Positions 1 through 64,000 of a stretch of 64,000 nucleotides of DNA are shown in pieces. The position numbers and the translations under genes are program-made. The notes under the pieces are model-generated. The model had not been told where the DNA came from. It ran no database searches and worked only from the letters and a program-made list of their open reading frames with translations. The stretch is taken from the NCBI GenBank assembly GCA_964349675.1, contig CAYGHD010000002.1, positions 4,012 to 68,011 of the forward strand. The letters run 5' to 3'. How positions within the stretch are numbered: the first letter of the stretch is position 1; every line of letters begins with the position of its first letter. The stretch is from an uncultured Candidatus Saccharibacteria bacterium. GTDB lineage: Bacteria; Patescibacteriota; Minisyncoccia; Phycocordibacterales; SBAW01.

Positions 1-491
1 GTCCGCAAGCGCGCGATGAGCGAGGATATAAAAAACTAGTCGAGGTGCAGGTGCTCCCACTTTTGGCGGCGCTGCAAAGCTCTATCGAGCAAGCCCATTT
101 TGTGCACGTGGTTGCAGAGCGTTTGCATGTGCCAGAAACTGCAGTGTGTGCAGAAGTACTCAAGCGCCCCAAACTCCCTGAGGTTGCTGAAACGCCTGCT
201 GCCGTGCTGCAAGCAGAAGTGTTTGCGCCGACGCCCTTTGAGCGTAAGGTCGGCATTATTTTATTTTCATTTGCAGCAGAGGCTCCAGAGCGGCAGCGTT
301 TACTTGAGTTGTGTGGGGAACATCGGTTGAGTGAATTGGAGTCGCTTTTGTTGCCACATGCAGAGCGGCTGCGTTTTGAGTTTGAACGAGAGGTGGGGGA
401 GCATTCGACCGCAGAGACTATTGCAGGCGACGTGTTGGGTGATATAGAGCGCGTGGTGACCCGTGAGCGCTTGAAACAAAAGTTTTCATGA
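1..491 (+). CDS. dnaG: DNA primase DnaG, C-terminal fragment (5' partial; gene begins upstream of the window)
   Basis: Open frame runs from the window edge to the stop at 491 and lies immediately upstream of rpoD, the conserved dnaG-rpoD arrangement. The helical C-terminal region resembles the DnaB-interacting domain. No catalytic motifs are in view. Confidence 0.45.
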   Translation, partial: PQARDERGYKKLVEVQVLPLLAALQSSIEQAHFVHVVAERLHVPETAVCAEVLKRPKLPEVAETPAAVLQAEVFAPTPFERKVGIILFSFAAEAPERQRLLELCGEHRLSELESLLLPHAERLRFEFEREVGEHSTAETIAGDVLGDIERVVTRERLKQKFS

Positions 492-538
492 ATTAGACCT
501 CTTTATTTTTTTGTATATATGAGGTATACTGCCGGCAC

Positions 539-1837
539 ATGGCACTCAAGAAAAAAGCAGTAAAAAAGCTTGCCCAGGGCGGTAAAATCCAAAAAAAGAA
601 GGCCGCTGTGCCTGCACGCAAGGCAGCTGCACGGGTGAGTGTTGTTGCAAAAGCCAAGAAGCTCCGAGAGGTCGCAGCAAAGCGTCGCGCAAAACTTGTA
701 GTGAAGAAAGCGCCTGCAAAAAAAGCAAAAGCGCTCGCTCCGGTTAAAGTAAATCCAAAAGTCGCCAAAAAAGCAGATGAGCAAAGCAAAAAAGCAGATA
801 TACTTTTGGCGCGCGGCCGCGAGATAGGGTTTGTCACCTACGACGAAATCCTCAAAGCATTCCCCACTATCGAAAGCGACGTGATGTTTTTGGAAGAGTT
901 GTATGAAAAATTTGCAACCGCGCATATCGACGTGCTCGAGGGTGGCGGCATGTTGGAGATTACTGAAGACCCGGTAGAAAAAGGCTACTCCCGCTCAGAC
1001 TCGCAATACGACTCTATCCAGATGTACCTGCGCGAGATAGGTAAGTACCCCCTCCTCTCTGCAAGCGGTGAGCGTGACTTGGCAAAACGTATTGTCGACG
1101 GCGACGCCGAGGCGCGCAATTTGCTTGCCCGCGCAAACCTACGCTTGGTGGTCTCTATTGCAAAAAAATATGTCGGCCGCAGCCCAGACTTGACCCTGCT
1201 CGACCTCATCCAAGAGGGTAACTTGGGGTTGTTTAAGGCGGTAGATAAATTTGATTATACAAAAGGGTATAAGTTTTCAACCTACGCAACCTGGTGGATC
1301 CGCCAGGCGATTACCCGTGCGCTTGCCGACCAAAGCCGCACCATCCGCATCCCTGTCCACATGGTTGAGACAATTGCCAAATACAAACAAGTGTCTCGCC
1401 GCCTGAGCCAAGACCTTGGCCGCGACCCGCTTGCAGAAGAGATTGCGCTTGAGATGGGCGTCGATGTTGAAAAAATCTACCAAATCGAAAAAATAGACCA
1501 AGACACCGTCTCGCTTGAAAGCCCGGTTGGCTCGGACGATGACGATGGTAAATCAGTCCTTGGCGACTTTATCAAAGACGATAAAATACTCTCGCCCGAC
1601 CAAGAGGTGTCGCGCCGCATTTTGGGCGACCAGCTGCATGAGATTTTGGACGAACTCTCGCCCAAAGAGCGCGAAATTTTGAAACTCCGTCACGGGCTTG
1701 AAGACGGCATTTACCACACGCTTGAAGAGGTGGGAAAGAAGTTTGGCGTCACCCGCGAGCGCATCCGTCAAATCGAGGCCAAAGCCCTCGACCGCATCCG
1801 CACCCACGACAAAGCAAAACGTCTCCGCAGCTACTAA
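539..1837 (+). CDS. rpoD: RNA polymerase primary sigma factor RpoD (sigma-70), short form with a lysine/alanine-rich basic N-terminal tail
   Basis: Region 1.2 to 2.x motifs are present: [45 protein letters not shown]. Region 4 is [16 protein letters not shown]...[20 protein letters not shown]. The first ~95 aa are KKA/AKK repeats in place of an acidic region 1.1. Confidence 0.9.
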
Positions 1838-1871
1838 CTACGGCCTTTCAGCATGGCTACATAGGATACTC

Positions 1872-3068
1872 CTATGTAGAGGGTTGGTCGACCAGGTCCC
1901 AGATATGCTTCGCTACATTGCGGGGAGTGCCCTCAAACGGCAAATGGTGATTGTCAAAAAACGGCATTGAGTTGCACTCGATGACGCCGCATTTTTCTTG
2001 CTCCTTCCACGAGCGGGAAATGTCGTCGATGATAAAGTCGATGCCAACTACGGGCGCTTTGAGTATCGTTGCTATTTTTTCAAACAATGCGATGTTGTCT
2101 GGGTGGACGTCATCTGTTACGTCGGTGGTGGTGCCGCCCACAGACCAATTTATCTTTTGATGCAGTTGTACGCGCTGCCCTTTGTGCGGCACACTTTGCG
2201 GGGTGAGGTTTTGATACGCAAGTTCGGCAAGCGCTGCCTCGTCTAATTTTATGTGCGAAAAATAGGGCCCTTGCCGGCCAGGGTGTTTGTTTGCCGTGGC
2301 CACCAGCTCTTCCACCGTGTGTATGCCGTCGCCATAGACAACCGGTTGGTCACGGCGCAACGTCGCTATCAGCTTGCCGTCTACGAGTGTGGGGCGGTAG
2401 ACTGCGCCCACCAACTCCTCTTCAATCATCGCAAAGGGTGCAACTTGTTTGGCAACACGGTACGCCTCTTTGAGCTCGTCCGCTGTCTGTACATGCATGG
2501 TGGTGTGGCGCGACGCTGAGCCGACAAAAGGTTTTACAACAACGGGGTGCGGGATCTCGGCAAAAATACGCTCTGCTTTTTTGAGTGTGCCGGCTTTGCC
2601 GCCTTTGGCCACAGGGATGCCTGCTTTTTTAAATTTTTGGGTCAAGGTTGATTTGGTATCAAGCCACCACACCCCTTTGTCTTTATGTGCGGGTATGGGC
2701 AGCCCTTCAAAACTGATGCGTTGCCCTCCTGGCAGCGTTGCGATAAAAAACGACCGAGGCAAGCCAAACAGGCGAAACTCGCGCATTACAATGCCTCGGG
2801 TGTCCGCCTCTTGCCAGAGCATTTGGTGCAGCAACAGGGTGTGCTCGTCGGGCTTTAAGAGGTTGGTGCCCAGTGAAAGGTTTGCGAGCGTCATGTAGAG
2901 GTCAAACCCCGAGGATGGTTTGCCGGTGCTCAGGGCACTGCGGAGTGCGCGCGTGGTCAGCTGCATCACGGGGAGCATCACCATGTCCATGAGCAGTGCA
3001 GTAAACTCAACCCAATGCCGCACTTCGCCTCCGCAATGCGGGCAAACCTTTGCTGCTTCTTTTGCCAT
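1872..3068 (-). CDS. ATP-grasp ligase, cyanophycin-synthetase-N-terminal / RimK-like, with N-terminal CxxC zinc-ribbon
   Basis: CPHCGG lies at the N-terminus. ATP-grasp signatures are VVVKPFVGSASRHT, GGTTTDVTDDVHPDNI, GIDFIIDD and GVIECNSMPFF, which is the E-x-N motif. There is no Mur-ligase C-terminal domain. Confidence 0.6.
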   Translation of the reverse strand: MAKEAAKVCPHCGGEVRHWVEFTALLMDMVMLPVMQLTTRALRSALSTGKPSSGFDLYMTLANLSLGTNLLKPDEHTLLLHQMLWQEADTRGIVMREFRLFGLPRSFFIATLPGGQRISFEGLPIPAHKDKGVWWLDTKSTLTQKFKKAGIPVAKGGKAGTLKKAERIFAEIPHPVVVKPFVGSASRHTTMHVQTADELKEAYRVAKQVAPFAMIEEELVGAVYRPTLVDGKLIATLRRDQPVVYGDGIHTVEELVATANKHPGRQGPYFSHIKLDEAALAELAYQNLTPQSVPHKGQRVQLHQKINWSVGGTTTDVTDDVHPDNIALFEKIATILKAPVVGIDFIIDDISRSWKEQEKCGVIECNSMPFFDNHHLPFEGTPRNVAKHIWDLVDQPST

Positions 3069-3122
3069 AGCCTCCAGTATACTGCGTTTTTGCCCAGATT
3101 TTGAGCCTAAAATGGTATACTG

Positions 3123-3968
3123 GTGGCTATAATGCGCAGGGGTAAGTTACCGATACGGCATTGGAGCCACTCTTCCCTAATGGCCTTTTTGCGCAATCCG
3201 CTCGCGTGGTATAAGCGCTATGTTGAGGAGATATACGATACGCCGTCTTCGCCTGCGTCAGTGGTGGGGCGAGCGGGGCACGTAGCGCTCCAGCATTTTT
3301 ATGGCGGCATAGACAAAGAGGGTGCTATTGCACTTGGGCTTGAATATTTGCGCCAAGTACCTGATTTTGAAATTTCATTTGGTAAAGCAAAAAGCCGCCG
3401 CGCCCAAAAAGAAAAACGCGCGTCAATGGAGCGAGAATATCTGCAGATGACCGGATTTTATTTGGCGCGTCCGCCTCGGCACAAAGTGCTCGGGGTCGAG
3501 GTAAAAGGGGTGGCGACGGTTGAAGGGCTGATGCTCCCGCTTAAAGCGGTGTCAGACTTGGTGGTGCGGTCACGGGTTGACCCGGCGGGTATTGATATTA
3601 TCGACCACAAATTCGTCGACTCATTTAGCAAACAGGGTGCGCAAAAAGCGCTGTTTGTCATGCAGGCGCTGTTTAATTACTACACCGTGCGCTCTTTGTA
3701 CGACCAGCCCGTGCTGCGCTTTATTGTGTACGAATGCAAGAAGTCAAAAAACGCAGACGGGGCAGCGCAGTTGCGCCGCTACATCATCGACTTCCGCAAA
3801 TGCAAAGATGAGTTTGCGTTGTTCCATCGGCTTGTCAACGATGCAACCACAGAGATTACCCGAAAGCGGGTATACCTACCTAACCCATCAGATATGTTTG
3901 AGGGCGAGAATTCTTTCGATATTTACCGGCTCAGTTTGGTTGAGGAGCAGCTTGCTATCGAGGAGTAG
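3123..3968 (+). CDS. PD-(D/E)xK superfamily nuclease-like protein (RecB/Cas4-like fold, no Fe-S cysteines)
   Basis: N-terminal SHSSLMAFLRNPLAWYKRY motif plus a GIDIIDHKFVD-type D...(D/E)xK segment. Weak, fold-level call only. Confidence 0.4.
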   Translation: MAIMRRGKLPIRHWSHSSLMAFLRNPLAWYKRYVEEIYDTPSSPASVVGRAGHVALQHFYGGIDKEGAIALGLEYLRQVPDFEISFGKAKSRRAQKEKRASMEREYLQMTGFYLARPPRHKVLGVEVKGVATVEGLMLPLKAVSDLVVRSRVDPAGIDIIDHKFVDSFSKQGAQKALFVMQALFNYYTVRSLYDQPVLRFIVYECKKSKNADGAAQLRRYIIDFRKCKDEFALFHRLVNDATTEITRKRVYLPNPSDMFEGENSFDIYRLSLVEEQLAIEE

Positions 3969-4662
3969 TTGTTGCAGTGCCTCCGGGGATTTGTGCGAGT
4001 ACGGTGTCGATGGCTGCGCGCATTGAGTCATATGGCTGTGCGCCGTCAAGCGGGAGCACGTCATTGCCAACCATGATGAGGGTAAACGGTGTGCCTTTGC
4101 CGCCAGCTGCGATTGCCTCGCTGTAACTGTCGCTCACCTTTTTTGTGTACTTGCCGCTCGAGAGGCATTGGTTAAAGACGGAGACGTCGAGGCCAAGCTC
4201 TGCTGCAATGATGGGGAGCTGCGCTAGGTCAAGGTTGTTGTCGCCAGGGGTAACTGAGTAGAGGCGGTCAATGTATTTGTAAAAGGTTACGTCACCTCCT
4301 TGGTCGGCAGCACATTCAGCGGCAGCGGCCTCTTGAGGTGCTTTAGAGTGGATTTGCGCAAGCGGGAATGGCCGGTACACCCAAGCAACTTTTCCAGATG
4401 GGCCGTAAAAGTCCATGATTTGGTGCATGGTGGTGTGGAAGGTTTTGCAATGCGGACATTCAAGGTCTGCGTACTCAATCACTTTGACCGGTGCGTCCGG
4501 GTTGCCAAGGATATGGTCGATTTTTGGGTCATACGCGCGAGCGGCAGTTTTTTGCGTATTTACTCCAGATGGGCTGCCGTTTTTACCAACCCAAAACACA
4601 GCGCCTGCGATGAGTGCGCCTGCAATAACAATGGTGAGCGGAAGTGCGTATTGGGATTTCAT
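3955..4662 (-). CDS. DsbA/BdbD-like thiol:disulfide oxidoreductase, membrane-anchored
   Basis: N-terminal TM helix and a thioredoxin-fold CPHC active site (EYADLECPHCKTFH). Confidence 0.75.
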   Translation of the reverse strand: MKSQYALPLTIVIAGALIAGAVFWVGKNGSPSGVNTQKTAARAYDPKIDHILGNPDAPVKVIEYADLECPHCKTFHTTMHQIMDFYGPSGKVAWVYRPFPLAQIHSKAPQEAAAAECAADQGGDVTFYKYIDRLYSVTPGDNNLDLAQLPIIAAELGLDVSVFNQCLSSGKYTKKVSDSYSEAIAAGGKGTPFTLIMVGNDVLPLDGAQPYDSMRAAIDTVLAQIPGGTATTTPR

Positions 4663-4702
4663 AAATACTATCTAATTACTTAATACGCACATTCTAACAT
4701 AT

Positions 4703-5278
4703 CTAGAAAGGTAGTGTGTGGGTCAGGAGCGCCGTTTCGGCCGCCTTTTCCCAGCCAGCAGGGTTAATTTTTATATCGCGGATCCCGTCAAAATCTTTGT
4801 ATTTAAGATGTTTGTGCTTTTTTGCATAGTCGTAGAGCTCTTTGGTCACCCGGACGTCGTCGATACAATACTCGCGCAATTTATCTATGTTGCCTTCTTG
4901 CCACCACTTCACCGCATCAAGTCCGCTTGCTATTTTGCCTTTACCCAGCGTCGCCTCGGCAATGTTGTCCATTTTGAGCCGACGCCCGAGCACTGCGCGC
5001 ACCTCTTTAAGCAGGTCGATACTGCGCATCTGGGTCAAGTCGCCCGGATAGTATTTGTTTAAAATAGGAATGTCGAAGTGGTCAGAGTTGTAGCCGATAA
5101 GTACATCTGCACGCTCCAAGATGCCCCAAAGTTTTGGAAGCTCCTCTTTTAAATAGCTCGAGTAGCTGTCTGTTTTTGAATCATAAATACAGACAATAGT
5201 GAGCTCTTGGTTAGTAAAATCAATACTCCCTTTTTGCATCTGACCCGTTGTTTCAATATCAAAGACAATGCGACGCAT
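4703..5278 (-). CDS. 3'-5' exonuclease, DEDD (DnaQ-like) family
   Basis: Exo I motif FDIETTG, Exo II motif GYNSDHFDIPIL and Exo III motif YCIDDV (Y-x3-D). Confidence 0.65.
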   Translation of the reverse strand: MRRIVFDIETTGQMQKGSIDFTNQELTIVCIYDSKTDSYSSYLKEELPKLWGILERADVLIGYNSDHFDIPILNKYYPGDLTQMRSIDLLKEVRAVLGRRLKMDNIAEATLGKGKIASGLDAVKWWQEGNIDKLREYCIDDVRVTKELYDYAKKHKHLKYKDFDGIRDIKINPAGWEKAAETALLTHTLPF

Positions 5279-5284
5279 ACGACA

Positions 5285-6535
5285 CTAGTGTTTAAGGAAA
5301 AAAGCGGCAAGTGCGTCTGCGGCGAGCTTTGTCTCTTGCCCGGTTTTGAGGTCGCGTACGGCAAAGATGCCTGTCCGCAACTCGTCGTCGCCCATAACCA
5401 ACAAATAGGGGATGGTGTGTTTTGAGGCGGCTTTTATCTGGTCAGCGAGTTTTTTGTCGCCAAAGTCTAGTCCAACGTTTACTCCGCTTGTGCGCAGTGT
5501 TGTTGCCAGCGCAAGCCCATCGTTGAGTAGTGCAGGGTTGGTGAGCGCGATATAGACGTCAGTATGCGGCGCGTATGCGGGCAACAGGCCGCGCACAGCT
5601 AAAAAGTCTTGGATGGTTACGTCACCCATGCCAAACCCCACTCCCGCGATAGGTTCGTCGTCAAAAAGTGCAGTCAGGTTGTCATAGCGTCCGCCACCAA
5701 AGAGCGAGCGGTTGTTGTCTTTGTGCGTATCAAACACTTCAAACACCACGCCGGTGTAGTAGTTAAACCCGCGCACCACGCTGGTGTCGAACTCAACATT
5801 GGTAATATCCAAGGTTTTGAGATGCGCCATTGTCTCTGCCACATCTGCGGGTGCATTTGCTGCAGAGAGTCTCTCAAGTGGAACGCCAAATGCAGCGAGC
5901 TCCGCTTTAAACTCCTCCGCGGGCATTTTTGCGCGACGGTCGAGCAGATACAAAAAACGTCCACGCGACTCTTCGGGGAGAGAATACTCATCCATCAGCG
6001 CGTTTAAAAATGCACGGCTACTTATTTTGATGACAAAGTCGTCTTTCTTTGCGCCAAAGGCCGCCATTACTGTTGCTGCAAGGGCTATGACCTCGGCCTC
6101 GGCTGCTTTGGACGCCGAGCCAAAGATGTCGACATTTAACTGCCAATGTTCGCGCAAGCGGCCACGCTGCGGGCGCTCGTAGCGAAAGACGTTGGGTATA
6201 GAGAAAAGGCGGAGCGGGAAGCCAAGCTCGCGCCGTTTACCGGCAACCATGCGGGCGACCGAAGGAGTCATCTCAGGGCGGAGCGTTACTTCGCGGCCGC
6301 CGCGGTCGGTAAAGGTGTAGGTTTGGTCATTTACGATTTCCTCATTATCGCTGCCTTTTGCGCGATACAGCTCGGCTGGCTCTAGAACAGACGCGTGGTA
6401 TTCGACATAGCCAAATCGCTCTGCGACGCCGCGGCAGGTGCTGATGATGTAATTTAAAAACGCCTGGTCTTCGGGGTAAAAGTCGCGGACGCCCTTATAC
6501 GGCTCAACGGAAAGTTTATTTTTTTTGCTGCTCAT
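5285..6535 (-). CDS. hisS: Histidine--tRNA ligase
   Basis: Class II aaRS motifs: GVRDF, TLRPEMTPSVARM, FRYERPQRGRLREHWQ, and a C-terminal anticodon-binding domain. Confidence 0.9.
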   Translation of the reverse strand: MSSKKNKLSVEPYKGVRDFYPEDQAFLNYIISTCRGVAERFGYVEYHASVLEPAELYRAKGSDNEEIVNDQTYTFTDRGGREVTLRPEMTPSVARMVAGKRRELGFPLRLFSIPNVFRYERPQRGRLREHWQLNVDIFGSASKAAEAEVIALAATVMAAFGAKKDDFVIKISSRAFLNALMDEYSLPEESRGRFLYLLDRRAKMPAEEFKAELAAFGVPLERLSAANAPADVAETMAHLKTLDITNVEFDTSVVRGFNYYTGVVFEVFDTHKDNNRSLFGGGRYDNLTALFDDEPIAGVGFGMGDVTIQDFLAVRGLLPAYAPHTDVYIALTNPALLNDGLALATTLRTSGVNVGLDFGDKKLADQIKAASKHTIPYLLVMGDDELRTGIFAVRDLKTGQETKLAADALAAFFLKH

Positions 6536-6566
6536 AGGATTATCTAGTATTCTAGCAGAAATGCCT

Positions 6567-7379
6567 CAAGAAAACAGGGAGACAAAAAAAGAGCCTATGG
6601 TCACTCCGCGCACGGTGGGGGGCAAGGTACTTAACCTCTACAAACAAGCGGGAGAGACACCACGCGAGCGCTTGGAGCGTTTGCGTGCACAAAAGCCAGA
6701 GTACGCGCATGAGGTGCTTTCATACGCAGGCCGCTTGGACCCAATGGCCGAGGGGATACTCATTACGCTCGTTGGGTCGGCCAACAAAATGCGCGAGGCA
6801 TATTTAGACATGGATAAAGAGTACGTATTGGACGTGCTGTTTGGATTTTCAACCGATACGTATGACCTGTTGGGGCGAGTGATGGAAAGCGGTGATGCAA
6901 GTGGGCTCCGCAAAGCACAGCTTGAAAAAGAATTGAACGAGTTTCGCGGACGATTTTCGCAAGAGTATCCGCCATTTTCATCTAAAACCGTGGAGGGGAA
7001 GTCTTTGTTTGAGTGGGCGCGCGGCGGGCTCATCGGCACCCTGGTGATGCCGCGCAAAACAGTGACGATTTATGACATCACGCTGGAGCATGTCTACAAA
7101 ATTAAAGAAAAAGATTTACTTACTTATATTGAAACGTCGATAGATAAAATCCAAGGAGACTTCCGGCAAGAAGAAATTTTGCGGCTGTGGAACCGCAACT
7201 TGCGCAAAGAGGGTGACCGCACCTTCCCCTGCGCGACCATCAAAATTTCCTGCTCGAGCGGTACCTACGCGCGCTCTATTGCCCACACCATGGGGCAAGA
7301 TTTGGGCGTCCCGGCCCTGGCGCTCCACATTTTACGCACCAAAGTAGGGGACTATGACGTTTCAAAAAGCTTGAAATAA
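6567..7379 (+). CDS. truB: tRNA pseudouridine(55) synthase TruB
   Basis: Catalytic motif GRLDPMAEGILI (compare GALDPLATG). The overall sequence is collinear with TruB. The start is ambiguous; 6525 and 6597 are alternatives. Confidence 0.85.
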   Translation, partial: QENRETKKEPMVTPRTVGGKVLNLYKQAGETPRERLERLRAQKPEYAHEVLSYAGRLDPMAEGILITLVGSANKMREAYLDMDKEYVLDVLFGFSTDTYDLLGRVMESGDASGLRKAQLEKELNEFRGRFSQEYPPFSSKTVEGKSLFEWARGGLIGTLVMPRKTVTIYDITLEHVYKIKEKDLLTYIETSIDKIQGDFRQEEILRLWNRNLRKEGDRTFPCATIKISCSSGTYARSIAHTMGQDLGVPALALHILRTKVGDYDVSKSLK

Positions 7380-7388
7380 AAATAGCAA

Positions 7389-7428
7389 AACCCCCGTAAG
7401 TCCGACTTACGGGGGTTTTCTTTTTAGT
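7389..7428. terminator. Bidirectional intrinsic terminator between truB and nrdB
   Basis: aacccccgtaagt-ccg-acttacgggggtt perfect 13-bp stem, flanked by A-run and T-run. Confidence 0.65.
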
Positions 7429-7431
7429 AGT

Positions 7432-8424
7432 TTACCAATCCAACTCTCCAGTCTTGTACTCAGTAACGCGAGTCTCGAAGAAGTTCTTCTCTTTTGGCAT
7501 ATCGATAATCTCCGACATCCAAGGGAAGGGGTTGTCTTTGTGGTACTGGCGCTCCAAACCAATGCGCTCGAGGCGGCGGTCGGCAACATGCTCAACGTAT
7601 TGCTTAACGGTTGTTGGGGTAAGGCCAACGATGCCTCTCGGGAGTGCGTCGTCTGCATATTTTTTCTCCAATTCAACGCCGCGCATGATGTTGTCGGTCA
7701 GCTCCTTTTTAAATTCTGGAGTCCAGATCTCCGGATTTTCTTGCACAATGGTGTTGATGAGGTCGGCGCCAAAGGCCAAGTGTACCGACTCGTCGCGCAA
7801 AATAAACTGGAACTGCTCGCCCACACCTACCATGCGGCTTTTGCGTAGCATCGACAGCATCATCACAAACCCGGCGTAGAAGAAGATGCCTTCCATAATG
7901 ACGTAGTAGCCAACCAGGTCGTGCACAAAGCGTTTAATATTTTCAGGCCCTTCAGTCGTAAAGCCCGGGTCAAATACGTTTTTGGTCATCTCGACCACAA
8001 AGTCATCCTTCTCTTTTATCGACGGAACGTTTTCGTACATCTTGTAGATCTCGTCGGGGTTGAGTCCGAGCGTGTCGCAGCAGTAGATAAATGTGTCGGT
8101 GTGTACCGCCTCTTCATACGCTTGGCGCAAAATGTATTGCCGTGCTTCGGGGTTGGTGATGTGGCGGTAAATCGCCAGCACCAGGTTGTTGGCAGTCAAA
8201 GACTCAGCGGTAGAGAAAAATCCAAGGTTCCACAAAATCATGCGACGCTCGTCTTCGCTCAGTGCGCCGGGCTTCTTCCACAACTCCACATCTTGCTGCA
8301 TGGACACCTCTTCGGGTACCCAGTTGTTGGCAACACCTTTTTTGTAGTGGGTACGCGCCCACTTGTACTTCATTGGGAGGATTTTGTTCGGATCGGTTGT
8401 TGATGCGCCGTTGATGATACCCAT
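7432..8424 (-). CDS. nrdB: Ribonucleotide reductase class I beta (small) subunit
   Basis: Ferritin-like di-iron and radical site residues (EAVHTDTF, EGIFFYAGF). The C-terminal tail ends ...TGELDW. Confidence 0.9.
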   Translation of the reverse strand: MGIINGASTTDPNKILPMKYKWARTHYKKGVANNWVPEEVSMQQDVELWKKPGALSEDERRMILWNLGFFSTAESLTANNLVLAIYRHITNPEARQYILRQAYEEAVHTDTFIYCCDTLGLNPDEIYKMYENVPSIKEKDDFVVEMTKNVFDPGFTTEGPENIKRFVHDLVGYYVIMEGIFFYAGFVMMLSMLRKSRMVGVGEQFQFILRDESVHLAFGADLINTIVQENPEIWTPEFKKELTDNIMRGVELEKKYADDALPRGIVGLTPTTVKQYVEHVADRRLERIGLERQYHKDNPFPWMSEIIDMPKEKNFFETRVTEYKTGELDW

Positions 8425-8561
8425 AATCTAGTGAGTGAGCGAATAAAAGTTTACTTTTAACTCAGTATTTCTGTTAGCTGACATCTTTATTGTATTGGCG
8501 AGGTAGGTAATCGACAAGGTTTTTCAGCACGAAACCCTTTTTCTAGAGCGCTGTATAGGGT

Positions 8562-8590
8562 TGACAAAATAACTAAAATAGTATATAATG
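8562..8590 (+). promoter_or_regulatory. Near-consensus sigma-70 promoter (TTGACA-17 bp-TATAAT)
   Basis: ttgacaaaataactaaaatagtatataat. Read directly from the sequence. A GGAG Shine-Dalgarno and the ATG at 8619-8621 follow. Confidence 0.5.
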
Positions 8591-8620
8591 AGCGCAGGAC
8601 TGAGTTTTTGGAGAAAGAAG

Positions 8621-8854
8621 ATGCTCCCAGATAGTGGCTTTCGGTCAGTGATTAACCGCTTAGCGCAGCCTGAAGAAGGTTGGAGATTCAAAGGCTACCG
8701 ACTACACAATCGGACGGTCTGCGAATTTTATGCCTTTTTTGAGACGGGTTCGCCTGACGGTTACGATAAAGAAACGTGTAGCCGAATGGCGCGCAATGCC
8801 GGCGGCCAAAAGGCCGAAGAAATGCAATACGCACTACTGCACTGGCCTCAATAA
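8621..8854 (+). CDS. Hypothetical small protein (77 aa) downstream of the consensus promoter, antisense to the nrdA-nrdB operon
   Basis: ORF with GGAG-N6-ATG. No recognisable domain. Confidence 0.3.
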   Translation: MLPDSGFRSVINRLAQPEEGWRFKGYRLHNRTVCEFYAFFETGSPDGYDKETCSRMARNAGGQKAEEMQYALLHWPQ

Positions 8855-8897
8855 GTTAGTGCAACACCCCGTCATCGAAAGATGCCGGGTTTGTTAG

Positions 8898-9182
8898 TTA
8901 TTGCTCCAATTTCATCAACCTTCTGCTGTGGGTTTCGAGTGTGCGGTGTTGTTTGTAGATTGATTTGCCAACCGCAACTACATCCTCTTTTAACATTTTT
9001 ATATCCTTGCTCGTTTCTTGCTGCTCAATTTTAATGTCGCGGATTTCTTTACTCATGAGATGCAATTGGCCGTTCACGAGTTCGAATCGTTTCTCCACCA
9101 CCTCAAATTGGTGTTTAGTGAAGGTTATAAAGTCGGTCAGGACATTATAGACCTCTGTTATTGTACGTTCTTTCCTTGCCAT
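8898..9182 (-). CDS. Hypothetical coiled-coil protein (94 aa) encoded between nrdA and nrdB
   Basis: Heptad-rich, charged sequence. It is neither NrdI (flavodoxin) nor NrdH (CxxC). Confidence 0.35.
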   Translation of the reverse strand: MARKERTITEVYNVLTDFITFTKHQFEVVEKRFELVNGQLHLMSKEIRDIKIEQQETSKDIKMLKEDVVAVGKSIYKQHRTLETHSRRLMKLEQ

Positions 9183-9213
9183 ATTTTTTTAATTATACAG
9201 CTAGTAATCTGTC

Positions 9214-12200
9214 TCAGGCCGAGCAGCTTTCGCAAACTTCACCGATCATTTCTATCTTTGGACGCACCGTGCCTTTGTTTTTAGCGGCTTCTTCAGCAAG
9301 GAGTTTGGCAAGGCGGTTTTCTGATACTTGGGCAAGCGAGGTGTCCGCAAAGACGGGTGCTGCGGTTTGCGCCACTGCCAGAGGCGTTTCGCGCGCTACA
9401 GAGGCGGTCAGCATCGGGGTGCTCTGTGGGCGGGGCGCTTCAGCAAAAGCCATCTCGCCTTGGGCGTTCATCATGAGGGGCGAAGGTATAGAGCCGCTGA
9501 GTGGGCTGTGTGCAGCTTCAGTAATGGTCACAATTTCCTCGATGGTGACGGTGGCCATGCCGTTGCTGACACTTGCGTCAGTTTTTGAGGTGCCACCGAA
9601 CTTTTGCAGGTTTATGGTCGACTTTTCGATGCGGGATGCGCCCATGGTGCGCAGGTAGTACGTTGTCTTAAGTCCCAGTGCCCAGGCGTATTGGTAAATC
9701 TCTGAAAGTACTTTGCCCGAGGTGCCGCTGTAGAAGATGTTGAGCGACTGCGACTGGTCTATCCAGCGGCCGCGGTAGGCAGCTGCTTTGATGAGCCACT
9801 GTGGGTCAATCTCGAAGACTTCTTTATATTTGGCACGCAGCGCAGGGGGGATCTCCGCTATTTCTTGGATGCTGCCGTCGTAGAATTTGATTTTCTCCAG
9901 CATATCCATATTCCACAGTCCAAGGCGCTTCAGGTCTTCAACCAAAAACTCGTTCACGATCATAAAGTCGCCCGCCATGTTGGACTTTACGTACAGGTTT
10001 TTGTATATGGGTTCAATGGTTGGGTAGCAGCCGGCAATGTTTGCGGTTGATGCGGTTGGCGCATTTGCCATGGTGTTTGAGTTACGCATGCCCCACGTGC
10101 GCACCGCTTCGCGCACTAGGCGCCAATCCAAGCTCTCTGCGCGAGGTACGTCGATGCGGATGCCGCGCTCTTGCTCGAGCAATGCAAGGGTGTCTTGCGG
10201 CAAAATGCCGCGATCCCATTTGGAACCTTTGTACGACTCGTACGTACCGCGCTCTTTTGCAAGGAGTGCCGACGAGAGGATGGTGTGGTACGCAATGACC
10301 TCCATACTTTCGTCAGAAAAGCGGACGGCTGCATCTGAGTCAAAATTAATGTCCAGTTTGTAGAGCGCGTCCTGGAGCCCGCGGAGTCCCAGCCCCACAG
10401 GGCGGTGGCGCATGTTTGAGTTGCGGGTTTTGTCGGTTGGGTAGAAGTTAACGTCAATGACGTTGTCGAGCATGCGCATCGCAACAGGCACCACGCGGGC
10501 TACCAAGTCGCGGTCAAAGGCGCCGTGGCGTACAAAGCTCGACATATTGATTGAGCCTAGGTTGCAGACAGCCGTCTCCTCGTTGGGGCTTGAGTTGAGG
10601 GTTATCTCGGTGCACAGGTTGCTGGAGTGGACGACGCCAACGTGGTCTTGCGGGCTGCGGACGTTGCTTGGGTCCTTCCACGTTATCCATGGGTGGCCTG
10701 TCTCAAACAACATGGTGATGTGTTTGCGCCACAGGTCAGCAGCGCGCACGCGCTTAAACATCGGCATCTTGCCTTCGTCAGAGAGGCGCTCATATTCTGC
10801 GTAGCGCTCTTCAAACTTGCGGCCATATATCTCATGCAGGTCGGGCACATCAGAAGGTGAAAAGAGCGTCCAGTAGCCATCCTCTGCCAAACGCTTCATA
10901 AAGAGGTCGGGGATCCACGTTGCCGTGTTAAGGTCGTGTGCGCGGCGGCGTTCGTCGCCGGTATTTTTGCGCAGCTCGATAAAGTCTTCAATGTCAGCGT
11001 GCCAATACTCCAAGTACACTGCCTGGGCGCCACGGCGGCGGCCTGAGCGGTTGATTGAAATGGTGACGTCGTTTGCGATTTTGAGGAAGGGGATGACACC
11101 CTGGCTTTCTACCCCTGTAGTCTTAACCAGCGAGCCCGTTGCGCGCACGTTTGTCCAGTCGGTGCCAAGGCCGCCAGCATACTTCAACAACTGCGCGCCG
11201 TCTGAATATTCGCGGAAGATGGCGTGCAGGTCGTCGCCCACCGTAGCCAAAAAGCATGATGACAGTTGGGGGAGTTTGAGCCCTGCGTGGTAGAGCGTAG
11301 GGGACGAGGGGGTGTAGTACATAGCCGACATCACCTCATAAAACTCAACAGCATAGCGCTCTCTGTCTTCGGGCGTCTTTTCTGCCAAGGCGCAGCCCAT
11401 TGCAACGCGCATCCAGAATATCTGCGGAGTCTCAAGGAGTTTGCGGGTGCCGTGCTCTTTGGACAGGTAGTTTGCCTGTAGCGTCTGCAACCCAAGGTAG
11501 CGGAAGTCACGGTCGCGCTCGACAATCAGCGAGTCAGCGAGTTTTGCAAGGTCAAAGTCGAGCATGCGGGGGTCAAACTGGCCTATCTCAACGCCGCGAT
11601 GGATAGTCTTGATGAAAGCATTTTTATGCACCTCCTCAAGCTTAGTGAAGTCCATTTCGCCAAATACTTCTTTATAGAGCGACTGGAGCAAAAGCCGTGC
11701 TGCAACGGTAGAGTGTGCTGGGTCGCGCTCGATCATCGAGCGCACCACCATAATCAAAACGTCATGGATGTCTTTGGTCTTCATCTGGTCGTACATCTCT
11801 GCGCGGACACGGCCGATGATTGCGGGCACGTCTATCACGCGCTCCAGCCCTTCCGCGGCGCGCAAGAGGGTGCGGGTGAGTTTACTCTCACTAAATGCCT
11901 CTTTTGACCCATCCCGCTTGGTAATGAGGAGTGTATTTTCTATAATTTTTTCAATAACCTCCTCCTTTTTCTCTTCGCGGAGCTTGTTATGCTCGTAGCG
12001 GTAAATGATGTAGGATTTTGCGACGTTAAAGTAACCCCGCTCCATCAAAGCAGTCTCTACGAGGTCTTGAATATCTTCGACGCTGGGGATAAACGCGGTC
12101 GTGCCAAACTTCATGTCGATAGCGTCGACCACGACGCGGGTGATGTCTATTGAGTCTGCGTCATGCGAGTCGCCTAAAACCGCGGCAAAGGCTTTTTGTA

Positions 12201-12381
12201 TGGCCACCGTGACTTTGTCAGGATGAAAATCGACAATCTCTCCGTTTCGTTTTTTGATTTTTTGGGTGATGGCCATAGACGCGCGGCTTACGTTAATAAA
12301 TTGCCCTTGTGGGAAATACATTATACCTCTGACTCGTGGCATCATGCCCTGTGCATAGCGAATCCGAGAACTTTTTATCAA
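9214..12381 (-). CDS. nrdA: Ribonucleotide reductase class I alpha (large) subunit with N-terminal ATP-cone and extended C-terminal tail
   Basis: ATP-cone near the N-terminus (VDFHPDKVTVAIQKAF). Active site NLCTEITL. C-terminal CESC redox pair. The true start is probably the MAITQK Met near 12276. Confidence 0.9.
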   Translation of the reverse strand: MIKSSRIRYAQGMMPRVRGIMYFPQGQFINVSRASMAITQKIKKRNGEIVDFHPDKVTVAIQKAFAAVLGDSHDADSIDITRVVVDAIDMKFGTTAFIPSVEDIQDLVETALMERGYFNVAKSYIIYRYEHNKLREEKKEEVIEKIIENTLLITKRDGSKEAFSESKLTRTLLRAAEGLERVIDVPAIIGRVRAEMYDQMKTKDIHDVLIMVVRSMIERDPAHSTVAARLLLQSLYKEVFGEMDFTKLEEVHKNAFIKTIHRGVEIGQFDPRMLDFDLAKLADSLIVERDRDFRYLGLQTLQANYLSKEHGTRKLLETPQIFWMRVAMGCALAEKTPEDRERYAVEFYEVMSAMYYTPSSPTLYHAGLKLPQLSSCFLATVGDDLHAIFREYSDGAQLLKYAGGLGTDWTNVRATGSLVKTTGVESQGVIPFLKIANDVTISINRSGRRRGAQAVYLEYWHADIEDFIELRKNTGDERRRAHDLNTATWIPDLFMKRLAEDGYWTLFSPSDVPDLHEIYGRKFEERYAEYERLSDEGKMPMFKRVRAADLWRKHITMLFETGHPWITWKDPSNVRSPQDHVGVVHSSNLCTEITLNSSPNEETAVCNLGSINMSSFVRHGAFDRDLVARVVPVAMRMLDNVIDVNFYPTDKTRNSNMRHRPVGLGLRGLQDALYKLDINFDSDAAVRFSDESMEVIAYHTILSSALLAKERGTYESYKGSKWDRGILPQDTLALLEQERGIRIDVPRAESLDWRLVREAVRTWGMRNSNTMANAPTASTANIAGCYPTIEPIYKNLYVKSNMAGDFMIVNEFLVEDLKRLGLWNMDMLEKIKFYDGSIQEIAEIPPALRAKYKEVFEIDPQWLIKAAAYRGRWIDQSQSLNIFYSGTSGKVLSEIYQYAWALGLKTTYYLRTMGASRIEKSTINLQKFGGTSKTDASVSNGMATVTIEEIVTITEAAHSPLSGSIPSPLMMNAQGEMAFAEAPRPQSTPMLTASVARETPLAVAQTAAPVFADTSLAQVSENRLAKLLAEEAAKNKGTVRPKIEMIGEVCESCSA

Positions 12382-12618
12382 AAAATCAACTCTCTGAGGT
12401 AAAAAAGGACCAAAAGAATAAAATTTTACTCTTTATATCGCTTTTTTTGCGCAAAAATGAGCAACTTCTCCCACTTGCAACACATCTGCGTGGGTTGCGC
12501 CAAGTCTCCAGTGTGTCAAGGTAGCATGCGTTGGCGGGTGTGGACTGCGCAAGAGGCTATAGAAAACAATAAAGGTAGGGTACACTATAGGGCATTAGCC
12601 AGAGTAACGCATATATCC

Positions 12619-12774
12619 ATGGAAACTGAAGTAGCATACTGTGTTAAGTGTCGAGAGAAGCGAGACATGAAGGATCCTGCAGAGGTAGAGATGAAGGGTG
12701 GTCGCCGTGCGATGCAGGGCACTTGCTCGGTGTGCAGTACAAAAATGTTTAAGATCCTGGGCAAAGCAAAATAA
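12619..12774 (+). CDS. Small zinc-ribbon protein, DUF5679-like (~51 aa)
   Basis: CVKCREKRDMKDPAEVEMKGGRRAMQGTCSVCSTKMFKILGK, two CxxC pairs. The longer ORF from 12457 is probably 5' extension artefact. Confidence 0.5.
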   Translation: METEVAYCVKCREKRDMKDPAEVEMKGGRRAMQGTCSVCSTKMFKILGKAK

Positions 12775-12819
12775 TTACAAGGAGCATGGGCGGCCGATAA
12801 GCCTCTTTCCACCAAATGC

Positions 12820-13329
12820 GTGGGAGGGGCTTATCCGTTGCCTCTATCGACCTTTCCATCATCCATGAAAGCAAAAACAACATATACTCCAGGACTTTTT
12901 GACCTTGCGGTGCGCCGCTCTACTGCGGGGCTCGGCCTTTTTACCAACAGCGCTATCCCAAAAGGGGCCTGCGTTATCGAATATGTTGGCCGCGTACTGT
13001 CTAAAGAAGAAGAATATTCGAGCCGGAGCAAATATTTATTTGAAGTAACCAAAACCAAAACCATTGACGGTGCGTCGCGGAGCAACACCGCACGGTATAT
13101 CAACCACTCGTGCCGCCCAAACTGCGAAATTCGGATACGCGGAGGTCAGGTGTTTGTATTTGCAAAGCGCGCCATAGCGGCAGGAGAAGAGCTGTCATAC
13201 GACTATGAGTCTGACTATTTTGATGCGTACATCAAACCAAAAGGCTGCCGCTGCGCTAAATGCAGTGCTACAGCACCAAAAACCAAAACAACAACGCGAC
13301 GAGTATCCGGTACACGCCAAACGGTATAA
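12820..13329 (+). CDS. SET-domain protein-lysine N-methyltransferase-like protein
   Basis: NHSCRPNC and ELSYDY SET signatures plus a post-SET CRCAKC cluster. Starts at GTG 12820 or ATG 12865. Confidence 0.75.
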   Translation: MGGAYPLPLSTFPSSMKAKTTYTPGLFDLAVRRSTAGLGLFTNSAIPKGACVIEYVGRVLSKEEEYSSRSKYLFEVTKTKTIDGASRSNTARYINHSCRPNCEIRIRGGQVFVFAKRAIAAGEELSYDYESDYFDAYIKPKGCRCAKCSATAPKTKTTTRRVSGTRQTV

Positions 13330-14035
13330 AGGTGTGGTGTTTAATCATGCGCAGCAGCCAGGTGATGCTTAAAAGCGCGACCACAAACGCGGTGACGTAG
13401 CCTACTGCTAAAGGGGCTATGTGCGCCGTGGTGAATGATTGGTAATTTTTGAGTACGTCTAAGCCCGTTGCGGCTGCCATGGTCGGTACCGCCAAGAGGA
13501 ATGAAAACTCTACAATCGTGTGCCGCCGCAGCCCCAGCAGCAGGCCGCCCACAATGGTCGCTGCCGAACGAGAGACTCCAGGGATTACAGCCAATGCTTG
13601 AAAGAGTCCGACCCCGAGCGCTTGAAGGTATCCAACTTGCTCCACCTCGCCCTCTTTGGCGGGACGCTCTTTGTGGAATAGTTCGAACAAAATAAGCACG
13701 GCACCGCCCAAGGCGAGCGCCCACAGCACTACCTGCTGGTTGCCCACAAGGTGTGCTTTGATGAAGGGGTAGAGCAGTAGCCCAATGACCGCTGTGGGCA
13801 TAAAGCCGACCGCCAGCCGCTTTAAAATTTCGATATCAAGGAACTGCCGCCAATACAGCGCCAACACCGCGCCAATGGCGCCAAGTTGTATTGCAATTTC
13901 AAATGTTTTTACAAAGTCGCTCTGGGGCAGCCCAAGGAGGTGGCTGGCAAGGATGAGGTGGCCGGTTGAGGAGATGGGTAAAAACTCGGTAACACCCTCA
14001 ACAACTCCCAGTATGAATGCTTGCAGCAAGTCCAT
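13268..14035 (-). CDS. uppP: Undecaprenyl-diphosphatase
   Basis: VVEGVTEFLPISSTGHL motif. Multi-TM protein of the BacA family. Confidence 0.9.
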   Translation of the reverse strand: MDLLQAFILGVVEGVTEFLPISSTGHLILASHLLGLPQSDFVKTFEIAIQLGAIGAVLALYWRQFLDIEILKRLAVGFMPTAVIGLLLYPFIKAHLVGNQQVVLWALALGGAVLILFELFHKERPAKEGEVEQVGYLQALGVGLFQALAVIPGVSRSAATIVGGLLLGLRRHTIVEFSFLLAVPTMAAATGLDVLKNYQSFTTAHIAPLAVGYVTAFVVALLSITWLLRMIKHHTFIPFGVYRILVALLFWFLVL

Positions 14036-14145
14036 GTGTTGTATTGTACATGATGAAGGAGAGTATTTACAAAATTACATATAGTTGCATAATTTTTACT
14101 TTTAGGTACTCTTTAATTGTATGTGGCGCCTGGCGCTTCAGACGT

Positions 14146-17100
14146 ATGACTCTCTATAAAAACACGGCCTACGCCAAGGGGTTTGCGACTATATCTATAG
14201 GTATTTTGCTGCTGACACCCCTCCTTTCATATGCACAAGAGGCGGCTTTAGATACGCCTGTGCAACAGTCTCCAAGCGCCCCAGTAGAGGAGGTTGCTGC
14301 CCCAGATGCTCCTGCGGCTAGTGCAGAGCCACAAATTGCAGCAGCAAGCACGGCTGAGGTTGCGCGGCCTACCATTGATGCGCCCCAACTTTTTACGCAC
14401 GGGTCGCTGGCGCCAAAAGTTTCAGAAACAACCGGCGCGCTCACTGAGCGTGTCGAGCTGGCATTGCCACCGGGGCGAGGAGGCATGACTCCCGACTTGG
14501 CGCTTGTATATAACAGCCAAGATCGCAAAGACAGCATCGTCGGCTATGGATGGTCGCTTTCAATACCCTATATAGAGCGGCTCAATAAAACAGGGTCTGA
14601 GCGCATGTATGTCGACAACTACTTTAGTGCATCGCAGGGTGGTGAGCTTGTGGCGGCTGTAGAAGCAAATGAATATCGGCAGCGCATCGACGACGGCACG
14701 CTGTATGTTTTTAAAAACAATGTTTGGACTGCGTTTGATAAAAAGGGCATCCGCTATACCTATGGGCAGACCCAAGCAGGGCGGCAATTTGCAGCAGAAG
14801 ATCCTGCAAAAGTAGCGCGGTGGATGCTGCAAGAAATCCGGGACACCAACGATAACCGCATTGTTTATGCCTACGCCAAAGAGGGAAGTACGCTCTATCC
14901 AGCCTCCATTACGTATACCAACAGTGGCGCTACTGCGGGGGCATTTGCTGTGCGTTTTGCCTATGAGGCTCGCCCCGACACATTGGTGTCGCACGCCACG
15001 GGTTTTGCCGTAACGCTGCAAAAACGGCTTAAAGCAGTTACGGTTTTGGCAGAGGGCACGGTGGTGACCAAATATGCCCTTACCTATGTGCCGGGGAACA
15101 ACGGTGTCCGCTCGCTATTGAGCGCGCTGCAGCAGACAGGATACAGCGATGGGGGGCAGCAGCAGCGGCCAGCAATACAATTTACCTACTCGGCAACACC
15201 ACCCACATACACACCCAAAGAAAGCTCCCAGTTGTACAATGCGGCGCACGTCGCTGCAGATGCGGACGGCAACGGTTTGCCCGACTTTGCACTGTCGTAT
15301 CAAAACCCTGTATCTCTACAAAAATGGATGTCCGTAGACCTTAATATGTACTCGGTTGTTGCAAACAGGCTCTACCCAAACATGCCCGAGCATTGGTCTA
15401 TATCCGTAGCAGCGCCAGACAACTACCGGCCAGCAGAGGAGGGAGTGCGGTTTTTTGACGCAAACGGAGATGGAAAAGCAGACATTGTGCGCAGTATACG
15501 TATGCGCGATGGCGAGTTGCGTCAAGCGTACTATCAAAACGAGTCAGTCGGCTCGGGGTTGTCGTGGATCCCAAAACCTAATACAGGACTACCTATATTT
15601 GCATACAACCGCATGCGCAATTCTTATGAAGACGTTACCTACAGCACAGGGCTCTTTGGCAACGTAAATGGTGATGGGTTGGTGGACTATGTCTTTTCAC
15701 TCCCGCAGATTGTCTACTCTGGCCTCGACGGTACCTACTTGCACACCAGCGAGCAGGCTGGGTGGGAGTTTGCGACGAGCACGTTTAGCCCGGTGGCAAC
15801 TATGCCCATAACCACCGACGACACCACCGCATCCCAGCTGGTCGACATCAACAGTGACGGGCTTGATGACTGGATGGTGTCGGCAGGGCCAGCGACGTAC
15901 TTTTGCCTCAATACCGGCACGGGTTGGGAAGCAAATTGTGAAAATGGATGGAAGATAGCCACCACGACGCGCCAGGAGACAGGTTGGGACAAAGGCATCA
16001 GATTTATAGATATGAATGCAGATGGACTGCCAGACTATGTGCGCGCCTACCACATGCCGCAATATCAGTACTTAACGAACGGTGCAAAACCGATAGATAC
16101 GAAAATATATAATTATGTATATCTAAACACCGGCTCTGGCTGGGCAACCAGCACGCTACAAATGCCGTCCTTCATATTTTTAGGGCACCCAACGTCGGTG
16201 AGTTGGGGAGGTGATGTTGAATATGATGAGTATGTTGATTGGAATGGCGATGGATTTTTAGACAGCAGCCATATGCAGAGTGAGGGCATGATACCTGATG
16301 TTTTGACCACAGTAACGTACCCAACCGGCGGGAGCATTGGCGTAACGTACGCATTTTCAACCAAGTCGGGGGAGAACCCAGACCTCGCCTTCCCCATGCT
16401 GTTGGTGACAGACATTACGGTCAATAACGGCCTTGGCCGCAGCGACAAAACAACCTACTCGTATGCGGGAGGTAAGTGGCACATCCCGGGCGATGTGCGC
16501 GAGCGGCGATTTGCAGGCTTTGCCAAAGTCACGGCGGTGGATCCAAACAAAACAGTGGTGACGTATTTTAACCAAGGGGATGCGGTGTCTGGCGATGGAG
16601 AGCAGAGCGACCATGTGGCGCAAATCGGGCGCGCATATCGAGAAGATATACTAAGCCCCTCGGGTGCGCTCGAGCGCAAGACGCTCACGCGCTATCAAAC
16701 GTTTGACCAAAACGGTGCGTACAAAGTGTTGCCAGTGCAAGAAGTGTCACAAGACTACAATCAAAATGATACACATCGAGATGCGGCAAAAACGTATACC
16801 TATGACCCGCTGACGGGGGATTTGCTGCAAGAGGTGCAGTGGGGCGAAGTTGCGGGGTTGGCAAACGGCTCATTTACTGACATGGGCGCGGACACGTACA
16901 CCGCCATCATGCGCTATGCGCCAGGTACGGCAAAGGCGATGCGGGTGCTGGTGAGCGAAACAAAAACTGACAGCGCAGGTAGCAAGCTGGCCGAAGCGAA
17001 GCATTACTACGATGGTTTGCCGTTGGGCAGCGCCACGCGCGGCATGGAGACAAAAACAGAACGCTGGCAGCAGGGCGCTGTGTATAGCACAACGCTGCGC

Positions 17101-19935
17101 GCCTACAATGCACAAGGGTTGCTGACGCAAGAGACAGACCCCCGCGGCAATACAACAGCATATACCTATGATGCGCGGCTGTTGTATCCAAGCGTGGTGC
17201 GCAATGCCTTGGGGCAGCAAGAGACATACGCATACAATTATGCATTTGGCACAGTGGTGCAAAAAACCGATGCAAATGGGGCGGTATATCAGACGCAATA
17301 CGACCCGCTCGGGCGGGTGGCAGAGGTGCGGGTGCCCGAGCTGGGCGCCACTGCTGTCAAAACGCGGTATCACTATACAGACACCGTGCCGACAATGGTT
17401 AAAAAAATAGACTACCTTGACTCTGCTGTAAGTACTGCGGCAGTTACCTACTATGACGGCCTTGGACATGCCGTGCAGGAAAGAAAGCAGATGGAGGATG
17501 GGATGTTTGGGGTGATTGACTATCAATACGACACCGCGGGGCTTTTGTTGTCGGACTCACTGCCGTATGCGGCGGGTGGTGCTGAAGCGCGGCTTGGCCA
17601 AGCACCTCTGACACTTAAGCGCACCTACACATACACGCCACTTGGCGATGTTGCGTCGGTGACCAACGCTGTTGGAGTGACCACGTTTGCTCGCGACGAC
17701 TGGAGCACCCGGGTGACTGATGCAAAAGGCAAACAAAAAGTGCTCTACACCGACGCGCATGGCAACCTGGCGCAAGTGGACGAGCAGCTTGGCGGCTCGA
17801 CCTATACAACGCGTTATGCATATCAATTGGGGCTGCTGACCCGCATCAGCGATGCTCTGTCTAATGTGCGCGCCTTTGCCTATGACGGGTTGGGCAACCG
17901 TGTGCGTGCAGAAGACCTGCATGCGCCAAGCGACACACAGTTTGGTGTATGGGTGTATGAGTATGATGCTGCAAGTAACCTTATGCAAAGCAAAAATCAA
18001 GCAGGGCAGGTGGTGCGGTATGCATATGACTCGCTCAACAGAGTAACAAGCGAAGATTTTTTGGGTGCCGGCGGCATAGAGAGTGCATTCACCTACGATG
18101 CATGCGCCTTTGGAGTGGGGCGTTTGTGCACAGCAACCATGCGCCCCGGTGTCGCAACTGCATACACCTACAACCCACAAGGGTTGGTTGCCATCGAGCA
18201 AAAAACAATCGGCGCAGGCGTGTATGCAACAGCATATGCATACAACCGGCAAGGGCAGGTGACCCACATGCTCCACCCAGACAACCTTGAGACGCGCTAC
18301 ACGTACAACACCGCAGGGTTGCTTGAGTCTGTGCTGGGCGGAAAGGTGGGTGGTACGCTGGTTGGCGCATCAAATATTAATTACTCGCCCGCAGGGCAGG
18401 TGAGCGGCATGTGGTACACCAACAACACGGTAACCACCAACACCTATGACCCAAACAAATTGTATTGGCTCAAAACCAGACAGACGGTGGGGCCAAACAA
18501 CACCATGGTGCAAAATCTTTCCTACGTCTACGACCCGGTTGGCAACATCACGCGCATTACCGATGCGGCCGATGCAAACGATGTGAAGATGTCGTTGTTT
18601 GCCTATGACGACCTACATCGGCTGGTCATTGCATCAACTACTGCAGCAACAACTACCCCAACCTACCGCTATGTATACCGCTACAATCCGCTTGGCAACA
18701 TGGTGAGCGACTCCACCACCACCTACACCTACGCGGGCACCGGCTATGCAAACCCGCATGCCCCCACCGACCTACGCACAGGCTCATCAACCACCACCTA
18801 CACCTACGACCCCCTCGGCAACCTCACTCACAGAGGAGACACCACCCACACCTTTGACTACCAAAGCCGCCTTACCCAAACCAACATAGGCACCTCCACC
18901 AAAGTGACCTACCGCTACGACCATCAAGACAACCGCGTCTTGGTACACGACGGCATCCAAACCCTCTACCCAACACACCACTACAGCAAACAAGGAGCCA
19001 CCTCCACCCTCTCACTCTTTGCAGGAGACACACTCATAGCAACCCTAGAGTCCAAAGCCACCCGCACCACGCCTACCTACATCCACACCGACCACCTAGG
19101 CAGCACACAGCACACTACTAACCAACAGGGAGCAGTCACCCAAACACTCCAGTACTATCCGTATGGGGAAGCGCAAGCCCACACAGGCACTGCAACCCAG
19201 AGAGAATACATCGGCCAAGTGCACGATGAGGCAAGTGGATTGCTTTACCTGAATGCGCGGTATTATATGGGCAGGGGACAGTTCTTGTCAGAGGACCCGG
19301 TGTTTTGGGAGGTGGGGCAGAGTCTCGAGGATTCAGATATAATGCATTCTCATCAAACAGGATTGTATGCAGTGCCAGGATATGACAATACCCTCGGCAA
19401 AAAGAGTAAAGCTTCTGTTCAAGAGGAATTCCTGCTTGACCCCCAAATGCAGAATTCGTATGGATATGCACGGAATAATCCTATAAATAGGAAAGATCCA
19501 ACTGGAGAACTTCCAATATTGCCAATACTTGCAGTATATTCTGTTATGCAAAATCTTATAAACTTGTACGAAGCAAAAACAGTGTTTTTGGACTACCCAG
19601 AAGTGTTTACTTCACAAGAAAAATGGCAAACTGGATTTAAGGTTGGATTTGATGCAGCGATCTTTGGTGCAGGTCGGGCAACAAAAGATATTGCCACAAA
19701 AACTTTCTTACAAGTTGGGCCCGTTATTCTTGATGTAACAGATCATTTCTTTGCACCACAGATTTATCAAAATATAGATCAGTCGCAAACAAAAAATCGA
19801 TCGCCTATTCTTACTGGATACAATCAAGCGCAGTTATCAGCAATGTCCTCTTTCGCACAATCATTCGGATTCTCTACCCTTTCTCCAATGCAGGTAAAAG
19901 CTGTGGAGCAAGTACGTGCCGTATTCAGTAAATAA
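14146..19935 (+). CDS. Secreted SpvB/FG-GAP/RHS-repeat polymorphic toxin (Tc-toxin TcB-TcC-like fusion) with variable C-terminal toxin domain
   Basis: Signal peptide, then the SpvB motif (GYGWSLSIP). FG-GAP-like D-x-N-x-D-G repeats follow: DANGDGKADIV, DINSDGLDDW, DMNADGLPDY. Many YD/RHS repeats follow: YTYDPLGN, YAYDSLNRV. The RHS core is RYYMGRGQFLSEDP...NPINRKDPTGE. A ~145-aa C-terminal domain follows, with no recognisable family. Confidence 0.85.
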   Translation: MTLYKNTAYAKGFATISIGILLLTPLLSYAQEAALDTPVQQSPSAPVEEVAAPDAPAASAEPQIAAASTAEVARPTIDAPQLFTHGSLAPKVSETTGALTERVELALPPGRGGMTPDLALVYNSQDRKDSIVGYGWSLSIPYIERLNKTGSERMYVDNYFSASQGGELVAAVEANEYRQRIDDGTLYVFKNNVWTAFDKKGIRYTYGQTQAGRQFAAEDPAKVARWMLQEIRDTNDNRIVYAYAKEGSTLYPASITYTNSGATAGAFAVRFAYEARPDTLVSHATGFAVTLQKRLKAVTVLAEGTVVTKYALTYVPGNNGVRSLLSALQQTGYSDGGQQQRPAIQFTYSATPPTYTPKESSQLYNAAHVAADADGNGLPDFALSYQNPVSLQKWMSVDLNMYSVVANRLYPNMPEHWSISVAAPDNYRPAEEGVRFFDANGDGKADIVRSIRMRDGELRQAYYQNESVGSGLSWIPKPNTGLPIFAYNRMRNSYEDVTYSTGLFGNVNGDGLVDYVFSLPQIVYSGLDGTYLHTSEQAGWEFATSTFSPVATMPITTDDTTASQLVDINSDGLDDWMVSAGPATYFCLNTGTGWEANCENGWKIATTTRQETGWDKGIRFIDMNADGLPDYVRAYHMPQYQYLTNGAKPIDTKIYNYVYLNTGSGWATSTLQMPSFIFLGHPTSVSWGGDVEYDEYVDWNGDGFLDSSHMQSEGMIPDVLTTVTYPTGGSIGVTYAFSTKSGENPDLAFPMLLVTDITVNNGLGRSDKTTYSYAGGKWHIPGDVRERRFAGFAKVTAVDPNKTVVTYFNQGDAVSGDGEQSDHVAQIGRAYREDILSPSGALERKTLTRYQTFDQNGAYKVLPVQEVSQDYNQNDTHRDAAKTYTYDPLTGDLLQEVQWGEVAGLANGSFTDMGADTYTAIMRYAPGTAKAMRVLVSETKTDSAGSKLAEAKHYYDGLPLGSATRGMETKTERWQQGAVYSTTLRAYNAQGLLTQETDPRGNTTAYTYDARLLYPSVVRNALGQQETYAYNYAFGTVVQKTDANGAVYQTQYDPLGRVAEVRVPELGATAVKTRYHYTDTVPTMVKKIDYLDSAVSTAAVTYYDGLGHAVQERKQMEDGMFGVIDYQYDTAGLLLSDSLPYAAGGAEARLGQAPLTLKRTYTYTPLGDVASVTNAVGVTTFARDDWSTRVTDAKGKQKVLYTDAHGNLAQVDEQLGGSTYTTRYAYQLGLLTRISDALSNVRAFAYDGLGNRVRAEDLHAPSDTQFGVWVYEYDAASNLMQSKNQAGQVVRYAYDSLNRVTSEDFLGAGGIESAFTYDACAFGVGRLCTATMRPGVATAYTYNPQGLVAIEQKTIGAGVYATAYAYNRQGQVTHMLHPDNLETRYTYNTAGLLESVLGGKVGGTLVGASNINYSPAGQVSGMWYTNNTVTTNTYDPNKLYWLKTRQTVGPNNTMVQNLSYVYDPVGNITRITDAADANDVKMSLFAYDDLHRLVIASTTAATTTPTYRYVYRYNPLGNMVSDSTTTYTYAGTGYANPHAPTDLRTGSSTTTYTYDPLGNLTHRGDTTHTFDYQSRLTQTNIGTSTKVTYRYDHQDNRVLVHDGIQTLYPTHHYSKQGATSTLSLFAGDTLIATLESKATRTTPTYIHTDHLGSTQHTTNQQGAVTQTLQYYPYGEAQAHTGTATQREYIGQVHDEASGLLYLNARYYMGRGQFLSEDPVFWEVGQSLEDSDIMHSHQTGLYAVPGYDNTLGKKSKASVQEEFLLDPQMQNSYGYARNNPINRKDPTGELPILPILAVYSVMQNLINLYEAKTVFLDYPEVFTSQEKWQTGFKVGFDAAIFGAGRATKDIATKTFLQVGPVILDVTDHFFAPQIYQNIDQSQTKNRSPILTGYNQAQLSAMSSFAQSFGFSTLSPMQVKAVEQVRAVFSK

Positions 19936-19941
19936 TACACT

Positions 19942-20196
19942 ATGTCAATTGAATTGATGCTACAAATAATCACTCTAATATTAGGAAGTTGGTTCTCGTA
20001 TACTGGATTTCGAACACTCTTGTCAAAAAAATATTACGTTGATGAGATTGAAGAAACAAGAGGTGAGTCTGTAGAAGACAAATATAAGTCGTTACCATCT
20101 TGGCGAATAATGTTTACAAGATACAGTTATGGTGGACAATGGTTGGTATTCGGATTGGGATTGCTCACGCTTTTCTTTCTGAGTTTATTTAAATAG
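19942..20196 (+). CDS. Putative immunity protein for the RHS toxin C-terminal domain (small 2-TM membrane protein)
   Basis: Starts 7 bp after the RHS stop. Low GC (~35%), matching the toxin tip. Two hydrophobic helices. Confidence 0.4.
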   Translation: MSIELMLQIITLILGSWFSYTGFRTLLSKKYYVDEIEETRGESVEDKYKSLPSWRIMFTRYSYGGQWLVFGLGLLTLFFLSLFK

Positions 20197-20263
20197 TAAA
20201 TCTAAAACTAGAAGACAACTGAATACAAAAAAGAGATAATAGGGCCAGCCACTATCTCCATAA

Positions 20264-20330
20264 CCAGAATACATTGGCCAAGTACACGATGAGGCAAGTG
20301 GATTGCTTTACCTAAATGCGCGGTATTGAG
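20264..20330 (+). repeat. Orphan duplicate of the RHS core junction (IGQVHDEASGLLYLNARY-stop)
   Basis: About 58 nt nearly identical (3 mismatches) to 19208-19265 inside the RHS gene, followed directly by a stop codon. Confidence 0.65.
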
Positions 20331-20341
20331 AATATAAATAA

Positions 20342-20362
20342 GCCGCCCGGAGGCCGGGCGGC
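20342..20362 (-). terminator. Intrinsic terminator for the minus-strand gene ending at 20375
   Basis: gccgcccgg-agg-ccgggcggc hairpin followed by a T-run on the minus strand. Confidence 0.5.
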
Positions 20363-20374
20363 TTGGAAGGGGTG

Positions 20375-20707
20375 TCAGAGTCCAAGGCTGAAGGAAAGAT
20401 AGTACAGCCCGATGCGGATTCTCCGATAGAGCCGATATGCGTGGAGGCCCAGCCATAGGAGCACGTTGATGATGGGTACGGCGTACATGAGCTCCAGCCA
20501 AAAGGGTACCGGCACTTCAAGCCCGAACGCCCGGTAAAATGCGGCCAGCGGCTGGAGCCAAGCGACGCCAGCCGCAGCCAGCATAAACCCCGCTACGCAG
20601 ATGGCCACAAGGCATGTAAAAACGAATACAAAGGCTTTCCAGAATGCCAACCCTGGGTCGTCGTCGTTTGCTGGGGTCACCCCATGCGTGTATTCCATGG
20701 TTCCCAC
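20375..20707 (-). CDS. Hypothetical membrane protein
   Basis: Two to three hydrophobic helices. Last gene of the minus-strand sigma/RND/DedA string. Confidence 0.35.
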   Translation of the reverse strand: MGTMEYTHGVTPANDDDPGLAFWKAFVFVFTCLVAICVAGFMLAAAGVAWLQPLAAFYRAFGLEVPVPFWLELMYAVPIINVLLWLGLHAYRLYRRIRIGLYYLSFSLGL

Positions 20708-20809
20708 GGCGTTTCTCCCTATCTGTGAGACAACAAGATAAAAGCCAAACGGTCTGTCCGCTTTGAGCGTAGCATAGTCAAATACGGCGCACTAGAGGGC
20801 CTCTGGATG

Positions 20810-21376
20810 TTACCCGTGTAAGAGCGCAAGTAGATGCTGCCCGCCCCATACATACACAGCAACCATAACCGACTCGCCGATAAATATGCCGAGCATAAAT
20901 TTGCTAAAGCGTATATTAAGACTGCCTGCCACGTAGCAGATAATGTCGGTGGGGAGAAAGGGGAATGCACTCCAGCTGATAATAATAGGCAGTTCATGTT
21001 TTTGCAGTATCCGCTGCACCCACTGCACGTATTTTTGATACTTGCGTTCAAACATTTCATCCAGCTGCAGTAGTTCAGAAAAAAAGTACACCGATGCGGA
21101 CGATACCATAATCCCGACCATGGTGAGTATAAACAGCGGCAGCGGCTCAAACAGCAAAAGCCCTGCGGCGATAAAATACGTAACCGGTATCAGAGTAAAG
21201 CCGCGGATACACCCAAGGAGTAAAAAAATAGCATACGCCAGATATAGCGACGTGCCGGCGCTCAAGGTCAAGTACTGCTCTATGGCGCCAGGGTAGTACA
21301 GGTATGCAGAAAAGCTGCCCACCAAAAAGAGCAGCCATGCAATGAGAAAAATTCTTCGGATATGGTGGAGCCGCAT
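20810..21376 (-). CDS. DedA/TVP38 (SNARE-associated) family membrane protein
   Basis: Characteristic F...PFLPTDIICYVAG motif and multi-TM topology. Confidence 0.7.
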   Translation of the reverse strand: MRLHHIRRIFLIAWLLFLVGSFSAYLYYPGAIEQYLTLSAGTSLYLAYAIFLLLGCIRGFTLIPVTYFIAAGLLLFEPLPLFILTMVGIMVSSASVYFFSELLQLDEMFERKYQKYVQWVQRILQKHELPIIISWSAFPFLPTDIICYVAGSLNIRFSKFMLGIFIGESVMVAVYVWGGQHLLALLHG

Positions 21377-21417
21377 CGTCTCACTATACCGTACTCAAGC
21401 GGCTTTTGAGGCTCCTA

Positions 21418-24400
21418 TTATTTTGCAGGCACGCCGCTCCCTGGCCAGCGATAAAAGAGCACCGGCACCATCACGAGCGTGAGTATCATGGCAAAGGTAA
21501 GTCCAAACATAATCGTAAATGCCAACGGCCCCCACAGGCTGGATGCCCCGGCAAGCGGTATCATGCCCACGACGGTGGTGATGGTGGTGAGTACAATAGG
21601 GCGCAAGCGCACGGCAGCTGCTTCAACAATGCCTTCTTTAAGTCCCAGATGCGCTTCGTTTTGGAGTTTGTGTATCACCGAGTCGAGCAGGATGATTGCA
21701 TGGTTAATGATCACGCCGGCAAGCGCGATGACGCCAAGGAGCGACGAGAATGAGAGCGCCATGCCCGACAGTGCCAACCCAGCAAGCACGCCGATGAGAG
21801 ACAAGGGGATGGTGAGCAGCAGGTACATGGTGTAGCGGAAGGAGTTAAAGCTCAACACCAAGATGCCGAGCATCAGCGCCATCCCCGCCAAGAGCGCCAG
21901 CCCCATTTCTGCAAACGACTGATTTACATCTTCGCTCTCTCCGCCGTAGTCGGCAGTGACACCAGAGGGCAGGCCTGCTGCGGCGATCTGTTTTTTAAAC
22001 TCATTAGTAACCTCGAGCGCGTTGGCGCCTGTCGCAAGTTTGCTGGTGACGGTAACGACTCGTTTTTGGTCGGTGTGGGTGATGGCTGCACGCGACTCGT
22101 CTGCCGACGCGGTAATGAGCGAGCCAAGGAGCACAGTACCCGTGGGGGTGCTCAGGGGGATTTGCTTGAGACTGTCTATGGTTGTTTTGTTGGTGTCCTC
22201 TGGATGCACATAGGCTGCGTTAAGGTTCATCTTTACCACTACATCAATGTCATCCTGCGGAGTTTTGATGGTGGTTGCGGTTGACCCTGAAACTGCGATG
22301 CGCAGCGCTTGGGCAACTTGGGCAGCACTGAGCCCCACACTGGCTGCTTTGGCACGGTCGACTTCGATGGTAAATTGCGTGCCGTTGTCGCGCACCGATG
22401 ACTGCACGTCGATGGCACCGGGGATGCCTGCAAGCACAATTTCAGCTTTGTTTGCCGCCTCGGTGAGCGCTGGCAGATCGTCGCCGGTAAATGCAATAGA
22501 CACCGGCGTGCCCGATGATGGGCCGCCCGACGCCTCTTCAACGCGTATCGTTGCGGTAGTGACTGCGGCAAGCTCAGTGCGCAACAGCTGCACTATCTCT
22601 GTTGATGTTTTTGAGCGGTCTTTGGGCAACAGTACGGTAATATTGGCCGTTTTTGTGTTGCTCCCGCCGCCACTTTGATTAAAGCTCGATCCTGCGCCGA
22701 CTGTGGTGACAAAAGATTCGACGTAAGGGTTTGTGTACAAAAATTCCTCAACCTCCCGTGTAGATTTGTCGGTCTGGAGCAATGGGGTGCCCTGCAAGCG
22801 CTCAACTTCAATATACACAAAGTCCTGGTCGTCCTGAGGGAAAAACTCTACTTTCACGAGTCCTGCAACGGGCAAGGCAAGCGACAAGACAAACCCAACG
22901 CCAAGGAGCGACAAAAGCCAATTTTGTTTTTTGCGGTCGCTGAGGAAGGCGCGTAAAAAGTTTTTGTACCAGGTCTGCGCGCGCACTGCATACTCCTCTT
23001 GCAGCACTTCTAGGCGGTTTGGCGCGCTGTGTTTGGTAAACAGCAGCGCCAAGAGCGGCACCATGCCCAATGCCACAAAGATGGACGCAACCAGCACAAA
23101 GATGACCGTAAAGGGGATGCTTGATATAAATTTGCCGACGATACCCGAGAGGAAAAAGAGCGGCGCAAACACCGCAATGGTGGCAACCGTGCCGGCGATA
23201 AGTGGCCATGCATACTCGCGTATCGAGGCGACCGCTGCATCGTAGCCATTGCCCAGGCGCGCAAGCCTTGTGTGGATGGCCTCGGTCACCACGATGCCCG
23301 AATCAACTAAAATTCCGATGGCGAGTATGAGCGAGAAGAGCGAAACAAAGTTTATCGTGTTGCCAGAGACATACAGGCCGATAAATGCGATAACAAATGA
23401 AAGGGGGATAGAGAGCGCTGCCACCACTGCCTCTCGCCAGCCGATGGTTATGAGCAGTACCAACAGCACCAACAGGACAGTCTCGAGCCCTACGCGCGTC
23501 AGTTCGGAGAGGTCTTTTTGCACCAGCTCGCCGCTGTTGTAAGACACTACTACTTGCGCGCCCGCGAGCGTTGTTTGCTTTAACTCTTCAAGCCGTGCCA
23601 CCGCCGCATCTGCTATCTGCGTCACATCGCCCCCGCTTTTTTTGTAAATGTTGAGCGTCAGTGCGTTGCTTGCGGGCTCACCGCCGACTGATGCGCGGGA
23701 TATGGTGCTTGGGGGCGCTAGGCCGTCGATGACCGCTGCGACATCTCGCAGATATACCGGGGCGCCTGCGTTGGTTGCCACCACAATGTCTTGGACGCTT
23801 GCCGGGTCGGTGATCTCGCCGGCAAAAGTAAGGGGGTAGTCAATGTCGGCAACAGTGATGCTCCCGATGGGCATCGATACATTTGCGCTCTGCAGTGCTG
23901 CGACCACTTGGTCCATGCGGACTCCGTAGGTAGTGAGCGCCTCTTTGCGCACCACCACTTGCACCTGGTGTTTGCGCGTACCCGACACAACCACTTTCGA
24001 TACGCCAGAGACTTTGCGGAGCTCTGTTTCGAGGTCGTCCCCTAACTTTGCAAACAGGGCGGGGGAGAGGTCTGCCGAGACTGAGACCATCAGTATCGGT
24101 TGATCAGCAAAATTTACTTGGAGCACCTGCGGCTCGTCAGCCTCGTTTGGGAATGTAAGTTTTGCTCGGTCGACGGCGTCTTTTAAGTCTTGGATGGATT
24201 TGTCGATATCTGCTTTTGCAACAAATTGGACGGTTACCGACGACACTCCTTGCCCCGAAGTGGAAGTGATTTTGTCTACGTTTTCAATATTTGCTGCTTC
24301 GCTCTCTATCTCTTTAGTGAGCAGCTGTTCGATGTCTGTGGCAGAGGCGCCGCGCAAGGTACTGACGACGATGCCAATGGGCACCACCACCTCGGGTGCC

Positions 24401-24510
24401 GACTCTTTGGGGATTGCGAGCAGGGCATAGACTCCGCCAAGCGAAAGGACGCACATAAGCATGTACGTAAAGGCTCGTTTTTTAAGAAAAAATATCCAGA
24501 AGGTCGGCAT
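21418..24510 (-). CDS. RND-superfamily efflux permease (AcrB/HAE-like, 12 TM with two large loops)
   Basis: 1030 aa with typical RND organisation and conserved TM4/TM10 regions. Confidence 0.85.
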   Translation of the reverse strand: MPTFWIFFLKKRAFTYMLMCVLSLGGVYALLAIPKESAPEVVVPIGIVVSTLRGASATDIEQLLTKEIESEAANIENVDKITSTSGQGVSSVTVQFVAKADIDKSIQDLKDAVDRAKLTFPNEADEPQVLQVNFADQPILMVSVSADLSPALFAKLGDDLETELRKVSGVSKVVVSGTRKHQVQVVVRKEALTTYGVRMDQVVAALQSANVSMPIGSITVADIDYPLTFAGEITDPASVQDIVVATNAGAPVYLRDVAAVIDGLAPPSTISRASVGGEPASNALTLNIYKKSGGDVTQIADAAVARLEELKQTTLAGAQVVVSYNSGELVQKDLSELTRVGLETVLLVLLVLLITIGWREAVVAALSIPLSFVIAFIGLYVSGNTINFVSLFSLILAIGILVDSGIVVTEAIHTRLARLGNGYDAAVASIREYAWPLIAGTVATIAVFAPLFFLSGIVGKFISSIPFTVIFVLVASIFVALGMVPLLALLFTKHSAPNRLEVLQEEYAVRAQTWYKNFLRAFLSDRKKQNWLLSLLGVGFVLSLALPVAGLVKVEFFPQDDQDFVYIEVERLQGTPLLQTDKSTREVEEFLYTNPYVESFVTTVGAGSSFNQSGGGSNTKTANITVLLPKDRSKTSTEIVQLLRTELAAVTTATIRVEEASGGPSSGTPVSIAFTGDDLPALTEAANKAEIVLAGIPGAIDVQSSVRDNGTQFTIEVDRAKAASVGLSAAQVAQALRIAVSGSTATTIKTPQDDIDVVVKMNLNAAYVHPEDTNKTTIDSLKQIPLSTPTGTVLLGSLITASADESRAAITHTDQKRVVTVTSKLATGANALEVTNEFKKQIAAAGLPSGVTADYGGESEDVNQSFAEMGLALLAGMALMLGILVLSFNSFRYTMYLLLTIPLSLIGVLAGLALSGMALSFSSLLGVIALAGVIINHAIILLDSVIHKLQNEAHLGLKEGIVEAAAVRLRPIVLTTITTVVGMIPLAGASSLWGPLAFTIMFGLTFAMILTLVMVPVLFYRWPGSGVPAK

Positions 24511-24515
24511 ACTGT

Positions 24516-26117
24516 TTATTTGACGCCAACGGTCATCCCTTCTTTAAGGCCGCGCGCGTCGGTTACGATGCGGAGTTCTGGGGAAATGCCGCCCAACACC
24601 ACCATCTGCTCTCCCATGAGTGCGCCTTCAATAATCGGATGTGCAACGAGTATGTTTTGCTCGTTGACGGTAAAAACAAACGAGCCGTTTGGTGTAATTT
24701 TAATTGCCGACAGTGGCAGCCGGATGACCGCGGTCGTTGCTTCTGCTGTTTTGGCGCGGGCAACCTCTACCCGTACCGACTTGCCGTTGACCAAGGCACT
24801 GGTGCCGATGATGCCGATGCGTACTTCTATCTTTCGTGTTGTTGGGTCAAGTGCTGGGGCGATTTTGGTGACCACCCCATCAACTGCGTCGTCAATGCGC
24901 GCTGTTGCCCCAACCGCAATCGCTGTTGCGTCGGTATCGCTGACATAGGCTACCACCTCAAGCGCGTTATTGTTTGAGACTACTGCGATGGGCGAAAAAG
25001 CAGAGACAAAGTCTCCTGTCTTCACCGGGAGCGAGTTGACTGTGCCTGAAATCGGGCTACGCACGATTGTCTGTTCAAGCCGAGCTTGCGCTGCTTGGAG
25101 GTTGCCAAGCGCCGATTTGACGCTTGCATCCGCGCTTGCCAGCGCCCCGGTTGCAGCACCGCCACCGCCTGCCGAGGTGTTTGCGGTTGTTGCGGCGTTG
25201 AGGCTGTTGCGCGCCAAGGTGATGGACGAGAGCGCGGCGCTCACGGTGGTTCGGCCTGCGTTGATGTTGTTGCGGATGGCGTCAATGGTTGCTTGCGATG
25301 CAGCAGAGTTTGACACTGCTTGCGAGAGCGCAGTTGCAATGTTGTCGAGCAAACTTTTGACTGCGCGGGTGTCGCGCTCAAGCATGTCGAGCTCTTTGGA
25401 TAATGCCGAGTCTACCGTGAGCGTTTTGTTGCGTGCCGCAAGCGCTTTGAGTGTTTGCTCAACTTGCGCGCGCTCTTGCTCGATTGTTTGGATCAGATTT
25501 TGGTTAGGGACGGTGATATTAAATTTTGCCTGGCTGGTTTGCGCATTGATAAATACCGCATCCGCTTTAAGGTGCACTGCATCGTCAAGCGAACTGTAGA
25601 CGGATGAAAAAGTGTTGAGTGCAGCAACCTTCGCTTCACCAAGCGACATTGTGGTGCCGCCTTGTGCAATGCGCGCAATGTCCCTACTTGCTTTTGCGGC
25701 CTCGTACGCACCTTCGGCTTGGAGGAGTTGCGCACGCTCTGTCGCGTTTTCAAACGTTGCAAGGGTTTTGCCTGCAGCGACCGTGTCGCCCAATTTTGTG
25801 TATACGGTTATTTGTCCCGAGGACTCTGCGCGCACCGACGCTTCAGAGCGGGAGGTAACGGTGCCGGTCAGCGGCAGCGGGGTTGCGTTGGATGAGAGCG
25901 CCCCGACACTTTCCAGCGTAACGGTGCGCTGATTTTTTTCTGCCACACTGTCTGCTGGGGTGGTGTGGAATATGAGATTGCCCAAAGCACCCACGACAAT
26001 TACGAGCACGGCAATCACAGCTGCCTTGCGCCAACGGGAGAGCTCCATAAACCATGCATATGTTTGGCGTGCTGCGTCGGCGAGGTCGCTTTTAATTTTG
26101 ATGAGGTGTTGGTTCAT
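24516..26117 (-). CDS. Membrane-fusion (HlyD/AcrA-family) periplasmic adaptor with very long coiled-coil hairpin
   Basis: N-terminal TM. Biotinyl/lipoyl-like half-motifs: VTSRSEASVRAESSGQI and VRSPISGTV. About 200 aa of Ala/Gln-rich coiled coil. Stop is 5 bp before the RND start. Confidence 0.75.
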   Translation of the reverse strand: MNQHLIKIKSDLADAARQTYAWFMELSRWRKAAVIAVLVIVVGALGNLIFHTTPADSVAEKNQRTVTLESVGALSSNATPLPLTGTVTSRSEASVRAESSGQITVYTKLGDTVAAGKTLATFENATERAQLLQAEGAYEAAKASRDIARIAQGGTTMSLGEAKVAALNTFSSVYSSLDDAVHLKADAVFINAQTSQAKFNITVPNQNLIQTIEQERAQVEQTLKALAARNKTLTVDSALSKELDMLERDTRAVKSLLDNIATALSQAVSNSAASQATIDAIRNNINAGRTTVSAALSSITLARNSLNAATTANTSAGGGGAATGALASADASVKSALGNLQAAQARLEQTIVRSPISGTVNSLPVKTGDFVSAFSPIAVVSNNNALEVVAYVSDTDATAIAVGATARIDDAVDGVVTKIAPALDPTTRKIEVRIGIIGTSALVNGKSVRVEVARAKTAEATTAVIRLPLSAIKITPNGSFVFTVNEQNILVAHPIIEGALMGEQMVVLGGISPELRIVTDARGLKEGMTVGVK

Positions 26118-26229
26118 AGAATATAGATACTATAACACCATTATATAGCACGTGTAATAAAAAATGTCAATATCTTTCGACGCAGACACACAAGTCCGCC
26201 GCAACCTGGGGAGAGGTTGCGGCGGGTAA

Positions 26230-26424
26230 CTACTCGGTGTCTCGGTCGGTGGGGCTGGACAGCCAGGGGTCAAAATTTGGGAGGCGGTCGGCCTCCTCGA
26301 TCTTTTTGTAGGCCGGGCCTCCGGCCCGAGCGACATAGCGGCAGTTTGCCGGGTCGCCGCAGCATCCGGTGCTGCAGCTGTCGGTCTCGGCCCCAAGGGG
26401 GCAGCCGTGTGCTCCAAGCGACAT
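26230..26424 (-). CDS. Small cysteine-rich protein (64 aa), unknown function
   Basis: GGAGG Shine-Dalgarno 8 nt upstream of the ATG. MSLGAHGCPLGAETDSCSTGCCGDPANCRY, then an acidic tail. No TM helix. Confidence 0.4.
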   Translation of the reverse strand: MSLGAHGCPLGAETDSCSTGCCGDPANCRYVARAGGPAYKKIEEADRLPNFDPWLSSPTDRDTE

Positions 26425-26472
26425 TTTGATTTCCTCCAGGTACAAGGTTTACGCTTTTATAGCATGCTCGTT

Positions 26473-27420
26473 TCAGACTGTACAGAGATCTTCTTGCGCA
26501 ACGCGCCCTTGCCTCCTTTTCCGGACGTACGGCCCAAGATTCAGATTGCCGAGCGTTGGTTTGGTCTCTGGCACCCCCATTGCCTTTTGGAGTTTTTGAA
26601 TCGCTCTCGCCTCAATTTGGCGCATGCGCTCGCGCGTGACGCCATACTCTGCTCCAAGCTCTGCCAGTGTGAGCGGAGTCTCGGCAAGTCGCCGTTTTGT
26701 AAGCACATCCAGCTCTTTTGGCCTGAGCGTCGAAAGCGCTTGCCGCAAAGCGGCTTTGCGCTGGGTGAGCTCTTCAGCTTCAGCAAACACGGTGTCGTGT
26801 GCTGGAGACGAGTCAATCAAGACGTCCTGCAGCTCCATGTAGGAATCATCGCCAGCAAGCGGCTGGTTGAGGCTGGTGTCGCCACTGAGCCGGCGATGCA
26901 TGTTGACGACATCATCCTCTCCAACGCCCAGCATGTGAGCGATGCGCCTGAGATGCTGTGGCTGAAGGTCGCCATCCTCAAGTGCTCCAACGCTGCTCTT
27001 TGCTTGCCGCAGTTTGAAAAACAGCTTCCGGTCTGCCGAAGTGCTGCTTATCTTCACCATCGACCAGTAGTGCAGCACACCCTGCTTTATTTCCGCATGC
27101 ACCCACCATTGCGCATACGTTGCCAGCCGGGTGTCTCTGTCTGGGTCAAACTTCGCCACTGCTTTGAAGAGGCCGAAGTTCCCCTCGCTGATGCAGTCTG
27201 CAAAAGGCACGTTGTACCCTAAATAGCCTCTGGCTATCTTTGCAACAAGCCGCAGATGGGGGAGTGTCAGCGCATCGAACGCGCGCTGGTCGTTGTGGTC
27301 GCGCAGGCGTTGCGCGAGTCTCGACTCCTCTTCAGGGGTGAGTAGTGGGAACTTTTGGATTTCAGCGAGATACCGCTGCAATCCGTCTGGGGTGTCGCGT
27401 ATCACGGGCACTTTGCTCAT
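26473..27420 (-). CDS. RpoH-like (sigma-32 type, group 3) RNA polymerase sigma factor
   Basis: Collinear with sigma-32 (LRLVAKIARGY, ISEGNFGLFKAVAKFDP), including an RpoH-box-like ADRKLFFKLRQAK. Region 4 HTH is LAELGAEYGVTRERMRQIEARAIQKL. Confidence 0.8.
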   Translation of the reverse strand: MSKVPVIRDTPDGLQRYLAEIQKFPLLTPEEESRLAQRLRDHNDQRAFDALTLPHLRLVAKIARGYLGYNVPFADCISEGNFGLFKAVAKFDPDRDTRLATYAQWWVHAEIKQGVLHYWSMVKISSTSADRKLFFKLRQAKSSVGALEDGDLQPQHLRRIAHMLGVGEDDVVNMHRRLSGDTSLNQPLAGDDSYMELQDVLIDSSPAHDTVFAEAEELTQRKAALRQALSTLRPKELDVLTKRRLAETPLTLAELGAEYGVTRERMRQIEARAIQKLQKAMGVPETKPTLGNLNLGPYVRKRRQGRVAQEDLCTV

Positions 27421-27534
27421 GACAGACCTCTTATTTCAATACAAGTAACCAAAAAATTTATAGCACGCATAATGTATGGAGTCAAATAAAAAACACCACC
27501 CTGTGAAAACAGGATGGTGCTGCGCGACGCTGGG

Positions 27535-28281
27535 CTACTTGAGCTCGCCGCGCATGATCCGCATCATTGCTTCGAGCACGGCCATGGTGGCCAGCTCGAT
27601 TAACGTGTCTTGCCCGCTGTAGTCGTAGGAAGCTGCCCCAGACATGGTGCGTCCACTGGCAGGCCGCATCATCGCGCGGGCTTCTGGCGTCCATTTGTCG
27701 GCAGGCTGCCAGCAGGCTGCCAACTCTCCGAGCTTGCCTGCCGAGAAATTGTCCATCTGGCCCATCACGGCGTCGTGCCAGTCGCCGCAGAGGGCCTCTG
27801 CAGCCTCGCCCAAGCTGGTGCAGTCGGCGTATGCTGTCTTGCTGATGTTGAGGCCCCGCATGACCTGCTCGGCGACGCGCCAGGCAAGCCCTTCCTTGCC
27901 TACAATGTCTACGCCGCCGAAGGTGGCGTTCAGAGCATGGACGACCGACTTGCCATTGATGGTCATACCACCCATTTTGCAGTCGTCGATGATCATGTTG
28001 GTGAGGTTGCAGCCCTTGATGACCACGTCGCCCAGATGGCAGTTGTGGAAGATACCATCCGACAAGTTGACGTTCATGACGCGCGCGCTTCGGGCGCCCA
28101 CGTTATTGAAATGCAGGGCACCAATTCCGGCGTTGTTGACTGCCAGCATGGAATAGCTGACGCCAGCCGTCTCCAAGCTGGCCAGCTGTGTTTCAGAGAC
28201 GTCCATCCGTCGACTCCTAGGTACTGCCCAACCTTGCTGGGCTTCTAAAACGCAATATACTATGTTATTTAAAAATGTCAA
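27535..28281 (-). CDS. Pentapeptide-repeat protein
   Basis: Tandem A(D/N)LxX-type pentapeptides (NVNLSDGIFHNCHLGDVVIKGCNLTNMIIDDCKMGGMTINGKSV) plus a non-repeat C-terminal half. The start may be the internal Met at 28206. Confidence 0.7.
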   Translation of the reverse strand: MTFLNNIVYCVLEAQQGWAVPRSRRMDVSETQLASLETAGVSYSMLAVNNAGIGALHFNNVGARSARVMNVNLSDGIFHNCHLGDVVIKGCNLTNMIIDDCKMGGMTINGKSVVHALNATFGGVDIVGKEGLAWRVAEQVMRGLNISKTAYADCTSLGEAAEALCGDWHDAVMGQMDNFSAGKLGELAACWQPADKWTPEARAMMRPASGRTMSGAASYDYSGQDTLIELATMAVLEAMMRIMRGELK

Positions 28282-28564
28282 AAAATATTTTCGATAATTA
28301 GGGTTACTGAGAGAAGTGTGTCATAAAGCGATTTAACTTGTATTTTGTCAAATTTTATTATATTCTTTATCTGTCGCAACAATATCTCATTTACGGTAGT
28401 ACGCGTAGATTCCGTACGTCTCCAAGAGTCGAGTGCAGTCACCCTAACAGGGCTGCGATGGAGGGGCTTCTACAAGGCGCACTGAGGGAAATTTGCTTCC
28501 AAGGACGTGTTCCGAAGATGTAACCGCCTAACCGTGCTCTTATTTGGTTCTTATACAAAATCAT

Positions 28565-29191
28565 ATGATTAAAAAAATAGGTCTTATCGCTGTGTCCGCT
28601 CTTATGGTCGCTGCACCGTTTGTTGCATCTGCCGATGCGCTTAACCGCCAGCTTGAAGTTGGCATGTCGGGCGCCGATGTGTCGGTGCTCCAGACGTTTC
28701 TTGCAACTGACATAACCCTCTATCCACAACAGTTGGTGACCGGGTACTTTGGTTTTTTGACTAAAGCTGCAGTATCAAACTTCCAAAGCCGCAATGGCAT
28801 CCCTGCTGTTGGCCGCGTTGGCCCACAGACCCTTCCTGTGCTTAACCTCCAGATAGCTGGTGGCATGCAAACCCAGAGTTCTGCTGCGCCAATTATCACG
28901 AGCGTGATGGTTACCACCTATCCAACAAACGCAACTGTGAGTTGGAACACGAATGAATTGTCAAAAGGGGTAGTGTATTACAGCACGAGCCCGCTGACGA
29001 CCTATGAATACCAGAATGCAGTTACGGTAAGCGGCATGACCGCGATGACCGACACTGCACTGCGTGTGTCACAAGCAGTGGTGTTGCCAAACCTTGCGCC
29101 AAACACACTCTACTACTACATGGTCTACACAACAGACCAGGCAGGCAACGTGAGCGTGACATGGCCATCGAGCTTCCAGACGACAAACTAA
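28565..29191 (+). CDS. Secreted peptidoglycan-binding-domain (PG_binding_1) protein with FN3-like C-terminal domain
   Basis: Signal peptide MIKKIGLIAVSALMVAAPFVASA. PG-binding helical repeat GMSGADVSVLQTFLA...FQSRNGIPAVGRVG. Beta-rich NATVSWNT...YYYMVYTTD domain. Confidence 0.65.
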   Translation: MIKKIGLIAVSALMVAAPFVASADALNRQLEVGMSGADVSVLQTFLATDITLYPQQLVTGYFGFLTKAAVSNFQSRNGIPAVGRVGPQTLPVLNLQIAGGMQTQSSAAPIITSVMVTTYPTNATVSWNTNELSKGVVYYSTSPLTTYEYQNAVTVSGMTAMTDTALRVSQAVVLPNLAPNTLYYYMVYTTDQAGNVSVTWPSSFQTTN

Positions 29192-29215
29192 CTATTTTCT
29201 GAAATAGTTGAAAAC

Positions 29216-29250
29216 AAAAAACCGCTGGGCATAAGCTCGGCGGTTTTTTG
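29216..29250 (+). terminator. Probable intrinsic terminator
   Basis: aaaaccgc...gcggtttttt hairpin plus T-run after the PG-binding gene. Confidence 0.4.
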
Positions 29251-29303
29251 TTTTGTGCAATAAAAAACACTGCCAGTTTGGGGCCTGGCAGTGCGAGCGG
29301 GCT

Positions 29304-29663
29304 TCAGCGCAGAAGGTCAAGATTTTCTCTGACGTAGTTGTAGGTTGCGGTGCGGCAACGCCGGTTTACCCAGTGCCGCAGGCTTACGCCGAGGCTCAAG
29401 TACAACGCTGCGGTGCCGCCAAGGACAGTCAGCGGGGACAGCATCCCGCCTATCACCAGTGATGTGCCGAAGATGAAGCTGAGAAACCCCAGCGCCATAG
29501 CGCCAAGCAAGTGGCCCGTGCACAGGTATCCCGTGGGCATGTTGGCGGACTCCTCCTGTTCGTCTTGGGCAAGCCCCCACGCTTTGATGGGCCACAAGAT
29601 GAGGTTGACCGCGGGGGCCAATGCCCGCATATAGAGCGGTGTGTATGTGCGTGACTGCGGCAT
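29304..29663 (-). CDS. Hypothetical membrane protein
   Basis: ORF with two TM helices. A hairpin with a minus-strand T-run at 29266-29290 follows its stop. Confidence 0.3.
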   Translation of the reverse strand: MPQSRTYTPLYMRALAPAVNLILWPIKAWGLAQDEQEESANMPTGYLCTGHLLGAMALGFLSFIFGTSLVIGGMLSPLTVLGGTAALYLSLGVSLRHWVNRRCRTATYNYVRENLDLLR

Positions 29664-29866
29664 TTGTGCGCCTCCTGAGTTGGTTGTCTGCGCCCACTAT
29701 GCCATAACAGCACACAATTTTGTAGTGGTGCGGCCGCCGGCCTCTACTTCAATTACTGTAAAAACTATGTATAATATTGAGTGTTCGATATATTCCGGTG
29801 TAGGGCCGACGTCTGAATCGGCCTCCCGACCGAAGCGTCGGGACTCAATACGCTGGTTAAGTAGAT

Positions 29867-30168
29867 TCCGGTGTAGCTCAATGGTAGAGCAGCTCCCTGT
29901 CTAAAGGCAGCCTTTCAGAGGAATCTGAATTGAAAAACGAGGTGAATTCGGGGAAACCCCTCTGGGGCAATCCCGAGCCAAGCTCCAACCACATGTTGGA
30001 GAAGGTGTAGAGACTATCCCGAAAGGGAGTAGCCTTGCAATGTGCAGGGCGAAGCGCCTCGCATCCGACAACTTCTTGTAAGTTGGGATGATGATATAGT
30101 CCACGCCCGCAGCAATGGGGGATTCACGTGTAAGGAGTTGGTTCCAGGTTCGAGTCCTGGCGCCGGAG
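29867..30168 (+). tRNA. tRNA-Asn(GUU) interrupted by a 230-nt intron between anticodon-loop positions 35 and 36
   Basis: 5' exon 29867-29900 is TCCGGTG-TA-GCTC-AATGGTA-GAGC-A-GCTCC-CTGT. 3' exon 30131-30168 is TAA-GGAGT-TGGTT-CCAGG-TTCGAGT-CCTGG-CGCCGGA-G. All four stems pair; U8, A14, GG18-19 and the T-loop are canonical. U1-A72 and G73 are as in bacterial tRNA-Asn. The spliced loop is CUGUUAA. Confidence 0.8.
29901..30130 (+). ncRNA. Group I (IC3-like) self-splicing intron within tRNA-Asn
   Basis: Strong resemblance to the conserved IC3 core of cyanobacterial tRNA-Leu and Azoarcus tRNA-Ile introns: GGGAAACC...CAATCCCGAGCCAAGC...GAGAAGGTGTAGAGACTAT...ATAGTCC. P1 can form between exon CUGU|C and intronic GGCAG with a U.G wobble at the 5' splice site. 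The intron ends in G. Confidence 0.75.
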
Positions 30169-30180
30169 CCGCTGACATAA

Positions 30181-30203
30181 ACCGCCTGCAATGGGCGGTT
30201 TTG
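30181..30203 (+). terminator. Intrinsic terminator downstream of tRNA-Asn
   Basis: accgcc-tgcaat-gggcggt followed by tttt. Confidence 0.5.
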
Positions 30204-30355
30204 TCGTATGCGGCTCCGAGCGAGGAAGTGTGGGACACTTCCGTCCAGAACTCGAACGCCGGAGCGGGCCCCGCGTCAGCAGATGCGGGAGCGAGGCGCG
30301 GCTAGTAAAAAATTTTGTGACGACAAAGTTTTTATGCGGAGCCGAGTCCTGGCGC

Positions 30356-31003
30356 TCAATCTCGAAAATGGGGCCTGACCCCAACTCCTCTCGGCACCAT
30401 TTCCTGTCGTATGTAGGGAGGATTGCCGATGACGTGTGTAAACTTTTGTTCAAACGCGGTGAGGAGGAAGTCGCCCTGAATCAGCCAGGACGCGAGCACA
30501 GTATCGGCTTGCGTCGCGTCGAGGCCATTCTCTTGCAGGATTTTCTTGAGAGTGCCTTTTGTCTTTTCGAATGATTCGATATGAAGTTCAACCGCCCTGA
30601 TACTGTTTTTTAGAAGCTCTGCGGTCGGCTTCAGTTTTTGGTTGCGAAGTGATTCCATCAAACGCTCCACGGCCGGGATAAGAAAATCGCCGTGCCCGAA
30701 CGAGGGTTCGAGGAGGCTCATGAATTGCAATTTCTGCGACGGCCAATATTCAACCAGATCGAGGATAAAATCGGCTACTTCGCGGCGTGTAAAGACCGCT
30801 CCGCGGTCCTCGGTATTAGCCCCGGCGAGTGTCGCAACGGCAGACGCAAGAAGCTCATTTTCGAATGGGAGTCCTATCGTTCGTGCCTTTGTGGTGCTCA
30901 CGTTCATTACACCTATTTTACCACTTTTACTTGCAACAAAGCTACGCCACCTACCCCTTCTGTAGGTGATAAAATGGAACTCCATAGCGACGCGAATGCC
31001 CTC
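30356..31003 (-). pseudogene. Truncated N6-adenine DNA methyltransferase (gamma-class, motif I then motif IV NPPY), lacks target-recognition domain
   Basis: AVFTRREVADFILDLV..LEPSFGHGDFL...IGNPPY, then stop 18 aa later. The truncation point abuts a partial copy of the tRNA 3' end (30338-30350). Confidence 0.55.
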
Positions 31004-31071
31004 GGTCGAGCCGGGGCATTTTCGTTGGTTTACAAAAAAGAAAGGGCGCGACCACTTGGTAGCGCCCAGTT

Positions 31072-32193
31072 TCAAACCGACAACCTTACCGGTTTGTAAG
31101 TGTTGCGAAGATCGGCCGGTGAGAACACGAACTGACCTACGCTGATACGTCCAGAACCGAACCCGGCGATGTAGAGCGAGAGATAGAAATCGTATTTGCG
31201 ATAGTACCGCAGTCCGTACATTTTTACGATCTCGTTTCGATGTCGAACTAGGTTCTCGCGCCACCCGACAAACGTTTTCACGTAGTCTTCGGGAAAGAGC
31301 TCCTGATCGAGTAGATGAAAGATATCCTGCGTGGCTTCTCTGATCTGACCGAGCGTCGGAAGCATTCCGTTCGGGAAGATGTGTTTCTCCGTCCATGGAT
31401 CCATCGTTGCACGCTTATCGCATGCAAGGATGCACTGCATAACAAAGACTCCATCTTTTCGTGCAAGCGAGTCGCACGCTTTTTGGAAGTACTCCCGATA
31501 GTGGCTTGGACCCACATGCTCGATGACGCAAATGGACACGACCGCATCAACCTTGCCACTAAAGTCACGGTAGTCTTGCAGTCGAAACTCCAGAGGTAAA
31601 TCGCGGTACCTTTCTGCAGCGTACTTACGCTGCGTTTGAGATATCGTGAGTCCGATGCCACTAGAGCCATAGTGCTGTCCTGCGTAGCCGAGAAAACCGC
31701 CCCAGCCAGAGCCGATGTCGAGCACCGTCTTACCGGTCCCGAGAAAAGCTTTCCTGCAGATCAAATCCATCTTCTGGTCTTGCGCCTCATCAAGTAACAA
31801 GACGCCATCCCATCGTCCGCACGTGTAGTTGGTCGTGCGGCCGAGTAAGATGTCGAAGAATTGCGGATCCTCATCGTAGTGCACTTCAGCGACTCGTTTC
31901 GAACGAGTACGGTTTTGCGCGTCGATCACGCCGAAGCGGAGTCTCCTCAGCAACACATCAAGGCGAGGTATCCTGAGATGGATGCCAGATTTTATGATTC
32001 GCTCTATAAGTCCAGCGATATCCGAGCAGTTCCACCAGCCATCCATGTAAGAATCGCCGAGGCCAACAGAACCTTGTAAAAGAACACGCCGGTACCATCG
32101 ATTATCCAGGATCTGCGGATCCCATAGATTTGGGCCGTTGATCACTATTCCAGCTGCCCCGAAAAGGCGCTGGATCGCGAACTTCGCAACCAT
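31072..32193 (-). CDS. cfa: Cyclopropane-fatty-acyl-phospholipid synthase-family SAM-dependent methyltransferase
   Basis: VLDIGSGWGGFLGYAGQHYG SAM motif. DAVVSICVIEHVG and the C-terminal region are typical of the CFA/mycolic acid cyclopropane synthase family. Confidence 0.75.
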   Translation of the reverse strand: MVAKFAIQRLFGAAGIVINGPNLWDPQILDNRWYRRVLLQGSVGLGDSYMDGWWNCSDIAGLIERIIKSGIHLRIPRLDVLLRRLRFGVIDAQNRTRSKRVAEVHYDEDPQFFDILLGRTTNYTCGRWDGVLLLDEAQDQKMDLICRKAFLGTGKTVLDIGSGWGGFLGYAGQHYGSSGIGLTISQTQRKYAAERYRDLPLEFRLQDYRDFSGKVDAVVSICVIEHVGPSHYREYFQKACDSLARKDGVFVMQCILACDKRATMDPWTEKHIFPNGMLPTLGQIREATQDIFHLLDQELFPEDYVKTFVGWRENLVRHRNEIVKMYGLRYYRKYDFYLSLYIAGFGSGRISVGQFVFSPADLRNTYKPVRLSV

Positions 32194-32307
32194 CAGAACC
32201 TCCTCAAGGTTGGATTTGTGGACACGATCGTCCGTTGACGAATATACCAAGGAAATTTCTTATCGGCTATCCAGGCATTTTCGTTGGTTTTTTGCTAAGC
32301 TTAGGGC

Positions 32308-32886
32308 ATGGAAATTGGCATTTGGGGAGACAGCATAACTTACGGCGAAAGCGACTCCGAGGCCCTTGGGTGGGTTGGCAGACTGCGGAAATCTACATCT
32401 GTAGACGAAGATAAACAGGTCTACAATCGCGGAATCTGTGGCAACACAACTGAAGATTTACTCAAGCGTTTTAAGGTGGAAGCTGACTCCCTTGAGCCAA
32501 ATATCGTGGTATTTGCTATCGGCATAAACGACTCAAAGTATCCGGTCGGAGAGCAAACAAATAAGATTTCACTTGAGCAGTTTAAGAAAAATATCGAGTC
32601 TCTTTTGCAGCAAGCAAAAGTCTACACGCAGACGATTTTCGTTGTCGGGGCTACGCAAGTTGATGAGGAGGTTGTGTCGCAATGGAAAGATAGCTCGCTC
32701 TTTTACAATGCGGAGATACAAAAATATAACGACGTTTTGAAAGAGACCGCTGCTTCCAGCGGTGTTTCGTATGTGGATGTGTCTGAAGTTTTAGATGCAA
32801 AAACTGATTTGCATGATGGGCTGCACCCAAATGCAAAGGGGTATGAAAAACTTGCGATGGCAATAAAAAGCGAAATTAAAATATGA
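32308..32886 (+). CDS. SGNH/GDSL-family hydrolase
   Basis: GDSITYG block I, GxND block III (AIGINDS) and DGLHPN block V. Confidence 0.7.
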   Translation: MEIGIWGDSITYGESDSEALGWVGRLRKSTSVDEDKQVYNRGICGNTTEDLLKRFKVEADSLEPNIVVFAIGINDSKYPVGEQTNKISLEQFKKNIESLLQQAKVYTQTIFVVGATQVDEEVVSQWKDSSLFYNAEIQKYNDVLKETAASSGVSYVDVSEVLDAKTDLHDGLHPNAKGYEKLAMAIKSEIKI

Positions 32887-33428
32887 ATCTGACTTTTATA
32901 ACCGGAAATGCCGCTAAAGCCGAGCAACTTGGTAAACATTTAGACCACCCTGTAGCTCACAAGAAATTGGACTTACCCGAGATTCAGTCTTTAGACCTGC
33001 ATGAAATTATCGAGCACAAGACCAAGGAAGCGTATAAACAAATTGGCGGCGTAGCACTTGTGGAGGATACCTCCCTTACTTTTAAGGCCTTGGGTAGATT
33101 GCCAGGCCCACTCATAAAGTGGTTTCTTACAGAGTTGGATAATGCAGGGCTCTGTAAACTCTTGGACGGTTACGAGGATAGGTCTGCAGTTGCGGAAGTG
33201 TGTTTCGGTCTTTACGACGGTAAAGAGCTAAAGATGTTCGATGGCAAAGCTCATGGCTCCATCGCTACTGTGCCGCGTGGTGAAAGAGGATTTGGCTGGG
33301 ATCCAGTGTTTATTCCCGAAGGTCACCATAAGACTTGGGGCGAAATGGATCCGGAGGAGCAGAAAGAAACCTCTATGCGTCGTATAGCCCTTAAGAAATT
33401 GGAGGCATATCTCAAACAAAATGGCTAA
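32883..33428 (+). CDS. rdgB: Non-canonical purine NTP pyrophosphatase (RdgB/HAM1 family)
   Basis: FITGNAAK, EDTSL, GFGWDPVFIPEG and SMRRIA motifs. Confidence 0.85.
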   Translation: MNLTFITGNAAKAEQLGKHLDHPVAHKKLDLPEIQSLDLHEIIEHKTKEAYKQIGGVALVEDTSLTFKALGRLPGPLIKWFLTELDNAGLCKLLDGYEDRSAVAEVCFGLYDGKELKMFDGKAHGSIATVPRGERGFGWDPVFIPEGHHKTWGEMDPEEQKETSMRRIALKKLEAYLKQNG

Positions 33429-33756
33429 GACTTACTCAGGCACTATTGTTGAGAGCAGTCTTTCCGACAAAAATGTCCTCGACCAACTCCAAGTAATCAA
33501 AAAATATCCCTCTGGGGGTTGGACTTTGTACGATGTCTTGGTTAACGAGGAGCAGATACCGCAGCTCGCCAAATCTTTGGCGAACGGTCCCTGGTATATC
33601 CACCTGTGGCAGCCCGGGCAAGACGAAGTAAAAGTGATCTTTAAAGATAAAGTTTTTTCTATTAAATATTCCGACAAATCTACCTGGGTTGGCGTGGTCG
33701 CTTACGGAAAGTCCATCGGCATACCGGACGAGCAACTCGACTTCCCAATAAACTAA
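33421..33756 (+). CDS. Hypothetical protein
   Basis: ORF translationally coupled to rdgB. No recognisable motif. Confidence 0.3.
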   Translation: MAKTYSGTIVESSLSDKNVLDQLQVIKKYPSGGWTLYDVLVNEEQIPQLAKSLANGPWYIHLWQPGQDEVKVIFKDKVFSIKYSDKSTWVGVVAYGKSIGIPDEQLDFPIN

Positions 33757-33817
33757 GCACGCAGACTTACGTGAATGCACGCAACTAAACGCCTCTCATT
33801 CACTAAAATCTCGCCTT

Positions 33818-34135
33818 TTAGCGTGAATTGGTCTGCGGCCTTACTCTTTCCATCCACTTCATCGTTTCCTCGTCAAACGGCTCCTCGCCCCGGAGCATTT
33901 TGACGGCAGCCTCCATCTCGTAGGACTTGTAGCCGTTCAAAATAACGGTTCGAAGTTCCTGCGCTGCTCGGAGCTTGGTTAGCAACAAATCGCCTTTGGG
34001 CGATTTTTGCGTTACAAGCCCCAGGCGAGGAAGCAACTTGAGTTGCTTCCGTCCAGGACTCGAAAGGGTTGAGTCTATCGTAGCGAGTTTGTAAAACGAA
34101 GCGAGATACAAAACCCATACTGTTGCTGTAAGCAA
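33818..34135 (-). CDS. Hypothetical protein
   Basis: ORF only. Confidence 0.2.
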   Translation of the reverse strand: MLTATVWVLYLASFYKLATIDSTLSSPGRKQLKLLPRLGLVTQKSPKGDLLLTKLRAAQELRTVILNGYKSYEMEAAVKMLRGEEPFDEETMKWMERVRPQTNSR

Positions 34136-34515
34136 AGAGTCCTATTTTGACGCCAGAATAACTCTTGACCCATTTATATTTTATAAGCACAATACCTCCG
34201 GTATGTGTGTTTCTCTTGGGAGAATAAGGCAATGAAAGACAGTGCAACGGGTGCGTGGTGTGCCCTTTGGTCGGGGGTCAAGGTGTCTGGATGGACGCCT
34301 GCAGCCTTGTTGCTTGTGATGTGCGCCGTGCCCATCGTGCACGGTTGCCTGAGCGAAAGCGGGCCGGCGCTAGAGCCCTGCAGCATCTTTGAGGCAGGGG
34401 ACGCTGGCCGCCTTTGCGCAAAAGCAATCATGATGCGTGGCGGGGGACTACCCTGAGTAAATTATCCAACAACGCGCGATAGACCATTTCCACCCCAGAC
34501 AGCAAAGTCTGGGGT

Positions 34516-34620
34516 ATTTTTTTATTCCCTATACGTCGCCGTGTTATTTTTTATAGCCTCCACACTTTTGGGTACGCACTTTGCACAGGTCTGACCTGTG
34601 CAGCAGGTTCATACGGGGGA
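34516..34620 (+). repeat. Intergenic repeat element, copy A (contains perfect palindrome gcacaggtctgacctgtgc)
   Basis: Shares tttattcc...ttatagcctccac.cttttggg.acgcact.tg.cag.tctgacctg.gcagca...acggggga with copies at 36125-36210 and 37263-37369. Confidence 0.55.
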
Positions 34621-34718
34621 GCCTGTGCTTTACAGAACTATTTTAATGTGATATATTAGTAGGTAGTCGAATCACAGCATGCCCCTCCTGCCGTGTTAGC
34701 ACAACACAGGAGAGAAGA

Positions 34719-35180
34719 ATGACTTTACTAACAGGCCTCGGCATCGACGAGCATGAGGTGAGGTGCTGCCCTGACTGTGGGGCAAGGGAGGTGCGTGTAG
34801 CTGCGGAGAGTCGCAGCCTAAACCACACGCATGGTAGTGCTGTGAAATTGAGTGTTGTGATACCTATCTGGACCTGCAAGGATTGTAGGTTTGCCTACAC
34901 AGATGGGCGCGGACAGCAGATTGAGCAGGAGGCAGTTGAAAGTTTTTTGCAACGTCGGCTATTGCCACACGAAGTGCGTAGTATACGAGTTGTTTTGGGT
35001 TTGTCGCGAGAGCAATTCGCTCTACTGACAGGCTATGGAACGGCGACGATTAAACGCTGGGAAAATGGTACGCTGGTGCAAAACGCATCAGCTGACCGAT
35101 TCTTGCGGTTGATTGCTGACAGTGAAGTGGCACAAAAACTGCTGCGACTCGGAAAGGAGATAGATGCAGCGAATAAATAG
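34719..35180 (+). CDS. MqsA-family zinc-ribbon + XRE-HTH antitoxin-like regulator (orphan; no MqsR-like partner seen)
   Basis: N-terminal CPDCG...CKDC zinc ribbon. C-terminal LGLSREQFALLTGYGTATIKRWENGT HTH, collinear with MqsA. Confidence 0.6.
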   Translation: MTLLTGLGIDEHEVRCCPDCGAREVRVAAESRSLNHTHGSAVKLSVVIPIWTCKDCRFAYTDGRGQQIEQEAVESFLQRRLLPHEVRSIRVVLGLSREQFALLTGYGTATIKRWENGTLVQNASADRFLRLIADSEVAQKLLRLGKEIDAANK

Positions 35181-35272
35181 ATACGACACCCGGTCCACTT
35201 GGCCGGGTTTTCTTTTACCTAAAGTAGGTCCCAACCCCGAGAACTTTTACGGGGGCGTGCTATCTTTCTAGA

Positions 35273-36061
35273 ATGAACGAATTTTCCAAAGAACTCAATG
35301 CAGCAAAAAAGATAGCTCGACAAGCCGGAGAGATAATGCTCAGGTATTTTTCCGACGAACTAATTGTTGAGCGGAAAAATGACGACTCTCCCGTTACGAA
35401 AGCTGATATTGAAATAAATCGTCTTGTTATTGAAGAGTTGGGAAAGCAATTTAACGATGGTATTGTCGGTGAGGAAGAGAGTACTGCGGAGTATGGAATG
35501 GGTCGAAGATGGATATGCGACCCAATTGATGGCACGAGAGCTTTTACTTGGGGTTTGCCAACATCAATGTTTTCGCTTGGACTCGCCATAGACGGAATCC
35601 CAGTGCTGGGCGTTGCATACGACCCTTTCCTTGATCTCCTCTATGAAGCAACAAAAGATAGTGAAAGCCTTTGTAATGGCAAGCCTATCCACGTATCGTC
35701 TGTTGGAATTACAGGTGCCTCAATTGCTGTCTCTGGTAGTCCAGAGAAACTTTTAGACGACCCTTCACAAGCCGCCCTCCTCGCACGTCTCGTCGAGAAA
35801 AAAGTACGTATCGTTGGTTTTAGTGGATCGGTATATCGTGCATGTCTGGTCGCGCGTGGAAGACTTGCCGGTTATGTTGAAAAAAATATAAATACACACG
35901 ACCTTGCTGCTGTGGAAGTTATACTGAAACAAGCGGGTGGCATGATTACTGATTTTGAAGGGAAACAGTTGGATTACAGCAAGGCTTTTAAAGGGGCGGT
36001 TATTTCTAACTCGGTCGTTCATGCGGATCTTTTGGAGTGTGTAGCTGGTCTTGATTGGTAG
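35273..36061 (+). CDS. Inositol monophosphatase family protein (SuhB/CysQ-like)
   Basis: EE..TAEY metal-binding segment, WICDPIDGT motif and C-terminal DxxxGG region. Confidence 0.8.
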   Translation: MNEFSKELNAAKKIARQAGEIMLRYFSDELIVERKNDDSPVTKADIEINRLVIEELGKQFNDGIVGEEESTAEYGMGRRWICDPIDGTRAFTWGLPTSMFSLGLAIDGIPVLGVAYDPFLDLLYEATKDSESLCNGKPIHVSSVGITGASIAVSGSPEKLLDDPSQAALLARLVEKKVRIVGFSGSVYRACLVARGRLAGYVEKNINTHDLAAVEVILKQAGGMITDFEGKQLDYSKAFKGAVISNSVVHADLLECVAGLDW

Positions 36062-36124
36062 AAACTTGACGTTTTAGTCATAATGTGGAACTTCGCAACC
36101 TTAAAGCCGCCTTTCCACAAGGCG

Positions 36125-36210
36125 GCTTTTCTTTTTATTCTATATACACCACCGCTCTAGTCTCTATAGCCTCCACGCTTTTGGGTACACACTTTTGCAA
36201 ACTAGGGGAC
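36125..36210 (+). repeat. Intergenic repeat element, copy B (palindrome deleted), fused to terminator hairpin 36103-36137
   Basis: See copy A. Preceded by aaagccgcc-tttccacaa-ggcggcttt hairpin and T-run. Confidence 0.5.
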
Positions 36211-36692
36211 AGTAGGGGCAGCGCGTTTTCTAGAGGCATAAAAATGTATTCCTCAAGCTCCCCAGTGTCTAGTTTTATTGATGCAATTTGATCGTCGGTT
36301 AGCGTGCCGCCATAGAAGACAAATTTAAGAGAGTCTGGGTATACTCCTTTTTTGTGTGCAAAATATATTCCTACCAGTTGTAGCGTTATCGCGCTCAATC
36401 CAATTTCTTCCCGCGTCTCTCGCAGGGCGCAGTGGAGCGGGGATTCATCTTCGTCGGCTGCTCCGCCAGGCACCAACCATTCTTCCCTGTAATCTGGTTT
36501 AACTACAAGCAATTCGTTTTTGGAGTTAAAAAACAGCACCGCAGTCCCAACCTGTTTCTTGGGCAGCAGGGCGGCATACTCTTCGTCGGTATATTTTTTT
36601 ACCACACGCACATCATAGCATTGAGAAGCCCCGCCCGTTTCTTGTAAGGGAAGAGTCCTGGCGCCGGAGCAAAAGTTGACAATTATTTGCAT
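36135..36692 (-). CDS. NUDIX hydrolase
   Basis: Nudix box GGAADEDESPLHCALRETREEIGL. The start is uncertain: ATG 36692 or a GTG near 36610. Confidence 0.75.
   Translation of the reverse strand: MQIIVNFCSGARTLPLQETGGASQCYDVRVVKKYTDEEYAALLPKKQVGTAVLFFNSKNELLVVKPDYREEWLVPGGAADEDESPLHCALRETREEIGLSAITLQLVGIYFAHKKGVYPDSLKFVFYGGTLTDDQIASIKLDTGELEEYIFMPLENALPLLSPSLQKCVPKSVEAIETRAVVYIE
36653..36670 (+). repeat. 18-bp direct repeat of the tRNA-Asn 3' end (att-like island boundary)
   Basis: gagtcctggcgccggagc is identical to 30152-30169. Confidence 0.55.
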
Positions 36693-36729
36693 TTTGTTTT
36701 AAATATTTTCTGAACAGCATGCTCTGCAA

Positions 36730-37227
36730 ATGCACAGCAGTAAGGAGGAGAAAATGTTTCAGCTTCTGATGAAAAAGTTCTTCGGCGATAAAGATAGAGT
36801 GAGTACAACCGCCCACCTGGAAGAAAAGAGTGGGAATGCCTACATCACGCCTGAGCTTCACCGTGAGATGCTCGCAAAGAAGGCTGCTGTTGCGGAAAGG
36901 CGGGGAGTCTTTAAGCGCACATGCTCTTTTGAAGATTGGCAAAGGCGAGAGTTTGAGCTGCAAACACGCATTAGGACAAACAACCCTATGTCTTTCAAAT
37001 GGGTTGAAGATACGGAAGGAACGCCAGTCGGTTTTCCGTTGTTTGTTTTTCACATCACCATGCATGACATGTTTCCGTCTGCCTGCAACCAGTTTCTAAC
37101 AGAAGAAACTTTGATCGCGGGTCTCAGGTGCAACGCGGTAAGTTGTGGTCGCTTTGTGCAGATCGACAAGCACGAGGGATTCATTGAGGTGCAGCCTCGG
37201 TGGGTCGAAGATCTCGGGGCAGAGTAA
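36730..37227 (+). CDS. Hypothetical protein
   Basis: ORF with a terminator hairpin at 37235-37275. No recognisable domain. Confidence 0.3.
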   Translation: MHSSKEEKMFQLLMKKFFGDKDRVSTTAHLEEKSGNAYITPELHREMLAKKAAVAERRGVFKRTCSFEDWQRREFELQTRIRTNNPMSFKWVEDTEGTPVGFPLFVFHITMHDMFPSACNQFLTEETLIAGLRCNAVSCGRFVQIDKHEGFIEVQPRWVEDLGAE

Positions 37228-37262
37228 CTGCGTGCCGCCACCTCGTCTCGGACGAGATGGCG

Positions 37263-37369
37263 GTTTTTCTTTTTATTCCACATACACCACCACGTTAGTG
37301 TTTATAGCCTCCACGCTTTTGGGCACGCACTCTGTGCAGTCTGACCTGCGCAGCAAATAAGACGGGGGA
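37263..37369 (+). repeat. Intergenic repeat element, copy C, fused to terminator hairpin 37235-37275
   Basis: See copy A. 13-bp stem ccgccacctcgtc/gacgagatggcgg, a T-run, then the conserved block with GGCACG-N4 motif and palindrome. Confidence 0.55.
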
Positions 37370-37394
37370 ACTTTTCGGATATACTCATACGTAT

Positions 37395-38495
37395 ATGAAG
37401 ATACTCTTATGGGTCGGAGCAGTTGTTGTGCTGGCAGTGGGAGGGTTGTACGCGTTCAACATATACAGTCCACAGTCTGTTCGTCTGCTGATGCAACAAA
37501 CTGCCGATACAGAGACGGTTGGTGGGCAAAAAAATAGTGCAGCGTCTCCCCAAGACCAAATCCAAGAGGCGCTTCCTGAAGTTGAGGGGACTACTGTGGC
37601 GTCAAACCAAAATGCAACCACGAAAGAAACTATTGACGACAGGGCAACTCCTCCAATTGTTGCAGTGCTTGAAGTTGATTCAGTGAAATCAATAAATCCT
37701 TATGACATAGTCAAAACGTATTTAACAAAATACAAGGACTCAAACGATTTTCTTGCCATTTTTAATTACGGAGGTCCACGAGACCAGTATCATCTCACCG
37801 TCAAAAACAACACAAAAGGTATCTATAATCCAGATGTTGCCAGGGGTGATAGTTCGTCGACGTATGGGAGTAGTGGGACGCTGCTTGGCATTGGTGTTGT
37901 GGGTAACATCAAGCAATACCAATCAGACACACCCATCTTTAATGTCCTCCTGGAGGAAATTTACGCACACTATTGGGGCGTATACATCGGCGATGTCATA
38001 GACAGCACGCACCAGCTCCCGCTTCAAAACACCCTCGCCAGAGCGCATTGGACCACCTGTTTAAATTTTCTCGACAACCCCGATGTGCGATATTGGAAGG
38101 CAAGCCATTGGGAGAAGGTCGGGCAAAACAAATGGAAGTTGCTTTTACCCGATAATCCACTGCCACGGTTCGATCCTATTTTACTGTATCTAATGGGATA
38201 TCTGGATGCGTCAAAAGTTCCTGATGTTGAATTGATCATTCCTGACTCTGGGCAAAAGGCTGCATATTGTAATCAGGGCGAGACTATCGAAGGGACTAGT
38301 CGGATTATTTCAATGAAAGAGATTATTGAGTACCTTGGCCCCCGAGAGCCATATGTGAATACAAAGAGGAATTATTCCATCGGATATATTTTGGTAGTAG
38401 AGCGCGGTACGACCCCCTCGGCCTCGAGTATACAAACTATTGAGCGGGTTGCGGCGGGCTTACCAAAAGTGTTCCAAGATGCAATTACCTACTAA
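37395..38495 (+). CDS. Hypothetical membrane-anchored extracytoplasmic protein
   Basis: Single N-terminal TM helix, then a 340-aa domain with no recognisable motifs. Confidence 0.4.
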   Translation: MKILLWVGAVVVLAVGGLYAFNIYSPQSVRLLMQQTADTETVGGQKNSAASPQDQIQEALPEVEGTTVASNQNATTKETIDDRATPPIVAVLEVDSVKSINPYDIVKTYLTKYKDSNDFLAIFNYGGPRDQYHLTVKNNTKGIYNPDVARGDSSSTYGSSGTLLGIGVVGNIKQYQSDTPIFNVLLEEIYAHYWGVYIGDVIDSTHQLPLQNTLARAHWTTCLNFLDNPDVRYWKASHWEKVGQNKWKLLLPDNPLPRFDPILLYLMGYLDASKVPDVELIIPDSGQKAAYCNQGETIEGTSRIISMKEIIEYLGPREPYVNTKRNYSIGYILVVERGTTPSASSIQTIERVAAGLPKVFQDAITY

Positions 38496-38538
38496 CCTCT
38501 CCAGAGAAGGAAGCAGAGTTTGACAAAAAGGCTCATGT

Positions 38539-40467
38539 ATGGCAGAGTGCCGCTGGGTAGCTACAGAGTCTGGTTTCTACGGCGAGCCAGACTTTGTTCA
38601 AAAGAGAGCCGAAAGGAGATGCCCGATGGGCGGAAACTATTTTGTTTTGGCGGCAGGCATCACAGCCTTCCTTGGCGTGGTGCCGCTTCTCATCAAGGGG
38701 CGGCTCACTGCCGCTGCTGTCCTTGGTGGACTTGCCTTCCTGCTGCTGTGGCTCCTGTTCTATGCGACGACTCCATCAACAGTATACCCATTCTGGGGGC
38801 CGGTCGGATTCTTCTGCATCCTGCTATGGACCATCTGCGCTATCGTCGACGGCATTCGCGAAAAAAACCCGACCTGGGTCGCAGCTGTGCCGCTTGTCGG
38901 TTGCCTTATATGGTTCGGTTCGATGATTGCTGGCTGGTCTGCATTCAACGCGCAGACGTACGCCACGATGATCGGCCAAATTGAGGAAAGGGTCTGGACA
39001 CGGGACGTCCAGCCCAAGGATACACGGCACATGATCATGGTCTCGTCTCCAACGGCGGACTTCCTGGCGAGGAAGGCGGTCGCGCAAGGTGGGACTATCG
39101 GCAGCCAATTCAGCCTGGATACCGTCAACGTGCGGCTCCAGCGGGTCAACGGAGAGCTTGTCTACGTATTTCCGCTCGACTTCAAGGGGTACTCGACCTG
39201 GCTCAACTCTTCGGGCGTCCCCGCATACATCATTGTGTACGCGGAAGACCCTGAGCGTGCGCCGCACCTTGTGACCTTGCCGTCGGAGAAAGCGTTTCGC
39301 TATACGCCCGGCGCGTACTTCAGCGCCGACCTGGAAAGGCATATGCGCAACAATGGCTTCCTCAACGACGGGCTCGACGATTTCCATCTTGAGCTCGACG
39401 AAGAGGGAAACCCACTGTGGATCGTGACGACCTACAAACCAAGCGTGACGTGGTATGGCGCAAAAGTCACTGGCGTCGCGACCATTAACCCGGTCAACGG
39501 CGTCATTAACCGGTACAGCGTCGAAAACGCTCCTGCCTGGATCGATCGAATCATCCCAAAAGGGTATGTTGAAGACTACCTCGAGTGGCAGGGCGGGCTC
39601 TCTGGCGGCTGGCTCAACAGCTGGTGGGGGACGCTCAATGTGACCAAGCCCGAGCAACCCATCCTCATCTACGGGGCGGACGGCAATATCGAGTTCGTCA
39701 CCAGCATGACGTCGAGGAATAATAAGGACGACTCGCTTGTCGGCCTTATGTATACGGACTCCCGAACGGGGAAAACCATCCTCTACAAGGTCAATGGCGG
39801 CGCAACTGACGCTGCGATTATGTACGCGGTGAACAAGAACAGCCAAGTCCAATTTCGTCATCTGACTGCCACGACGCCGCAGATCTACAACGTCTACGGC
39901 AGTATGGCAGCGGTGGTGCCGCTGGTAAACGCTACCGGCGCCTTCCAAGGTGTCGCCATCGTGTCGGTGTTGAACGTCCAAGATGTCGCAGTCGGTGCCA
40001 CTCCGGTGGAAGCGCTGCGAAACTATCAGACGCTCGCTTCCCGGCAAGGGCAGCAGGTGGCACTCCAGAAGAGCGCGGATGTGAAGCAGCTGACGGGCGT
40101 GATAGATCGCATCCGCCAGGATGTCGGCTCGAACGGCGGACCATACCTCTTCCATGTTGAGGGGGTGCCGCGGATCTTCATGGCTTCCAGCCAGGAATAC
40201 TCAAAATTGCCGCTCACGCAGGTCGGCGATTCCGTGACTATCGAATATGTCGCCTCCGGCGAGGAGACCGTGCCCGTCCTTCGGTTCGACAATCTTTCTC
40301 TGCCACTCGACAAGACTGAGATGCAACAGGAAGTCGAGCGGGCGGCAGCGGCGCGGATTGCCGCTGAAGGTACCCGCAGAGCCGAGAAGAGTCTCGTCGA
40401 CCAGCTCAAAGGGATGTCTCCAGACAAACTGAAACAGCTTGAACAGCTGCTGCGTCAGACTCAGTAA
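38539..40467 (+). CDS. Hypothetical polytopic membrane protein with large extracytoplasmic C-terminal domain
   Basis: Four N-terminal TM helices followed by a ~480-aa soluble domain. The start is more likely the Met at 38626. A clean intrinsic terminator lies at 40492-40525. Confidence 0.4.
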   Translation: MAECRWVATESGFYGEPDFVQKRAERRCPMGGNYFVLAAGITAFLGVVPLLIKGRLTAAAVLGGLAFLLLWLLFYATTPSTVYPFWGPVGFFCILLWTICAIVDGIREKNPTWVAAVPLVGCLIWFGSMIAGWSAFNAQTYATMIGQIEERVWTRDVQPKDTRHMIMVSSPTADFLARKAVAQGGTIGSQFSLDTVNVRLQRVNGELVYVFPLDFKGYSTWLNSSGVPAYIIVYAEDPERAPHLVTLPSEKAFRYTPGAYFSADLERHMRNNGFLNDGLDDFHLELDEEGNPLWIVTTYKPSVTWYGAKVTGVATINPVNGVINRYSVENAPAWIDRIIPKGYVEDYLEWQGGLSGGWLNSWWGTLNVTKPEQPILIYGADGNIEFVTSMTSRNNKDDSLVGLMYTDSRTGKTILYKVNGGATDAAIMYAVNKNSQVQFRHLTATTPQIYNVYGSMAAVVPLVNATGAFQGVAIVSVLNVQDVAVGATPVEALRNYQTLASRQGQQVALQKSADVKQLTGVIDRIRQDVGSNGGPYLFHVEGVPRIFMASSQEYSKLPLTQVGDSVTIEYVASGEETVPVLRFDNLSLPLDKTEMQQEVERAAAARIAAEGTRRAEKSLVDQLKGMSPDKLKQLEQLLRQTQ

Positions 40468-40491
40468 TCTTCCAAATCCGGATTTCCGGTA

Positions 40492-40525
40492 CCCCGCAGA
40501 GTTTTCTCTGCGGGGTATTTTCTTA
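40492..40525 (+). terminator. Intrinsic terminator
   Basis: ccccgcagag-tttt-ctctgcgggg followed by tattttctt. Confidence 0.65.
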
Positions 40526-40569
40526 TATACAAAATATTTTTCTAACTTTGCTATACTTATGTAACTAGT

Positions 40570-41052
40570 ATGAGCAAATATGTAATAGCAATTGTGGGTG
40601 TTGTGGCTCTGGGCCTGGCGGCTTGGTATGTGTATGCACCACAGCCGCAGACACAGGGTACAGACGTTAAACTCTATTTTTATAACCCGGCGCTCGACCA
40701 GGGCCCCGGCGGGGTGCAATGCAGCGCCCAGGGCCTTGTTGCGGTGTCGCGAGTTATTCCACACACTGCCACCCCTCTTGCTGACGCGGTACGGTTGCTT
40801 TTGCAGGGCGAGATTTCTAGTGCAGAGCGGGCGGCCGGTATCGAAAGCGAATTCCCACTCCAAGGCCTTACACTTGCCAGCGCCGCTACTTCGGATGGGG
40901 TTGCGACGCTTACTTTTAGTGACCCGCAAAATAAAACGGGCGGCGGTTCTTGCCGAGTCGCTATTTTATGGGCTCAAATTGAGGCGACTGCAAAACAATT
41001 TCCAACAGTAACCCGCGTGCGCTTTCTGCCGGAGGAGTTATTCCAACCTTAG
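40570..41052 (+). CDS. GerMN-domain-like secreted/lipoprotein
   Basis: N-terminal TM/signal, then the LYFYNP...PxxxxxAVRLLLQG pattern typical of GerMN domains. Confidence 0.4.
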   Translation: MSKYVIAIVGVVALGLAAWYVYAPQPQTQGTDVKLYFYNPALDQGPGGVQCSAQGLVAVSRVIPHTATPLADAVRLLLQGEISSAERAAGIESEFPLQGLTLASAATSDGVATLTFSDPQNKTGGGSCRVAILWAQIEATAKQFPTVTRVRFLPEELFQP

Positions 41053-41160
41053 CGGTGGACATCCCAGGCCTTCGCGTTTTTGTGAGGGTCTTTTTTTAAT
41101 TCCGCACTCAACGCTGTGGGTTGCATTTGCGCATAAAACAGTGAAGTATAGTGACTGGAC

Positions 41161-41976
41161 TTGCCGTACACTGTCGGCGCACGGTACAGTGGTGAACATA
41201 TGACAGAGAAAGAAACAACGATGATCAACACCCCGGATGCTCACGGAATGGGCGACGCATATGATGCGTTTGCTGCTGCGTTTGGCGAAGCAGACAAGCT
41301 GCCAACATGGCTGTTTGTCGGCAAACCGGCGATGGAAGATTTGCTGCAGCCGTATTTGAAACCAGAAACGCGCTGTCTTGATTTCGGCTCTGCGAGCGCG
41401 CGGGTTGAAAATGGAGTGCTGCTTCCTCAAGGGGTCTTGCCGCAAAACATCACTGGCGTTGAGATCAGTCCCGATCAAGTCAAAATGGCGCAAGTGCGCA
41501 TCCCGGGCGCGCGCTTTTTGGTTGGCGATGTTGCCGACCCGTCGCTGCTCAGTGATGAGTCTGGCACATACGACGTCGTATTTTCACACATGGTCTTTGA
41601 ACACTTGGACGATGAGCAGCTGGCGCGCGCCTGCGCAAATGCCTACCGGCTGTTGCGGCCGGGCGGCACCTTTGCCTTTGTGGTTACGCACCCAGACAAA
41701 ATGACTGACCTGGACGGCAATCTGGTTACCACCTTTGGGCCGTTTATGACTACGGCACCGTGGGGAGGCGAACTTCACAATTGGCGACGCAGCTTGGCAG
41801 ATACCGAGCGTCTGGTGCGCGGTGCGGGGTTTGTGGACTACGTCGCCAGTGAAGTCCAATTTCCAGAGCATCCGCCAGCAGGCCTGAGTGATGCTGACAA
41901 TGCTGCGTTTACCGCCGCTGCCGCAAAATACCGCAAATACCCAGCCATTCGTCTTGCTGTGCAAGCAAAGCGATAG
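41161..41976 (+). CDS. Class I SAM-dependent methyltransferase
   Basis: CLDFGSASA motif I-like and LLRPGGTFAFVV motif. Confidence 0.6.
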   Translation: MPYTVGARYSGEHMTEKETTMINTPDAHGMGDAYDAFAAAFGEADKLPTWLFVGKPAMEDLLQPYLKPETRCLDFGSASARVENGVLLPQGVLPQNITGVEISPDQVKMAQVRIPGARFLVGDVADPSLLSDESGTYDVVFSHMVFEHLDDEQLARACANAYRLLRPGGTFAFVVTHPDKMTDLDGNLVTTFGPFMTTAPWGGELHNWRRSLADTERLVRGAGFVDYVASEVQFPEHPPAGLSDADNAAFTAAAAKYRKYPAIRLAVQAKR

Positions 41977-42060
41977 TGGTTTGCCGCCGCTCCTTCCAAG
42001 TTATGAGGGGGCGGTTTTCTTTTTTCAAACATCTTTTGTGCTAGGTAGTATACTGAAGGC

Positions 42061-42624
42061 ATGACATTCTCTTGGCGCATGGCTCTTGGTGTAGCGGTTG
42101 GGCTCGTGGCTGCACAAGTGTTGGTGCTCTATTTGCTTGGCCAACCATGGCTGTGCTCTTGCGGGTACGTCAAACTGTGGGAGGGGATGATCTTCTCCGT
42201 CGGCAACTCACAGCATATAAGCGACTGGTATACATTTTCACACATCATCCACGGGTTTGTTTTTTATGCCGTGCTTACATACTTTTTTCCTCGAGTGCCG
42301 ATGTTGTGGCGTCTTGCCTTGGCGCTCGGGCTCGAGGTCGGCTGGGAGATTATGGAAAACACGCCCTGGGTTATTAATCAGTATCGAGAGCAGGCCTTGG
42401 CGGCAGGGTATACGGGTGACAGTATTCTTAACTCGCTGTCGGACACCCTCGCTATGCTCGCGGGGTTTTTGTTGGCTTGGCGGTTGCCGGTGTGGCTTAC
42501 GGTTGCTTTTGCAATAGGTATGGAGCTGTTTGTGGGATACGCAGTGCACGACAACTTGGCGCTTAATATACTCAATTTCATCTATCAGTTTGATGCTATT
42601 GTCCGCTGGCAAAGCGGTGCATAA
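42061..42624 (+). CDS. DUF2585/UPF0314-like membrane protein
   Basis: Four TM helices and a CSCG motif. Weak family assignment. Confidence 0.35.
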   Translation: MTFSWRMALGVAVGLVAAQVLVLYLLGQPWLCSCGYVKLWEGMIFSVGNSQHISDWYTFSHIIHGFVFYAVLTYFFPRVPMLWRLALALGLEVGWEIMENTPWVINQYREQALAAGYTGDSILNSLSDTLAMLAGFLLAWRLPVWLTVAFAIGMELFVGYAVHDNLALNILNFIYQFDAIVRWQSGA

Positions 42625-42631
42625 TGCTTCT

Positions 42632-43339
42632 ATGACGCATCATATGACTAACCCGATGCCCGCATTGCTGGGTAAGGTAACAGCACTCTGGGCAGCTGCA
42701 AACGTCGGCTATTTTGTCATATTTCCGGTGTTTGGCTATGATGCAAGCTATAACGCGTCGCCTTGGATACTCACAGGATATTTTTTACTGTGGGCAGCAG
42801 TGAGTGTGTGGGTATTTTGGGAGCTACTCAGTCCACATTTCGCGGTTGACTCTTGGCTCTGGCTGTATGGGGCGCTCTGTCTGGTCTCTGCCGGAGTTAT
42901 GTTTGGGCTGCTCTACTTTTTTTCTTTGCTCCAGGCGCTGCATGGCCCGGCTTTGGCACCCTATACCGACTTACTGCTTGCAACGCCGTGGTACTTTCTT
43001 CCTAAAGCGGCTGAGATATTGGTGCAGCAGGTGCTGATTACGGCGCTCGTATTCGGACTGTATATGCACTGTAAGTCATTAAAAAAAGTGATGCTGCGCT
43101 ACAGCCTGCTGTTTGGCGGCGGGCACGTCATACTTTTTTTACTCAGCAATGCACCCACGCCGCATGCCAGCGCCATGACCTTGGCTGCGCTGCTATCTGG
43201 GCTTGTGTTTCCGTATCTACTGTTGCGGGTGAGGGGAGGGTTTATTTATAGCTACCTTATCCATTTTGTGTTTTATCTAGTCCTAGCCCTCGTGCTCCAC
43301 ACCTGGCCGCCCGCGGGGTATAGTGTTGGCTTGTTGTAA
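42632..43339 (+). CDS. Hypothetical polytopic membrane protein (possibly CPBP-like)
   Basis: Six to seven TM helices. EILVQQ and GGGHVILFLLSN loosely resemble CPBP motifs. Confidence 0.3.
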   Translation: MTHHMTNPMPALLGKVTALWAAANVGYFVIFPVFGYDASYNASPWILTGYFLLWAAVSVWVFWELLSPHFAVDSWLWLYGALCLVSAGVMFGLLYFFSLLQALHGPALAPYTDLLLATPWYFLPKAAEILVQQVLITALVFGLYMHCKSLKKVMLRYSLLFGGGHVILFLLSNAPTPHASAMTLAALLSGLVFPYLLLRVRGGFIYSYLIHFVFYLVLALVLHTWPPAGYSVGLL

Positions 43340-43388
43340 ATATATGCAGAAAAAACTTTCTCCAAAAAAGACCAGTTATAAGGAAGTG

Positions 43389-43604
43389 ATGAAAGTCCGA
43401 GTCAAGGCTGGAGCAAAACACGAGTCTGTGCAGCGCGTAGGCACCACCTTCATTATCGCCGTCAAAGAGCCTGCTGCAGAAAATAGGGCTAACCTCCGTG
43501 TGCGCGAAGTGCTCTCGGCAGAGCTTATGGTGCCTTTTGCTCAGGTGCGGCTCGTGTCGGGCCATCATAAGCCAAACAAGATGTTTGAAATTATCCGCTC
43601 CTGA
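43389..43604 (+). CDS. DUF167 (YggU) family protein
   Basis: VKAGAKHE...AVKEPAAENRANLRVREVLSAEL...VRLVSGHHKPNK pattern. Confidence 0.55.
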   Translation: MKVRVKAGAKHESVQRVGTTFIIAVKEPAAENRANLRVREVLSAELMVPFAQVRLVSGHHKPNKMFEIIRS

Positions 43605-43618
43605 TTCATACTAGAGGT

Positions 43619-43969
43619 ATGCATTACAACATCAAAGGTACCGGTTTGGCAGTAAGTGACGAAATTCGCTCATATATTGAAAAACGCTTACCAACGATAG
43701 AAAAGTATACCAGCGACGCTGATGCTCGGGTGGATATTGAGCTCGAGTATTTAAAAGATGAGGCAAAAATGTATCGCGCAGAGCTGATGTTCCATACGGT
43801 GCGCTCTGCGTCCATGCGTAGCGAGGCGCGCGGGGCCACGCTCCATGAGTCTATCGACATTGCCATAGGAGACTTGTCTCGAGAGCTTTCGCAGCATAAG
43901 AAAAAGCGTCGAGATATATTCCGCCGCGGCGCAGCAAAGGTTAAGGCTGTGTTGCGGGGTTGGTACTAG
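43619..43969 (+). CDS. hpf: Ribosome hibernation-promoting factor / RaiA (short form)
   Basis: Collinear with the S30AE family (NIKGTGLAVSDEIRSYIEKRL..VDIELEY). Confidence 0.75.
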   Translation: MHYNIKGTGLAVSDEIRSYIEKRLPTIEKYTSDADARVDIELEYLKDEAKMYRAELMFHTVRSASMRSEARGATLHESIDIAIGDLSRELSQHKKKRRDIFRRGAAKVKAVLRGWY

Positions 43970-44826
43970 CCAAGATACTGCGCATAATCCATCTCACTCT
44001 TTCCTTCAGGGATAACGCGGATAATAACCAACTTTCCGTCTTCAATAGACGCATCCGTCACAATAAGTCGCGTATTGTTGTGGAAAAAGTGCGCACGGGG
44101 GCTTTTGTCGAACGCGCGGATTTTGAGCAGCTCAGCGCGCGGGTCGCCCAAGGGGTCAATAAGTGCATCTTCTGAAGAAAATTTTTTGGTGTATGTGGCA
44201 GCAATCTCATTCTGTGGTTCTGCAGGTATCTCGCCAGAAATCCAGGGTTCAAGGGTCTCCGCCAGCAGGGTGCCTCCTTCTGCAGCTAAAAATGTTTCAA
44301 ACGCGCTGCCTTTTGGAGGCCAGCCGCCTTCTCCCGTATCTTCATCCACCTCAATCCGTGCTTGGGCAACAATGGGTCCGGCATCCATTTTTTCGGTGAG
44401 CTGCATAATCGTTACCCCGGTAGTGCGCTCATCTGCCAATATGGCAGAGAGTACCGGGGATGGTCCGCGGAACTTCGGTAAGAGTGATGGGTGTACGTTG
44501 AGCGTGCCGCGTCGCGGCAGATCAAGAATATGTTTTGGGATCAGTTTGCCGTACATGGCCACCACAAACACATCCCAGTCTGTGTTTTCTATCGCAGCAA
44601 GAAAGTCGGCATCTGCAAGCGTTTCGGGTGTGCACACATCAATCCCTTGTTTTTCACCCCATGCTTTTGCGGGGGAGGGTGTGGTCACCAGGCCGCGGCC
44701 TTTTGGTTTGTCTGGCGCGGTGACGATGAGCGCCGGCTTGTAGCCGCGCGCATACAGCGCTTCAAGCACGGTGACCGAAAGATCGGGGGTGCCAAAGAAT
44801 ACAAAGAGTGGTTTTTTTACGCTCAT
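43966..44826 (-). CDS. fmt: Methionyl-tRNA formyltransferase
   Basis: FFGTPDLSV N-terminus, the HPSLLPKFRG catalytic region and a C-terminal domain. Confidence 0.9.
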   Translation of the reverse strand: MSVKKPLFVFFGTPDLSVTVLEALYARGYKPALIVTAPDKPKGRGLVTTPSPAKAWGEKQGIDVCTPETLADADFLAAIENTDWDVFVVAMYGKLIPKHILDLPRRGTLNVHPSLLPKFRGPSPVLSAILADERTTGVTIMQLTEKMDAGPIVAQARIEVDEDTGEGGWPPKGSAFETFLAAEGGTLLAETLEPWISGEIPAEPQNEIAATYTKKFSSEDALIDPLGDPRAELLKIRAFDKSPRAHFFHNNTRLIVTDASIEDGKLVIIRVIPEGKSEMDYAQYLG

Positions 44827-44829
44827 AGG

Positions 44830-45342
44830 TTATATCGCCTGGTCGTCATGCAGCTCGACTGTTTTGTCAGTGTAGAGGATACCTTCCAAATGGTCATACT
44901 CATGCTGGAAGATATGCGCCAGCAACCCAGAGCCTTGATACGTAAAATAATTGCCAGCACTATCTTGCGCGCGGACGGACGCTTTTTCGTGCCGAGATAC
45001 GCTGCCGTATTTGCCGCGCACCGACAAACAGCCTTCAGCTAAATCCTTCTTCTTTTTTGAAAGGCGCATGATCTCTGGGTTGATGAATATCTTGTTTGGT
45101 ACTGCAGGCTGCTCCTCGTTTTTCTTGGAGGTCTCAAATGCTTTGTTGGCGACCACAAAGATGCGTTTTGATACACCAATTTGCGGCGCAGCAATGGCGA
45201 CGCCAAATTTTTCTTTTGCGAGCGCGCGCTCCATTTTTCGGATAATCGCAATAAGCGCTTTTGAACCAAACTCGGCTTGGGTTACTGGCGCAGCTTTTTT
45301 GCGCAGCACCGGAGCGCCCGTCTGGACAATAAGGTCTTTCAT
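44830..45342 (-). CDS. def: Peptide deformylase
   Basis: GVAIAAPQIG, EGCLSV and QHEYDHLEG metal-binding motifs. The fmt-def pair is conserved. Confidence 0.85.
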   Translation of the reverse strand: MKDLIVQTGAPVLRKKAAPVTQAEFGSKALIAIIRKMERALAKEKFGVAIAAPQIGVSKRIFVVANKAFETSKKNEEQPAVPNKIFINPEIMRLSKKKKDLAEGCLSVRGKYGSVSRHEKASVRAQDSAGNYFTYQGSGLLAHIFQHEYDHLEGILYTDKTVELHDDQAI

Positions 45343-45661
45343 GTTCCTACAAAATACGCTGTTTTTGCCAAAAAAGAAAGGTCGGGGAGGGTTTGCTATA
45401 CTGATTGGGACATGAAGCACATAAGCGCGCATAGTATTTCCGCCGCAGAGAAAAAAAGCCGCGCAACCGAGCGCGGTGAGCTGATGGAATATTTTCTTAA
45501 AAAACTCAATCAAGCACGGGTGCAAGATGGTTTGGCGCCGATGACCATGGGGCGCATCGCCCGGCTGCTGATGGCGACTCCGACCAAAGATCTATACTAT
45601 CTGCAAACAGTCTGCGACCGAGCGCCGCATTTTTCAAAAAAGTTTTGGTGGGAGGTAAATC

Positions 45662-46981
45662 CTAAGAAGCATGATCCTCAAACACAGCAACTGACGCCCC
45701 CAAAGAAGAGAGTTTGGAAGCAAGCCCCTCGTAGCCTCGATTAATACTATATATATTGCGCAATATCGACGTACCTGGCGCCGCAAGCATTGCAATGAGC
45801 AGTATGGTTGCGGGGCGGAGTGCTGGCGGGCAGGTTAAGTCGCCTGCATGAAGTGGCGTTTTACCGGTCACAAAGATGCGGTGCGGGTCGGCAAGGAGCG
45901 TCTGTCCGCCCAGTTTATCGAGTTCGGTAAAGTACAGTGCGCGTTTTTCATATGCCCAGTCGTGTATGAGCGTTGTGCCCTCTGCTTGTGTTGCAATGAC
46001 TGCAAAAAATGGCAAGTTGTCGATGTTGAGCCCAGGGTAGGGGCGTCCGTAGAGTTTTTCGGGGCTGGCAACCAACGCGCTTGGCAGTGTTTCAATATCA
46101 GCCAAGGCGACGTGGCCATCTTCGCTTGTGTAGCGTTTAAGGAGTTTGTACTGAAAGCCCATTTTTTCGAGCTTGAGCAACTCGAGCTCCAAAAAGTTGA
46201 TAGGGCAGCGCTCAATGGTGATTTGAGATTGGGTGACGATCGCTGCTGCCAAAAAAAACATCGCATCAGTCGGGTCTTCGTGTATCGTAAACGTGATGTC
46301 TTGATTGATATCTTTTTTGCCGCGTACCACGAGCGTTGTAGTACCGACGCCCTCTATCGAAACACCGAGTGCTTGGAGAAAAAAGCATGCGTCCTGCACT
46401 TGGTAGTTTGCCGACGCGTATTTAATGGTGCTCTCACCGTCGATGCCCGCTGCAGCCAAAAGCGCGTTGATGGTTGCTGTGTCGCCCGACTCATACATAA
46501 TGACTTCGCTTGGCACAAGGCCTTTGTGCGATACTTCCCAGAAATTGTCTGTTGTCTCAATGTTGACGCCAAATTTTTCAAGCGCATAGAGGTGCGGGCG
46601 TACCGTGCGGCTCCCCAGTTTGCATCCACCTGCCTGCGGCAGTTTAAAAGCGTTCATGCGATGGATGAGCGCGCCGGTAAACATCAAAATGCTACGTGTT
46701 TTTTCTGCAGCGATTTTGTCTATGGTGGTGAGGTCGATGGTTTGAGGCGGGGTAATGACCACGTCGCCGCCCTGCCAAACTACCGACACGCCGACGCTCT
46801 GCAGCACTTCGATGATGCGGTTCACTTCTTCAATCTTTGGCATGTGTTTGAGCGTCGTAGTGCCGCGGTTGATGAACGACGCGCATAAAAGTGCAACCGC
46901 ACCGTTTTTTGATGAATTTATCTCTATGGTGCCATGGAGCTGCTTGCCGCCCTCGATGCGGAAGTTGAGTGTTGGTTTCAT
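45662..46981 (-). CDS. murA: UDP-N-acetylglucosamine 1-carboxyvinyltransferase
   Basis: EPSP-synthase fold collinear with MurA (KNGAVALL...). Confidence 0.9.
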   Translation of the reverse strand: MKPTLNFRIEGGKQLHGTIEINSSKNGAVALLCASFINRGTTTLKHMPKIEEVNRIIEVLQSVGVSVVWQGGDVVITPPQTIDLTTIDKIAAEKTRSILMFTGALIHRMNAFKLPQAGGCKLGSRTVRPHLYALEKFGVNIETTDNFWEVSHKGLVPSEVIMYESGDTATINALLAAAGIDGESTIKYASANYQVQDACFFLQALGVSIEGVGTTTLVVRGKKDINQDITFTIHEDPTDAMFFLAAAIVTQSQITIERCPINFLELELLKLEKMGFQYKLLKRYTSEDGHVALADIETLPSALVASPEKLYGRPYPGLNIDNLPFFAVIATQAEGTTLIHDWAYEKRALYFTELDKLGGQTLLADPHRIFVTGKTPLHAGDLTCPPALRPATILLIAMLAAPGTSILRNIYSINRGYEGLASKLSSLGASVAVFEDHAS

Positions 46982-47041
46982 ACCTCTCCAGGGTAGCACA
47001 GATGAGCAATAGTTTGAAAAAGGGGAGAAACCACAGTACCA

Positions 47042-48064
47042 TTGCTAGTAATGGGATTTTTCACTCCGAAGTTGGGGATAGATTTAGGAACGGCAAACAC
47101 CCTGGTGTTTGTACCGGGCCGTGGAGTGGTGCTTAACGAGCCTTCAGTGGTCGCAATTTCTGAAATTGATAAGCGTATTCTGGCAGTCGGTGCCGAAGCA
47201 AAAGAGATGATCGGCCGCACTCCGGGCGAGATAATCGCATACCGCCCGCTCAAAGACGGAGTCATTGCAGACTATCGTGTAACGCAAGCGATGCTCCGCT
47301 ACTTCATCAGCAAGGCGCTGCCAAAATTTCAACTCTTTAAACCAGAGGTTATGGTGTCGGTACCAACCGGAGTTACGTCGACCGAGCGAAGAGCGGTAGT
47401 TGAAGCTGCCATTCGTGCCGGCGCGCGCAATGCCTATGTGGTGAAGGAGTCTATTTTAGCGGCCATCGGTGCGGGGATTCCCATACAAGAGCCCCGCGGA
47501 AATATGGTGGTTGATATTGGTGGTGGCACGGCGGATGTTGCGGTTATATCGCTTGGCGGCATCGTCGCTTCCACAAGCGTTAAATGCGGGGGAGATCGGC
47601 TGGACCATGCTATCGCCGACTATATAAAGAAGACCTATAACTTAGGTATCGGAGAAAAAACCGCTGAGAGTGTAAAAATTGCTGTGGGCTCGGCCGTGCC
47701 CCTGGAGGAGGAGTTGGTGACCACGGTGCGCGGGCGCGATTTCATCACCGGACTTCCGCGCTCTGTTGATTTAAAAACAAACGATATTGTTAAAGCGATG
47801 GGTAAGGAGTTGCGCGAGATAATCAAAGCTATTCGCGATGTGCTGCAAGAGACCCCACCCGAGTTGGCGAGTGACATTATCGACCGTGGCATCACCATGA
47901 CCGGCGGCACCTCGATGCTTCGCCATTTTCCAGAATTAGTACTGCGCCGCACGGGCGTAAAGGCTCGTGTCGCTGAAGACCCGCTCTACTGTGTCGCGCG
48001 CGGCACTGGCATTGCGCTGGAACATTTGGATACCTACAAAAAAGCGATTATCGCAAAACGCTAA
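47042..48064 (+). CDS. mreB: Rod-shape-determining actin homolog MreB (paralog 1)
   Basis: GIDLGTANTLV phosphate-1 motif, DIGGGTADVAV, and adenosine motifs. Confidence 0.85.
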   Translation: MLVMGFFTPKLGIDLGTANTLVFVPGRGVVLNEPSVVAISEIDKRILAVGAEAKEMIGRTPGEIIAYRPLKDGVIADYRVTQAMLRYFISKALPKFQLFKPEVMVSVPTGVTSTERRAVVEAAIRAGARNAYVVKESILAAIGAGIPIQEPRGNMVVDIGGGTADVAVISLGGIVASTSVKCGGDRLDHAIADYIKKTYNLGIGEKTAESVKIAVGSAVPLEEELVTTVRGRDFITGLPRSVDLKTNDIVKAMGKELREIIKAIRDVLQETPPELASDIIDRGITMTGGTSMLRHFPELVLRRTGVKARVAEDPLYCVARGTGIALEHLDTYKKAIIAKR

Positions 48065-48068
48065 GGCT

Positions 48069-48731
48069 ATGGAGCAGCATCATGCATATTTGTACGAAGG
48101 CCCACTGTCGGTTTTTGAGCCTCTGGTTGCTGACGCAAGGGCGCGCTTTGCTAACGGTGCGCTCGCAGACAGTTTGTCGGTGTACGCGCGCGTATGGGAC
48201 AAATTTGGCATTGATGAGTCCCGTGAACTTGGGAGCGCTGCATCGCTGCGCGCTGTGGGCGGCGCGCAGGTGTTTATTGTCGGGGTGGGGAGTATCACCG
48301 CTGAGGCACAGCAAGCACTGCTGAAGTTGCTCGAGGAGCCGCATGCCGGTGTCGTATTTATTTTTTTAGTGGGGCATGGTGCATTGTTGCCTACGCTGCG
48401 CTCTCGGTTTGCTGCGTACCCAACGGCACTCAGAGCTGAGGATTCCTCCCGCACGGACGCGGCTCATTTTTTGTCGCTGCCGTACAAGCAGCGCAGTGAC
48501 TGGATTGCTGCATTTTTAAAAGATGAAGAAGGGGTGCATGAGCGGGTGCGCGTCTTTGTACAGGATCTCGAAGAGATGCTCTATACAAGACTTACGATGG
48601 GCACACAACCGAGCGCCTCTTTGTACGAGGCTCTAGAATCTGTGACAGCGATACGTCCGTATCTATCTGACCGAGCGCCCTCGTTGAAGATGATACTCGA
48701 GCACTTTGCTGCGACGCTCCCAAAACTCTAG
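48069..48731 (+). CDS. DNA polymerase III delta-prime-like clamp-loader subunit lacking the N-terminal P-loop region
   Basis: ALLKLLEEP...VFIFL...LLPTLRSR matches the sensor-1/SRC region of HolB/RFC-like proteins. There is no Walker A motif. Confidence 0.45.
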   Translation: MEQHHAYLYEGPLSVFEPLVADARARFANGALADSLSVYARVWDKFGIDESRELGSAASLRAVGGAQVFIVGVGSITAEAQQALLKLLEEPHAGVVFIFLVGHGALLPTLRSRFAAYPTALRAEDSSRTDAAHFLSLPYKQRSDWIAAFLKDEEGVHERVRVFVQDLEEMLYTRLTMGTQPSASLYEALESVTAIRPYLSDRAPSLKMILEHFAATLPKL

Positions 48732-48746
48732 TTCAACTATAGAAGC

Positions 48747-49424
48747 ATGACTCCCGCACAGCAAAAAGAAAGGAAAAGTCGTTTAGCAAAGCTCGATCGG
48801 GTGCTTAAAAAACTCTATCCCGATGCAACGATAGAGCTTTCCTACAACAGCCCCTGGGAGCTTTTGGTCGCGGTGCAACTCTCGGCACAGTCGACCGACA
48901 AGGGGGTAAATAAAATCACTGAAAAATTGTTTAAAAAATATACGACGGTAGGTGCATATGTGCAGGCGGGTAAAACAAAAAAAGGAGTGCGCGCCTTTGA
49001 GAGAGATATATTTGCTTCTGGATTTTATCGTGCAAAAACAAAAAACATCCTAGGTGCTGCAAAAATGATACACGAGCAGTTTGGAGGCGAGGTGCCTCGT
49101 ACGATGCAAGCGATGCTCACTCTCCCGGGTGTTGCGCGCAAAACCGCAACAGTCGTTTTAAAAGAAGCATATGGGGTTGTTGCGGGCATTACCGTCGATA
49201 CGCACGTCATACGGTTTGCCCAGCGGTTTGACCTCTCTGACTATACAGACGCAGTGCGGATAGAAAAAGATCTAATGCTTTTGGTACCAAAAAAAGAGTG
49301 GGGGCATATCACGCATCGGATTATCCACTATGGCCGCTACCTAGCCCCGGCTCGCCCCTATGACACAATGCATGATCCGTTGGTTAAAATATACCCACCT
49401 GCAGCAAAGCGGTTTCGTGTATAA
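48747..49424 (+). CDS. nth: Endonuclease III-like HhH-GPD DNA glycosylase (no C-terminal Fe-S cysteine cluster)
   Basis: PWELLVAVQLSAQSTDKGVNKIT, the HhH (LPGVARKTATVVL) and the catalytic Asp region. Confidence 0.7.
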   Translation: MTPAQQKERKSRLAKLDRVLKKLYPDATIELSYNSPWELLVAVQLSAQSTDKGVNKITEKLFKKYTTVGAYVQAGKTKKGVRAFERDIFASGFYRAKTKNILGAAKMIHEQFGGEVPRTMQAMLTLPGVARKTATVVLKEAYGVVAGITVDTHVIRFAQRFDLSDYTDAVRIEKDLMLLVPKKEWGHITHRIIHYGRYLAPARPYDTMHDPLVKIYPPAAKRFRV

Positions 49425-49431
49425 TGGGCCT

Positions 49432-49983
49432 ATGGCGTACGATTTTAAACCGTTTGACAAGCGTATTGCAGAGATTACTGACAGGCTCACAAAAGAGCTG
49501 GGGAGTGTGCGCACCGGCAGGGCAGCACCTGCCATACTTGATGCTGTCCAAGTAGAGAGTTACGGTACCCGCATGGCGCTTAATCAAGTAGCAAGCATGT
49601 CGGTTGAGGATGCCCGCACCCTGCGGGTAGTGCCCTGGGATATGAGCTTGGCTAAAGATATTGAAAAGGCGATTACTGTGGCAAATCTAGGCCTCTCCGT
49701 TGGTGTTGATGAAAAAGGCGTGCGTATATTTTTTCCCGAGCTGACCGCAGAGCGCCGCACGTCGCTGGTCAAACTCGCAAAAGAAAAAGTAGAGGAAGCC
49801 CGCACACTGCTGCGTTTGGCTCGCGACGAAGTGTGGACAGATATCCAAAAGCAGGAACGCGAGGGCGCCATGTCAGAGGACGACAAGTTCCGCTCAAAAG
49901 ATGATATGCAAAAAAAAGTAGATGCGGCAAATAAATCTTTTGATGGGCTCTTTACTCGCAAGGAAACAGAGCTTATCGGATAA
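49432..49983 (+). CDS. frr: Ribosome recycling factor
   Basis: Collinear with RRF (RTGRAAPAILD...). Confidence 0.9.
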   Translation: MAYDFKPFDKRIAEITDRLTKELGSVRTGRAAPAILDAVQVESYGTRMALNQVASMSVEDARTLRVVPWDMSLAKDIEKAITVANLGLSVGVDEKGVRIFFPELTAERRTSLVKLAKEKVEEARTLLRLARDEVWTDIQKQEREGAMSEDDKFRSKDDMQKKVDAANKSFDGLFTRKETELIG

Positions 49984-49986
49984 TCT

Positions 49987-51105
49987 ATGACCTTTCTCCT
50001 TTTTATCTTGTTGCTCGTGGTGCTCATTTTAGTGCATGAGTTTGGACATTTTATTGTTGCAAAAGCATTTGGGATAAAAGTAGAGGAGTTTGGCATTTTC
50101 TTTCCGCCACGCATAGCTTCAGTGCAGTGGGGCGAGACAGTTTACTCGCTCAACTGGCTTCCGTTTGGCGGATTTGTAAAAATATTTGGCGAGAGCGTGC
50201 AGGACGAAAACAAGGAAGCGGCAAAAGATCCTCGCAGTTTTGTGCATCAGCCGAGGTTGGTGCAAGCGGCTGTGGTCGTCGCGGGTATTTGTTTTAACCT
50301 ACTGTTTGCGTGGCTGGCGTTATCTGCAGGATACATGGTTGGTATGCAGACCTCTGCCGATCATAAAGGATTTGGCCAAGTAACCGAGGTGCACACCACC
50401 ATCGTTGGTGTGCTGCCGGAGGGCCCTGCAGACAAAGCAGGAATTATGGCAGAAGACCGCGTGCTTGCTATACGCACCGGCACCGCCGAGCTTGCGCCGC
50501 CGATACAGGCAGACAGCGTGCAAAAGTTTATCCGCGCACATCAGGAGGAAAGTATGCTGCTGACCGTTGAGCGTCCACTTAAAGATGGTGGCCGGGAAGA
50601 GAAGATATTTTTAGCAAAACCAGCAGAGGGTATTGCCTCTGATGCAAAAGTTATTGGTATCGAGCTTGATGATGTGGGGCTGCTTACACTTCCGCCACAC
50701 ACCGCGCTGTTGCAAGGGGCGCTGCTGACAAAAGACCTTACTGTTGCTGTTGCAGAGGGGCTTGGAAGCTTTTTTTACCGGACCGTGACGGGGGCGGGGA
50801 GTTGGGCTGGCGTGGCTGGGCCGATTGGCATTGTGGGTATTGGAGCAGGTGCGGTTGAAGACGGTTTGCTTGCAACAATTATGCTTGTATCCCTTATCTC
50901 TATTAATCTCGCAGTCATTAATCTGTTGCCGGTACCAGGGCTCGACGGCGGCAGACTTCTTTTTATTAGTATTGAAAGCATATTGCGTCGGCCGCTGTCG
51001 GAAAAATTGTCGCTACGGCTGACTATTTTTGGGTTTGCGCTTTTGCTGTTGGCGATGGCGGTTGTATCGTTCCACGATATCGCGAGACTCATCAAGATTG
51101 TATAA
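49987..51105 (+). CDS. rseP: RIP metalloprotease RseP (site-2 protease) with PDZ domain
   Basis: HEFGHF zinc motif in TM1, a PDZ domain and C-terminal LDGG motif. Confidence 0.85.
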   Translation: MTFLLFILLLVVLILVHEFGHFIVAKAFGIKVEEFGIFFPPRIASVQWGETVYSLNWLPFGGFVKIFGESVQDENKEAAKDPRSFVHQPRLVQAAVVVAGICFNLLFAWLALSAGYMVGMQTSADHKGFGQVTEVHTTIVGVLPEGPADKAGIMAEDRVLAIRTGTAELAPPIQADSVQKFIRAHQEESMLLTVERPLKDGGREEKIFLAKPAEGIASDAKVIGIELDDVGLLTLPPHTALLQGALLTKDLTVAVAEGLGSFFYRTVTGAGSWAGVAGPIGIVGIGAGAVEDGLLATIMLVSLISINLAVINLLPVPGLDGGRLLFISIESILRRPLSEKLSLRLTIFGFALLLLAMAVVSFHDIARLIKIV

Positions 51106-51149
51106 AAAATATACCCTGCACATGTTGTTGTGCAGGGTGTCCTTGTGTC

Positions 51150-51851
51150 CTAGTTTTTTGGGATGCGGTAGTCGATTGTTTTGCCGTTGCGGGACAGTAC
51201 ACAGTCCCGGCCGCTCCGGCTCTCCAATCGCCAGCCTTCAGAGAGGAGTTTTTTAAGATACGCCTCCGTGTCTTTTGGTTTCTTTTGCCGGAGTTTGCGC
51301 ATTCCAGTGTCCCGGATATCTGGCCGGAGGTCATCCATCCGCAACAGCGCTGACCGGTGTTCCACGGGGAGGGGCGGCACAATGGGGATGAACACTACTT
51401 CTCCCACAAGCGGCCTCGGTACGATGAAGCGCGTCTGGGTTGGAGGTAGCTCATAGGTGCTCACCCGCTCGTGCACCACTAGGGTGTGGGATGGCGCTGC
51501 TGCGTCGGTGTCCAGCAGCTTTCCAAAAAAATGCGTCTGCTGTTTTCTCTGGTTGTGTCGGCTATAGAGTTCGAGCTTCAGCAGCTGTGATTGCCCTATG
51601 TACGTGTCGGGCTCTCGGGTGATGATGTGAAGTCCCAGTGACCCTCCTTGCAGCGGCCGCTGGACGCGGATGGTGGTGGGCTGGCTCGGGTCCCTCCTCA
51701 GTAAGATTTGAGCGAACTCTGGCACTGTAATGCGGATAATCGCCGTGAAAAGCAAGGTGTCAATCTCTTCTGACGCGAGCAAGTCAGACGTTTCTCCATA
51801 AAGTACGTTCATGCTGGATACTCCCGTGTGCTGCTGCGCGGTTTGTACCAT
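51150..51851 (-). CDS. Hypothetical protein
   Basis: ORF only. Faint PilZ-like and HicA-like resemblances are not supportable. Confidence 0.25.
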   Translation of the reverse strand: MVQTAQQHTGVSSMNVLYGETSDLLASEEIDTLLFTAIIRITVPEFAQILLRRDPSQPTTIRVQRPLQGGSLGLHIITREPDTYIGQSQLLKLELYSRHNQRKQQTHFFGKLLDTDAAAPSHTLVVHERVSTYELPPTQTRFIVPRPLVGEVVFIPIVPPLPVEHRSALLRMDDLRPDIRDTGMRKLRQKKPKDTEAYLKKLLSEGWRLESRSGRDCVLSRNGKTIDYRIPKN

Positions 51852-51961
51852 TTTATATAGAGAGAGTCAATGTTCTGCGTAGTATGGGTCAGGTCTGAAA
51901 TATAAAAAATCAGGCCCGCATCACACTGGATGAGGGCCTGCGACTCAAGAAGAGTCTGAAG

Positions 51962-52462
51962 TTACTTCGGTATCACCTTCCCGTTGTTGGGGCCGCCCAC
52001 TTTCATTCTTGGCGGCAGGATGATGATACGGCCATTGAGGGGAGGGGGTGTTTCAAAGACCACCGAATCCCCCGGCAGTATCGAACCGTCGATACTGCTT
52101 TCCGTCACCACCCGGTGCGTGACCGGCGTGCTCGACTCCACCGGAATGAAGTCGAGGTAGAGGTACTCCCGGCCATCCTCCAGCGTCTTTTTCATCACGT
52201 GCAACTGTGCTGTGATGATTGTTTTGCTGGCGAGGGCATCCTGACTTAGGTGCGTATTTATGTGCGCGAAGCAGTTGACGCGTCCGCCTCGTACAGTGAG
52301 CGGAAACATCAGGAAGAGGATGCACGTTTCCCCGTCCTCATAGGCGCCTATTTTGGCGCCTTGCGGTATCCGCGTGCGGACGATGCCGCCCGACCACAAA
52401 CACACACGCTCAGTGACGGCTGCACGTGTTGAGGCTGCATGAGCAGCATCTATGCTCAACAT
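51962..52462 (-). CDS. Hypothetical protein
   Basis: ORF only. Confidence 0.25.
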   Translation of the reverse strand: MLSIDAAHAASTRAAVTERVCLWSGGIVRTRIPQGAKIGAYEDGETCILFLMFPLTVRGGRVNCFAHINTHLSQDALASKTIITAQLHVMKKTLEDGREYLYLDFIPVESSTPVTHRVVTESSIDGSILPGDSVVFETPPPLNGRIIILPPRMKVGGPNNGKVIPK

Positions 52463-52604
52463 GGCTTACTCCCATTTTTGAAAGGGCGAAACTACCCTCG
52501 CAGTTTATATCATATAATCATATATATGTCAACAGACGCTGCTTGGCCTACTACATGTTCTAGCCTGCTTTGCCTGCAAGGCTGTTTCCTCGTACAATGG
52601 CAGT

Positions 52605-53882
52605 ATGAAAGGACTACAATCGTCACAAAAGCAGTCGAAGCTCTTTACTAAGACGCGCCGCGAGGCGCCCAAGGACGAAGTGTCTAAAAACGCGCAGTTG
52701 CTCATCCGCGCAGGGTATGTCCATAAAGAAATGGCAGGCGTGTACGCATATTTGCCGCTCGGGTTGCGCGTAGTCGAGAATATTAAACAGATTGTACGCG
52801 AAGAAATGCACGCCATTGGCGGGCAGGAAATCATTATGACCGCGCTGCAGCGCAAAGAGCTGTGGGAGAAAACAAGACGCTGGGATGACAAAGTTGTGGA
52901 CGTGTGGTTCAAATCAGAGCTCAAAGCGGGTGGGGAGGTTGGGTTTGGTTGGTCGCATGAGGAGCCTATCGCAGACATGATGCGCAACTATGTTTCAAGT
53001 TTTAGAGACTTGCCTATTGTGGTGTATCAATTTCAAACAAAATTGCGCAACGAGCTGCGCGCAAAGTCGGGTATTATGCGCGGCAAAGAGTTTGTGATGA
53101 AAGATGCGTACTCTTTTTCTTTAGGAGAAGAAGATCATACGATGTTCTACAACCAATCGATAGATGCCTACAAGCGTGTGTTTGATCGTGTAGGTGTCGG
53201 CGAAGATACGTTTGTCACCTTTGCGTCGGGCGGGGCATTTACGCAATTTAGCCATGAGTTCCAAACGATTGTTGATACGGGAGAAGATGTGACGTATATC
53301 AACAGAGAAAAAAATATTGCGATTAACGAAGAGGTACTCAATGACGAAACGCTCAAGACACTGGGGGTTACTCGCGACGAGCTGCAAGAAGTAAAAACAG
53401 CAGAAGTCGGGAATATCTTTAACTTTGGCGTGCAAAAATCTGAGGATTTAGGGCTGACCTACAAAAACGACAAAGGAGAGGACGTGCCGGTGTGGATGGG
53501 CTCATACGGCATCGGCATCACGCGTTTGATGGGGCTCTTGGTAGAAAAATTTGCAGATGATAAAGGCATTGTTTGGCCAGAGGCAGTCGCGCCATTTCGG
53601 GTGCACTTGGTCGAGTTGGGGGGCGCCGATAATGAGGACGTGCACACCGAGGCAGAAGAATTGTACCGCGAGCTCAGCGAGGCGGGTATTTCGGTGCTGT
53701 GGGACGACCGAGACGTGCGCCCAGGAGAAAAATTTGCAGACAGCGACCTACTTGGGCTACCGTTGCGCGTTGTAGTGTCAGAAAAGACGCTCGCTGCAGG
53801 TAAGTTTGAATGCGTACAGCGCCGCAGCGGAAAAACAGAGCATAAAAGCATATCAGAGTTGATCGGCTACCTTACTGCATGA
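52605..53882 (+). CDS. proS: Proline--tRNA ligase, short bacterial type without INS editing domain
   Basis: N-terminal SKLFTKTRREAP...SHQLLIRAGY-like region, class II motifs and a C-terminal anticodon-binding domain. 425 aa. Confidence 0.85.
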   Translation: MKGLQSSQKQSKLFTKTRREAPKDEVSKNAQLLIRAGYVHKEMAGVYAYLPLGLRVVENIKQIVREEMHAIGGQEIIMTALQRKELWEKTRRWDDKVVDVWFKSELKAGGEVGFGWSHEEPIADMMRNYVSSFRDLPIVVYQFQTKLRNELRAKSGIMRGKEFVMKDAYSFSLGEEDHTMFYNQSIDAYKRVFDRVGVGEDTFVTFASGGAFTQFSHEFQTIVDTGEDVTYINREKNIAINEEVLNDETLKTLGVTRDELQEVKTAEVGNIFNFGVQKSEDLGLTYKNDKGEDVPVWMGSYGIGITRLMGLLVEKFADDKGIVWPEAVAPFRVHLVELGGADNEDVHTEAEELYRELSEAGISVLWDDRDVRPGEKFADSDLLGLPLRVVVSEKTLAAGKFECVQRRSGKTEHKSISELIGYLTA

Positions 53883-54931
53883 GCACCTTTTCCGACCGCT
53901 TCGTACCACTTTTTTCAAATGACATCGGTATCGACTTGGGTACCGCCAATACGCTTGTCTATTTGCGCGGCAAGGGGATTGTGGTCAGCGAGCCATCGGT
54001 GGTTGCGGTTAACCAAAAAACCAGTCAGGTTGTGGCGGTTGGTCAGGCAGCAAAAGATATGCTCGGCCGCACCCCGGGGCACCTTATTGCGGTGCGCCCG
54101 CTCGTTGACGGCGTCGTCTCAGACTTTGAAGCAACTGAAGAGATGCTCGCGTATTTAATCAACCGCGCACAAGGCACCTCTCGCAGACTGTTGGGCCCCC
54201 GTGCGGTCATTGGAGTGCCAGCGGGGATTACCAACGTCGAGATGCGCGCGGTAAAAGATGCTGCCCAAAATGCTGGTGCGCGCGAAGTGCATATTGTCGA
54301 GGAACCGGTTGCGGCGGCGCTCGGCGTGCGGCTCCCTATACGCGAGGCGGTCGGAAGTATGATCGTCGATATGGGTGGCGGGACGGTTGATATTGCCGTA
54401 CTCTCGCTTGGCGGGATTGTGCGCGCAAAAAACTTGCGCGTTGCGGGAGACAAACTCAACCAAGACATTATTGCGTATGTGCGCTCTGAGTTTAAAATTT
54501 TAATTGGTGAAAAAACGGCAGAGAACGTAAAAATCGCCATCGGCTCGGTCATCGAAGAGGGGAGTCGTATGGAGTCTGTAGTCCGCGGGCGCGACCTGAT
54601 AACCGGCTTGCCGCGTGAAATTATCTTGACCGACCAAGATGTTCGCGAAGCGATATCGCAATCAATCGATACGTTGGTAGAGTCGGTACGCGAAGTGCTT
54701 GAGACAACGCCGCCGGAGATTCTCTCGGATATTATGCGTTCAGGCATTATGTTGGCTGGAGGAGGCGCGCTGCTCAAGGGGCTTGATCAATTGCTTGCAC
54801 AGTGGCTCAAGGTGCCGGTCTTTGTTGCTGACGATCCGCTAACAGCAGTGGTGCGTGGCACCGGAGTGATTTTAGAGAACATTAATCTGCATAGAGACTT
54901 GCTGCTTGAACATGATGATGACTTCGCGTAA
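53879..54931 (+). CDS. mreB: Rod-shape-determining protein MreB (paralog 2, in mreBCD-mrdA operon)
   Basis: GIDLGTANTLV and DMGGGTVDIAV motifs. Followed by mreC and mreD. Confidence 0.9.
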   Translation: MSTFSDRFVPLFSNDIGIDLGTANTLVYLRGKGIVVSEPSVVAVNQKTSQVVAVGQAAKDMLGRTPGHLIAVRPLVDGVVSDFEATEEMLAYLINRAQGTSRRLLGPRAVIGVPAGITNVEMRAVKDAAQNAGAREVHIVEEPVAAALGVRLPIREAVGSMIVDMGGGTVDIAVLSLGGIVRAKNLRVAGDKLNQDIIAYVRSEFKILIGEKTAENVKIAIGSVIEEGSRMESVVRGRDLITGLPREIILTDQDVREAISQSIDTLVESVREVLETTPPEILSDIMRSGIMLAGGGALLKGLDQLLAQWLKVPVFVADDPLTAVVRGTGVILENINLHRDLLLEHDDDFA

Positions 54932-55673
54932 GTACACACAGCGCAGTGGGTGGCGCGCACGAGCGCTTTCTTCGCTTGCGCCAGCATTGTTATTGTTTTT
55001 AACACTAGTCGCTTTGTTGATGTGGCGCGGTTTTTTTTCTGGTCTGTTGCTGTCGGCTATGGCCCCGGTGCGCTCTCTGCAGGCGGTTTGGTATGGGTCT
55101 GAGGTTGTAGCGCTTAAAGCGGCGCTTGCATCAAGCACGGCACTGCTTGCTGATCGCGAGATATTGTATGCAGAAAATCTAGAGCTCAAAAAGCGTCTCA
55201 ATCGCGACGCCAGTGTCGCGGTGATCCTTGCGGGTGTTGTGTTGCGTCCGCCGGGTGTTCCGTACGACACGTTGGTGGTCGACGCTGGGGCAAGAGAGGG
55301 TGTTGCCGTGGGGGATATGGTTGCTGCGGGCGGCACTGTGCTCATTGGAAGAGTATTTGAAGTCTACGGTACGACCTCCCGGGTGAGGCTTTTTTCGGCG
55401 CCGGGGGAGGTGTATGATGCGCTGCTTAAAACAGCAGATCGCGCAGTGCCGGTGCAGGTAGAGGGGCAAGGCAGCGGCTCGTTGACGACGCAGGTGCCGG
55501 TTGGCGTGTCGGTGGCTGTCGGCGACGCTATTGTTTTTCCAGACAGTACGGGAGGTTATGCAAGCGTGGTGTCTGCAGTAGTGGCAGAGGATGGCGCTTC
55601 ATTTAAAAAAATATATGCACGGCTCCCTGTTGACCCCCTCGAGCTTACGTTTGTTGAAATTTGGAAACACTAG
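54906..55673 (+). CDS. mreC: Rod-shape-determining protein MreC
   Basis: N-terminal TM and coiled coil, then the beta-rich MreC domain. Confidence 0.8.
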   Translation: MNMMMTSRKYTQRSGWRARALSSLAPALLLFLTLVALLMWRGFFSGLLLSAMAPVRSLQAVWYGSEVVALKAALASSTALLADREILYAENLELKKRLNRDASVAVILAGVVLRPPGVPYDTLVVDAGAREGVAVGDMVAAGGTVLIGRVFEVYGTTSRVRLFSAPGEVYDALLKTADRAVPVQVEGQGSGSLTTQVPVGVSVAVGDAIVFPDSTGGYASVVSAVVAEDGASFKKIYARLPVDPLELTFVEIWKH

Positions 55674-55677
55674 CCAT

Positions 55678-55959
55678 ATGATGCGCTCCTCGATACTTCT
55701 TTGGGTTTCGGTGCTCGCGGGAGTAGGGAGTGTTGCTGTCCCTTTTTGGCCGCTTTCGCTTTTGGCGATAGGAAGCGCCGCGCTTGGCAAGCATACTGCC
55801 GTGGCGCTGATGCTCGGTGTTTTTTTTGATGTGCTATATGGCACATCCACCTTCTTTTCTTTTTTGTATATACCCTGCACCGTTTTTGCGCTCAGCAGCA
55901 TTGCGCTGCGGTATGTATTATCAAACATACTCCGCAAACCGCTGACAGATAGGCTATAA
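55678..55959 (+). CDS. mreD: MreD-like membrane protein
   Basis: Small three-TM protein placed between mreC and the PBP2 gene. Confidence 0.5.
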   Translation: MMRSSILLWVSVLAGVGSVAVPFWPLSLLAIGSAALGKHTAVALMLGVFFDVLYGTSTFFSFLYIPCTVFALSSIALRYVLSNILRKPLTDRL

Positions 55960-55967
55960 TCGGGCAC

Positions 55968-57656
55968 ATGTGGTTTAGGAAATACCGGAGAAAAAAACTC
56001 CATACAGAAATCCATCCCGATGAAATTTTGATCGACGCATCAAACGTTGCAGATTTTGACCGTGACCAGTTTGAAGGCAGGCTTGAACGCCCCTTAGGGA
56101 GCCGCACGTTTGTTGTTGCTGGAATTTGTTTGTCGGCATTGTTCGCTCTCTTACTGATGCGAGTGGGCACGCTGCAAATCGTGCAGGGAAAAACATTTGC
56201 AGAGCGCGCCCGCAATAACCAGCTTGCCCAAGATATTGTATTTGCAGACCGCGGTGTCATCGCAGACCGCAACGGCATCCCTCTTGCCTATAACGAGCGT
56301 GATGCGGTCACTGATGATTTTGCCCGCCGCGTGTATGCTGCATACCAGGGACTCGCGCATGTGGTTGGGTATGTAAAGCCGCCAACAAAAGACTCCTCCG
56401 GCGTCTATTTTCGCAGCGTGTTTGAAGGGGTCGAGGGCGCTGAAGAAGTATTTAATTCGGTGCTTATGGGAGAAAACGGGATGAAGCTCACCGAGACCAA
56501 CGTGCGCGGGAAGGTCGTATCTGAAAGTATTGTAGAGCCGGCAAAAATGGGGCAAAAGGTGGTGCTTTCAGTGGATGCGGTAGTAACCCAAGGGCTGTAT
56601 AAGGCAATAGCAGCCCGGGTGGCAGAGTCAAAATTCCAAGGAGGCGCTGGAGTCATTATGGATGTTCACACCGGCGAGATCATTGCGCTCACGAGTTATC
56701 CCGAATTTCCGCAAAACGATTTGCAAAAAGGCGACGCTGCTGTTTTTAAATCGCTCATGGCTGACAGCAGACAGCCTTTTTTGGATAGAGCGGTGGATGG
56801 TTTGTATGCGCCGGGATCCATCGTGAAGCCCATCGTTGCTGCCGCAGCGCTCGCCGAGGGGGTGATATCCGAGCATAAACAAATCCTCTCGACCGGCTCT
56901 ATTAGTATTCCAAACGCCTACGATCCAAAACGTCCGACCGTATTCCGCGACTGGAAGGCGCATGGATGGGTGGATATGCGAGAGGCGATTTCGGTCTCTT
57001 CAGACGTATATTTTTATGCAGTAGGCGGCGGCTATAAAGATCAATTGGGACTTGGGATTGAGCGGTTGGAAAAATATTATCGTCTGTTTGGGTTTGGGCA
57101 AGATGCGGGGCTGGCAGGGTTTAGTGCTAAAACGGGCAACATCCCGACCATTGCATGGAAAGCAAAAACTTTTCCTGAAGACCCAAATTGGCGGGTTGGG
57201 AACACCTACCACACCGCAATTGGACAGTACGGCATGCTCGTAACACCGCTTCAGGCGGTGCGGGCAGCTGCAGCACTCGCAAATAATGGAACATTATTAA
57301 CCCCCTCTATTGTCGCCAGTTCCACACCACAAGGAGCGTCTATCGGGCTCCCCGCGCATGCGCTCCAAGTTGCGCGCGAAGGGATGCGGCAAAGCGTGAC
57401 GAACGGTATTGCGCAGGCAGTTAAGTTTGATTTCGTGCATGTTGCTGCAAAAACCGGCACCGCACAAATTGGGGTGCGCAACGAATATATAAATTCATGG
57501 ATGATCGGATTCTTCCCCTATGAAAACCCTCGCTATGCCTACGCGGTGGTGATGGAACGGGGGCCTGCAGGCACCTTAATGGGCGCGCCTGCGGCAACAG
57601 GACAGTTTTTTATGTGGATGCGTGAGTATGCCCCAGAGTATCTGAAAGGGGAGTAA
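55968..57656 (+). CDS. mrdA: Penicillin-binding protein 2 (peptidoglycan D,D-transpeptidase)
   Basis: N-terminal TM and dimerisation domain, then a transpeptidase domain with SxxK/SxN/KTG motifs. Confidence 0.85.
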   Translation: MWFRKYRRKKLHTEIHPDEILIDASNVADFDRDQFEGRLERPLGSRTFVVAGICLSALFALLLMRVGTLQIVQGKTFAERARNNQLAQDIVFADRGVIADRNGIPLAYNERDAVTDDFARRVYAAYQGLAHVVGYVKPPTKDSSGVYFRSVFEGVEGAEEVFNSVLMGENGMKLTETNVRGKVVSESIVEPAKMGQKVVLSVDAVVTQGLYKAIAARVAESKFQGGAGVIMDVHTGEIIALTSYPEFPQNDLQKGDAAVFKSLMADSRQPFLDRAVDGLYAPGSIVKPIVAAAALAEGVISEHKQILSTGSISIPNAYDPKRPTVFRDWKAHGWVDMREAISVSSDVYFYAVGGGYKDQLGLGIERLEKYYRLFGFGQDAGLAGFSAKTGNIPTIAWKAKTFPEDPNWRVGNTYHTAIGQYGMLVTPLQAVRAAAALANNGTLLTPSIVASSTPQGASIGLPAHALQVAREGMRQSVTNGIAQAVKFDFVHVAAKTGTAQIGVRNEYINSWMIGFFPYENPRYAYAVVMERGPAGTLMGAPAATGQFFMWMREYAPEYLKGE

Positions 57657-57748
57657 GATGGGCTTGCTTTTTTGGACTTTGGACGGTAAGATTATCCCTC
57701 GACGGCCACTCTTACCACTGTTCCCTAACTACTAAAACCTAATTTTAT

Positions 57749-58210
57749 ATGACCGAAGAACTTATTTCGCAAGAAAAATTTGAAGAGCTCACTAAAGAGC
57801 TTGAAGCGCTGCACACAACGCGCCGCAAAGAGGTAGCAGAGCAGCTTGAGTACGCTCGGTCGCTGGGCGATTTGTCGGAAAATGCAGAATACCAAGAGGC
57901 GCGTGAGATGCAGGCTGCGGTAGAAGAGCGCGTCCAAAAACTTGAGGCTATTTTAAAAAATGCAAAAATCGTGCGCGGTATCAAAACCGACTCCGTCAGC
58001 ATGGGGTCAACAGTCACGGTGCAAAATTTAAGCGGGGAGGATAAGCACACCTATATCATCGTCGGTGCAGAAGAGGCAGACATGTTTGCCGGAAAAATCT
58101 CATATCACTCACCTTTGGGTGCTGCACTATTGAATAAAAAGAAAGGGGATGAGTTTTCCTTCCATACTCCAAAAGGTACGCAGAAGTACAAAATTTTAAA
58201 GGTTGAATAG
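57749..58210 (+). CDS. greA: Transcription elongation factor GreA
   Basis: N-terminal coiled coil and C-terminal FKBP-like domain. Confidence 0.9.
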   Translation: MTEELISQEKFEELTKELEALHTTRRKEVAEQLEYARSLGDLSENAEYQEAREMQAAVEERVQKLEAILKNAKIVRGIKTDSVSMGSTVTVQNLSGEDKHTYIIVGAEEADMFAGKISYHSPLGAALLNKKKGDEFSFHTPKGTQKYKILKVE

Positions 58211-58237
58211 TCGGCAGCACAACGGTATGCTGTAGGT

Positions 58238-59818
58238 ATGTTTTGGCTTGACCGAGTATTCGGGCAGATAGAAGTGTCTTTGAAAGATGCTATTGCGTCG
58301 GGAAGGACGCTCGTGGTGCGGGATGAAAAGACCGCCTCTGGCCGCGTGCACGTGGGCTCAATGCGCGCACTTGCGCTGCATGCGGCAATTGCCGAGCGGC
58401 TTGGGGAGGCCGGTATTCCGCATGTATTTAAATACGAGATCAACGACATCGACCCTATGGATGGGTTGCCCGTGTATCTCGACCAGGCAGTACACGAAAA
58501 AGAAATGGGGAAGCCACTGTATACCATTCCATCGCCTGACGGAAAAGCAAAAAACTTCGCAGAGTATTTTGCTGCAGAATATATGGCTGCCATACAAACA
58601 GCCGGATTTACCCCAGAGTTTTATCGCGCAAGCGAGCTCTATCAATCGGGGAAGATGAATGCCGCGATTGAGCTGGCGCTGACGCGTGCTGGGGTTATCC
58701 GCGCTATCTACAAAGAGGTCTCTGGTGCCGAGCGTCCAGATGACTGGTTCCCGCTTTCGGTTATTTGCGAGAAGTGCGGCAAAGTAGGTACCACTAAAGT
58801 ATTTGCATTTGATGGAGAAAAGGTGTCATACCGCTGCGTGCCCAATGCGGTTGCGTGGGCAGTAGGGTGTGGCCATGAGGGGACTGTATCTCCCTATAAT
58901 GGCAATGCAAAACTACCATGGAAGGTTGAATGGCCGGCAAAGTGGTTTGTAGTCGGTGTTGATATTGAAGGCGGCGGCAAAGATCACTATTCAAAAGGAG
59001 GTGCCCGCGATGTTGCGCGGCGTATTGCGCGGGAGGTGTTTGACTACCCAGAGCCCTTTGGCGTCCCTAATGAATTCTTTCTAGTAGGGGGCAAAAAAAT
59101 GTCATCCTCAAAAGGTGCCGGATCTTCTGCGCAAGAAATTGTTGACTTGCTGCCTGCGCACTTGTTCCGGTTGGCACTGTTTGGTAAAGATATCAACCAA
59201 CAGATTAACTTTGATCCGGAAGGAGAGACCATTCCTATACTCTTTGATACGTATGACAAGTTGGCACAAAAGCAATGGGATGGTGTCGTCGACGATGAGA
59301 CACGGTTGTTTGCATATCTCTTTCCCAAAGGGATGCCGTCTCGCCGTTTTTTACCGCGTTTTTCACAAATCGCTTTTATGGTGCAGATGCCGCATATGCA
59401 GCTTGAGGACGAAGTAGCTGCTTTGAAAGGCAGCGCACTGACACCCGAAGACAAAGCAGAGGTTGCAGAGCGTGCGTTGTATGCAAAACGCTGGCTCGAC
59501 CGCTATGCCCCAGAGAAGTTTGTATATAAGCTGCAAGAGTCTTTGCCTGAAGCTGCAAAAAACCTAAGCGACGTGCAAAAAAAGGCACTTGGTATGTTGG
59601 CAGAATATATAGAAGCTTCAGCGGCGATGCCAAACGGAGAAGATCTGCATCATTTTTTGCACGGACTGAAAGATTCAGTGCCTATTGTCCCGAGCGACCT
59701 ATTTAAAGCAATGTATGGGGCATTTTTAGCGAAAGAAAGCGGCCCCAAAGCAGGGTGGTTTTTGTCGAGTTTAGACCGCACTTTCGTACTTACACGTCTC
59801 AAGGAAGTAGCCGAATAA
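58238..59818 (+). CDS. lysK: Lysine--tRNA ligase, class I type
   Basis: HVGS (HIGH-like) and KMSSSKG (KMSKS) class I signatures. 526 aa. Intrinsic terminator at 59840-59868. Confidence 0.85.
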   Translation: MFWLDRVFGQIEVSLKDAIASGRTLVVRDEKTASGRVHVGSMRALALHAAIAERLGEAGIPHVFKYEINDIDPMDGLPVYLDQAVHEKEMGKPLYTIPSPDGKAKNFAEYFAAEYMAAIQTAGFTPEFYRASELYQSGKMNAAIELALTRAGVIRAIYKEVSGAERPDDWFPLSVICEKCGKVGTTKVFAFDGEKVSYRCVPNAVAWAVGCGHEGTVSPYNGNAKLPWKVEWPAKWFVVGVDIEGGGKDHYSKGGARDVARRIAREVFDYPEPFGVPNEFFLVGGKKMSSSKGAGSSAQEIVDLLPAHLFRLALFGKDINQQINFDPEGETIPILFDTYDKLAQKQWDGVVDDETRLFAYLFPKGMPSRRFLPRFSQIAFMVQMPHMQLEDEVAALKGSALTPEDKAEVAERALYAKRWLDRYAPEKFVYKLQESLPEAAKNLSDVQKKALGMLAEYIEASAAMPNGEDLHHFLHGLKDSVPIVPSDLFKAMYGAFLAKESGPKAGWFLSSLDRTFVLTRLKEVAE

Positions 59819-59886
59819 AACCCCTCACCAGGCGCACAAAAGACCCCTTTCGAGGGGTATTTTTTTGTGGATAACATGCGCGCGCT

Positions 59887-59932
59887 GTGGGACAAAGTGT
59901 CATATACTAGTATGTAGTGGGACAAAGTGGGA
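59887..59932 (+). promoter_or_regulatory. MraZ operator-like direct repeats flanking a -10-like palindrome upstream of mraZ
   Basis: GTGGGACAAAGTG occurs twice (59887-59899 and 59917-59929) plus a third TGGGA 10 bp later. The ATACTAGTAT palindrome with a TATACT hexamer lies between the repeats. Confidence 0.5.
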
Positions 59933-59951
59933 TGTCCTCTGAAAAACCCTT

Positions 59952-60386
59952 ATGCTGATTGGCGAATATCTACACACACTTGATAGTAAAAAAAGACTTT
60001 CTTTGCCTGCAAAGTTTCGCAAAGAGGTGGGGAAGAAGGTGGTCATCACTCGGGGGCTCGATGCTTGTCTTTTTATGTTTCCAGAAAAAACATGGAACAG
60101 CATTGCAGAAAAATTGACCAGTTTGCCATTTGGCCAGGCCGATACGCGCGGGATGAGCCGATTTCTTTTGGCGGGTGCGGTCGAGAGTGACGTTGATGGC
60201 GCGGGTCGCATTTTGGTGCCGGATTTTCTTAAAGACTTTGCGGATCTGAAGTCGCGTGTGGTGTTGGCAGGAGTGTCTGACCGTATCGAAATATGGAACG
60301 AAAAGACTTGGGAGGAATATAAGCGCCGTATTGAAAAAAGCGCTGACCAAATGGCAGAAAAATTGGGAGACTTGGGTATTTTGTAA
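59952..60386 (+). CDS. mraZ: Transcriptional regulator MraZ
   Basis: Tandem MraZ (SpoVT/AbrB-like) repeats. Confidence 0.9.
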   Translation: MLIGEYLHTLDSKKRLSLPAKFRKEVGKKVVITRGLDACLFMFPEKTWNSIAEKLTSLPFGQADTRGMSRFLLAGAVESDVDGAGRILVPDFLKDFADLKSRVVLAGVSDRIEIWNEKTWEEYKRRIEKSADQMAEKLGDLGIL

Positions 60387-60392
60387 ACGCTT

Positions 60393-61346
60393 ATGAAAAC
60401 GCAAACGCTACAACGTCCATCTTTAAAAAAAATAGCAAGCGCTGACTATGCGCCGCATGCGAGCGTGTTTGGGGACGAGGTGGTCGAATTACTGCACCCC
60501 ACGGGAGCGGAGCTGTTGTTTGATGCAACGGCAGGGCAGGGCGGGCATAGCTATCTGTTTCTTAAAAAAGCGCCGCACGTGCGTGTTATCGCGGTCGACG
60601 CAGACCCTGTGGCGGTTGTTGCAGCGCAAAAAAAACTTGCACCGTTTAAAAACCGCGCTGTCGTTGTGGAAGCAAATTTTGCGGATACCGAGCAGACACT
60701 GAAGCGTCTTGGTGTGAGTGCGGTAGACAAAGCACTTTTTGATTTGGGCTGGAATTCTGGACAGCTCTCTGGCAAGGGTATGTCTTTTTTGGTCGACGAG
60801 CCGTTGTCTATGAGTTATGGCGCAACCCCTGCTTCTGGGTTTACCGCGAGCGAAATTTTAAATGAGTGGGATGAAGAAACGCTTGCAAATATGCTCTATG
60901 GTTACGGCGAAGAGCGCTATGCGCGCCGTATCGCACACGCAGTGGTGGAACGCCGGGCAATAGAGCCGATACACACCACGCTGGAGTTTGTGGAAATTAT
61001 TCGAGACGCAGTTCCTGCAGCGTATCGCCGGCCAAGCAATCGCATACATTTTGCCACGCGGAGCTTCCAAGCGCTGCGCATGGCAGTGAATGATGAGCTT
61101 GGGGTGATAGGGCGGGGGGTTGCTGGCGTATGGAAGCATCTTTCCTGCGGCGGAAGGGTCGCGGTCATTACCTTCCACAGCATCGAGGATCGTGCGGTGA
61201 AGCGTTTGTTTGTGGAGTTGGCCAAAGGAGAGGGGAAGATTATTACTAAAAAACCGCTTGTGCCGAGTCGTGCAGAAATTATCCGTAACCCACGTGCGCG
61301 CAGTGCAAAACTGCGTGTCATTGAAAAAATATGCAAAAAACAATAA
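60393..61346 (+). CDS. rsmH: 16S rRNA (cytosine1402-N4)-methyltransferase
   Basis: SAM-binding DATAGQGGHS motif and MraW family collinearity. Confidence 0.9.
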   Translation: MKTQTLQRPSLKKIASADYAPHASVFGDEVVELLHPTGAELLFDATAGQGGHSYLFLKKAPHVRVIAVDADPVAVVAAQKKLAPFKNRAVVVEANFADTEQTLKRLGVSAVDKALFDLGWNSGQLSGKGMSFLVDEPLSMSYGATPASGFTASEILNEWDEETLANMLYGYGEERYARRIAHAVVERRAIEPIHTTLEFVEIIRDAVPAAYRRPSNRIHFATRSFQALRMAVNDELGVIGRGVAGVWKHLSCGGRVAVITFHSIEDRAVKRLFVELAKGEGKIITKKPLVPSRAEIIRNPRARSAKLRVIEKICKKQ

Positions 61347-61681
61347 CCGCAGTTGCCGCCTATGACGTATATACACCCCGCGTTGCCGCGGTGCTTGCCG
61401 GAGCATGCGCCTTGTCGGTGTTTTTGTACGGCATCTTTTTGCTTCTGGCGGTGGTGCACACCACAACCCGCACCTCGCTTGAAAAACAGATAACAGCACA
61501 CATGGCAATGCTTGGTGACCTCGAGGCGGAGTATTTGGCACAGACCAAAAATTTTACTCCTGAGCGCGCGCAAGAGCTCGGATTTGCGGCTCCGGTTGCC
61601 GTTACTACCGTATTTGCCGGCGGTTCAGCGGGGGCACTGGCCCAGCAAAACAGAGATACGCTTTCGCTCCGATCTCGATAG
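61331..61681 (+). CDS. ftsL: FtsL-like cell-division membrane protein
   Basis: Small bitopic protein with one TM helix and a coiled-coil segment, between rsmH and ftsI. Confidence 0.5.
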   Translation: MQKTITAVAAYDVYTPRVAAVLAGACALSVFLYGIFLLLAVVHTTTRTSLEKQITAHMAMLGDLEAEYLAQTKNFTPERAQELGFAAPVAVTTVFAGGSAGALAQQNRDTLSLRSR

Positions 61682-61684
61682 TTC

Positions 61685-63397
61685 ATGAATAGGCGCTTTT
61701 TGAGTCGTGTGCGCATTTTGACGCTCTGCTTTATTTTTGCAGCGCTCGTTATTGTTGGCAGATTATACATATTGCAGATTGTTCGCGGAGATACCTACAT
61801 GGCGCGCGCTGACGCGCAATTTTTGCCGCCGCAAAGTCCTTTGGTTGATAGGGGAAATATTTATTTTACTGACAAAAACAACGCGCAGATTACTGCAGCA
61901 ACTTTGAAAACCGGCTGGGGCATTGCCGTTAATCCAACAAAAGTTACCGACCCAAAAGCGCTCTATGTAGCAGTGAAGCCCTACACAACACTCACTGAAG
62001 AAGAGGTGATTGCAAAAGCAACAAAAGAGAAAAGCAAATATCAGTCAATAGTAAAACGAGTCACTGACGATTTGTCTGAAACGCTGATGCCGCAAAAAAT
62101 GGAGGGGCTTATTATCGAACAAGACAGATGGCGCCTGTATCCCGGTGGGTCGTTGGCTGCGCAGACGCTCGGGTTTGTGGCTTTTAAAGGGGGAGATACG
62201 CAAGAGGGTCGCTACGGTTTGGAGCGGCAGTATGAAAAAAATTTGGCTCGCACTGCTCCGGATGCCTATAAAAATTTATTTGTAGAATTGTTTGGAGAGG
62301 TGCAAAACATGCTCTCGGGCGAGCCTCAGCAGGGAGATATTGTAACCACAATAGAGCCTTCAGTGCAGGCAGAGCTTGAGCGGCAGCTCGCGCTCTATGA
62401 CGAGGCATGGAACCCAAAGCTCTCTGGCGGCATCATTATGGACCCGAACACCGGAGAGATTATCGCTATGGCAGTGTCGCCTACGTTTGACCTCAATGCG
62501 TTTAAAGACCAGACCGACCCTTTAATTTATGCAAATCCATTGGTAGAAAATGTATATGAAATGGGTTCTATCATTAAGCCGTTGACGATGGCGGCAGGTA
62601 TCGACGCGGGGGCAGTAAAAGAAGAGACGACCTACAATGACACCGGCTGCATCACATTAGATAAAAAAACTATCTGCAATTTCGACCTTAAAGCGCGGGG
62701 TGTGGTGCCCATGCAAGAGGTGTTGAGTCAGTCGCTCAACCTTGGTGTGTCTTTTGTGGCCACCCGCATGGGCTCAAGCACGATGCGCAGTTACTTTTTA
62801 GATAAATATCACTTTGGGTCAAAAACAGGTATCGACTTGCCTGGCGAAATTCCGGGTATGGTCAAAAACTTACAAAGCGCCCGTCAGGTTGAATATGACA
62901 CTATATCGTATGGCCAAGGAGTTGCTTTGACTCCAATCATAACAATCCGTGCGCTCGCGACGCTGGCAAACGGCGGGTACACCGTTACGCCGCACTTGGT
63001 GCGCAGTATCCGCTATACAACGGGTGCCACAGAAGTTTTGTCCTGGGGTGAAAAAAAACAGGTGCTAAAACCCCAAACAGCAACCGTGGTGAGCCGTATG
63101 CTGACCAAGGTAGTAGACACTGCGCTGGTAAATGGCAAATACAAACTCGAGCATTATAGTGTGGCAGCAAAAACGGGGACGGCGCAGATTGCAGACCCGC
63201 GCGGCGGAGGCTACTATAGTGACAGGTTCCTGCACAGTTTCTTTGGCTACTTCCCGTCCTATAACGCACGCTTCATTGTGTTTTTGTTTGCGGTAGAGCC
63301 GGTGGGTGCGCCCTATGCCTCAACCACGCTGGCACCCCCGTGGCATGCGCTTACTCAATTCCTTATTCGTTACTATGATGTACAACCCGACCGATAA
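61685..63397 (+). CDS. ftsI: Penicillin-binding protein (FtsI/PBP3-like peptidoglycan transpeptidase)
   Basis: N-terminal TM, PBP dimerisation domain and transpeptidase SxxK/SxN/KTG motifs. Confidence 0.8.
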   Translation: MNRRFLSRVRILTLCFIFAALVIVGRLYILQIVRGDTYMARADAQFLPPQSPLVDRGNIYFTDKNNAQITAATLKTGWGIAVNPTKVTDPKALYVAVKPYTTLTEEEVIAKATKEKSKYQSIVKRVTDDLSETLMPQKMEGLIIEQDRWRLYPGGSLAAQTLGFVAFKGGDTQEGRYGLERQYEKNLARTAPDAYKNLFVELFGEVQNMLSGEPQQGDIVTTIEPSVQAELERQLALYDEAWNPKLSGGIIMDPNTGEIIAMAVSPTFDLNAFKDQTDPLIYANPLVENVYEMGSIIKPLTMAAGIDAGAVKEETTYNDTGCITLDKKTICNFDLKARGVVPMQEVLSQSLNLGVSFVATRMGSSTMRSYFLDKYHFGSKTGIDLPGEIPGMVKNLQSARQVEYDTISYGQGVALTPIITIRALATLANGGYTVTPHLVRSIRYTTGATEVLSWGEKKQVLKPQTATVVSRMLTKVVDTALVNGKYKLEHYSVAAKTGTAQIADPRGGGYYSDRFLHSFFGYFPSYNARFIVFLFAVEPVGAPYASTTLAPPWHALTQFLIRYYDVQPDR

Positions 63398-63424
63398 TCA
63401 TTTTTCCGTATGCGTATTTTTTTA

Positions 63425-64000
63425 AAACAACTGCTCGTGTCGGTGCTTTTGTGGGAGGCGCGGCTGGTGGTGCGTAAGTATCGGCCGCGTATCGTGGCGG
63501 TGACCGGGAGCGTGGGAAAAACAGGGACAAAAGATGCAATCTTTTCAGTCCTTGCAGGGAATTTCCACGTACGCAAAAGCGACAAAAGCTTTAACAGCGA
63601 AATCGGCGTGCCACTTACTATCTTGGGTTGCCCCAATGCGTGGAACAATCCCCTGCGATGGCTGCAAAATATCATCGATGGTCTGCTGCTCTTAGCGCTC
63701 CCAACCCGTTATCCCGAATGGCTTGTGCTTGAAGTGGGTGCTGATAGACCCGGGGATATCAGCTCTTTGGCGAGTTGGCTGCCCGTTGATGTGGCAGTGA
63801 TTACACGCCTACCAGAGGTGCCAGTGCATGTAGAATTTTTTGATTCTCCAGCAGAGGTAGTGGCTGAAAAAGCATCGTTGATTGCTGCGCTTAAAAAAGA
63901 TGGTTCGCTGGTGTTGTATGGAGATGATGCGCAAACTCGCGAGCTTGCAGCTTTGGCACAAACAAAAGGCAATCCGGTGTATTTTTTTGGGTTGCAGACA
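63425..64000 (+). CDS. murF: Mur ligase family protein (MurF/MurE-like), 3' partial with unusually short region before the P-loop
   Basis: IVAVTGSVGKTGTKDAI P-loop about 25 aa from the earliest possible start. No ATG in frame after the stop at 63395-97, so the start is probably TTG or GTG. Continues past the window. Confidence 0.6.

What the first reader, a model, noticed from the sequence alone, without database searches (positions are those of the whole stretch)
14146..20330. Giant secreted SpvB-FG-GAP-RHS (Tc-toxin B/C-like) polymorphic toxin with a horizontally swapped low-GC toxin tip, immunity candidate and orphan core remnant
The 1930-aa protein combines a signal peptide, an SpvB N-terminal domain, FG-GAP propeller repeats, a long YD/RHS shell, and the RHS core ending in DPTGE. 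The DPxGL aspartyl autoproteolysis site is established for the RHS/TcC family.

The ~145-aa domain after that site (19500-19935) has no recognisable family.

GC drops from about 58% to about 32-35% exactly over the toxin tip and the following 84-aa 2-TM ORF. This is typical of C-terminal toxin/immunity cassette displacement.

A 58-nt copy of the core junction (IGQVHDEASGLLYLNARY) lies 1 kb downstream at 20264-20330, ending in a stop. This is a recombination scar marking where a previous tip was replaced.

Candidate for a novel toxin domain / immunity pair used in contact-dependent competition.
Basis: partly seen in the sequence, partly recalled or inferred. Interest (0 to 1): 0.75.

Follow-up and report, generated by a model that had tools for sequence, protein, structure and literature searches.

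The report
Rhs toxin with swapped tip cassette
A giant secreted Rhs-type "toxin-in-a-shell" protein from a probable Patescibacteria (CPR) genome carries a low-GC, recently exchanged toxin tip and a small membrane protein that is probably its antidote; the system is a classic kind, but the toxin and antidote families are undescribed.

Summary
A 1929-aa ORF (14146-19935) has a Sec-type signal peptide, SpvB, FG-GAP and RHS repeats, and an Rhs core ending in DPTGE. A 141-aa tip and an 84-aa two-TM ORF follow.

A 62-nt (not 58-nt) copy of the core junction lies at 20266-20327 and is 59/62 identical. The 1-kb cassette is the lowest-GC kilobase in the window (0.38 against 0.516). Its GC3 is about 0.25 against 0.59 for the rest of the gene.

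The drop starts near 19310-19335. That is inside the core, about 185 nt before DPTGE, not exactly at the tip.

The key evidence is a close relative's syntenic locus (L012). It is 96% identical up to 19308 and 91% identical from 20266 onward. Between those points it carries 3.6 kb of different tips and membrane ORFs instead. It ends in the same truncated "...LNARY*" remnant.

The tip is not an orphan sequence. About 22 clusters match it, all after Rhs cores, and the named ones are Patescibacteria. In 12 of 12 distinct loci a 73-88-aa two-TM ORF follows directly, and its divergence tracks the tip's. It evolves under purifying selection.

No family or fold was found for either protein. A membrane-directed toxin is my inference. 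This is a new member of a known kind, of moderate interest.

The parts
14146..19935 (+). Rhs polymorphic toxin gene (1929 aa plus stop). Alternative upstream ATGs at 14017 and 14050 would bury the signal peptide.
   Evidence: The relative's gene call P0144 starts at the same Met. A promoter-like site lies at 14066-14093.
14146..14235 (+). Predicted Sec signal peptide: MTLYKNTAYAKGFATISIGILLLTPLLSYA | QE.
   Evidence: Read from the sequence: basic n-region, 16-residue hydrophobic core, S-Y-A cleavage motif. No signal-peptide predictor was run.
14428..14685 (+). SpvB/TcaC N-terminal domain (residues 95-180, best stretch).
   Evidence: Pfam PF03534, E = 2.7e-17.
15844..16041 (+). FG-GAP-like beta-propeller repeats (best of 4 stretches, residues 567-632).
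   Evidence: Pfam PF13517, E = 7.9e-07, 30 bits against a cutoff of 26.9.
17104..19152 (+). YD/RHS repeat shell (first best-scoring repeat at residue 987, running to the core).
   Evidence: PF05593 with 8 stretches, E = 8.8e-32; TIGR01643, 4.5e-28. PF25023 TEN_YD-shell is precomputed for this protein.
19153..19509 (+). Rhs-associated core. It contains ...EYIGQVHDEASGLLYLNARYYMGRGQFLSEDPVF, a 45-aa variable insert, then NSYGYARNNPINRKDPTGE with both Asp motifs.
   Evidence: TIGR03696, 43.1 bits against a cutoff of 32.5; sequence.
19203..19264 (+). Core-junction repeat, copy 1 (inside the gene).
   Evidence: the repeat finder family D1.
19309..20265 (+). Exchanged low-GC cassette: core end, tip, immunity ORF and spacer.
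   Evidence: Homology to the syntenic relative L012 stops at 19308 and resumes at 20266. GC is about 0.386, the lowest 1-kb window in the 64 kb.
19510..19932 (+). C-terminal tip (141 aa). A ~100-aa helical, partly hydrophobic conserved domain is followed by a Q/S/N-rich linker and a short tail ...KAVEQVRAVFSK.
   Evidence: Family of about 22 clusters. AF2 with MSA gives pLDDT 64.6, all helical. No Pfam, NCBIfam, PHROG or PDB sequence hit.
19942..20196 (+). Candidate immunity gene: 84 aa, two TM helices, starting 6 nt after the toxin stop codon.
   Evidence: Homologues sit directly after tip homologues in all distinct loci examined. Identity tracks tip identity. pN 0.19-0.28 against pS 0.77-0.84.
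20266..20330 (+). Truncated orphan Rhs-core remnant (copy 2, 62 nt, EYIGQVHDEASGLLYLNARY) plus its in-frame TGA.
   Evidence: It is orthologous to the 193-nt terminal remnant of L012, sharing the ATT and CTA variants and the same ...TATTGAGAATATAAATAAGCC junction.
20340..20364 (-). GC-rich terminator hairpin of the convergent gene. It is the fixed right-hand border of the variable locus.
   Evidence: conserved in L012.
20375..20707 (-). Convergent 110-aa membrane-protein gene, the first conserved flanking gene.
   Evidence: syntenic in L012.

Best explanation
This is a Sec-exported Rhs/YD-repeat polymorphic toxin of a probable Patescibacteria (CPR) bacterium.

**How it most likely works.**
- The SpvB, beta-propeller and YD-shell part is the conserved delivery and encapsulation scaffold.
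- The Rhs core aspartyl protease probably cleaves at DPTGE. This would release a 141-aa helical, partly hydrophobic C-terminal toxin.
- The 84-aa two-TM protein encoded 6 nt downstream probably protects the producer in its own membrane.

**How the locus evolves.**
- The last ~60 codons of the core, the tip and the immunity gene form one cassette of about 1 kb.
- That cassette entered by homologous recombination in the conserved core sequence on the left, with the crossover resolved by nt 19308.
- On the right, recombination used a truncated orphan-core remnant (from nt 20266).
- It replaced whatever cassettes lay between. The donor was probably a lower-GC Patescibacteria genome.

**What is shown and what is inferred.**
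- Shown: the domain architecture, the cassette boundaries, the different content in a close relative, the tip family, and the conserved linkage and co-divergence of the small ORF.
- Inferred: autoproteolysis, toxicity, immunity, and the membrane as the site of action.
For: **Architecture.** Searches give the domain matches.

**Composition.** GC is 0.386 against 0.516 +/- 0.032 for the window, and GC3 is about 0.25 against 0.59.

**Synteny.** L012 lies on a 547-kb contig and its Rhs is 94% identical in protein.
- Window 12000-19308 matches it at 96.1%, and 20266-23000 at 90.7%.
- The interval between holds different tips, three membrane ORFs, one orphan core and a 193-nt terminal remnant with the identical ...LNARY* terminator junction.

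**Tip family.** 24 clusters have E <= 1e-3. One is the protein itself and one is a PKD-repeat false positive. All true members follow DPxG[EKRLM].

**Small ORF.**
- A 73-88-aa two-TM ORF lies directly downstream in every locus examined.
- Immunity/tip identity to the window pair falls together: 73/65, 55/55 and 44/50%.
- Synonymous sites are saturated while pN is 0.19-0.28.
- Neighbouring orphan modules in the same arrays carry known immunity genes, for example Imm26 in L005.
- The immunity type follows the helical domain, not the variable tail.

**Possible donors.** The same cassette family sits at native-like composition in 39-43% GC genomes (L002, L005, L015, L016) and is GC-poor in ~50% GC hosts (L001, L008, L011).
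Against: - No toxicity, cleavage or immunity was tested.
- The tip has no detectable relative of known function.
- The AF2 model is confident only for the first two helices (pLDDT 71-94 over residues 1-60, below 60 beyond).
- Only one segment of the tip approaches TM-like hydrophobicity: KD19 is about 1.5 in the window protein and 1.4-2.4 in relatives.
- Nearly invariant D53, D80, D83, Y15 and Y34 would suit an enzyme as well as, or better than, a pore former.
- The delivery route into a target cell is unknown. No TcA, T6SS or T7SS gene was seen in the window.
- The donor was not identified. The closest cassette (L001) is only 67% identical in DNA.
Confidence: 0.8

Rival explanations
1. The tip is an enzyme, not a pore former. 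It would be a small helical hydrolase or transferase acting on lipid head groups or lipid-linked cell-wall precursors at the membrane surface (TelC/Lipocone-like logic). The two-TM protein would block it there.
For: Nearly invariant acidic and aromatic residues (Y15, Y34, D53, D80, D83, in an LDVLDxYFGxQIY motif) sit in a ~100-aa helical domain. Lipocone toxins are helical, sit at polymorphic-toxin tips and have membrane or periplasmic immunity proteins (PMC12419801).
Confidence: 0.25
2. The low GC reflects intrinsic constraints of this cassette rather than recent horizontal acquisition. Candidates are amino-acid composition or selection for AT-rich sequence.
For: Tip and immunity genes of this family are GC-poor (0.33-0.44) in nearly every genome, whatever the host GC.
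Against: The drop is strongest at synonymous third positions: 0.25 against 0.59. The segment coincides exactly with a synteny break against a 96%-identical relative. In L007 the cassette is 0.46-0.51 GC in a 0.52 host, so low GC is not obligatory.
Confidence: 0.07
3. The 84-aa ORF is not an immunity protein. It would be an accessory factor, such as a membrane partner, a chaperone for the hydrophobic tip or a second toxin component. Alternatively the tip is a host-directed effector as in Tc toxins.
For: No function was tested. Patescibacteria are epibionts that attack host cells (PMC13622651, abstract). The scaffold is TcB/TcC-like.
Against: Its position, size class, tight linkage and co-divergence match the cognate immunity pattern. 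Adjacent orphan modules in the same arrays carry recognised immunity genes in the equivalent position (Imm26). Effectors aimed at unrelated targets normally lack a linked immunity gene (PMC12419801).
Confidence: 0.1

Closest known systems
Rhs / YD-repeat polymorphic toxins with C-terminal displacement and orphan modules (enterobacterial Rhs, Poole et al. 2011, PMC3150448; Bacillus WapA)
   Same: YD shell, Rhs-associated core ending in DPxG, variable C-terminal toxin, immunity gene immediately downstream, core fragments downstream, and low-GC tips exchanged by recombination in the core.
   Different: The N-terminus is a Sec signal plus SpvB and FG-GAP rather than PAAR/VgrG-linked (T6SS) or a wall-binding domain. 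The host is probably Patescibacteria. The residue after DPxG is E/K/R rather than L/W. A variable 8-50-aa insert splits the two Asp motifs and travels with the cassette. The toxin and immunity families are unclassified.
Tc toxin TcB-TcC cocoon (for example Photorhabdus TcdB2-TccC3, Yersinia YenB-YenC2)
   Same: SpvB N-terminal domain, beta-propeller and RHS cocoon with a C-terminal hypervariable region behind an aspartyl autoprotease, here fused in one polypeptide.
   Different: No TcA-sized gene occurs in the 64 kb. A linked immunity gene and orphan arrays point to interbacterial rather than anti-eukaryote use.
Membrane-targeting interbacterial toxins with small integral-membrane immunity proteins (pore-forming colicins and their immunity proteins; T6SS Tse4 and Ssp6; recalled from general knowledge)
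   Same: A helical, partly hydrophobic toxin is paired with a small multi-TM immunity protein.
   Different: No sequence or fold similarity was detected. The resemblance is functional analogy only.
Lipocone toxin tips (TelC, Min-Wnt, CapCone; PMC12419801)
   Same: Small all-helical toxin tips of polymorphic toxins, with conserved acidic residues and membrane or periplasmic immunity proteins.
   Different: The defining four-helix core and His/Glu/Asp pattern are not evident, and there is no structural match.

Membership tests
Rhs/YD-repeat polymorphic toxin | Multiple YD/RHS repeats forming the shell | tested here: met
   PF05593 with 8 stretches, E = 8.8e-32; TIGR01643, 4.5e-28.
Rhs/YD-repeat polymorphic toxin | Rhs-associated core domain ending in a DPxG motif, with both Asp motifs | tested here: met
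   TIGR03696, 43.1 bits against a cutoff of 32.5. FLSEDP and KDPTGE are read in the sequence.
Rhs/YD-repeat polymorphic toxin | C-terminal region after the core varies between close relatives while the shell is conserved | tested here: met
   L012 is 96% identical in nt up to 19308, then unrelated in its tip.
Rhs/YD-repeat polymorphic toxin | Cognate immunity gene directly downstream | tested here: met
   A conserved, co-diverging two-TM ORF is found in 12 of 12 distinct loci and is under purifying selection. Protective function itself was not testable.
Rhs/YD-repeat polymorphic toxin | Autoproteolytic release of the tip, and toxicity of the tip | not testable with these tools
   Needs expression and biochemistry.
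Tc (ABC) toxin complex, TcB/TcC components | SpvB N-terminal domain, beta-propeller and RHS cocoon | tested here: met
   PF03534, PF13517 and PF05593.
Tc (ABC) toxin complex, TcB/TcC components | A TcA translocator partner encoded nearby | tested here: not met
   The only ORF above 1100 aa in the 64 kb is the Rhs gene itself. The other large ORFs are RNR, AcrB, HlyD-like, PBPs and LysRS. The rest of the genome was not seen.
Lipocone superfamily toxin tips | Four-helix cone with conserved His (H2), Glu (H3) and Asp (H4) (PMC12419801) | tested here: inconclusive
Known toxin or immunity families in Pfam, NCBIfam, PHROGs and PDB | Significant profile or sequence match | tested here: not met
   The window tip and immunity ORF had no Pfam, NCBIfam or PHROG hit. 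The 23-sequence tip alignment gave no Pfam family shared by members and no credible PDB match (best E = 0.11, cystatins).

The most novel reading that the evidence does not exclude
The tip and two-TM pair may be a previously unclassified toxin/immunity family, so far seen only in Patescibacteria, that acts at the cytoplasmic membrane. Its invariant Asp and Tyr residues could mark a new small helical enzyme that attacks membrane lipids or lipid-linked wall precursors. The short C-terminal tails (LWVTPSGAVVTWGG-type, ..QVRxAFSK-type) are shared between unrelated tips at these loci. They could be a separate, undescribed module for packaging in, or release from, the Rhs shell, or for entry into the target cell.
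Probability: 0.25. Interest if true: 0.6.

Novelty: new member of a known kind. Interest (0 to 1): 0.4.

Why it matters
Patescibacteria have tiny genomes and live attached to other cells, yet this one spends almost 6 kb on a single Rhs weapon whose warhead is being swapped between lineages. The locus offers three things:

1. A clean natural example of Rhs tip displacement outside the well-studied Proteobacteria and Firmicutes, with both recombination borders mapped to the base.
2. A new toxin/immunity family, probably membrane-directed, that could be tested directly.
3. A hint that competition between CPR cells, or attack on their hosts, uses Sec-exported TcB/TcC-like shells without a known injection apparatus. 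How such toxins reach their target remains an open question.

The general principle of polymorphic Rhs toxins, low-GC tips and orphan remnants is already well established.

Tried and rejected
- **Word-indexed homologue searches.** The tip alone and the 23-sequence profile found nothing or only one hit. This was a sensitivity artefact: the search also missed the protein itself. Exhaustive phmmer found 24 clusters.
- **P0131.** This PKD-repeat protein was a low-complexity false positive and was dropped.
- **Structure prediction.** Single-sequence AF2 was useless, at pLDDT 38.
- **PDB sequence search.** The profile found only chance cystatin matches, E = 0.11.
- **Pfam on all family members.** No shared family was found.
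- **Lipocone membership.** I considered this after a literature lead, but the defining residues are not seen.
- **Campbell-type single-crossover insertion of a circle carrying the 62-nt homology.** Rejected as the simple explanation for three reasons. 19265-19335 is still host-like in GC3. Homology to L012 runs to 19308. The ...LNARY* junction pre-dates the split from L012.
- **Copy 2 as a fresh duplicate decaying by GC-to-AT mutation.** Rejected. Two of its three differences are shared with the L012 remnant.
- **Organism name.** An exact look-up of flanking proteins returned no names.
- **Locus scans.** Alignment A1 was too divergent for a locus scan. The genome and metagenome scans with A2 added only 3 and 1 loci.
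Full report
**1. The observation**

The window holds one very long ORF, 14017..19935 on the + strand. From the ATG at 14146 it encodes 1929 aa. That start gives an N-terminus, MTLYKNTAYAKGFATISIGILLLTPLLSYA|QE, with the shape of a Sec signal peptide; I read this from the sequence and ran no predictor. The independent gene call in a close relative starts at the same Met. A promoter-like site lies at 14066-14093.

- SpvB, E = 2.7e-17
- FG-GAP_3, 7.9e-07
- eight RHS_repeat stretches, 8.8e-32
- TIGR03696 Rhs-associated core, 43.1 bits against a curated cutoff of 32.5

DPTGE is encoded at 19495-19509. The 141 residues after it (19510-19932) and the 84-aa ORF at 19942-20196 have no Pfam, NCBIfam or PHROG match.

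**2. Composition**

| Segment | GC |
|---|---|
| Rhs body | 0.539 |
| Tip | 0.385 |
| 84-aa ORF | 0.341 |
| Spacer | 0.348 |
| Interval 19265-20265 | 0.386 |

The 1-kb window starting at 19351 (GC 0.380) is the lowest of all 1-kb windows in the 64 kb (mean 0.516, sd 0.032).

The effect is at synonymous sites. GC3 falls from 0.59 over the gene to about 0.10-0.45.

The change is not exactly at the tip. GC3 is still 0.70 up to about 19335 and then drops. The foreign segment therefore starts inside the Rhs core, about 185 nt before DPTGE.

**3. The repeat**

19203-19264 and 20266-20327 are 62 nt long and 59/62 identical. Copy 2 reads, in frame, (P)EYIGQVHDEASGLLYLNARY followed by TGA. About 10 nt later comes the GC-rich terminator hairpin (20340-20364) of the convergent 110-aa membrane-protein gene. 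The three differences are all synonymous third-position changes.

**4. The decisive comparison**

The 90%-identity cluster of this protein has a second member, P0144, on a 547-kb JGI contig. Its locus, L012, is syntenic: RNR, SET, BacA, Rhs, then the convergent small gene, VTT and AcrB.

BLASTN shows two matching blocks:
- window 12000-19308 matches L012 5855-13163 at 96.1%
- window 20266-23000 matches L012 16821-19538 at 90.7%

Between these points the window has its 957-nt cassette. L012 has about 3.6 kb of unrelated sequence:
- a different, glycine-rich tip
- two membrane ORFs of 185 and 199 aa
- a second copy of the core (15233-15491, 97% identical to the main gene) with its own tip
- a 154-aa ORF
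- a 193-nt terminal core remnant (16690-16882)

That remnant ends in exactly the same ...CGGTATTGAGAATATAAATAAGCCGCCCGG junction as window copy 2. Window copy 2 also shares two of its three variant bases (ATT, CTA) with the L012 remnant.

So copy 2 is an old, truncated orphan core inherited from the common ancestor. In the window lineage everything between the main core and the last 62 nt of that remnant was replaced.

The simplest mechanism is a double crossover. The left crossover lay in the conserved core and was resolved by 19308. The right crossover lay in the EYIGQ...LNARY stretch. This is inference.

It fits two further observations. Several orphan modules elsewhere begin their homology near the same REYIGQ / LNARYY position. 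The window's SED codon variant matches L012's orphan copy rather than its main copy, which suggests mosaic exchange between core copies.

**5. The tip is a family**

The word-indexed search found nothing, but it also missed the protein itself. An exhaustive phmmer of 1.84 billion representatives found 24 clusters at E <= 1e-3. These include the protein itself and one PKD-repeat false positive.

Every true member has the domain directly after an Rhs core ending in DPxG[E/K/R/L/M].

The conserved part is about 100 aa. It has three predicted helices; the first is hydrophobic, with a 19-residue Kyte-Doolittle mean of 1.4-2.4. Y15, Y34, D53, D80 and D83 are nearly invariant, within an LDVLDxYFGxQIY motif.

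A Q/S/N-rich linker follows, then one of several short tails or none.

Named sources are Candidatus Adlerbacteria and Minisyncoccia. Full-length Rhs relatives are named Paceibacterota, Kaiserbacteria, Ryanbacteria, Parcubacteria and Patescibacteria group, with a few from other phyla. The window organism is therefore most likely a Patescibacteria (CPR) bacterium. This rests on relatives' names, not on a marker-gene phylogeny.

**6. The small ORF is a conserved partner**

I examined 12 distinct loci: the window, L001, L002/L016, L005/L015, L006, L007, L008, L009/L010, L011 and L014. In every one, a 73-88-aa ORF with two hydrophobic segments starts within a few to about 30 nt of the tip's stop codon. 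In L006 the ORF is cut off by the contig end.

Identity to the window pair falls in step:

| Locus | Immunity ORF identity | Tip identity |
|---|---|---|
| L001 | 73% | 65% |
| L002 | 55% | 55% |
| L005 | 44% | 50% |

Most of the distant partners still score above shuffled controls: z = 7.4 (L007), 7.4 (L011), 5.7 (L009) and 3.6 (L006, cut off by the contig end), but only 2.0 for L008.

Between the window and L001 or L002, synonymous sites are saturated (pS 0.77-0.84) while pN is 0.19-0.28. It is a real gene under purifying selection.

The same partner type accompanies tips with different tails. It therefore tracks the helical domain, not the tail.

In the same arrays, neighbouring orphan Rhs modules carry recognised immunity genes in the equivalent position (Imm26 in L005).

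This is the standard signature of a toxin/immunity pair. The function itself is untested.

**7. Origin of the cassette**

DNA homology between the window cassette and its closest relative (L001) runs from 19453 to 20202 at 67%. That span covers the end of the core through the end of the small ORF, so these parts travel together.

The family sits at native-like composition in 39-43% GC genomes (L002, L005, L015, L016). It is GC-poor in ~50% GC hosts (window, L001, L008, L011). A lower-GC Patescibacteria donor is plausible but was not identified.

**8. What the tip does**

- AF2 with the 23-sequence alignment gives an all-helical model at pLDDT 64.6, confident only for residues 1-60.
- A profile search of PDB sequences gives chance hits only.

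I favour action at the membrane. The immunity candidate is a small integral-membrane protein, and the toxin begins with a hydrophobic helix. The alternative cassettes at the same locus in L012 are also glycine-rich, hydrophobic tips paired with membrane ORFs.

Whether it forms pores or is a small enzyme on lipid substrates is open. The invariant Asp and Tyr residues lean towards an enzyme.

The Lipocone superfamily (PMC12419801) was a lead. Its defining four-helix core and His/Glu/Asp pattern are not evident here.

**9. Comparison with known systems**

The system works like, and passes the testable membership criteria for, Rhs/YD polymorphic toxins with C-terminal displacement and orphan modules (PMC3150448).

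The scaffold resembles a fused TcB-TcC cocoon. No TcA-sized ORF exists in the window, however, and a linked immunity gene argues for bacterial targets.

Rhs-type toxins with a neighbouring immunity gene have been mentioned in passing for a Saccharibacteria genome (PMC6031116). Their presence in CPR is therefore not new.

What is new is this particular tip/immunity family and the base-level view of the exchange.

**10. Verdict**

It is a new member of a known kind, of moderate interest.

Noticed in passing
window 29886-30122 (+): A complete group I catalytic intron (Rfam RF00028, 62.6 bits against a gathering score of 50, E = 1.7e-13) lies in a stretch without a convincing long ORF. ARAGORN found no tRNA anywhere in the window, so its host gene is unidentified.
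   Followed up: partly
window 19800-19932; L012 13800-13937 and 16100-16195; P0122, P0124, P0126, P0129, P0140, P0141: Short C-terminal tails after a Q/S/N-rich linker (LWVTPSGAVVTWGGxL..P type, ..QVRxAFSK type and QLVSSLSxLVSSLSAYVSSLSG type) are shared between unrelated toxin domains. Examples are the glycine-rich tips of L012 and the helical family here. They look like an independent module of unknown role.
   Followed up: partly
L002 1998-2441; L014 and L016 just downstream of the immunity ORF: A second conserved membrane ORF (~147 aa, ...FGMKSLLHLADGFGSFSAGESYGTYGDAF...) follows the immunity gene in some cassettes of this family. It is absent from the window.
   Followed up: no
L001 7770-8444; L011 2008-2682; L007 7929-8234: Orphan or terminal cassettes of this family lie next to IS200/IS605-type Y1 transposase genes (L001, L011) or an rve integrase fragment (L007). 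These are possible vehicles for moving cassettes between genomes.
   Followed up: no
window 19942-20196 (L003 15926-16180): The 84-aa immunity candidate was not called as a gene on the 77.7-kb ENA contig of this organism (no gene between the Rhs and the convergent gene). The identical protein is on record only from a 751-nt ENA contig.
   Followed up: yes
L001 5974-7080: The closest tip relative (P0121) is an orphan module outside any Rhs locus, between a tRNA-binding-domain gene and a transposase. Its ORF starts in an unrelated GDSxxxG-like N-terminal fragment fused to the last ~330 aa of an Rhs.
   Followed up: no
window 19290-19300 vs L012 13145-13155 and 15469-15479: The window's main core has the SED codon variant (TCAGAGGA) of L012's orphan copy, not the SQD variant of L012's main gene. 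This suggests gene conversion between core copies.
   Followed up: partly
window 18600-19100: Strongly negative GC skew (-0.4 to -0.5) and positive AT skew occur over the Thr/Tyr-rich last shell repeats (ACC/TAC codons). This is a compositional oddity inside the conserved part of the gene.
   Followed up: no

Follow-up and report, generated by a model that had tools for sequence, protein, structure and literature searches.

A Patescibacteria tRNA-Asn(GUU) gene most probably split at position 35/36 by an ORF-less, IA2-like group I intron

Introduction

Two segments that together have the appearance of a tRNA-Asn gene lie 230 nucleotides apart in the stretch of metagenomic DNA analyzed here (64,000 nucleotides, referred to as the window). 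This locus raises the question of whether the two segments are exons of one gene, which kind of element separates them and at which site, and whether that element is related to the island-like block of DNA located downstream. The analysis reported below leads, with high confidence, to the identification of a Patescibacteria (Paceibacteria/Parcubacteria-type) tRNA-Asn(GUU) gene interrupted by an ORF-less group I intron of 230 nt, IA2-like, inserted between positions 35 and 36.

Results

Identification of the group I intron

The Rfam model RF00028 (group I intron) matched positions 29886-30122 of the forward strand over its full length (model positions 1-253) with a score of 62.6 bits, the gathering score being 50 bits, and an E-value of 1.7e-13. 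This match was the only Rfam hit across the 64-kb window. The initial annotation, made from the sequence alone, had likewise read the intervening sequence as a group I intron, and the core motifs that it singled out were found at the positions that it gave. The MFE fold (z-score of -3.38) independently contained P1, P2, P3, P4, P5, P6a, P7.1, P7.2, and P8. In an alignment of 25 distinct homologs, standard pairs occupied 95.8% of the pair cells, against 33-47% in a control in which the partners were slid by 1-3 columns. Compensatory changes were present in 36 of the 63 pairs, and the observed covariation score was reached by none of 500 shuffles. A chance origin is excluded by the Rfam E-value, the covariation, and the folding z-score. 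Within P7, the guanosine-binding pair is, by analogy, likely to be G30012-C30101. The positions of the helices and of the neighboring features are listed in Table 1.

Table 1. Features of the locus and of its surroundings.
Feature	Position	Strand	Evidence or remark
TATAAT, -10-like box	29770-29775	+	Read from the sequence, compared with L207 and L128
Partial tRNA duplicate with two-hairpin module, outside the intron	29794-29857	+	Comparison with other loci
5' exon of tRNA-Asn(GUU), nt 1-35, ending in C32 U33 G34 U35	29867-29900	+	ARAGORN on the spliced sequence
P1, exon CUGU and intron C with GGCAG, loop UAAA	29897-29910	+	Pairing, 25 homologs
Group I intron, 230 nt, no ORF, IA-type (IA2-like, putative)	29901-30130	+	RF00028, covariation, MFE z-score
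P2 hairpin, GGAA (GNRA) tetraloop	29914-29929	+	6/6 pairs compensatory, 100% of cells paired
P3 5' strand, partner 30055-30061	29938-29944	+	7 pairs, 97.7% of cells paired; MFE fold
P4-P5 domain (P4 29948-29953/29971-29976; P5 29957-29960/29964-29967)	29948-29976	+	Covariation; P4, 4/6 pairs compensatory, 100% of cells paired; P5, 87% paired
P6 and P6a	29977-30006	+	P6a, 6/6 pairs compensatory
P7 5' strand GAGACUA, bulged A30011, partner 30097-30102	30010-30016	+	6/6 pairs invariant, 25 sequences
P7.1 hairpin UCCC-GAAA-GGGA	30017-30028	+	100% of cells paired, 3/4 pairs compensatory
G-U-A linker from P7.1 to P7.2	30029-30031	+	Invariant in the homolog alignment
P7.2 hairpin	30032-30050	+	5/5 basal pairs compensatory; MFE fold
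P3 3' strand	30055-30061	+	Covariation
P8, 5 basal pairs and an extension of homolog-dependent length	30062-30090	+	100% of cells paired, 2 pairs compensatory
P7 3' strand, AUAGUCC block	30097-30102	+	Invariant
P9 hairpin	30106-30121	+	4/5 pairs compensatory, 94% of cells paired across homologs
Omega-G, final intron nucleotide	30130	+	Invariant in the homolog alignment (G236); junction unique against intron-less alleles
3' exon of tRNA-Asn, U36 A37 to discriminator G73	30131-30168	+	ARAGORN on the spliced sequence, comparison with intron-less alleles
Terminator-like hairpin AACCGCC-TGCAATG-GGCGGTT, then T run	30180-30203	+	Read from the sequence
Left block boundary, partial copy of tRNA 3' end, GAGTCCTGGCGC, outside the intron	30344-30355	+	Sequence comparison
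Right block boundary, 18-nt copy of tRNA 3' end, GAGTCCTGGCGCCGGAGC, outside the intron	36653-36670	+	0.00 matches expected by chance

Host tRNA and position of the splice junction

Default ARAGORN called no tRNA in the unspliced window. Following deletion of positions 29901-30130, the same program reported a tRNA-Asn(GTT) whose four stems are fully paired, two G.U pairs included, in agreement with the host gene and the paired stems initially proposed. The exons comprise 34 (5') and 38 (3') nucleotides, that is 72 physical nucleotides to G73; the mature tRNA is therefore one nucleotide shorter than the 73 nt previously counted because the D-loop is short. The gene does not encode CCA, the discriminator being directly followed by CCG. 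The combination of U1-A72 and G73 is similar to that of bacterial tRNA-Asn. The 5' exon was matched exactly by the tRNA-Asn 5' halves of 119 GTDB genomes, and the complete spliced tRNA was 100% identical to an intron-less gene (locus L221) designated tRNA-Asn by ARAGORN.

The splice junction was set by the U-1/omega-G and P1 rule and by comparison with the intron-less alleles rather than by the boundaries proposed by ARAGORN. The 3' end of the 5' exon forms P1 with the intron through the pairs C29897-G29910, U-A, G-C, and U29900.G29907, to which the intronic pair C29901-G29906 is added (5 bp). The U.G pair at the 5' splice site was present in 25 of the 25 sequences, and the intron-internal pair covaried (13 CG and 11 GC). 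The pairing of CUGU with GGCAG, the U.G wobble, and the terminal G (G30130) anticipated by the initial annotation were thus all recovered. The P1 helix in the Rfam alignment was mis-registered, with U29898 paired to an A and a C.C mismatch, and was therefore not used for splice-site placement. Among the 119 loci sharing the exon, 64 were intron-less, a search that the annotation had proposed, and these alleles run on as CTGT/TAAGGAG (the slash marks the junction), which places the insertion uniquely at 35/36, where it had been proposed.

A different gene was reported by ARAGORN in its intron mode (-i), whose output, Thr(tgt) i(33,230), corresponds to a tRNA-Thr(UGU) interrupted at 33/34, with the 5' splice site after U29898 and G30128 as omega-G. 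This junction does have a U before the 5' site, a G before the 3' site, and a 7-nt loop (CUUGUAA). However, P1 would then be reduced to 2 bp, in comparison to 4 + 2 bp with a proper U.G pair for the Asn junction. Asn(GUU) is the reading in every one of the 64 intron-less alleles that share these exons, CTTGTAA being found in none, and the name given to the L221 gene as well as U1-A72 and G73 also point to tRNA-Asn. The two-base miscall by ARAGORN and tFind is on record (PMC13011429). The intron-mode boundaries are arbitrary and are overruled by P1 and by the intron-less alleles, leaving tRNA-Thr(UGU) as an extremely improbable assignment.

We also considered that the locus might be a decaying pseudo-tRNA, or an inactive intron kept as junk. 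P9 contains one G.G mismatch (30109/30118), found in the present copy and in its two closest relatives, CCA is not encoded, and partial tRNA duplicates and insertions surround the gene. Against decay, all core helices are intact, P7 is invariant, and the exons are those of an intron-less allele of functional appearance. In the L128 intron (95% identity), this structure is retained, and P7.2 shows compensatory changes. In addition, ARAGORN called no tRNA on loci L128, L207, L202, and L227, on which, as judged from sequence, the intron-split gene appears to be the sole tRNA-Asn gene. Decay is accordingly a very unlikely explanation, and the locus is best read as an intact tRNA-Asn(GUU) gene. The TATAAT box is conserved in L207 and L128, where it precedes the tRNA by about 20 nt, and a hairpin equivalent to that of positions 30180-30203 is present in L207 and L227. 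A consensus promoter scan and a strict terminator scan called no signals at the gene, neither the TATAAT box nor the hairpin.

Subgroup of the intron

The intron had been initially described as IC3-type. The IC3 layout, in which the P7 5' strand leads straight into the P3 3' strand, was not found: 38 nt (30017-30054) separate these strands and form two covarying hairpins, P7.1 and P7.2, joined by GUA. The presence of P7.1 and P7.2 joined by G-U-A is the stated criterion for subgroup IA2 (PMC3428280), and it is this arrangement that the intron displays. In a published survey, 25 of the 28 introns located at 35/36 belonged to IA, and no Patescibacteria tRNA intron belonged to IC (PMC13011429). 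The architecture and the published labels of its relatives assign the intron to subgroup IA, probably IA2-like, and not to IC3. The choice between IA2 and IA1 is uncertain because the published Asn relatives from outside the Patescibacteria, those of Nitrospirota and Bipolaricaulota, are labeled IA1 in the survey (PMC13011429).

Direct kinship with the IC3 introns of Azoarcus tRNA-Ile and cyanobacterial tRNA-Leu would account for several features. The motif GAGCCAAGC-N18-AAGGUGUAGAGACUA was identical in at least 120 introns of viral contigs; the ones inspected show the IC3 layout and interrupt tRNA-Leu(UAA), tRNA-Met(CAU), and other tRNA genes. The present intron is also small, devoid of P5abc, and located in an anticodon loop. 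In contrast, GAGACUA runs directly into the P3 3' strand in the IC3-layout viral introns, which have no P7.1 or P7.2, whereas the intervening hairpins and GUA are backed by covariation here. Together with the IA2 criterion and the survey counts, this makes membership of IC3 improbable, and an IA2-like assignment is retained. Separately, one viral contig (L051) was found to carry an IC3-layout intron at 35/36 of tRNA-Asn.

Relatives and host organism

Of the 119 same-exon loci, 48 carried an intron at the same site, and at least five further loci begin with intron sequence before the locus ends. This single insertion site is shared by two structurally distinct intron lineages and by variants with an HNH-like ORF. 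The closest introns were those of L128 (95.2% identity) and L207 (93.5%), both labeled Ca. Nomurabacteria.

The exon matches came almost only from Patescibacteria MAGs. Over the flanks of the gene, identity to a Ca. Nomurabacteria MAG reached 86-90%, and a fmt-def-murA-mreB-holB cluster is common to the L128 and L207 loci (65-75% DNA identity). The host of the contig can thus be assigned, from sequence similarity, to the Patescibacteria. Because genes for an AcrB/HlyD efflux pair and for RHS toxins are also present on the contig, horizontal acquisition of a 'foreign' tRNA was considered; it was rejected since the matches to Patescibacteria MAGs extend to housekeeping genes and flanks.

Adjacent block and mobility of the intron

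A block of about 6.3 kb with a lower G+C content lies about 190 nt downstream of the gene, and direct repeats of the tRNA 3' end mark its two boundaries. The corresponding site is unsplit in L207. Pfam matches in the block comprised an Eco57I-like fragment, CMAS, GDSL lipase, Ham1, IMPase, and NUDIX, and precomputed annotation added an HTH/MqsA-like hit; no integrase or recombinase was found among the ORFs scanned. For the block, the tRNA gene is a site of integration. The 230-nt intron contains stop codons in all three frames and hence no ORF, nor does it contain a homing endonuclease ORF. At the same site, L181 carries a long variant whose 115-aa ORF matches HNH weakly (19.4 bits versus a cutoff of 21.4).

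The proximity of the block had been taken as consistent with the spread of a mobile intron. The island itself is real, but its link to the intron did not hold, since L207 and L128 share the intron without the block and there is no homing endonuclease gene; intron and block are, for these two reasons, unrelated. Recent delivery of an actively mobile intron by the block would fit the position of the latter and its tRNA 3'-end repeats, the HNH-like ORF carried by relatives that share the insertion site, and the patchy presence of the intron among genomes with an identical mature tRNA. Such a delivery is very improbable in view of the 93-95% identical introns of the two block-less relatives, the lack of an ORF in the intron, the location of the block boundaries at the tRNA 3' end, away from the anticodon, and the lack of an integrase among the block ORFs scanned. 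The intron carries no homing endonuclease gene, so that vertical inheritance or sporadic loss is most likely for the present copy, rather than active mobility.

Two-hairpin module upstream of the gene

The module located upstream of the gene consists of a copy of tRNA nucleotides 1-10 (29794-29803), two hairpins, H1 (29804-29823) and H2 (29824-29843), the sequence CTCAAT, and an acceptor-like 3' strand (29851-29857). The module was found in 31 distinct instances in which the neighboring tRNA gene is partially duplicated, lying at position 10/11 of the duplicate, in association with at least eight tRNA specificities. A simple target-site duplication was considered for the upstream repeat TCCGGTGTAG and found insufficient, the 3' part of the module covarying with the acceptor stem of each host. 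A literature search on the module returned only general literature on GTAG-tagged REP sequences, and the module is apparently undescribed. It could be a small mobile element of the REP/IS200 type targeting a (N)TAG/CTCA box of tRNA genes. Alternatively, the module may be transcribed as part of the pre-tRNA leader and mimic the acceptor stem there, in which case it might affect how the precursor with its intron folds or is processed at its 5' end. Tentatively, the tRNA-Asn gene may have received three independent layers of tRNA-targeted insertion, the module possibly representing an undescribed family. The flanking partial tRNA duplicates and att-like repeats suggest that, in these small genomes, insertions of several kinds concentrate at tRNA genes.

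Discussion

For the present copy, whose anatomy, covariation, homology, and junction are described above, we infer standard group I chemistry. The precursor would presumably be transcribed from the TATAAT box near position 29770 to the hairpin at 30180-30203, and the intron would fold into P1 to P9 with P7.1 and P7.2 as peripheral helices. An external guanosine bound in P7 would attack the phosphodiester bond following U35 (U29900), held in the U.G wobble of P1. The omega-G (G30130) would then take the place of this guanosine in P7, whereupon the 3' splice site would be attacked by the 3'-OH freed at U35. Joining of CUGU to UAA would restore the 7-nt anticodon loop CUGUUAA.

The value of this locus lies mainly in annotation. 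Default tRNA finders miss the gene, intron-aware ARAGORN assigns it to Thr(UGU), and gene callers place a spurious 87-aa ORF over it. Patescibacteria genomes can therefore seem to be devoid of tRNA-Asn. About half of the 119 genomes with the same exon are intron-bearing, which extends the published picture to draft genomes. The value as a discovery is small, 94-95% identical introns being already present, unannotated, in public MAGs.

A tRNA-Asn host and insertion at 35/36 had been regarded as unusual. This holds for the classical literature, but the class has been known as 'Asn.4Ug' since 2020, the name denoting an intron at anticodon-loop position 4 (35/36) of tRNA-Asn, with U-1 and omega-G, in a survey of the GenBank assemblies available in 2017 (Williams, 2020, tFind, bioRxiv 10.1101/2020.01.27.920355). 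The present locus fits this class exactly, with no difference in kind. Examples of Patescibacteria tRNA-Asn introns at 35/36 self-splice in vitro (Nakagawa et al., mSystems 2026, PMC13011429; bioRxiv 10.1101/2025.07.03.662931); default tools overlook such introns, and ARAGORN and tFind report them as Thr(UGU) 33/34 (PMC13011429). They share with the present locus the tRNA, the site, U-1, omega-G, the phylum, and the annotation failure. The intron is thus already known in kind, and its arrangement, in print since 2020 and demonstrated to splice in 2026, is therefore ordinary.

The whole core aligns with three published sequences at 57-63% identity over the aligned columns. The published Paceibacteria intron of GCA_016699245.1 (63% over aligned columns) has the same P7.1-GUA-P7.2 layout. 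The Saccharimonadia intron of GCA_016700035.1, which was spliced in vitro (60% over aligned columns), occupies the same site but has one long hairpin between P7 and the P3 3' strand, versus two in the present intron. The published set was drawn from 95 complete genomes, whereas the present intron is a different species-level copy, located on a metagenome contig, in a gene that does not encode CCA.

Phage introns provide the closest parallel to the architecture. T4 td and Twort are examples of phage IA2 introns. As in the intron of the Pf-WMP3 DNA polymerase gene (PMC3428280), the compact core of phage IA2 introns is combined with P7.1-GUA-P7.2, an arrangement shared by the present intron. Phage IA2 introns reside, however, in protein-coding genes, often contain homing endonuclease ORFs, and may lack P2, whereas the present intron interrupts the anticodon loop of a tRNA, possesses P2, and contains no ORF. 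The IC3 introns of Azoarcus tRNA-Ile, cyanobacterial and plastid tRNA-Leu(UAA), tRNA-fMet, and tRNA-Arg resemble it in their small size and location in the anticodon loop, and in a near-identical P6-J6/7-P7 core (GAGCCAAGC...AAGGUGUAGAGACUA), as shown with the viral-contig examples. They differ from it by the lack of P7.1 and P7.2, by other host tRNAs, and by insertion at 33/34, 34/35, or 36/37 rather than 35/36.

A group I intron interrupts tRNA-Asn(GUU)

The Rfam group I intron family RF00028 matched positions 29886-30122 on the + strand with a score of 62.6 bits (gathering score, 50; E-value, 1.7e-13). This was the sole Rfam family above threshold in the whole 64 kb window, and a rerun on the local region gave the same result. 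ARAGORN detected no tRNA in the unspliced window; once 29901-30130 was deleted, it called tRNA-Asn(GTT), folded as a complete cloverleaf. Both searches agree with the initial annotation, which had proposed a group I intron inside tRNA-Asn(GUU). The canonical tRNA described there was recovered with one nucleotide fewer than the 73 claimed, since a short D-loop leaves 72 physical nucleotides to discriminator G73. CCA is absent from the gene sequence. Public gene calls place an 87-aa ORF at 30042-30305 (+) (5813-6076 in L001, the public record of the contig), overlapping both intron and 3′ exon; this ORF is almost certainly spurious.

Two junctions satisfy the rule requiring U before the 5′ splice site and G (omega-G) before the 3′ splice site with a 7-nt anticodon loop. 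Joining 29900 to 30131 produces CUGUUAA, which corresponds to Asn(GUU), and joining 29898 to 30129 produces CUUGUAA, which corresponds to Thr(UGU). The tRNA-Thr(UGU) assignment is the one chosen by ARAGORN in intron mode, but P1 would then contain 2 bp only, whereas at the Asn junction it comprises C-G, U-A, G-C, and U.G plus one intronic C-G, with a UAAA loop. A scan for the 5′ exon (GTAGCTCAATGGTAGAGCAGCTCCCTGT) across 185,579 species genomes retrieved at least 119 loci. Uninterrupted alleles, 64 among these at least 119 loci listed, all read on from CTGT directly to TAAGGAG, and one of these genes, that of L221, called tRNA-Asn by ARAGORN, matches the spliced window sequence at 100% identity. 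The comparison with intron-less alleles makes the register unambiguous. We decided against tRNA-Thr(UGU); the intron occupies exactly 29901-30130 and is inserted between positions 35 and 36 of tRNA-Asn, as first proposed.

Coordinates of features in the window
Feature	Position	Strand	Remark
AcrB-family transporter with HlyD-type partner	21418-26117		
Two-hairpin module	29794-29857		
tRNA-Asn, 5′ exon	29867-29900	+	34 nt
Intron	29901-30130	+	register from intron-less alleles
P7.1 hairpin, UCCC-GAAA-GGGA	30017-30028	+	compensatory changes
G-U-A linker	30029-30031	+	invariant in alignment A1
P7.2, second hairpin	30032-30050	+	compensatory changes
tRNA-Asn, 3′ exon	30131-30168	+	38 nt
Structured segment, ~140 nt	30205-30340		just 3′ of the tRNA terminator
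12-nt copy of part of the tRNA 3′ end	30344-30355		
Adjacent block, ~6.3 kb	30356-36652		
Last 6 nt of the tRNA and L207-type trailer	~33963-34064		inside the block
73-nt direct repeat	34508-34580, 36121-36193, 37259-37331		three copies
Copy of the terminal 18 nt of the tRNA (3′ end)	36653-36670		0.00 matches expected by chance
fmt-def-murA-mreB-holB	43966-48731		

Ribozyme structure and proposed splicing

Helices were read off the window sequence and then mapped onto an alignment (A1) of the window intron, with 6 nt of exon per side, and 25 homologs from the genome scan. Standard pairs occupied 95.8% of the pair cells, versus 33-47% when the 3′ partners were slid by 1-3 columns. Both sides had changed in 36 of the 63 pairs, and the observed covariation score was reached by none of 500 shuffles. 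Covariation was present at every pair in P2 and P6a and at several pairs in P4, P8, and P9; P7 and most of P3 were invariant. The U.G wobble at the 5′ splice site and the terminal G of the initial annotation were both recovered (U.G in 25/25 sequences; omega-G is G30130), and the single intron-internal pair of P1 alternates between C-G and G-C among homologs. Thermodynamic folding of the window sequence alone recovered P1, P2, P3, P4, P5, P6a, P7.1, P7.2, and P8 (z = -3.38). A G.G mismatch in P9, which the window copy shares with its two closest relatives, is the sole irregularity.

The anatomy, the junction, conservation with covariation, and homology to experimentally active relatives are demonstrated here, whereas the splicing pathway is inferred from the family. 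Exogenous guanosine held in P7 would attack after U35, offered by P1 as the U.G wobble. Purely by analogy, the guanosine-binding pair would be G30012-C30101, beside bulged A30011. Omega-G30130 would then take the place of the guanosine, and ligation of the exons would generate the loop CUGUUAA.

Subgroup assignment

The initial annotation assigned the intron to subgroup IC3. The resemblance of its core motif, GAGCCAAGC-N18-AAGGUGUAGAGACUA, to the core of small tRNA introns holds, but the subgroup does not. At least 120 contigs of viral or proviral origin contain the exact motif; for about half of these matches a split tRNA gene could be identified, in most cases tRNA-Leu(UAA) at 34/35. In every viral or proviral example examined, GAGACUA directly continues into the 3′ strand of P3, which is the IC3 layout. 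In contrast, the window intron has 38 extra nucleotides between GAGACUA and this strand, and IC3 was rejected because of this two-hairpin insert (P7.1 and P7.2) between P7 and P3′. A P7.1 and a P7.2 connected by G-U-A define subgroup IA2 according to PMC3428280. In a published survey (PMC13011429), introns at 35/36 were classed IA in 25 of 28 cases, none of the Patescibacteria tRNA introns was classed IC, and the homologous Asn introns of Nitrospirota and Bipolaricaulota were labelled IA1. Based on the P7.1-GUA-P7.2 architecture and these labels, we call the window intron subgroup IA, IA2-like by architecture only.

Host organism

The contig to which the window belongs measures 77.7 kb and comes from metagenome assembly ENA ERZ27247837. 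The tRNA exon matches (at least 119 loci listed) belong almost exclusively to Patescibacteria MAGs, labelled Saccharibacteria, Paceibacterota, Adlerbacteria, Nomurabacteria, Kaiserbacteria, and similar. The closest introns among the matches listed are those of L128 (95.2%) and L207 (93.5%), loci of freshwater 'Ca. Nomurabacteria' MAGs; identity between L207 and the window is 90% in non-coding flanks and 86% in a NUDIX gene. The fmt-def-murA-mreB-holB genes show 65-75% DNA identity to genes beside tRNA-Asn in many such MAGs. Judged from these exon, intron, flank, and gene matches, the contig is of Patescibacteria origin, despite the presence of AcrB/HlyD and RHS-type toxins.

The AcrB-family transporter is full-length (1030 aa; Pfam E-value, 1e-177), and an RHS/SpvB/YD-shell protein of more than 1961 aa is encoded beyond the window (L001 16183-21602). 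To our knowledge, an RND-type pump is not expected in Patescibacteria. Two contigs, L181 (CAZVIU010000012.1) and L193 (CAZWMJ010000041.1), are labelled 'uncultured Gammaproteobacteria' yet carry the Patescibacteria-type tRNA-Asn exon, L181 with a long intron; the labels probably result from mis-binning or mislabelling.

Sequences flanking the tRNA gene

The adjacent block has a lower G+C (0.47-0.49 over most of its length) and contains an Eco57I-like fragment, CMAS, GDSL lipase, Ham1, an HTH protein, IMPase, and NUDIX; no integrase was found among the ORFs scanned. L207 harbors one unbroken partial copy of the tRNA 3′ end ~175 nt after the tRNA, whereas the copy of the window is split by the block. 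The three partial copies in the window form an att-like pattern, the mark of integration of one or two elements at the 3′ end of the tRNA, and the inner fragment suggests that elements piled up one after another at the site. The island initially noted beside the intron is thus bounded by tRNA 3′-end repeats. Its proposed link to intron spread was not retained: the block is uninformative on intron movement, since it is delimited within the tRNA 3′ end and since L207 and L128 have the intron but not the block.

The ~140-nt structured segment is conserved in L207 (90%) and at another locus, L227 (76%), and has no Rfam match. The 73-nt repeat (73-100% identity), also present in L207, is located between genes or at gene ends and may carry common terminator or promoter signals.

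Relative to L207 and L128, the window contains ~73 extra nucleotides between a promoter-like TATAAT box and the tRNA. A copy of tRNA nt 1-10 comes first, followed by two GC-rich hairpins, then CTCAAT, and finally a strand able to pair with the acceptor 5′ strand. The order of this module is (N)TAG, a variable GC-rich hairpin, invariant TCCCGACCRARGCGTCGGGA, and CTCAA; it was also detected at L153, L202, L211, L230, and L243-L277. GTDB loci and a metagenome scan provided 31 distinct instances. In most, the 10 nt 5′ of the module agree at 8-10 positions with the first 10 nt of the tRNA gene that follows downstream (Asn, Thr, Asp, Ala, Arg, Lys, Ile, or Val), and two loci display an intact tRNA-Thr, the module, and then nt 11-76 of a second copy. 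Thus, the module marks position 10/11 of partial tRNA duplicates. Among copies at tRNA-Asn, those examined (window, L202, L211, and L230) have a 3′ part that covaries with the acceptor stem of the respective genome. The module is independent of the intron since it also accompanies intron-less alleles (L230). It has no match in Rfam, and we found no description of it in the literature; the nearest known category is that of GTAG-tagged palindromes (REPs; PMC3733652). It resembles REP or IS200-type elements, or it may mimic an acceptor stem within the pre-tRNA leader.

Other introns and mobility

Position 35/36 of the same Patescibacteria tRNA-Asn is also used by another intron lineage, which is shorter (187-219 nt), at L127, L134, L154, L161, L162, L166, L171, L176, L179, L183, L187, L190, L204, L211, L212, L217, L224, and L235. 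This lineage has the IC3-like layout, GAGACUA-GAUACCGAAA leading straight into P3′ without P7.1/P7.2; one insertion site therefore hosts two structurally distinct introns. Longer insertions (562-594 nt) are present at this site in L181 (6281-6842), L205 (3747-4308), L188 (37-602), and L216 (5137-5730), and the 3′ part of those of L181, L188, and L216 is homologous to the window intron. The L181 variant contains a 115-aa ORF, likely a homing endonuclease, in which CxxC...HH...CxxCH motifs are present and which matches HNH weakly in Pfam (19.4 bits).

The 230-nt window intron contains no ORF. Presence of the intron is patchy, the commonest mature tRNA sequence occurring 22 times with and 22 times without it among the loci listed. 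Together with the ORF-bearing long variant of L181, these observations fit sporadic gain and loss in the lineage, the window copy being no longer autonomously mobile.

Viral and proviral contigs, such as L051 (IMGVR_UViG_3300033233_000001, 298 kb) and others among L004-L123, commonly harbor IC3-layout introns that share the core motif of the window intron (at least 120 matches). By the splice-site rule, their hosts include tRNA-Leu(UAA), Met(CAU), and Arg(UCU), Lys(CUU) with the intron at 35/36, and a tRNA-Asn(GUU), also at 35/36, that belongs to a tRNA cluster. In one frequent type, the anticodon loop reads UUAUAAA, which is odd.

Comparison with the described Patescibacteria class

The initial annotation regarded the tRNA-Asn host and the 35/36 site as unusual, a view that is out of date. 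Williams (2020; bioRxiv 10.1101/2020.01.27.920355) extended the tRNA/intron-site combinations from 4 classical ones to 21, including 'Asn.4Ug', at times miscalled 'Thr.2Ug' by tFind (PMC13011429). Nakagawa et al. (mSystems 2026; PMC13011429) described 15 tRNA-Asn(GUU) genes with 35/36 group I introns in 95 complete Patescibacteria genomes, in which phylum this site is strongly enriched. They reported precise in vitro self-splicing of such introns, homing endonucleases encoded by some of them, and frequent mislabelling as Thr(UGU) 33/34 by ARAGORN and tFind. Every class feature tested was found in the window locus, which is thus a further member of this class. The window intron aligns with the published sequences across the whole core. 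Over aligned columns, its identity is 63% with a Paceibacteria intron likewise arranged as P7.1-GUA-P7.2 and 60% with the Saccharimonadia intron for which splicing in vitro was shown.

Follow-up and report, generated by a model that had tools for sequence, protein, structure and literature searches.

What occupies the DNA between a tRNA gene and a distant, exact copy of its 3' end: one integrated island, or material accumulated in several steps? The question is raised by a window of 64,000 nucleotides (the whole stretch of DNA analysed), in which such a pair of repeats encloses 6.5 kb behind a tRNA-Asn gene. An earlier note had read this block as the footprint of tRNA-targeted integration, with attL and attR at its ends.

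The tRNA-Asn gene and copies of its 3' end

ARAGORN finds no tRNA in the unspliced window because the anticodon loop of tRNA-Asn is split by a 230-nt group I intron (29901–30130, + strand), inserted between U35 and U36. Exon 1 (29867–29900, + strand) supplies the 5' strand of the acceptor stem, the D-arm, the 5' strand of the anticodon stem and CUGU, and exon 2 (30131–30170, + strand) the remainder. When joined, they are recognised by ARAGORN as a canonical tRNA-Asn(GTT), identical to intron-less genes of other Patescibacteria (L077), and the repeat had therefore been correctly described as the tRNA-Asn 3' end. The intron, whose boundaries were set by alignment to intron-less genes, matches Rfam model RF00028 from 29886 to 30122 (62.6 bits, E = 1.7e-13). 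With a U closing the 5' exon, a G closing the intron and a canonical ligated product, it has all the features of a group I tRNA intron. It is present in 11 of the 24 Patescibacteria loci having the same tRNA end, some copies (L111 and L149) containing an HNH-type ORF. Bacterial tRNA group I introns occur in cyanobacterial tRNA-Leu(UAA) and tRNA-fMet, in Azoarcus tRNA-Ile(CAU) and in Agrobacterium tRNA-Arg. The present intron resembles these in its match to the Rfam group I model, its site in the anticodon loop, its flanking U and terminal G, and in hiding its tRNA from standard finders; unlike them, it resides in tRNA-Asn(GUU). Group I introns in tRNAs of the CPR have been mentioned (PMC8172020).

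The T-loop-to-3'-end part of tRNA-Asn(GUU), GAGTCCTGGCGCCGGAGC (30152–30169; T-loop G57 to discriminator G + C), recurs exactly at 36653–36670, as the earlier note had it. No third copy exists at up to three mismatches on either strand of the window, and with 0.06 matches to the 18-mer expected from shuffles, the probability of chance recurrence is close to zero. Direct repetition of the 3' segment of a tRNA at the far boundary is a mark of tRNA-targeted islands. Two shorter fragments noticed earlier also exist, each 5 nt from where it had been placed: CGAGTCCTGGCGC is at 30343–30355 rather than 30338–30350, and CGCCGGAGC at 30257–30265 rather than 30262–30270. Altogether, five copies of the tRNA 3' end, variously exact, truncated or decayed, lie in the 6.5 kb. 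Those at 30343–30355, 33947–33974 and 34137–34158 start at the identical position in the T-loop. The second of these, the decayed copy GGTTCGAAGTTCCTGCGCTGCTCGGAGC (+ strand), aligns to the position of the tRNA end in the related locus L072, and several of the decayed copies are detectable by alignment to relatives only, not by score. The 3' half of tRNA-Asn also has a degenerate copy in inverted orientation (AGGAGTTGGGGTCAGG...TTCGAGATTGAGCGCC; 30356–30392, − strand), which was read from the sequence and from the inverted repeat I20, which pairs 30133–30148 with 30374–30389; on its own it falls below formal significance.

The five copies delimit a succession of tandem att-bounded units devoid of mobility genes, as in cis-mobilizable elements: E1, block X1, E2 with module Y, and block X2 with a NUDIX gene. 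The 6.5 kb is a mosaic: four or more modules, with copies of the tRNA 3' end between them.

Gene content of the block

The families assigned to the block earlier (methyltransferase, CFA synthase, SGNH hydrolase, RdgB, MqsA-like regulator, IMPase and NUDIX hydrolase) are borne out by Pfam and TIGR matches. X1 begins with a gamma-class N6-adenine DNA methyltransferase of the Eco57I/Alw26I-like type (30356–31075, − strand). It matches positions 27–88 of the 171 in Pfam Eco57I (23.6 bits, below cutoff) and positions 3–123 of the 523 in TIGR02987. Homologues are 510–610 residues long and the alignment is confined to their N-terminal ~185 residues; the protein is therefore C-terminally truncated, as had been claimed. 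The ORF ends in NPPYIRQEM followed by tRNA-derived codons: homology stops ~10 codons past NPPY, the inverted copy at 30356–30392 contributes the final ~13 codons together with the stop, and the stop codon (30356–30358) adjoins the 13-mer CGAGTCCTGGCGC. It is a fragment rather than a functional enzyme of this class, and retains the N-terminal part and NPPY but lacks the full-length catalytic and target-recognition part. The proposal that a restriction-modification system has decayed here goes too far, its sole basis being this one fragment. No nuclease family match (Pfam/TIGR) and no endonuclease remnant was seen beside it; it lies between the CFA synthase and the tRNA-derived junction.

The remainder of X1 encodes a cyclopropane-fatty-acyl-phospholipid synthase (31072–32250, − strand, likely start 32193; Pfam CMAS, 2.1e-63; L002 gene call), an SGNH/GDSL hydrolase (32308–32886, + strand; Pfam, 1e-29) and a Ham1/RdgB non-canonical NTP pyrophosphatase (32883–33428, + strand; Pfam, 2e-41), and is closed by a 111-aa ORF (33421–33756, + strand) with no family match in the Pfam and TIGR scans. 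The short module Y (34159–34518, + strand) comprises a TTGACC promoter-like site, a 74-aa ORF (34232–34456) and a terminator hairpin (34492–34515). It is followed by the 3'-end fragment of a second NUDIX allele (34519–34582, − strand), which is 80% identical to the NUDIX gene of the window, 89% to that of L072 and 86% to that of L146. X2 carries an orphan MqsA-family antitoxin-like regulator (34719–35180, + strand; TIGR03830, 68.9 bits, above cutoff; Pfam), upstream of which 34583–34718 contains no ORF reaching 60 aa that could be its MqsR toxin, and an inositol monophosphatase (IMPase) family protein (35273–36061, + strand; Pfam, 5.3e-46). The intact NUDIX hydrolase (36135–36605, − strand; Pfam), of 156 aa from a GTG start, is clear of the 18-mer, and its 156-aa homologues start MPKKYTDEEY. 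It had been counted among the accessory genes but is a member of a widespread Parcubacteria family, not of a typical accessory set. To the right of the repeat are a promoter-like site, TTGACA-17-TTAAAT, and a 157-aa gene (36754–37227; together 36676–37227, + strand), a junction also found in L146.

Comparison of the block with its flanks, which the earlier note had called for, gave the most atypical tetranucleotides in the window: their correlation with the window as a whole has its minimum at 30–37.5 kb (0.68–0.70), most of the window lying at 0.88–0.95 with a lesser dip at 15–22.5 kb. The shift in GC content is small (0.489 versus 0.516).

A structured non-coding element

Two of the modules are copies of an element, E, that may be new: an undescribed, strongly structured non-coding cassette of ~185 nt. 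The first copy, E1 (30171–30355, + strand), was delineated by alignment with L072, E2 and L009 (37 bits with the covariance model R1; fold z = −4.3). Directly after the tRNA it opens with a good intrinsic-terminator hairpin (30179–30207), followed by the inverted acceptor-like GGCTCCGAGCG (30212–30222) and a GGAAG hairpin (30224–30242). Next in order are CCAGAACTCGAA (30245–30256), the reverse complement of the T-loop/T-stem, CGCCGGAGC, two further hairpins, CGGAGCC (30337–30343) and the terminal truncated copy CGAGTCCTGGCGC. E2 (33975–34158, + strand; 112.5 bits; alignment; z = −3.6) has its inverted T-arm, TTCGAGTCCTGG, at 34053–34064(−) and ends in the decayed copy GAGTCCTattttgaCGCCaGAa (34137–34158). 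The distal exact 18-mer (36653–36670, + strand) is preceded by cttgtaagggaa, which is similar to the right ends of E elements. E thus carries the tRNA end both inverted and direct, together with hairpins showing compensatory changes. A simple att relic would require neither the inverted ends nor the compensatory hairpins.

The architecture of E is conserved across nine loci, and among five sequences compensatory changes occur at 15 of the 30 predicted pairs. E1 and the E of L072 differ by a G-C to A-T double change, along with two wobble changes that fit the + strand only. Fold z-scores range from −3.5 to −9.9, the + strand being stabler than the − strand. The covariance model R1, trained on the small set of five sequences, recovers both window copies and those of L009, L072, L111, L118, L122, L127/L132 and L138, with a partial one in L145; a search of 24 other Patescibacteria loci found no E. 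Within this small training sample, E is a structured non-coding family. It matches no Rfam 15 model in a gathering scan of the window and seven loci, an E-value scan of Rfam with E1 gave chance-level matches only, and no promoter-like site was found upstream.

E also stands behind tRNA-Ile in other genomes, there accompanied by a second cassette, F. Two such loci, L118 and L138, have E and F in opposite order, and in both the cassette nearer the tRNA is followed by an exact 18-nt copy, the distal cassette by a decayed one. Serial site-specific insertion would be expected to leave this pattern. E also varies in step with the resident tRNA: its acceptor-like parts read GCGCGTG/CACGCGC at tRNA-Ile, and in L111, where the locus stops short of the right end, the inverted left copy is TCCGCGA. 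The copies that terminate E have in common 5–6 inserted nt (TAT.T) where T-stem and acceptor meet. As an analogy for E and F only, integron cassette arrays similarly consist of short units, each with a terminal palindromic structure like a recombination site (attC), whose order differs between genomes and whose structure is better kept than their sequence. Unlike those arrays, E and F are non-coding, have neither IntI nor attI nor an attC consensus, and repeat the 3' end of a tRNA as their site.

Relatives, recombinases and the origin of the array

The missing integrase of the earlier note is confirmed: no tyrosine or serine recombinase gene or remnant was detected anywhere in the 64-kb window. 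Pfam scans of all block ORFs and the L002 gene table gave no integrase or recombinase, and tblastn with six large serine recombinases (LSRs), three tyrosine integrases, HTH_17, PrimPol and AAA_25 from related elements left the block empty at E ≤ 1. In relatives, such genes occupy the same site. LSRs (Resolvase + Recombinase + Zn-ribbon) adjoin the tRNA-Asn 3' end in L005, L008, L066, L075 and L103; in six relatives an LSR is the gene nearest the tRNA, often with a paired tyrosine integrase. L147 has a tyrosine integrase, HTH_17 and an LSR beside the tRNA, and L149 a tandem array: tRNA-Asn, a 9-kb tyrosine integrase element, a partial tRNA copy, then an LSR/tyrosine integrase/PrimPol element. 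The use of one tRNA site by integrase-bearing elements of related genomes is characteristic of islands.

The modules come and go between relatives. The close relative L072 has the tRNA, E, a copy, one small ORF and NUDIX, the last within ~0.7 kb of the tRNA; it lacks 30356–33946 and 34583–36131, and with them both gene blocks. Its identity to the window is 90% over tRNA and E and 86% over NUDIX, and its right flank differs. L009 has another insert, of 3.7 kb and five genes, between the tRNA end, which is exact, and a decayed one followed by E and a copy, and beyond these a serine-recombinase C-terminal remnant (E = 1e-6). As the recombinase of L066 adjoins the tRNA and the L009 remnant is displaced behind insert and E, the comparison is taken to show that insertion at the tRNA end happened in L009, a lineage different from that of the window. 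In L003 the right-flank gene is present with no tRNA nearby, and an empty site, with the tRNA joined directly to 36671, was not found in any relative compared. The NUDIX/18-mer/157-aa gene junction is common to the window and L146 at 81% identity and is old. The distal 18-mer is either under selection or homogenised rather than a neutral scar, because 18 of 18 positions are kept while its flanks in L146 are ~50–60% identical. The distal copy with TTGACA resembles the left end of a further cassette, as in L009, L072, L146 and L149, and the variable region probably does not stop at 36670.

The explanation we favour, and think fairly probable, is serial tRNA-Asn-targeted integration followed by decay, leaving an integrase-less cassette array. 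The 3' part of tRNA-Asn, from T-loop to discriminator, would be the attachment site for integrative elements of this Parcubacteria lineage. Each arriving element would bring its own copy of the segment, rebuilding the tRNA and moving the previous 3' end and earlier inserts farther downstream. The window would be the final state of several such integrations and later decay, ordered as tRNA, E1 with its truncated copy, X1 (methyltransferase fragment, CFA synthase, SGNH hydrolase, RdgB, orf111), decayed tRNA end, E2 with its decayed copy, module Y with the NUDIX fragment, X2 (MqsA-like, IMPase), NUDIX, exact copy and next cassette. The recombinase genes would have been lost, and the remainder, resembling a cis-mobilizable array, would be movable only by a recombinase acting in trans. 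The repeats, the module boundaries, the differing module content of relatives, the recombinases at this site in relatives and the tandem array with its partial tRNA copy in L149 are observed. We infer that recombination made these particular junctions; the order of events, the class of recombinase taken to have acted (tyrosine or large serine) and any role of E are proposals. Several observations weigh against this explanation: the window has no recombinase or remnant, no relative joins the tRNA directly to 36671, the distal 18-mer outlasts its flanks, E has inverted ends and compensatory hairpins, the GC shift is slight, and several decayed copies are recognised by alignment only. The mechanism would be ordinary and the host, an ultra-small member of the Parcubacteria, unusual: a tRNA-linked island is a familiar kind of locus, and the possibly new component is E.

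Williams, in 2002, is said to have classified the integration sublocations within tRNA genes. Like tRNA-linked genomic islands with an identity block from T-loop to 3' end, this locus has a tRNA 3' repeat at its far boundary, a regenerated tRNA and heterogeneous, compositionally atypical cargo that varies between relatives, some of which have a tyrosine integrase and an Xis-like HTH_17 protein beside the same tRNA. It differs in its absent integrase, its several layers, its intron-split target, its Patescibacteria host and the LSRs nearest the tRNA in relatives. Pavlovic (in 2004) and Bellanger (in 2011) reportedly described CIMEs and the accretion-mobilisation of ICEs in Streptococcus. The block is similarly att-bounded, free of recombination and transfer genes and in tandem with other such units at a gene 3' end, but here truncation or decay has affected the inner att copies, presumably leaving only the outer pair able to recombine. 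In the tycheposons of Prochlorococcus, most of which have tyrosine recombinases and a minority large serine recombinases, each new integration at a given tRNA displaces older elements farther into the island, with partial tRNA copies between them, and the islands are strewn with degenerate remnants and additional partial tRNAs (bioRxiv 10.1101/2020.12.28.424599). Serial integration at one tRNA, partial-tRNA separators and remnants are common to both; the present locus belongs to another phylum, replication and packaging genes are missing from the window, and non-coding cassettes of ~110–250 nt such as E and F are undescribed in that paper.

The earlier reading holds in so far as the tRNA end is an integration hot spot, whose content varies (L072, L009) and at which recombinases sit elsewhere. 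Its strict form, one recent island at 30170–36652 that came in between the tRNA and the gene at 36730, with simple attL and attR and an integrase deleted later, strikes us as quite improbable. The outermost copies are exact, the interval is compositionally atypical, and a composite donor mobilised whole could have brought the decayed inner copies along. However, tRNA, E and NUDIX already stand together in L072, which has neither X1 nor X2; the junction shared with L146 at 81% must for that reason predate any recent event; and the second E and second NUDIX allele denote at least two layers. In place of one clean pair there are five copies and four or more modules, two of them E elements whose own ends mimic the tRNA end, and the distal copy looks like the left end of the next cassette. 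There is a still slighter chance that the copies are decayed tandem tRNA-Asn duplicates between which unrelated genes were later inserted. Duplication of tRNA genes is common, and L127 has a partial second tRNA-Ile half beside the real gene; yet all copies here begin at one point of the T-loop, none keeps the 5' half, D-arm or intron sequence, and unrelated sequence precedes the distal copy up to the last base before GAGTCC.

Rather unlikely, though less so than either of these, is that the repeats serve first of all as structural components of a family of non-coding RNA cassettes (E, with F at tRNA-Ile). The cassette ends would imitate the acceptor and T-arm of the tRNA beside them and could in this way, for instance, take advantage of tRNA processing or of protection at the 3' end. 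The distal 18-mer would then be a solo E-type right end, and the gene blocks would have arrived by illegitimate or homologous recombination among repeats, with no integrase. The conserved architecture and compensatory changes of E, the changes relative to L072 that fit one strand, the stabler + strand, the co-variation with the resident tRNA, the shared TAT.T insertion and the conservation of the 18-mer far above its flanks all argue for such a family. Against it, the hairpin at the start of E makes co-transcription with the tRNA doubtful, neither promoter-like site nor Rfam family was found, and both the E/F order swap and the elements with integrases that occupy this tRNA end in relatives fit serial site-specific insertion. 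The two views are compatible: E may be an RNA-encoding cassette moved by integrases.

The 18-mer repeat and the interrupted tRNA-Asn gene

The 18-mer GAGTCCTGGCGCCGGAGC is present exactly at 30152–30169 and 36653–36670, with no further match in the window at three or fewer mismatches. Only 0.06 matches are expected from shuffled sequences. The recurrence reported in the earlier note is confirmed. The repeat extends from G57 of the T-loop through the acceptor 3′ strand and the discriminator G to the first C. Two shorter fragments noted previously were also found, but with coordinates displaced by 5 nt: CGAGTCCTGGCGC lies at 30343–30355 and CGCCGGAGC at 30257–30265. In a collection of species-representative genomes, 106 loci carry the 18-mer, the majority of them tRNA 3′ ends. 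The matches in Patescibacteria are tRNA-Asn genes of Nomura-, Adler-, Yanofsky-, Jorgensen- and Liptonbacteria, Saccharibacteria and Minisyncoccia, those in Streptosporangiales are 3′ ends of a tRNA whose anticodon is UUG, and the remainder are chance occurrences in GC-rich coding DNA. Since the public matches are mostly tRNA 3′ ends, we conclude that the 18-mer is tRNA-derived and not, as the note had allowed, a dispersed repeat unrelated to the tRNA. It is absent from IMG/VR. The UUG-anticodon tRNA with the same 3′ end was seen in L004, L006, L010, L017 and L018 (L-numbers denote loci from other genomes or contigs) and at some 30 other actinomycete loci, in Actinomadura, Planotetraspora, Nonomuraea and relatives; the likeness of its T-arm and acceptor to those of the patescibacterial tRNA-Asn appears to be a convergence.

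ARAGORN reported no tRNA in the raw window because the anticodon loop of tRNA-Asn(GUU) is split by a group I intron. The intron matches Rfam family RF00028 at 29886–30122 (62.6 bits), and alignment to intron-less genes sets its limits at 29901–30130, with exon ends at 29900 and 30131. The 5′ exon terminates in U and the intron in G. Joining of the exons gives a canonical 74-nt tRNA-Asn(GTT) identical to the uninterrupted gene of L077. The intron occurs in 11 of the 24 Patescibacteria loci having the same tRNA end; besides the window, it was seen in L005, L008, L009, L015, L058, L072, L074, L075, L082, L092, L103, L111 and L149. An HNH-like ORF (...CANCH..H...) lies within the introns of L111 and L149. 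Genes split in this way escape tRNA finders, and islands at such genes escape the callers built on those finders.

Structure of the interval and its counterparts in other genomes

In the comparison with its flanks that the earlier note had proposed, the block is atypical in its tetranucleotides: correlation with the whole window, in 5-kb windows, is lowest at 30–37.5 kb, with values of 0.68–0.70 versus 0.88–0.95 across most of the sequence. A second, lesser dip (0.77–0.80) lies at 15–22.5 kb (15001–22500). The fall in GC is small, from 0.516 to 0.489.

The interval between the two 18-mers consists of several blocks and not a single one. Directly behind the tRNA lies E1 (30171–30355), a non-coding element of ~185 nt in which a terminator-like hairpin is followed by the acceptor 3′ strand in inverted copy, a hairpin of the form GGAAG...CTTCC, the reverse complement of the T-loop and T-stem (CCAGAACTCGAA), further hairpins and, in direct orientation, a truncated copy of the tRNA end. 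A methyltransferase ORF has its stop codon against this truncated copy and draws its last ~13 codons from a degenerate copy, in inverted orientation, of the tRNA-Asn 3′ half at 30356–30392. The protein is truncated: homologues of the methyltransferase are 510–610 aa long, their first ~185 residues correspond to residues ~76–230 of the fragment, and the NCBIfam match covers positions 3–123 of the 523-position Alw26I-family model. A PDB search with the fragment gave no match. Together with a CFA synthase, an SGNH hydrolase, RdgB and orf111, it makes up block X1, which ends near 33946. An exact 17-nt direct repeat, GGCATTTTCGTTGGTTT, flanks the CFA synthase gene at 31015–31031 and 32274–32290; on the (−) coding strand, its copies lie shortly upstream of the methyltransferase and CFA synthase starts, and may be either the scar of a duplication or a leader or operator that both genes share.

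Block X1 is followed by a decayed tRNA 3′ end (33947–33974), a second copy of the element, E2 (33975–34158), whose own terminal copy is decayed, a short module with a 74-aa ORF, and a 64-nt fragment of a NUDIX gene 3′ end (34519–34582), 1.6 kb from the intact NUDIX gene. Block X2, comprising an MqsA-family regulator and an IMPase, then precedes the intact NUDIX gene and the exact distal 18-mer. All of the genes named in the note were confirmed with Pfam and NCBIfam. The MqsA-family antitoxin-like gene (34719–35180) matches TIGR03830 above cutoff; no MqsR-like toxin ORF was found upstream of it. Homologues of the NUDIX protein are 156 aa long, placing its real start at the GTG at 36605, so that the gene does not overlap the 18-mer. 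The NUDIX fragment is 89% identical to the allele of L072 and 86% identical to that of L146, versus 80% to the window's intact gene. Its closeness to the foreign alleles means that two versions of the tRNA-downstream locus are stacked here, and we regard the fragment as evidence of a second, partly deleted copy of that locus.

The arrangement in L002, which is 99% identical, is the same as in the window. L072, from a Nomurabacteria MAG, is 90% identical over the tRNA and E and 86% over NUDIX; the order is tRNA, E, copy GAGTCCTatcttGGCGCCGGAGC, one small ORF and NUDIX, without X1, X2 or a copy beyond NUDIX. L146 (81% identical) has the junction of NUDIX, copy and right flank in common with the window, its copy being interrupted by six bases. 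At this junction, 18 of 18 copy bases are conserved while the flanks are only ~50–60% identical, and the distal copy is therefore not a neutral scar. In L009, an exact tRNA end is followed by a different 3.7-kb, five-gene insert, behind which lie a decayed tRNA end, E, a copy and a C-terminal serine recombinase remnant. The S30AE–Fmt–PDF cluster is 4.6 kb from the tRNA in L009 versus 13.4 kb in the window, which argues that the variable region probably continues beyond 36670. To the right of the window's distal copy, and of the copies in L146, L072, L009 and L149, the sequence starts with a TTGACA-like hexamer, which suggests that 36671 onward is the left end of a further unit.

The left-flank protein (28544–29191) is not on record, and the right-flank protein (37395–38495) has only three homologues. 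One of these, on the long non-identical contig L003, was considered as an empty site and rejected, there being no tRNA nearby. Also rejected was the idea that NUDIX and a divergent 157-aa neighbour form a conserved pair into which the 18-mer intruded, as the two 157-aa proteins are unrelated. NUDIX neighbourhoods at 70–78% identity (L140–L145) showed no synteny with the window and no tRNA, except for a partial E right end in L145. In L140, L142 and L145, the homologue of the NUDIX gene (36135–36605) clusters with genes for a CTP_transf_like protein, a PRK-family kinase and a phosphoribosyltransferase, a set suggestive of nucleotide/NAD salvage; the window and L072 have the NUDIX gene split off from this set and placed beside the tRNA.

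Elements E and F

Copies of E, with its conserved hairpins and inverted and direct copies of the neighbouring tRNA 3′ end, were located in L072 (4241–4437(−)), L009 (2314–2493(−)), L111, L118, L122, L127, L132, L138 and L145. A search of metagenome contigs with the E core found true copies in L111, right behind a tRNA-Asn that contains the intron but differs in its acceptor stem, and behind tRNA-Ile(GAU) downstream of 16S rRNA (L118, L122, L127/L132, L138). The left inverted acceptor-like copy fits the resident tRNA in every case seen, as does the right-end copy in L118. Compensatory changes maintain the hairpins at 15 of 30 pairs in five sequences. Between E1 and the L072 copy, one G–C to A–T double change and two wobble changes fit the + strand; the folds are far more stable than those of shuffled sequences, and more so on the + strand than on the other. 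From this comparison and the fold energies, we lean towards the + strand; when G·U and A·C pairs were counted across the alignment of five sequences, neither strand was clearly favoured. A covariance model recovers the known copies and the partial one in L145 and nothing else, and E has no match in Rfam. The single IMG/VR match to the E core was dismissed as chance, lying inside a coding region. The idea that E is a serine recombinase gene decayed to its 3′ end was likewise rejected; by tblastn, only the L009 sequence behind E's right copy is recombinase-derived.

A second non-coding cassette, F (~110–130 nt, GGGGAGCATGAGCAAGCCAACTG...), is flanked by tRNA-Ile 3′-end copies in L118 (311–~440) and L138 (957–1067, reverse strand). 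Read outwards from tRNA-Ile, L118 has E, an exact copy, F and a decayed copy, and L138 has F, an exact copy, E and a decayed copy. Such a reversal is expected if insertions took place independently at the tRNA end, the newest lying nearest the tRNA. On these grounds, E could be either a small-RNA gene or a miniature cassette without an integrase, if not both at once. We tentatively propose, as a possibility short of a probability, that E and F represent a new patescibacterial class of miniature, highly structured non-coding cassettes (~110–250 nt) inserting serially at tRNA-Asn and tRNA-Ile via recombinases acting in trans. The two ends of E would reproduce the T-arm and acceptor of the host tRNA, inverted and direct, with a tRNA 3′-end copy behind each unit, and the cassettes may in addition encode tRNA-mimicking small RNAs. 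If so, they would form an array of cassettes like that of an integron, with a tRNA gene as its anchor. Whether a mobile non-coding unit or a small RNA family, E could be new, and either would merit a targeted survey.

Recombinases and the origin of the locus

No recombinase was detected in the block or the 64-kb window by Pfam, in the precomputed gene table of L002 or by tblastn with recombinases of related elements; the absence of an integrase, claimed in the earlier note, is borne out, and extends to remnants. Large serine recombinases (Resolvase, Recombinase and Zn-ribbon domains) converge on and adjoin the tRNA-Asn 3′ end in L005, L008, L066, L075 and L103. L147, the fuller context of the L066 genome, has a tyrosine integrase, an HTH_17 protein and a serine recombinase beside the tRNA, with the S30AE cluster on the other side. 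The whole pattern is seen in L149, where an intron-containing tRNA-Asn is followed by an element of 9 kb, whose tyrosine integrase and HTH_17 genes lie beside the tRNA, then by the partial tRNA copy AGGTTCGAATCCTACCCGCGGAGC, and a second element with a serine recombinase, a tyrosine integrase and PrimPol. The serine recombinase was dropped as sole integrase because tyrosine integrases occur in the same elements (L147, L149). The tandem elements of L149, separated by a partial tRNA copy, follow the accretion logic of tycheposon islands (bioRxiv 10.1101/2020.12.28.424599).

Overall, we consider it probable that the locus arose by serial site-specific integration at the T-loop-to-3′-end segment of tRNA-Asn, followed by recombinase loss and deletions. 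Elements would have integrated one after another at this segment, their recombinases would subsequently have been lost, and deletions would have truncated the methyltransferase and one NUDIX copy. The single attL/attR island of the earlier note accommodates the two exact 18-mers, but it fits less well with the several blocks, decayed inner copies, second E and fragment of a second NUDIX allele, and we regard it as unlikely. Decay of duplicated tRNAs fits the data less well and is very improbable. The main rival, less doubtful if still on the unlikely side, takes the copies to be functional ends belonging to a family of tRNA-mimicking RNA cassettes, the locus having been shaped as these copies recombined with one another; the conserved distal copy and the paired hairpins of E are in keeping with such a role, and this view is compatible with serial integration.

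Serial integration is a mechanism of known kind; what varies here is the Patescibacteria genome, the intron-split target tRNA, the paired tyrosine and serine recombinases and the E and F cassettes. Patescibacteria have tiny genomes and poorly understood means of gene exchange, and the locus suggests that they gain accessory genes by the same tRNA-anchored serial integration as free-living bacteria. Here the recombinases are of two types, tyrosine and large serine, and a self-splicing intron interrupts the target tRNA. Partial tRNA copies alone suffice to recognise integrase-less arrays.

In L066, L075 and L103, the serine recombinase ORFs cross the tRNA-Asn 3′ end on its antisense strand, all three in one frame (...LRRQDSNLEP...), so that the attachment site encodes the C-terminal residues of the recombinase. 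At 60847–60978, towards the end of the window, tblastn gave a weak match (E 0.001) to the PrimPol protein encoded by the L149 integrative element, and this may be a further gene of mobile-element origin.
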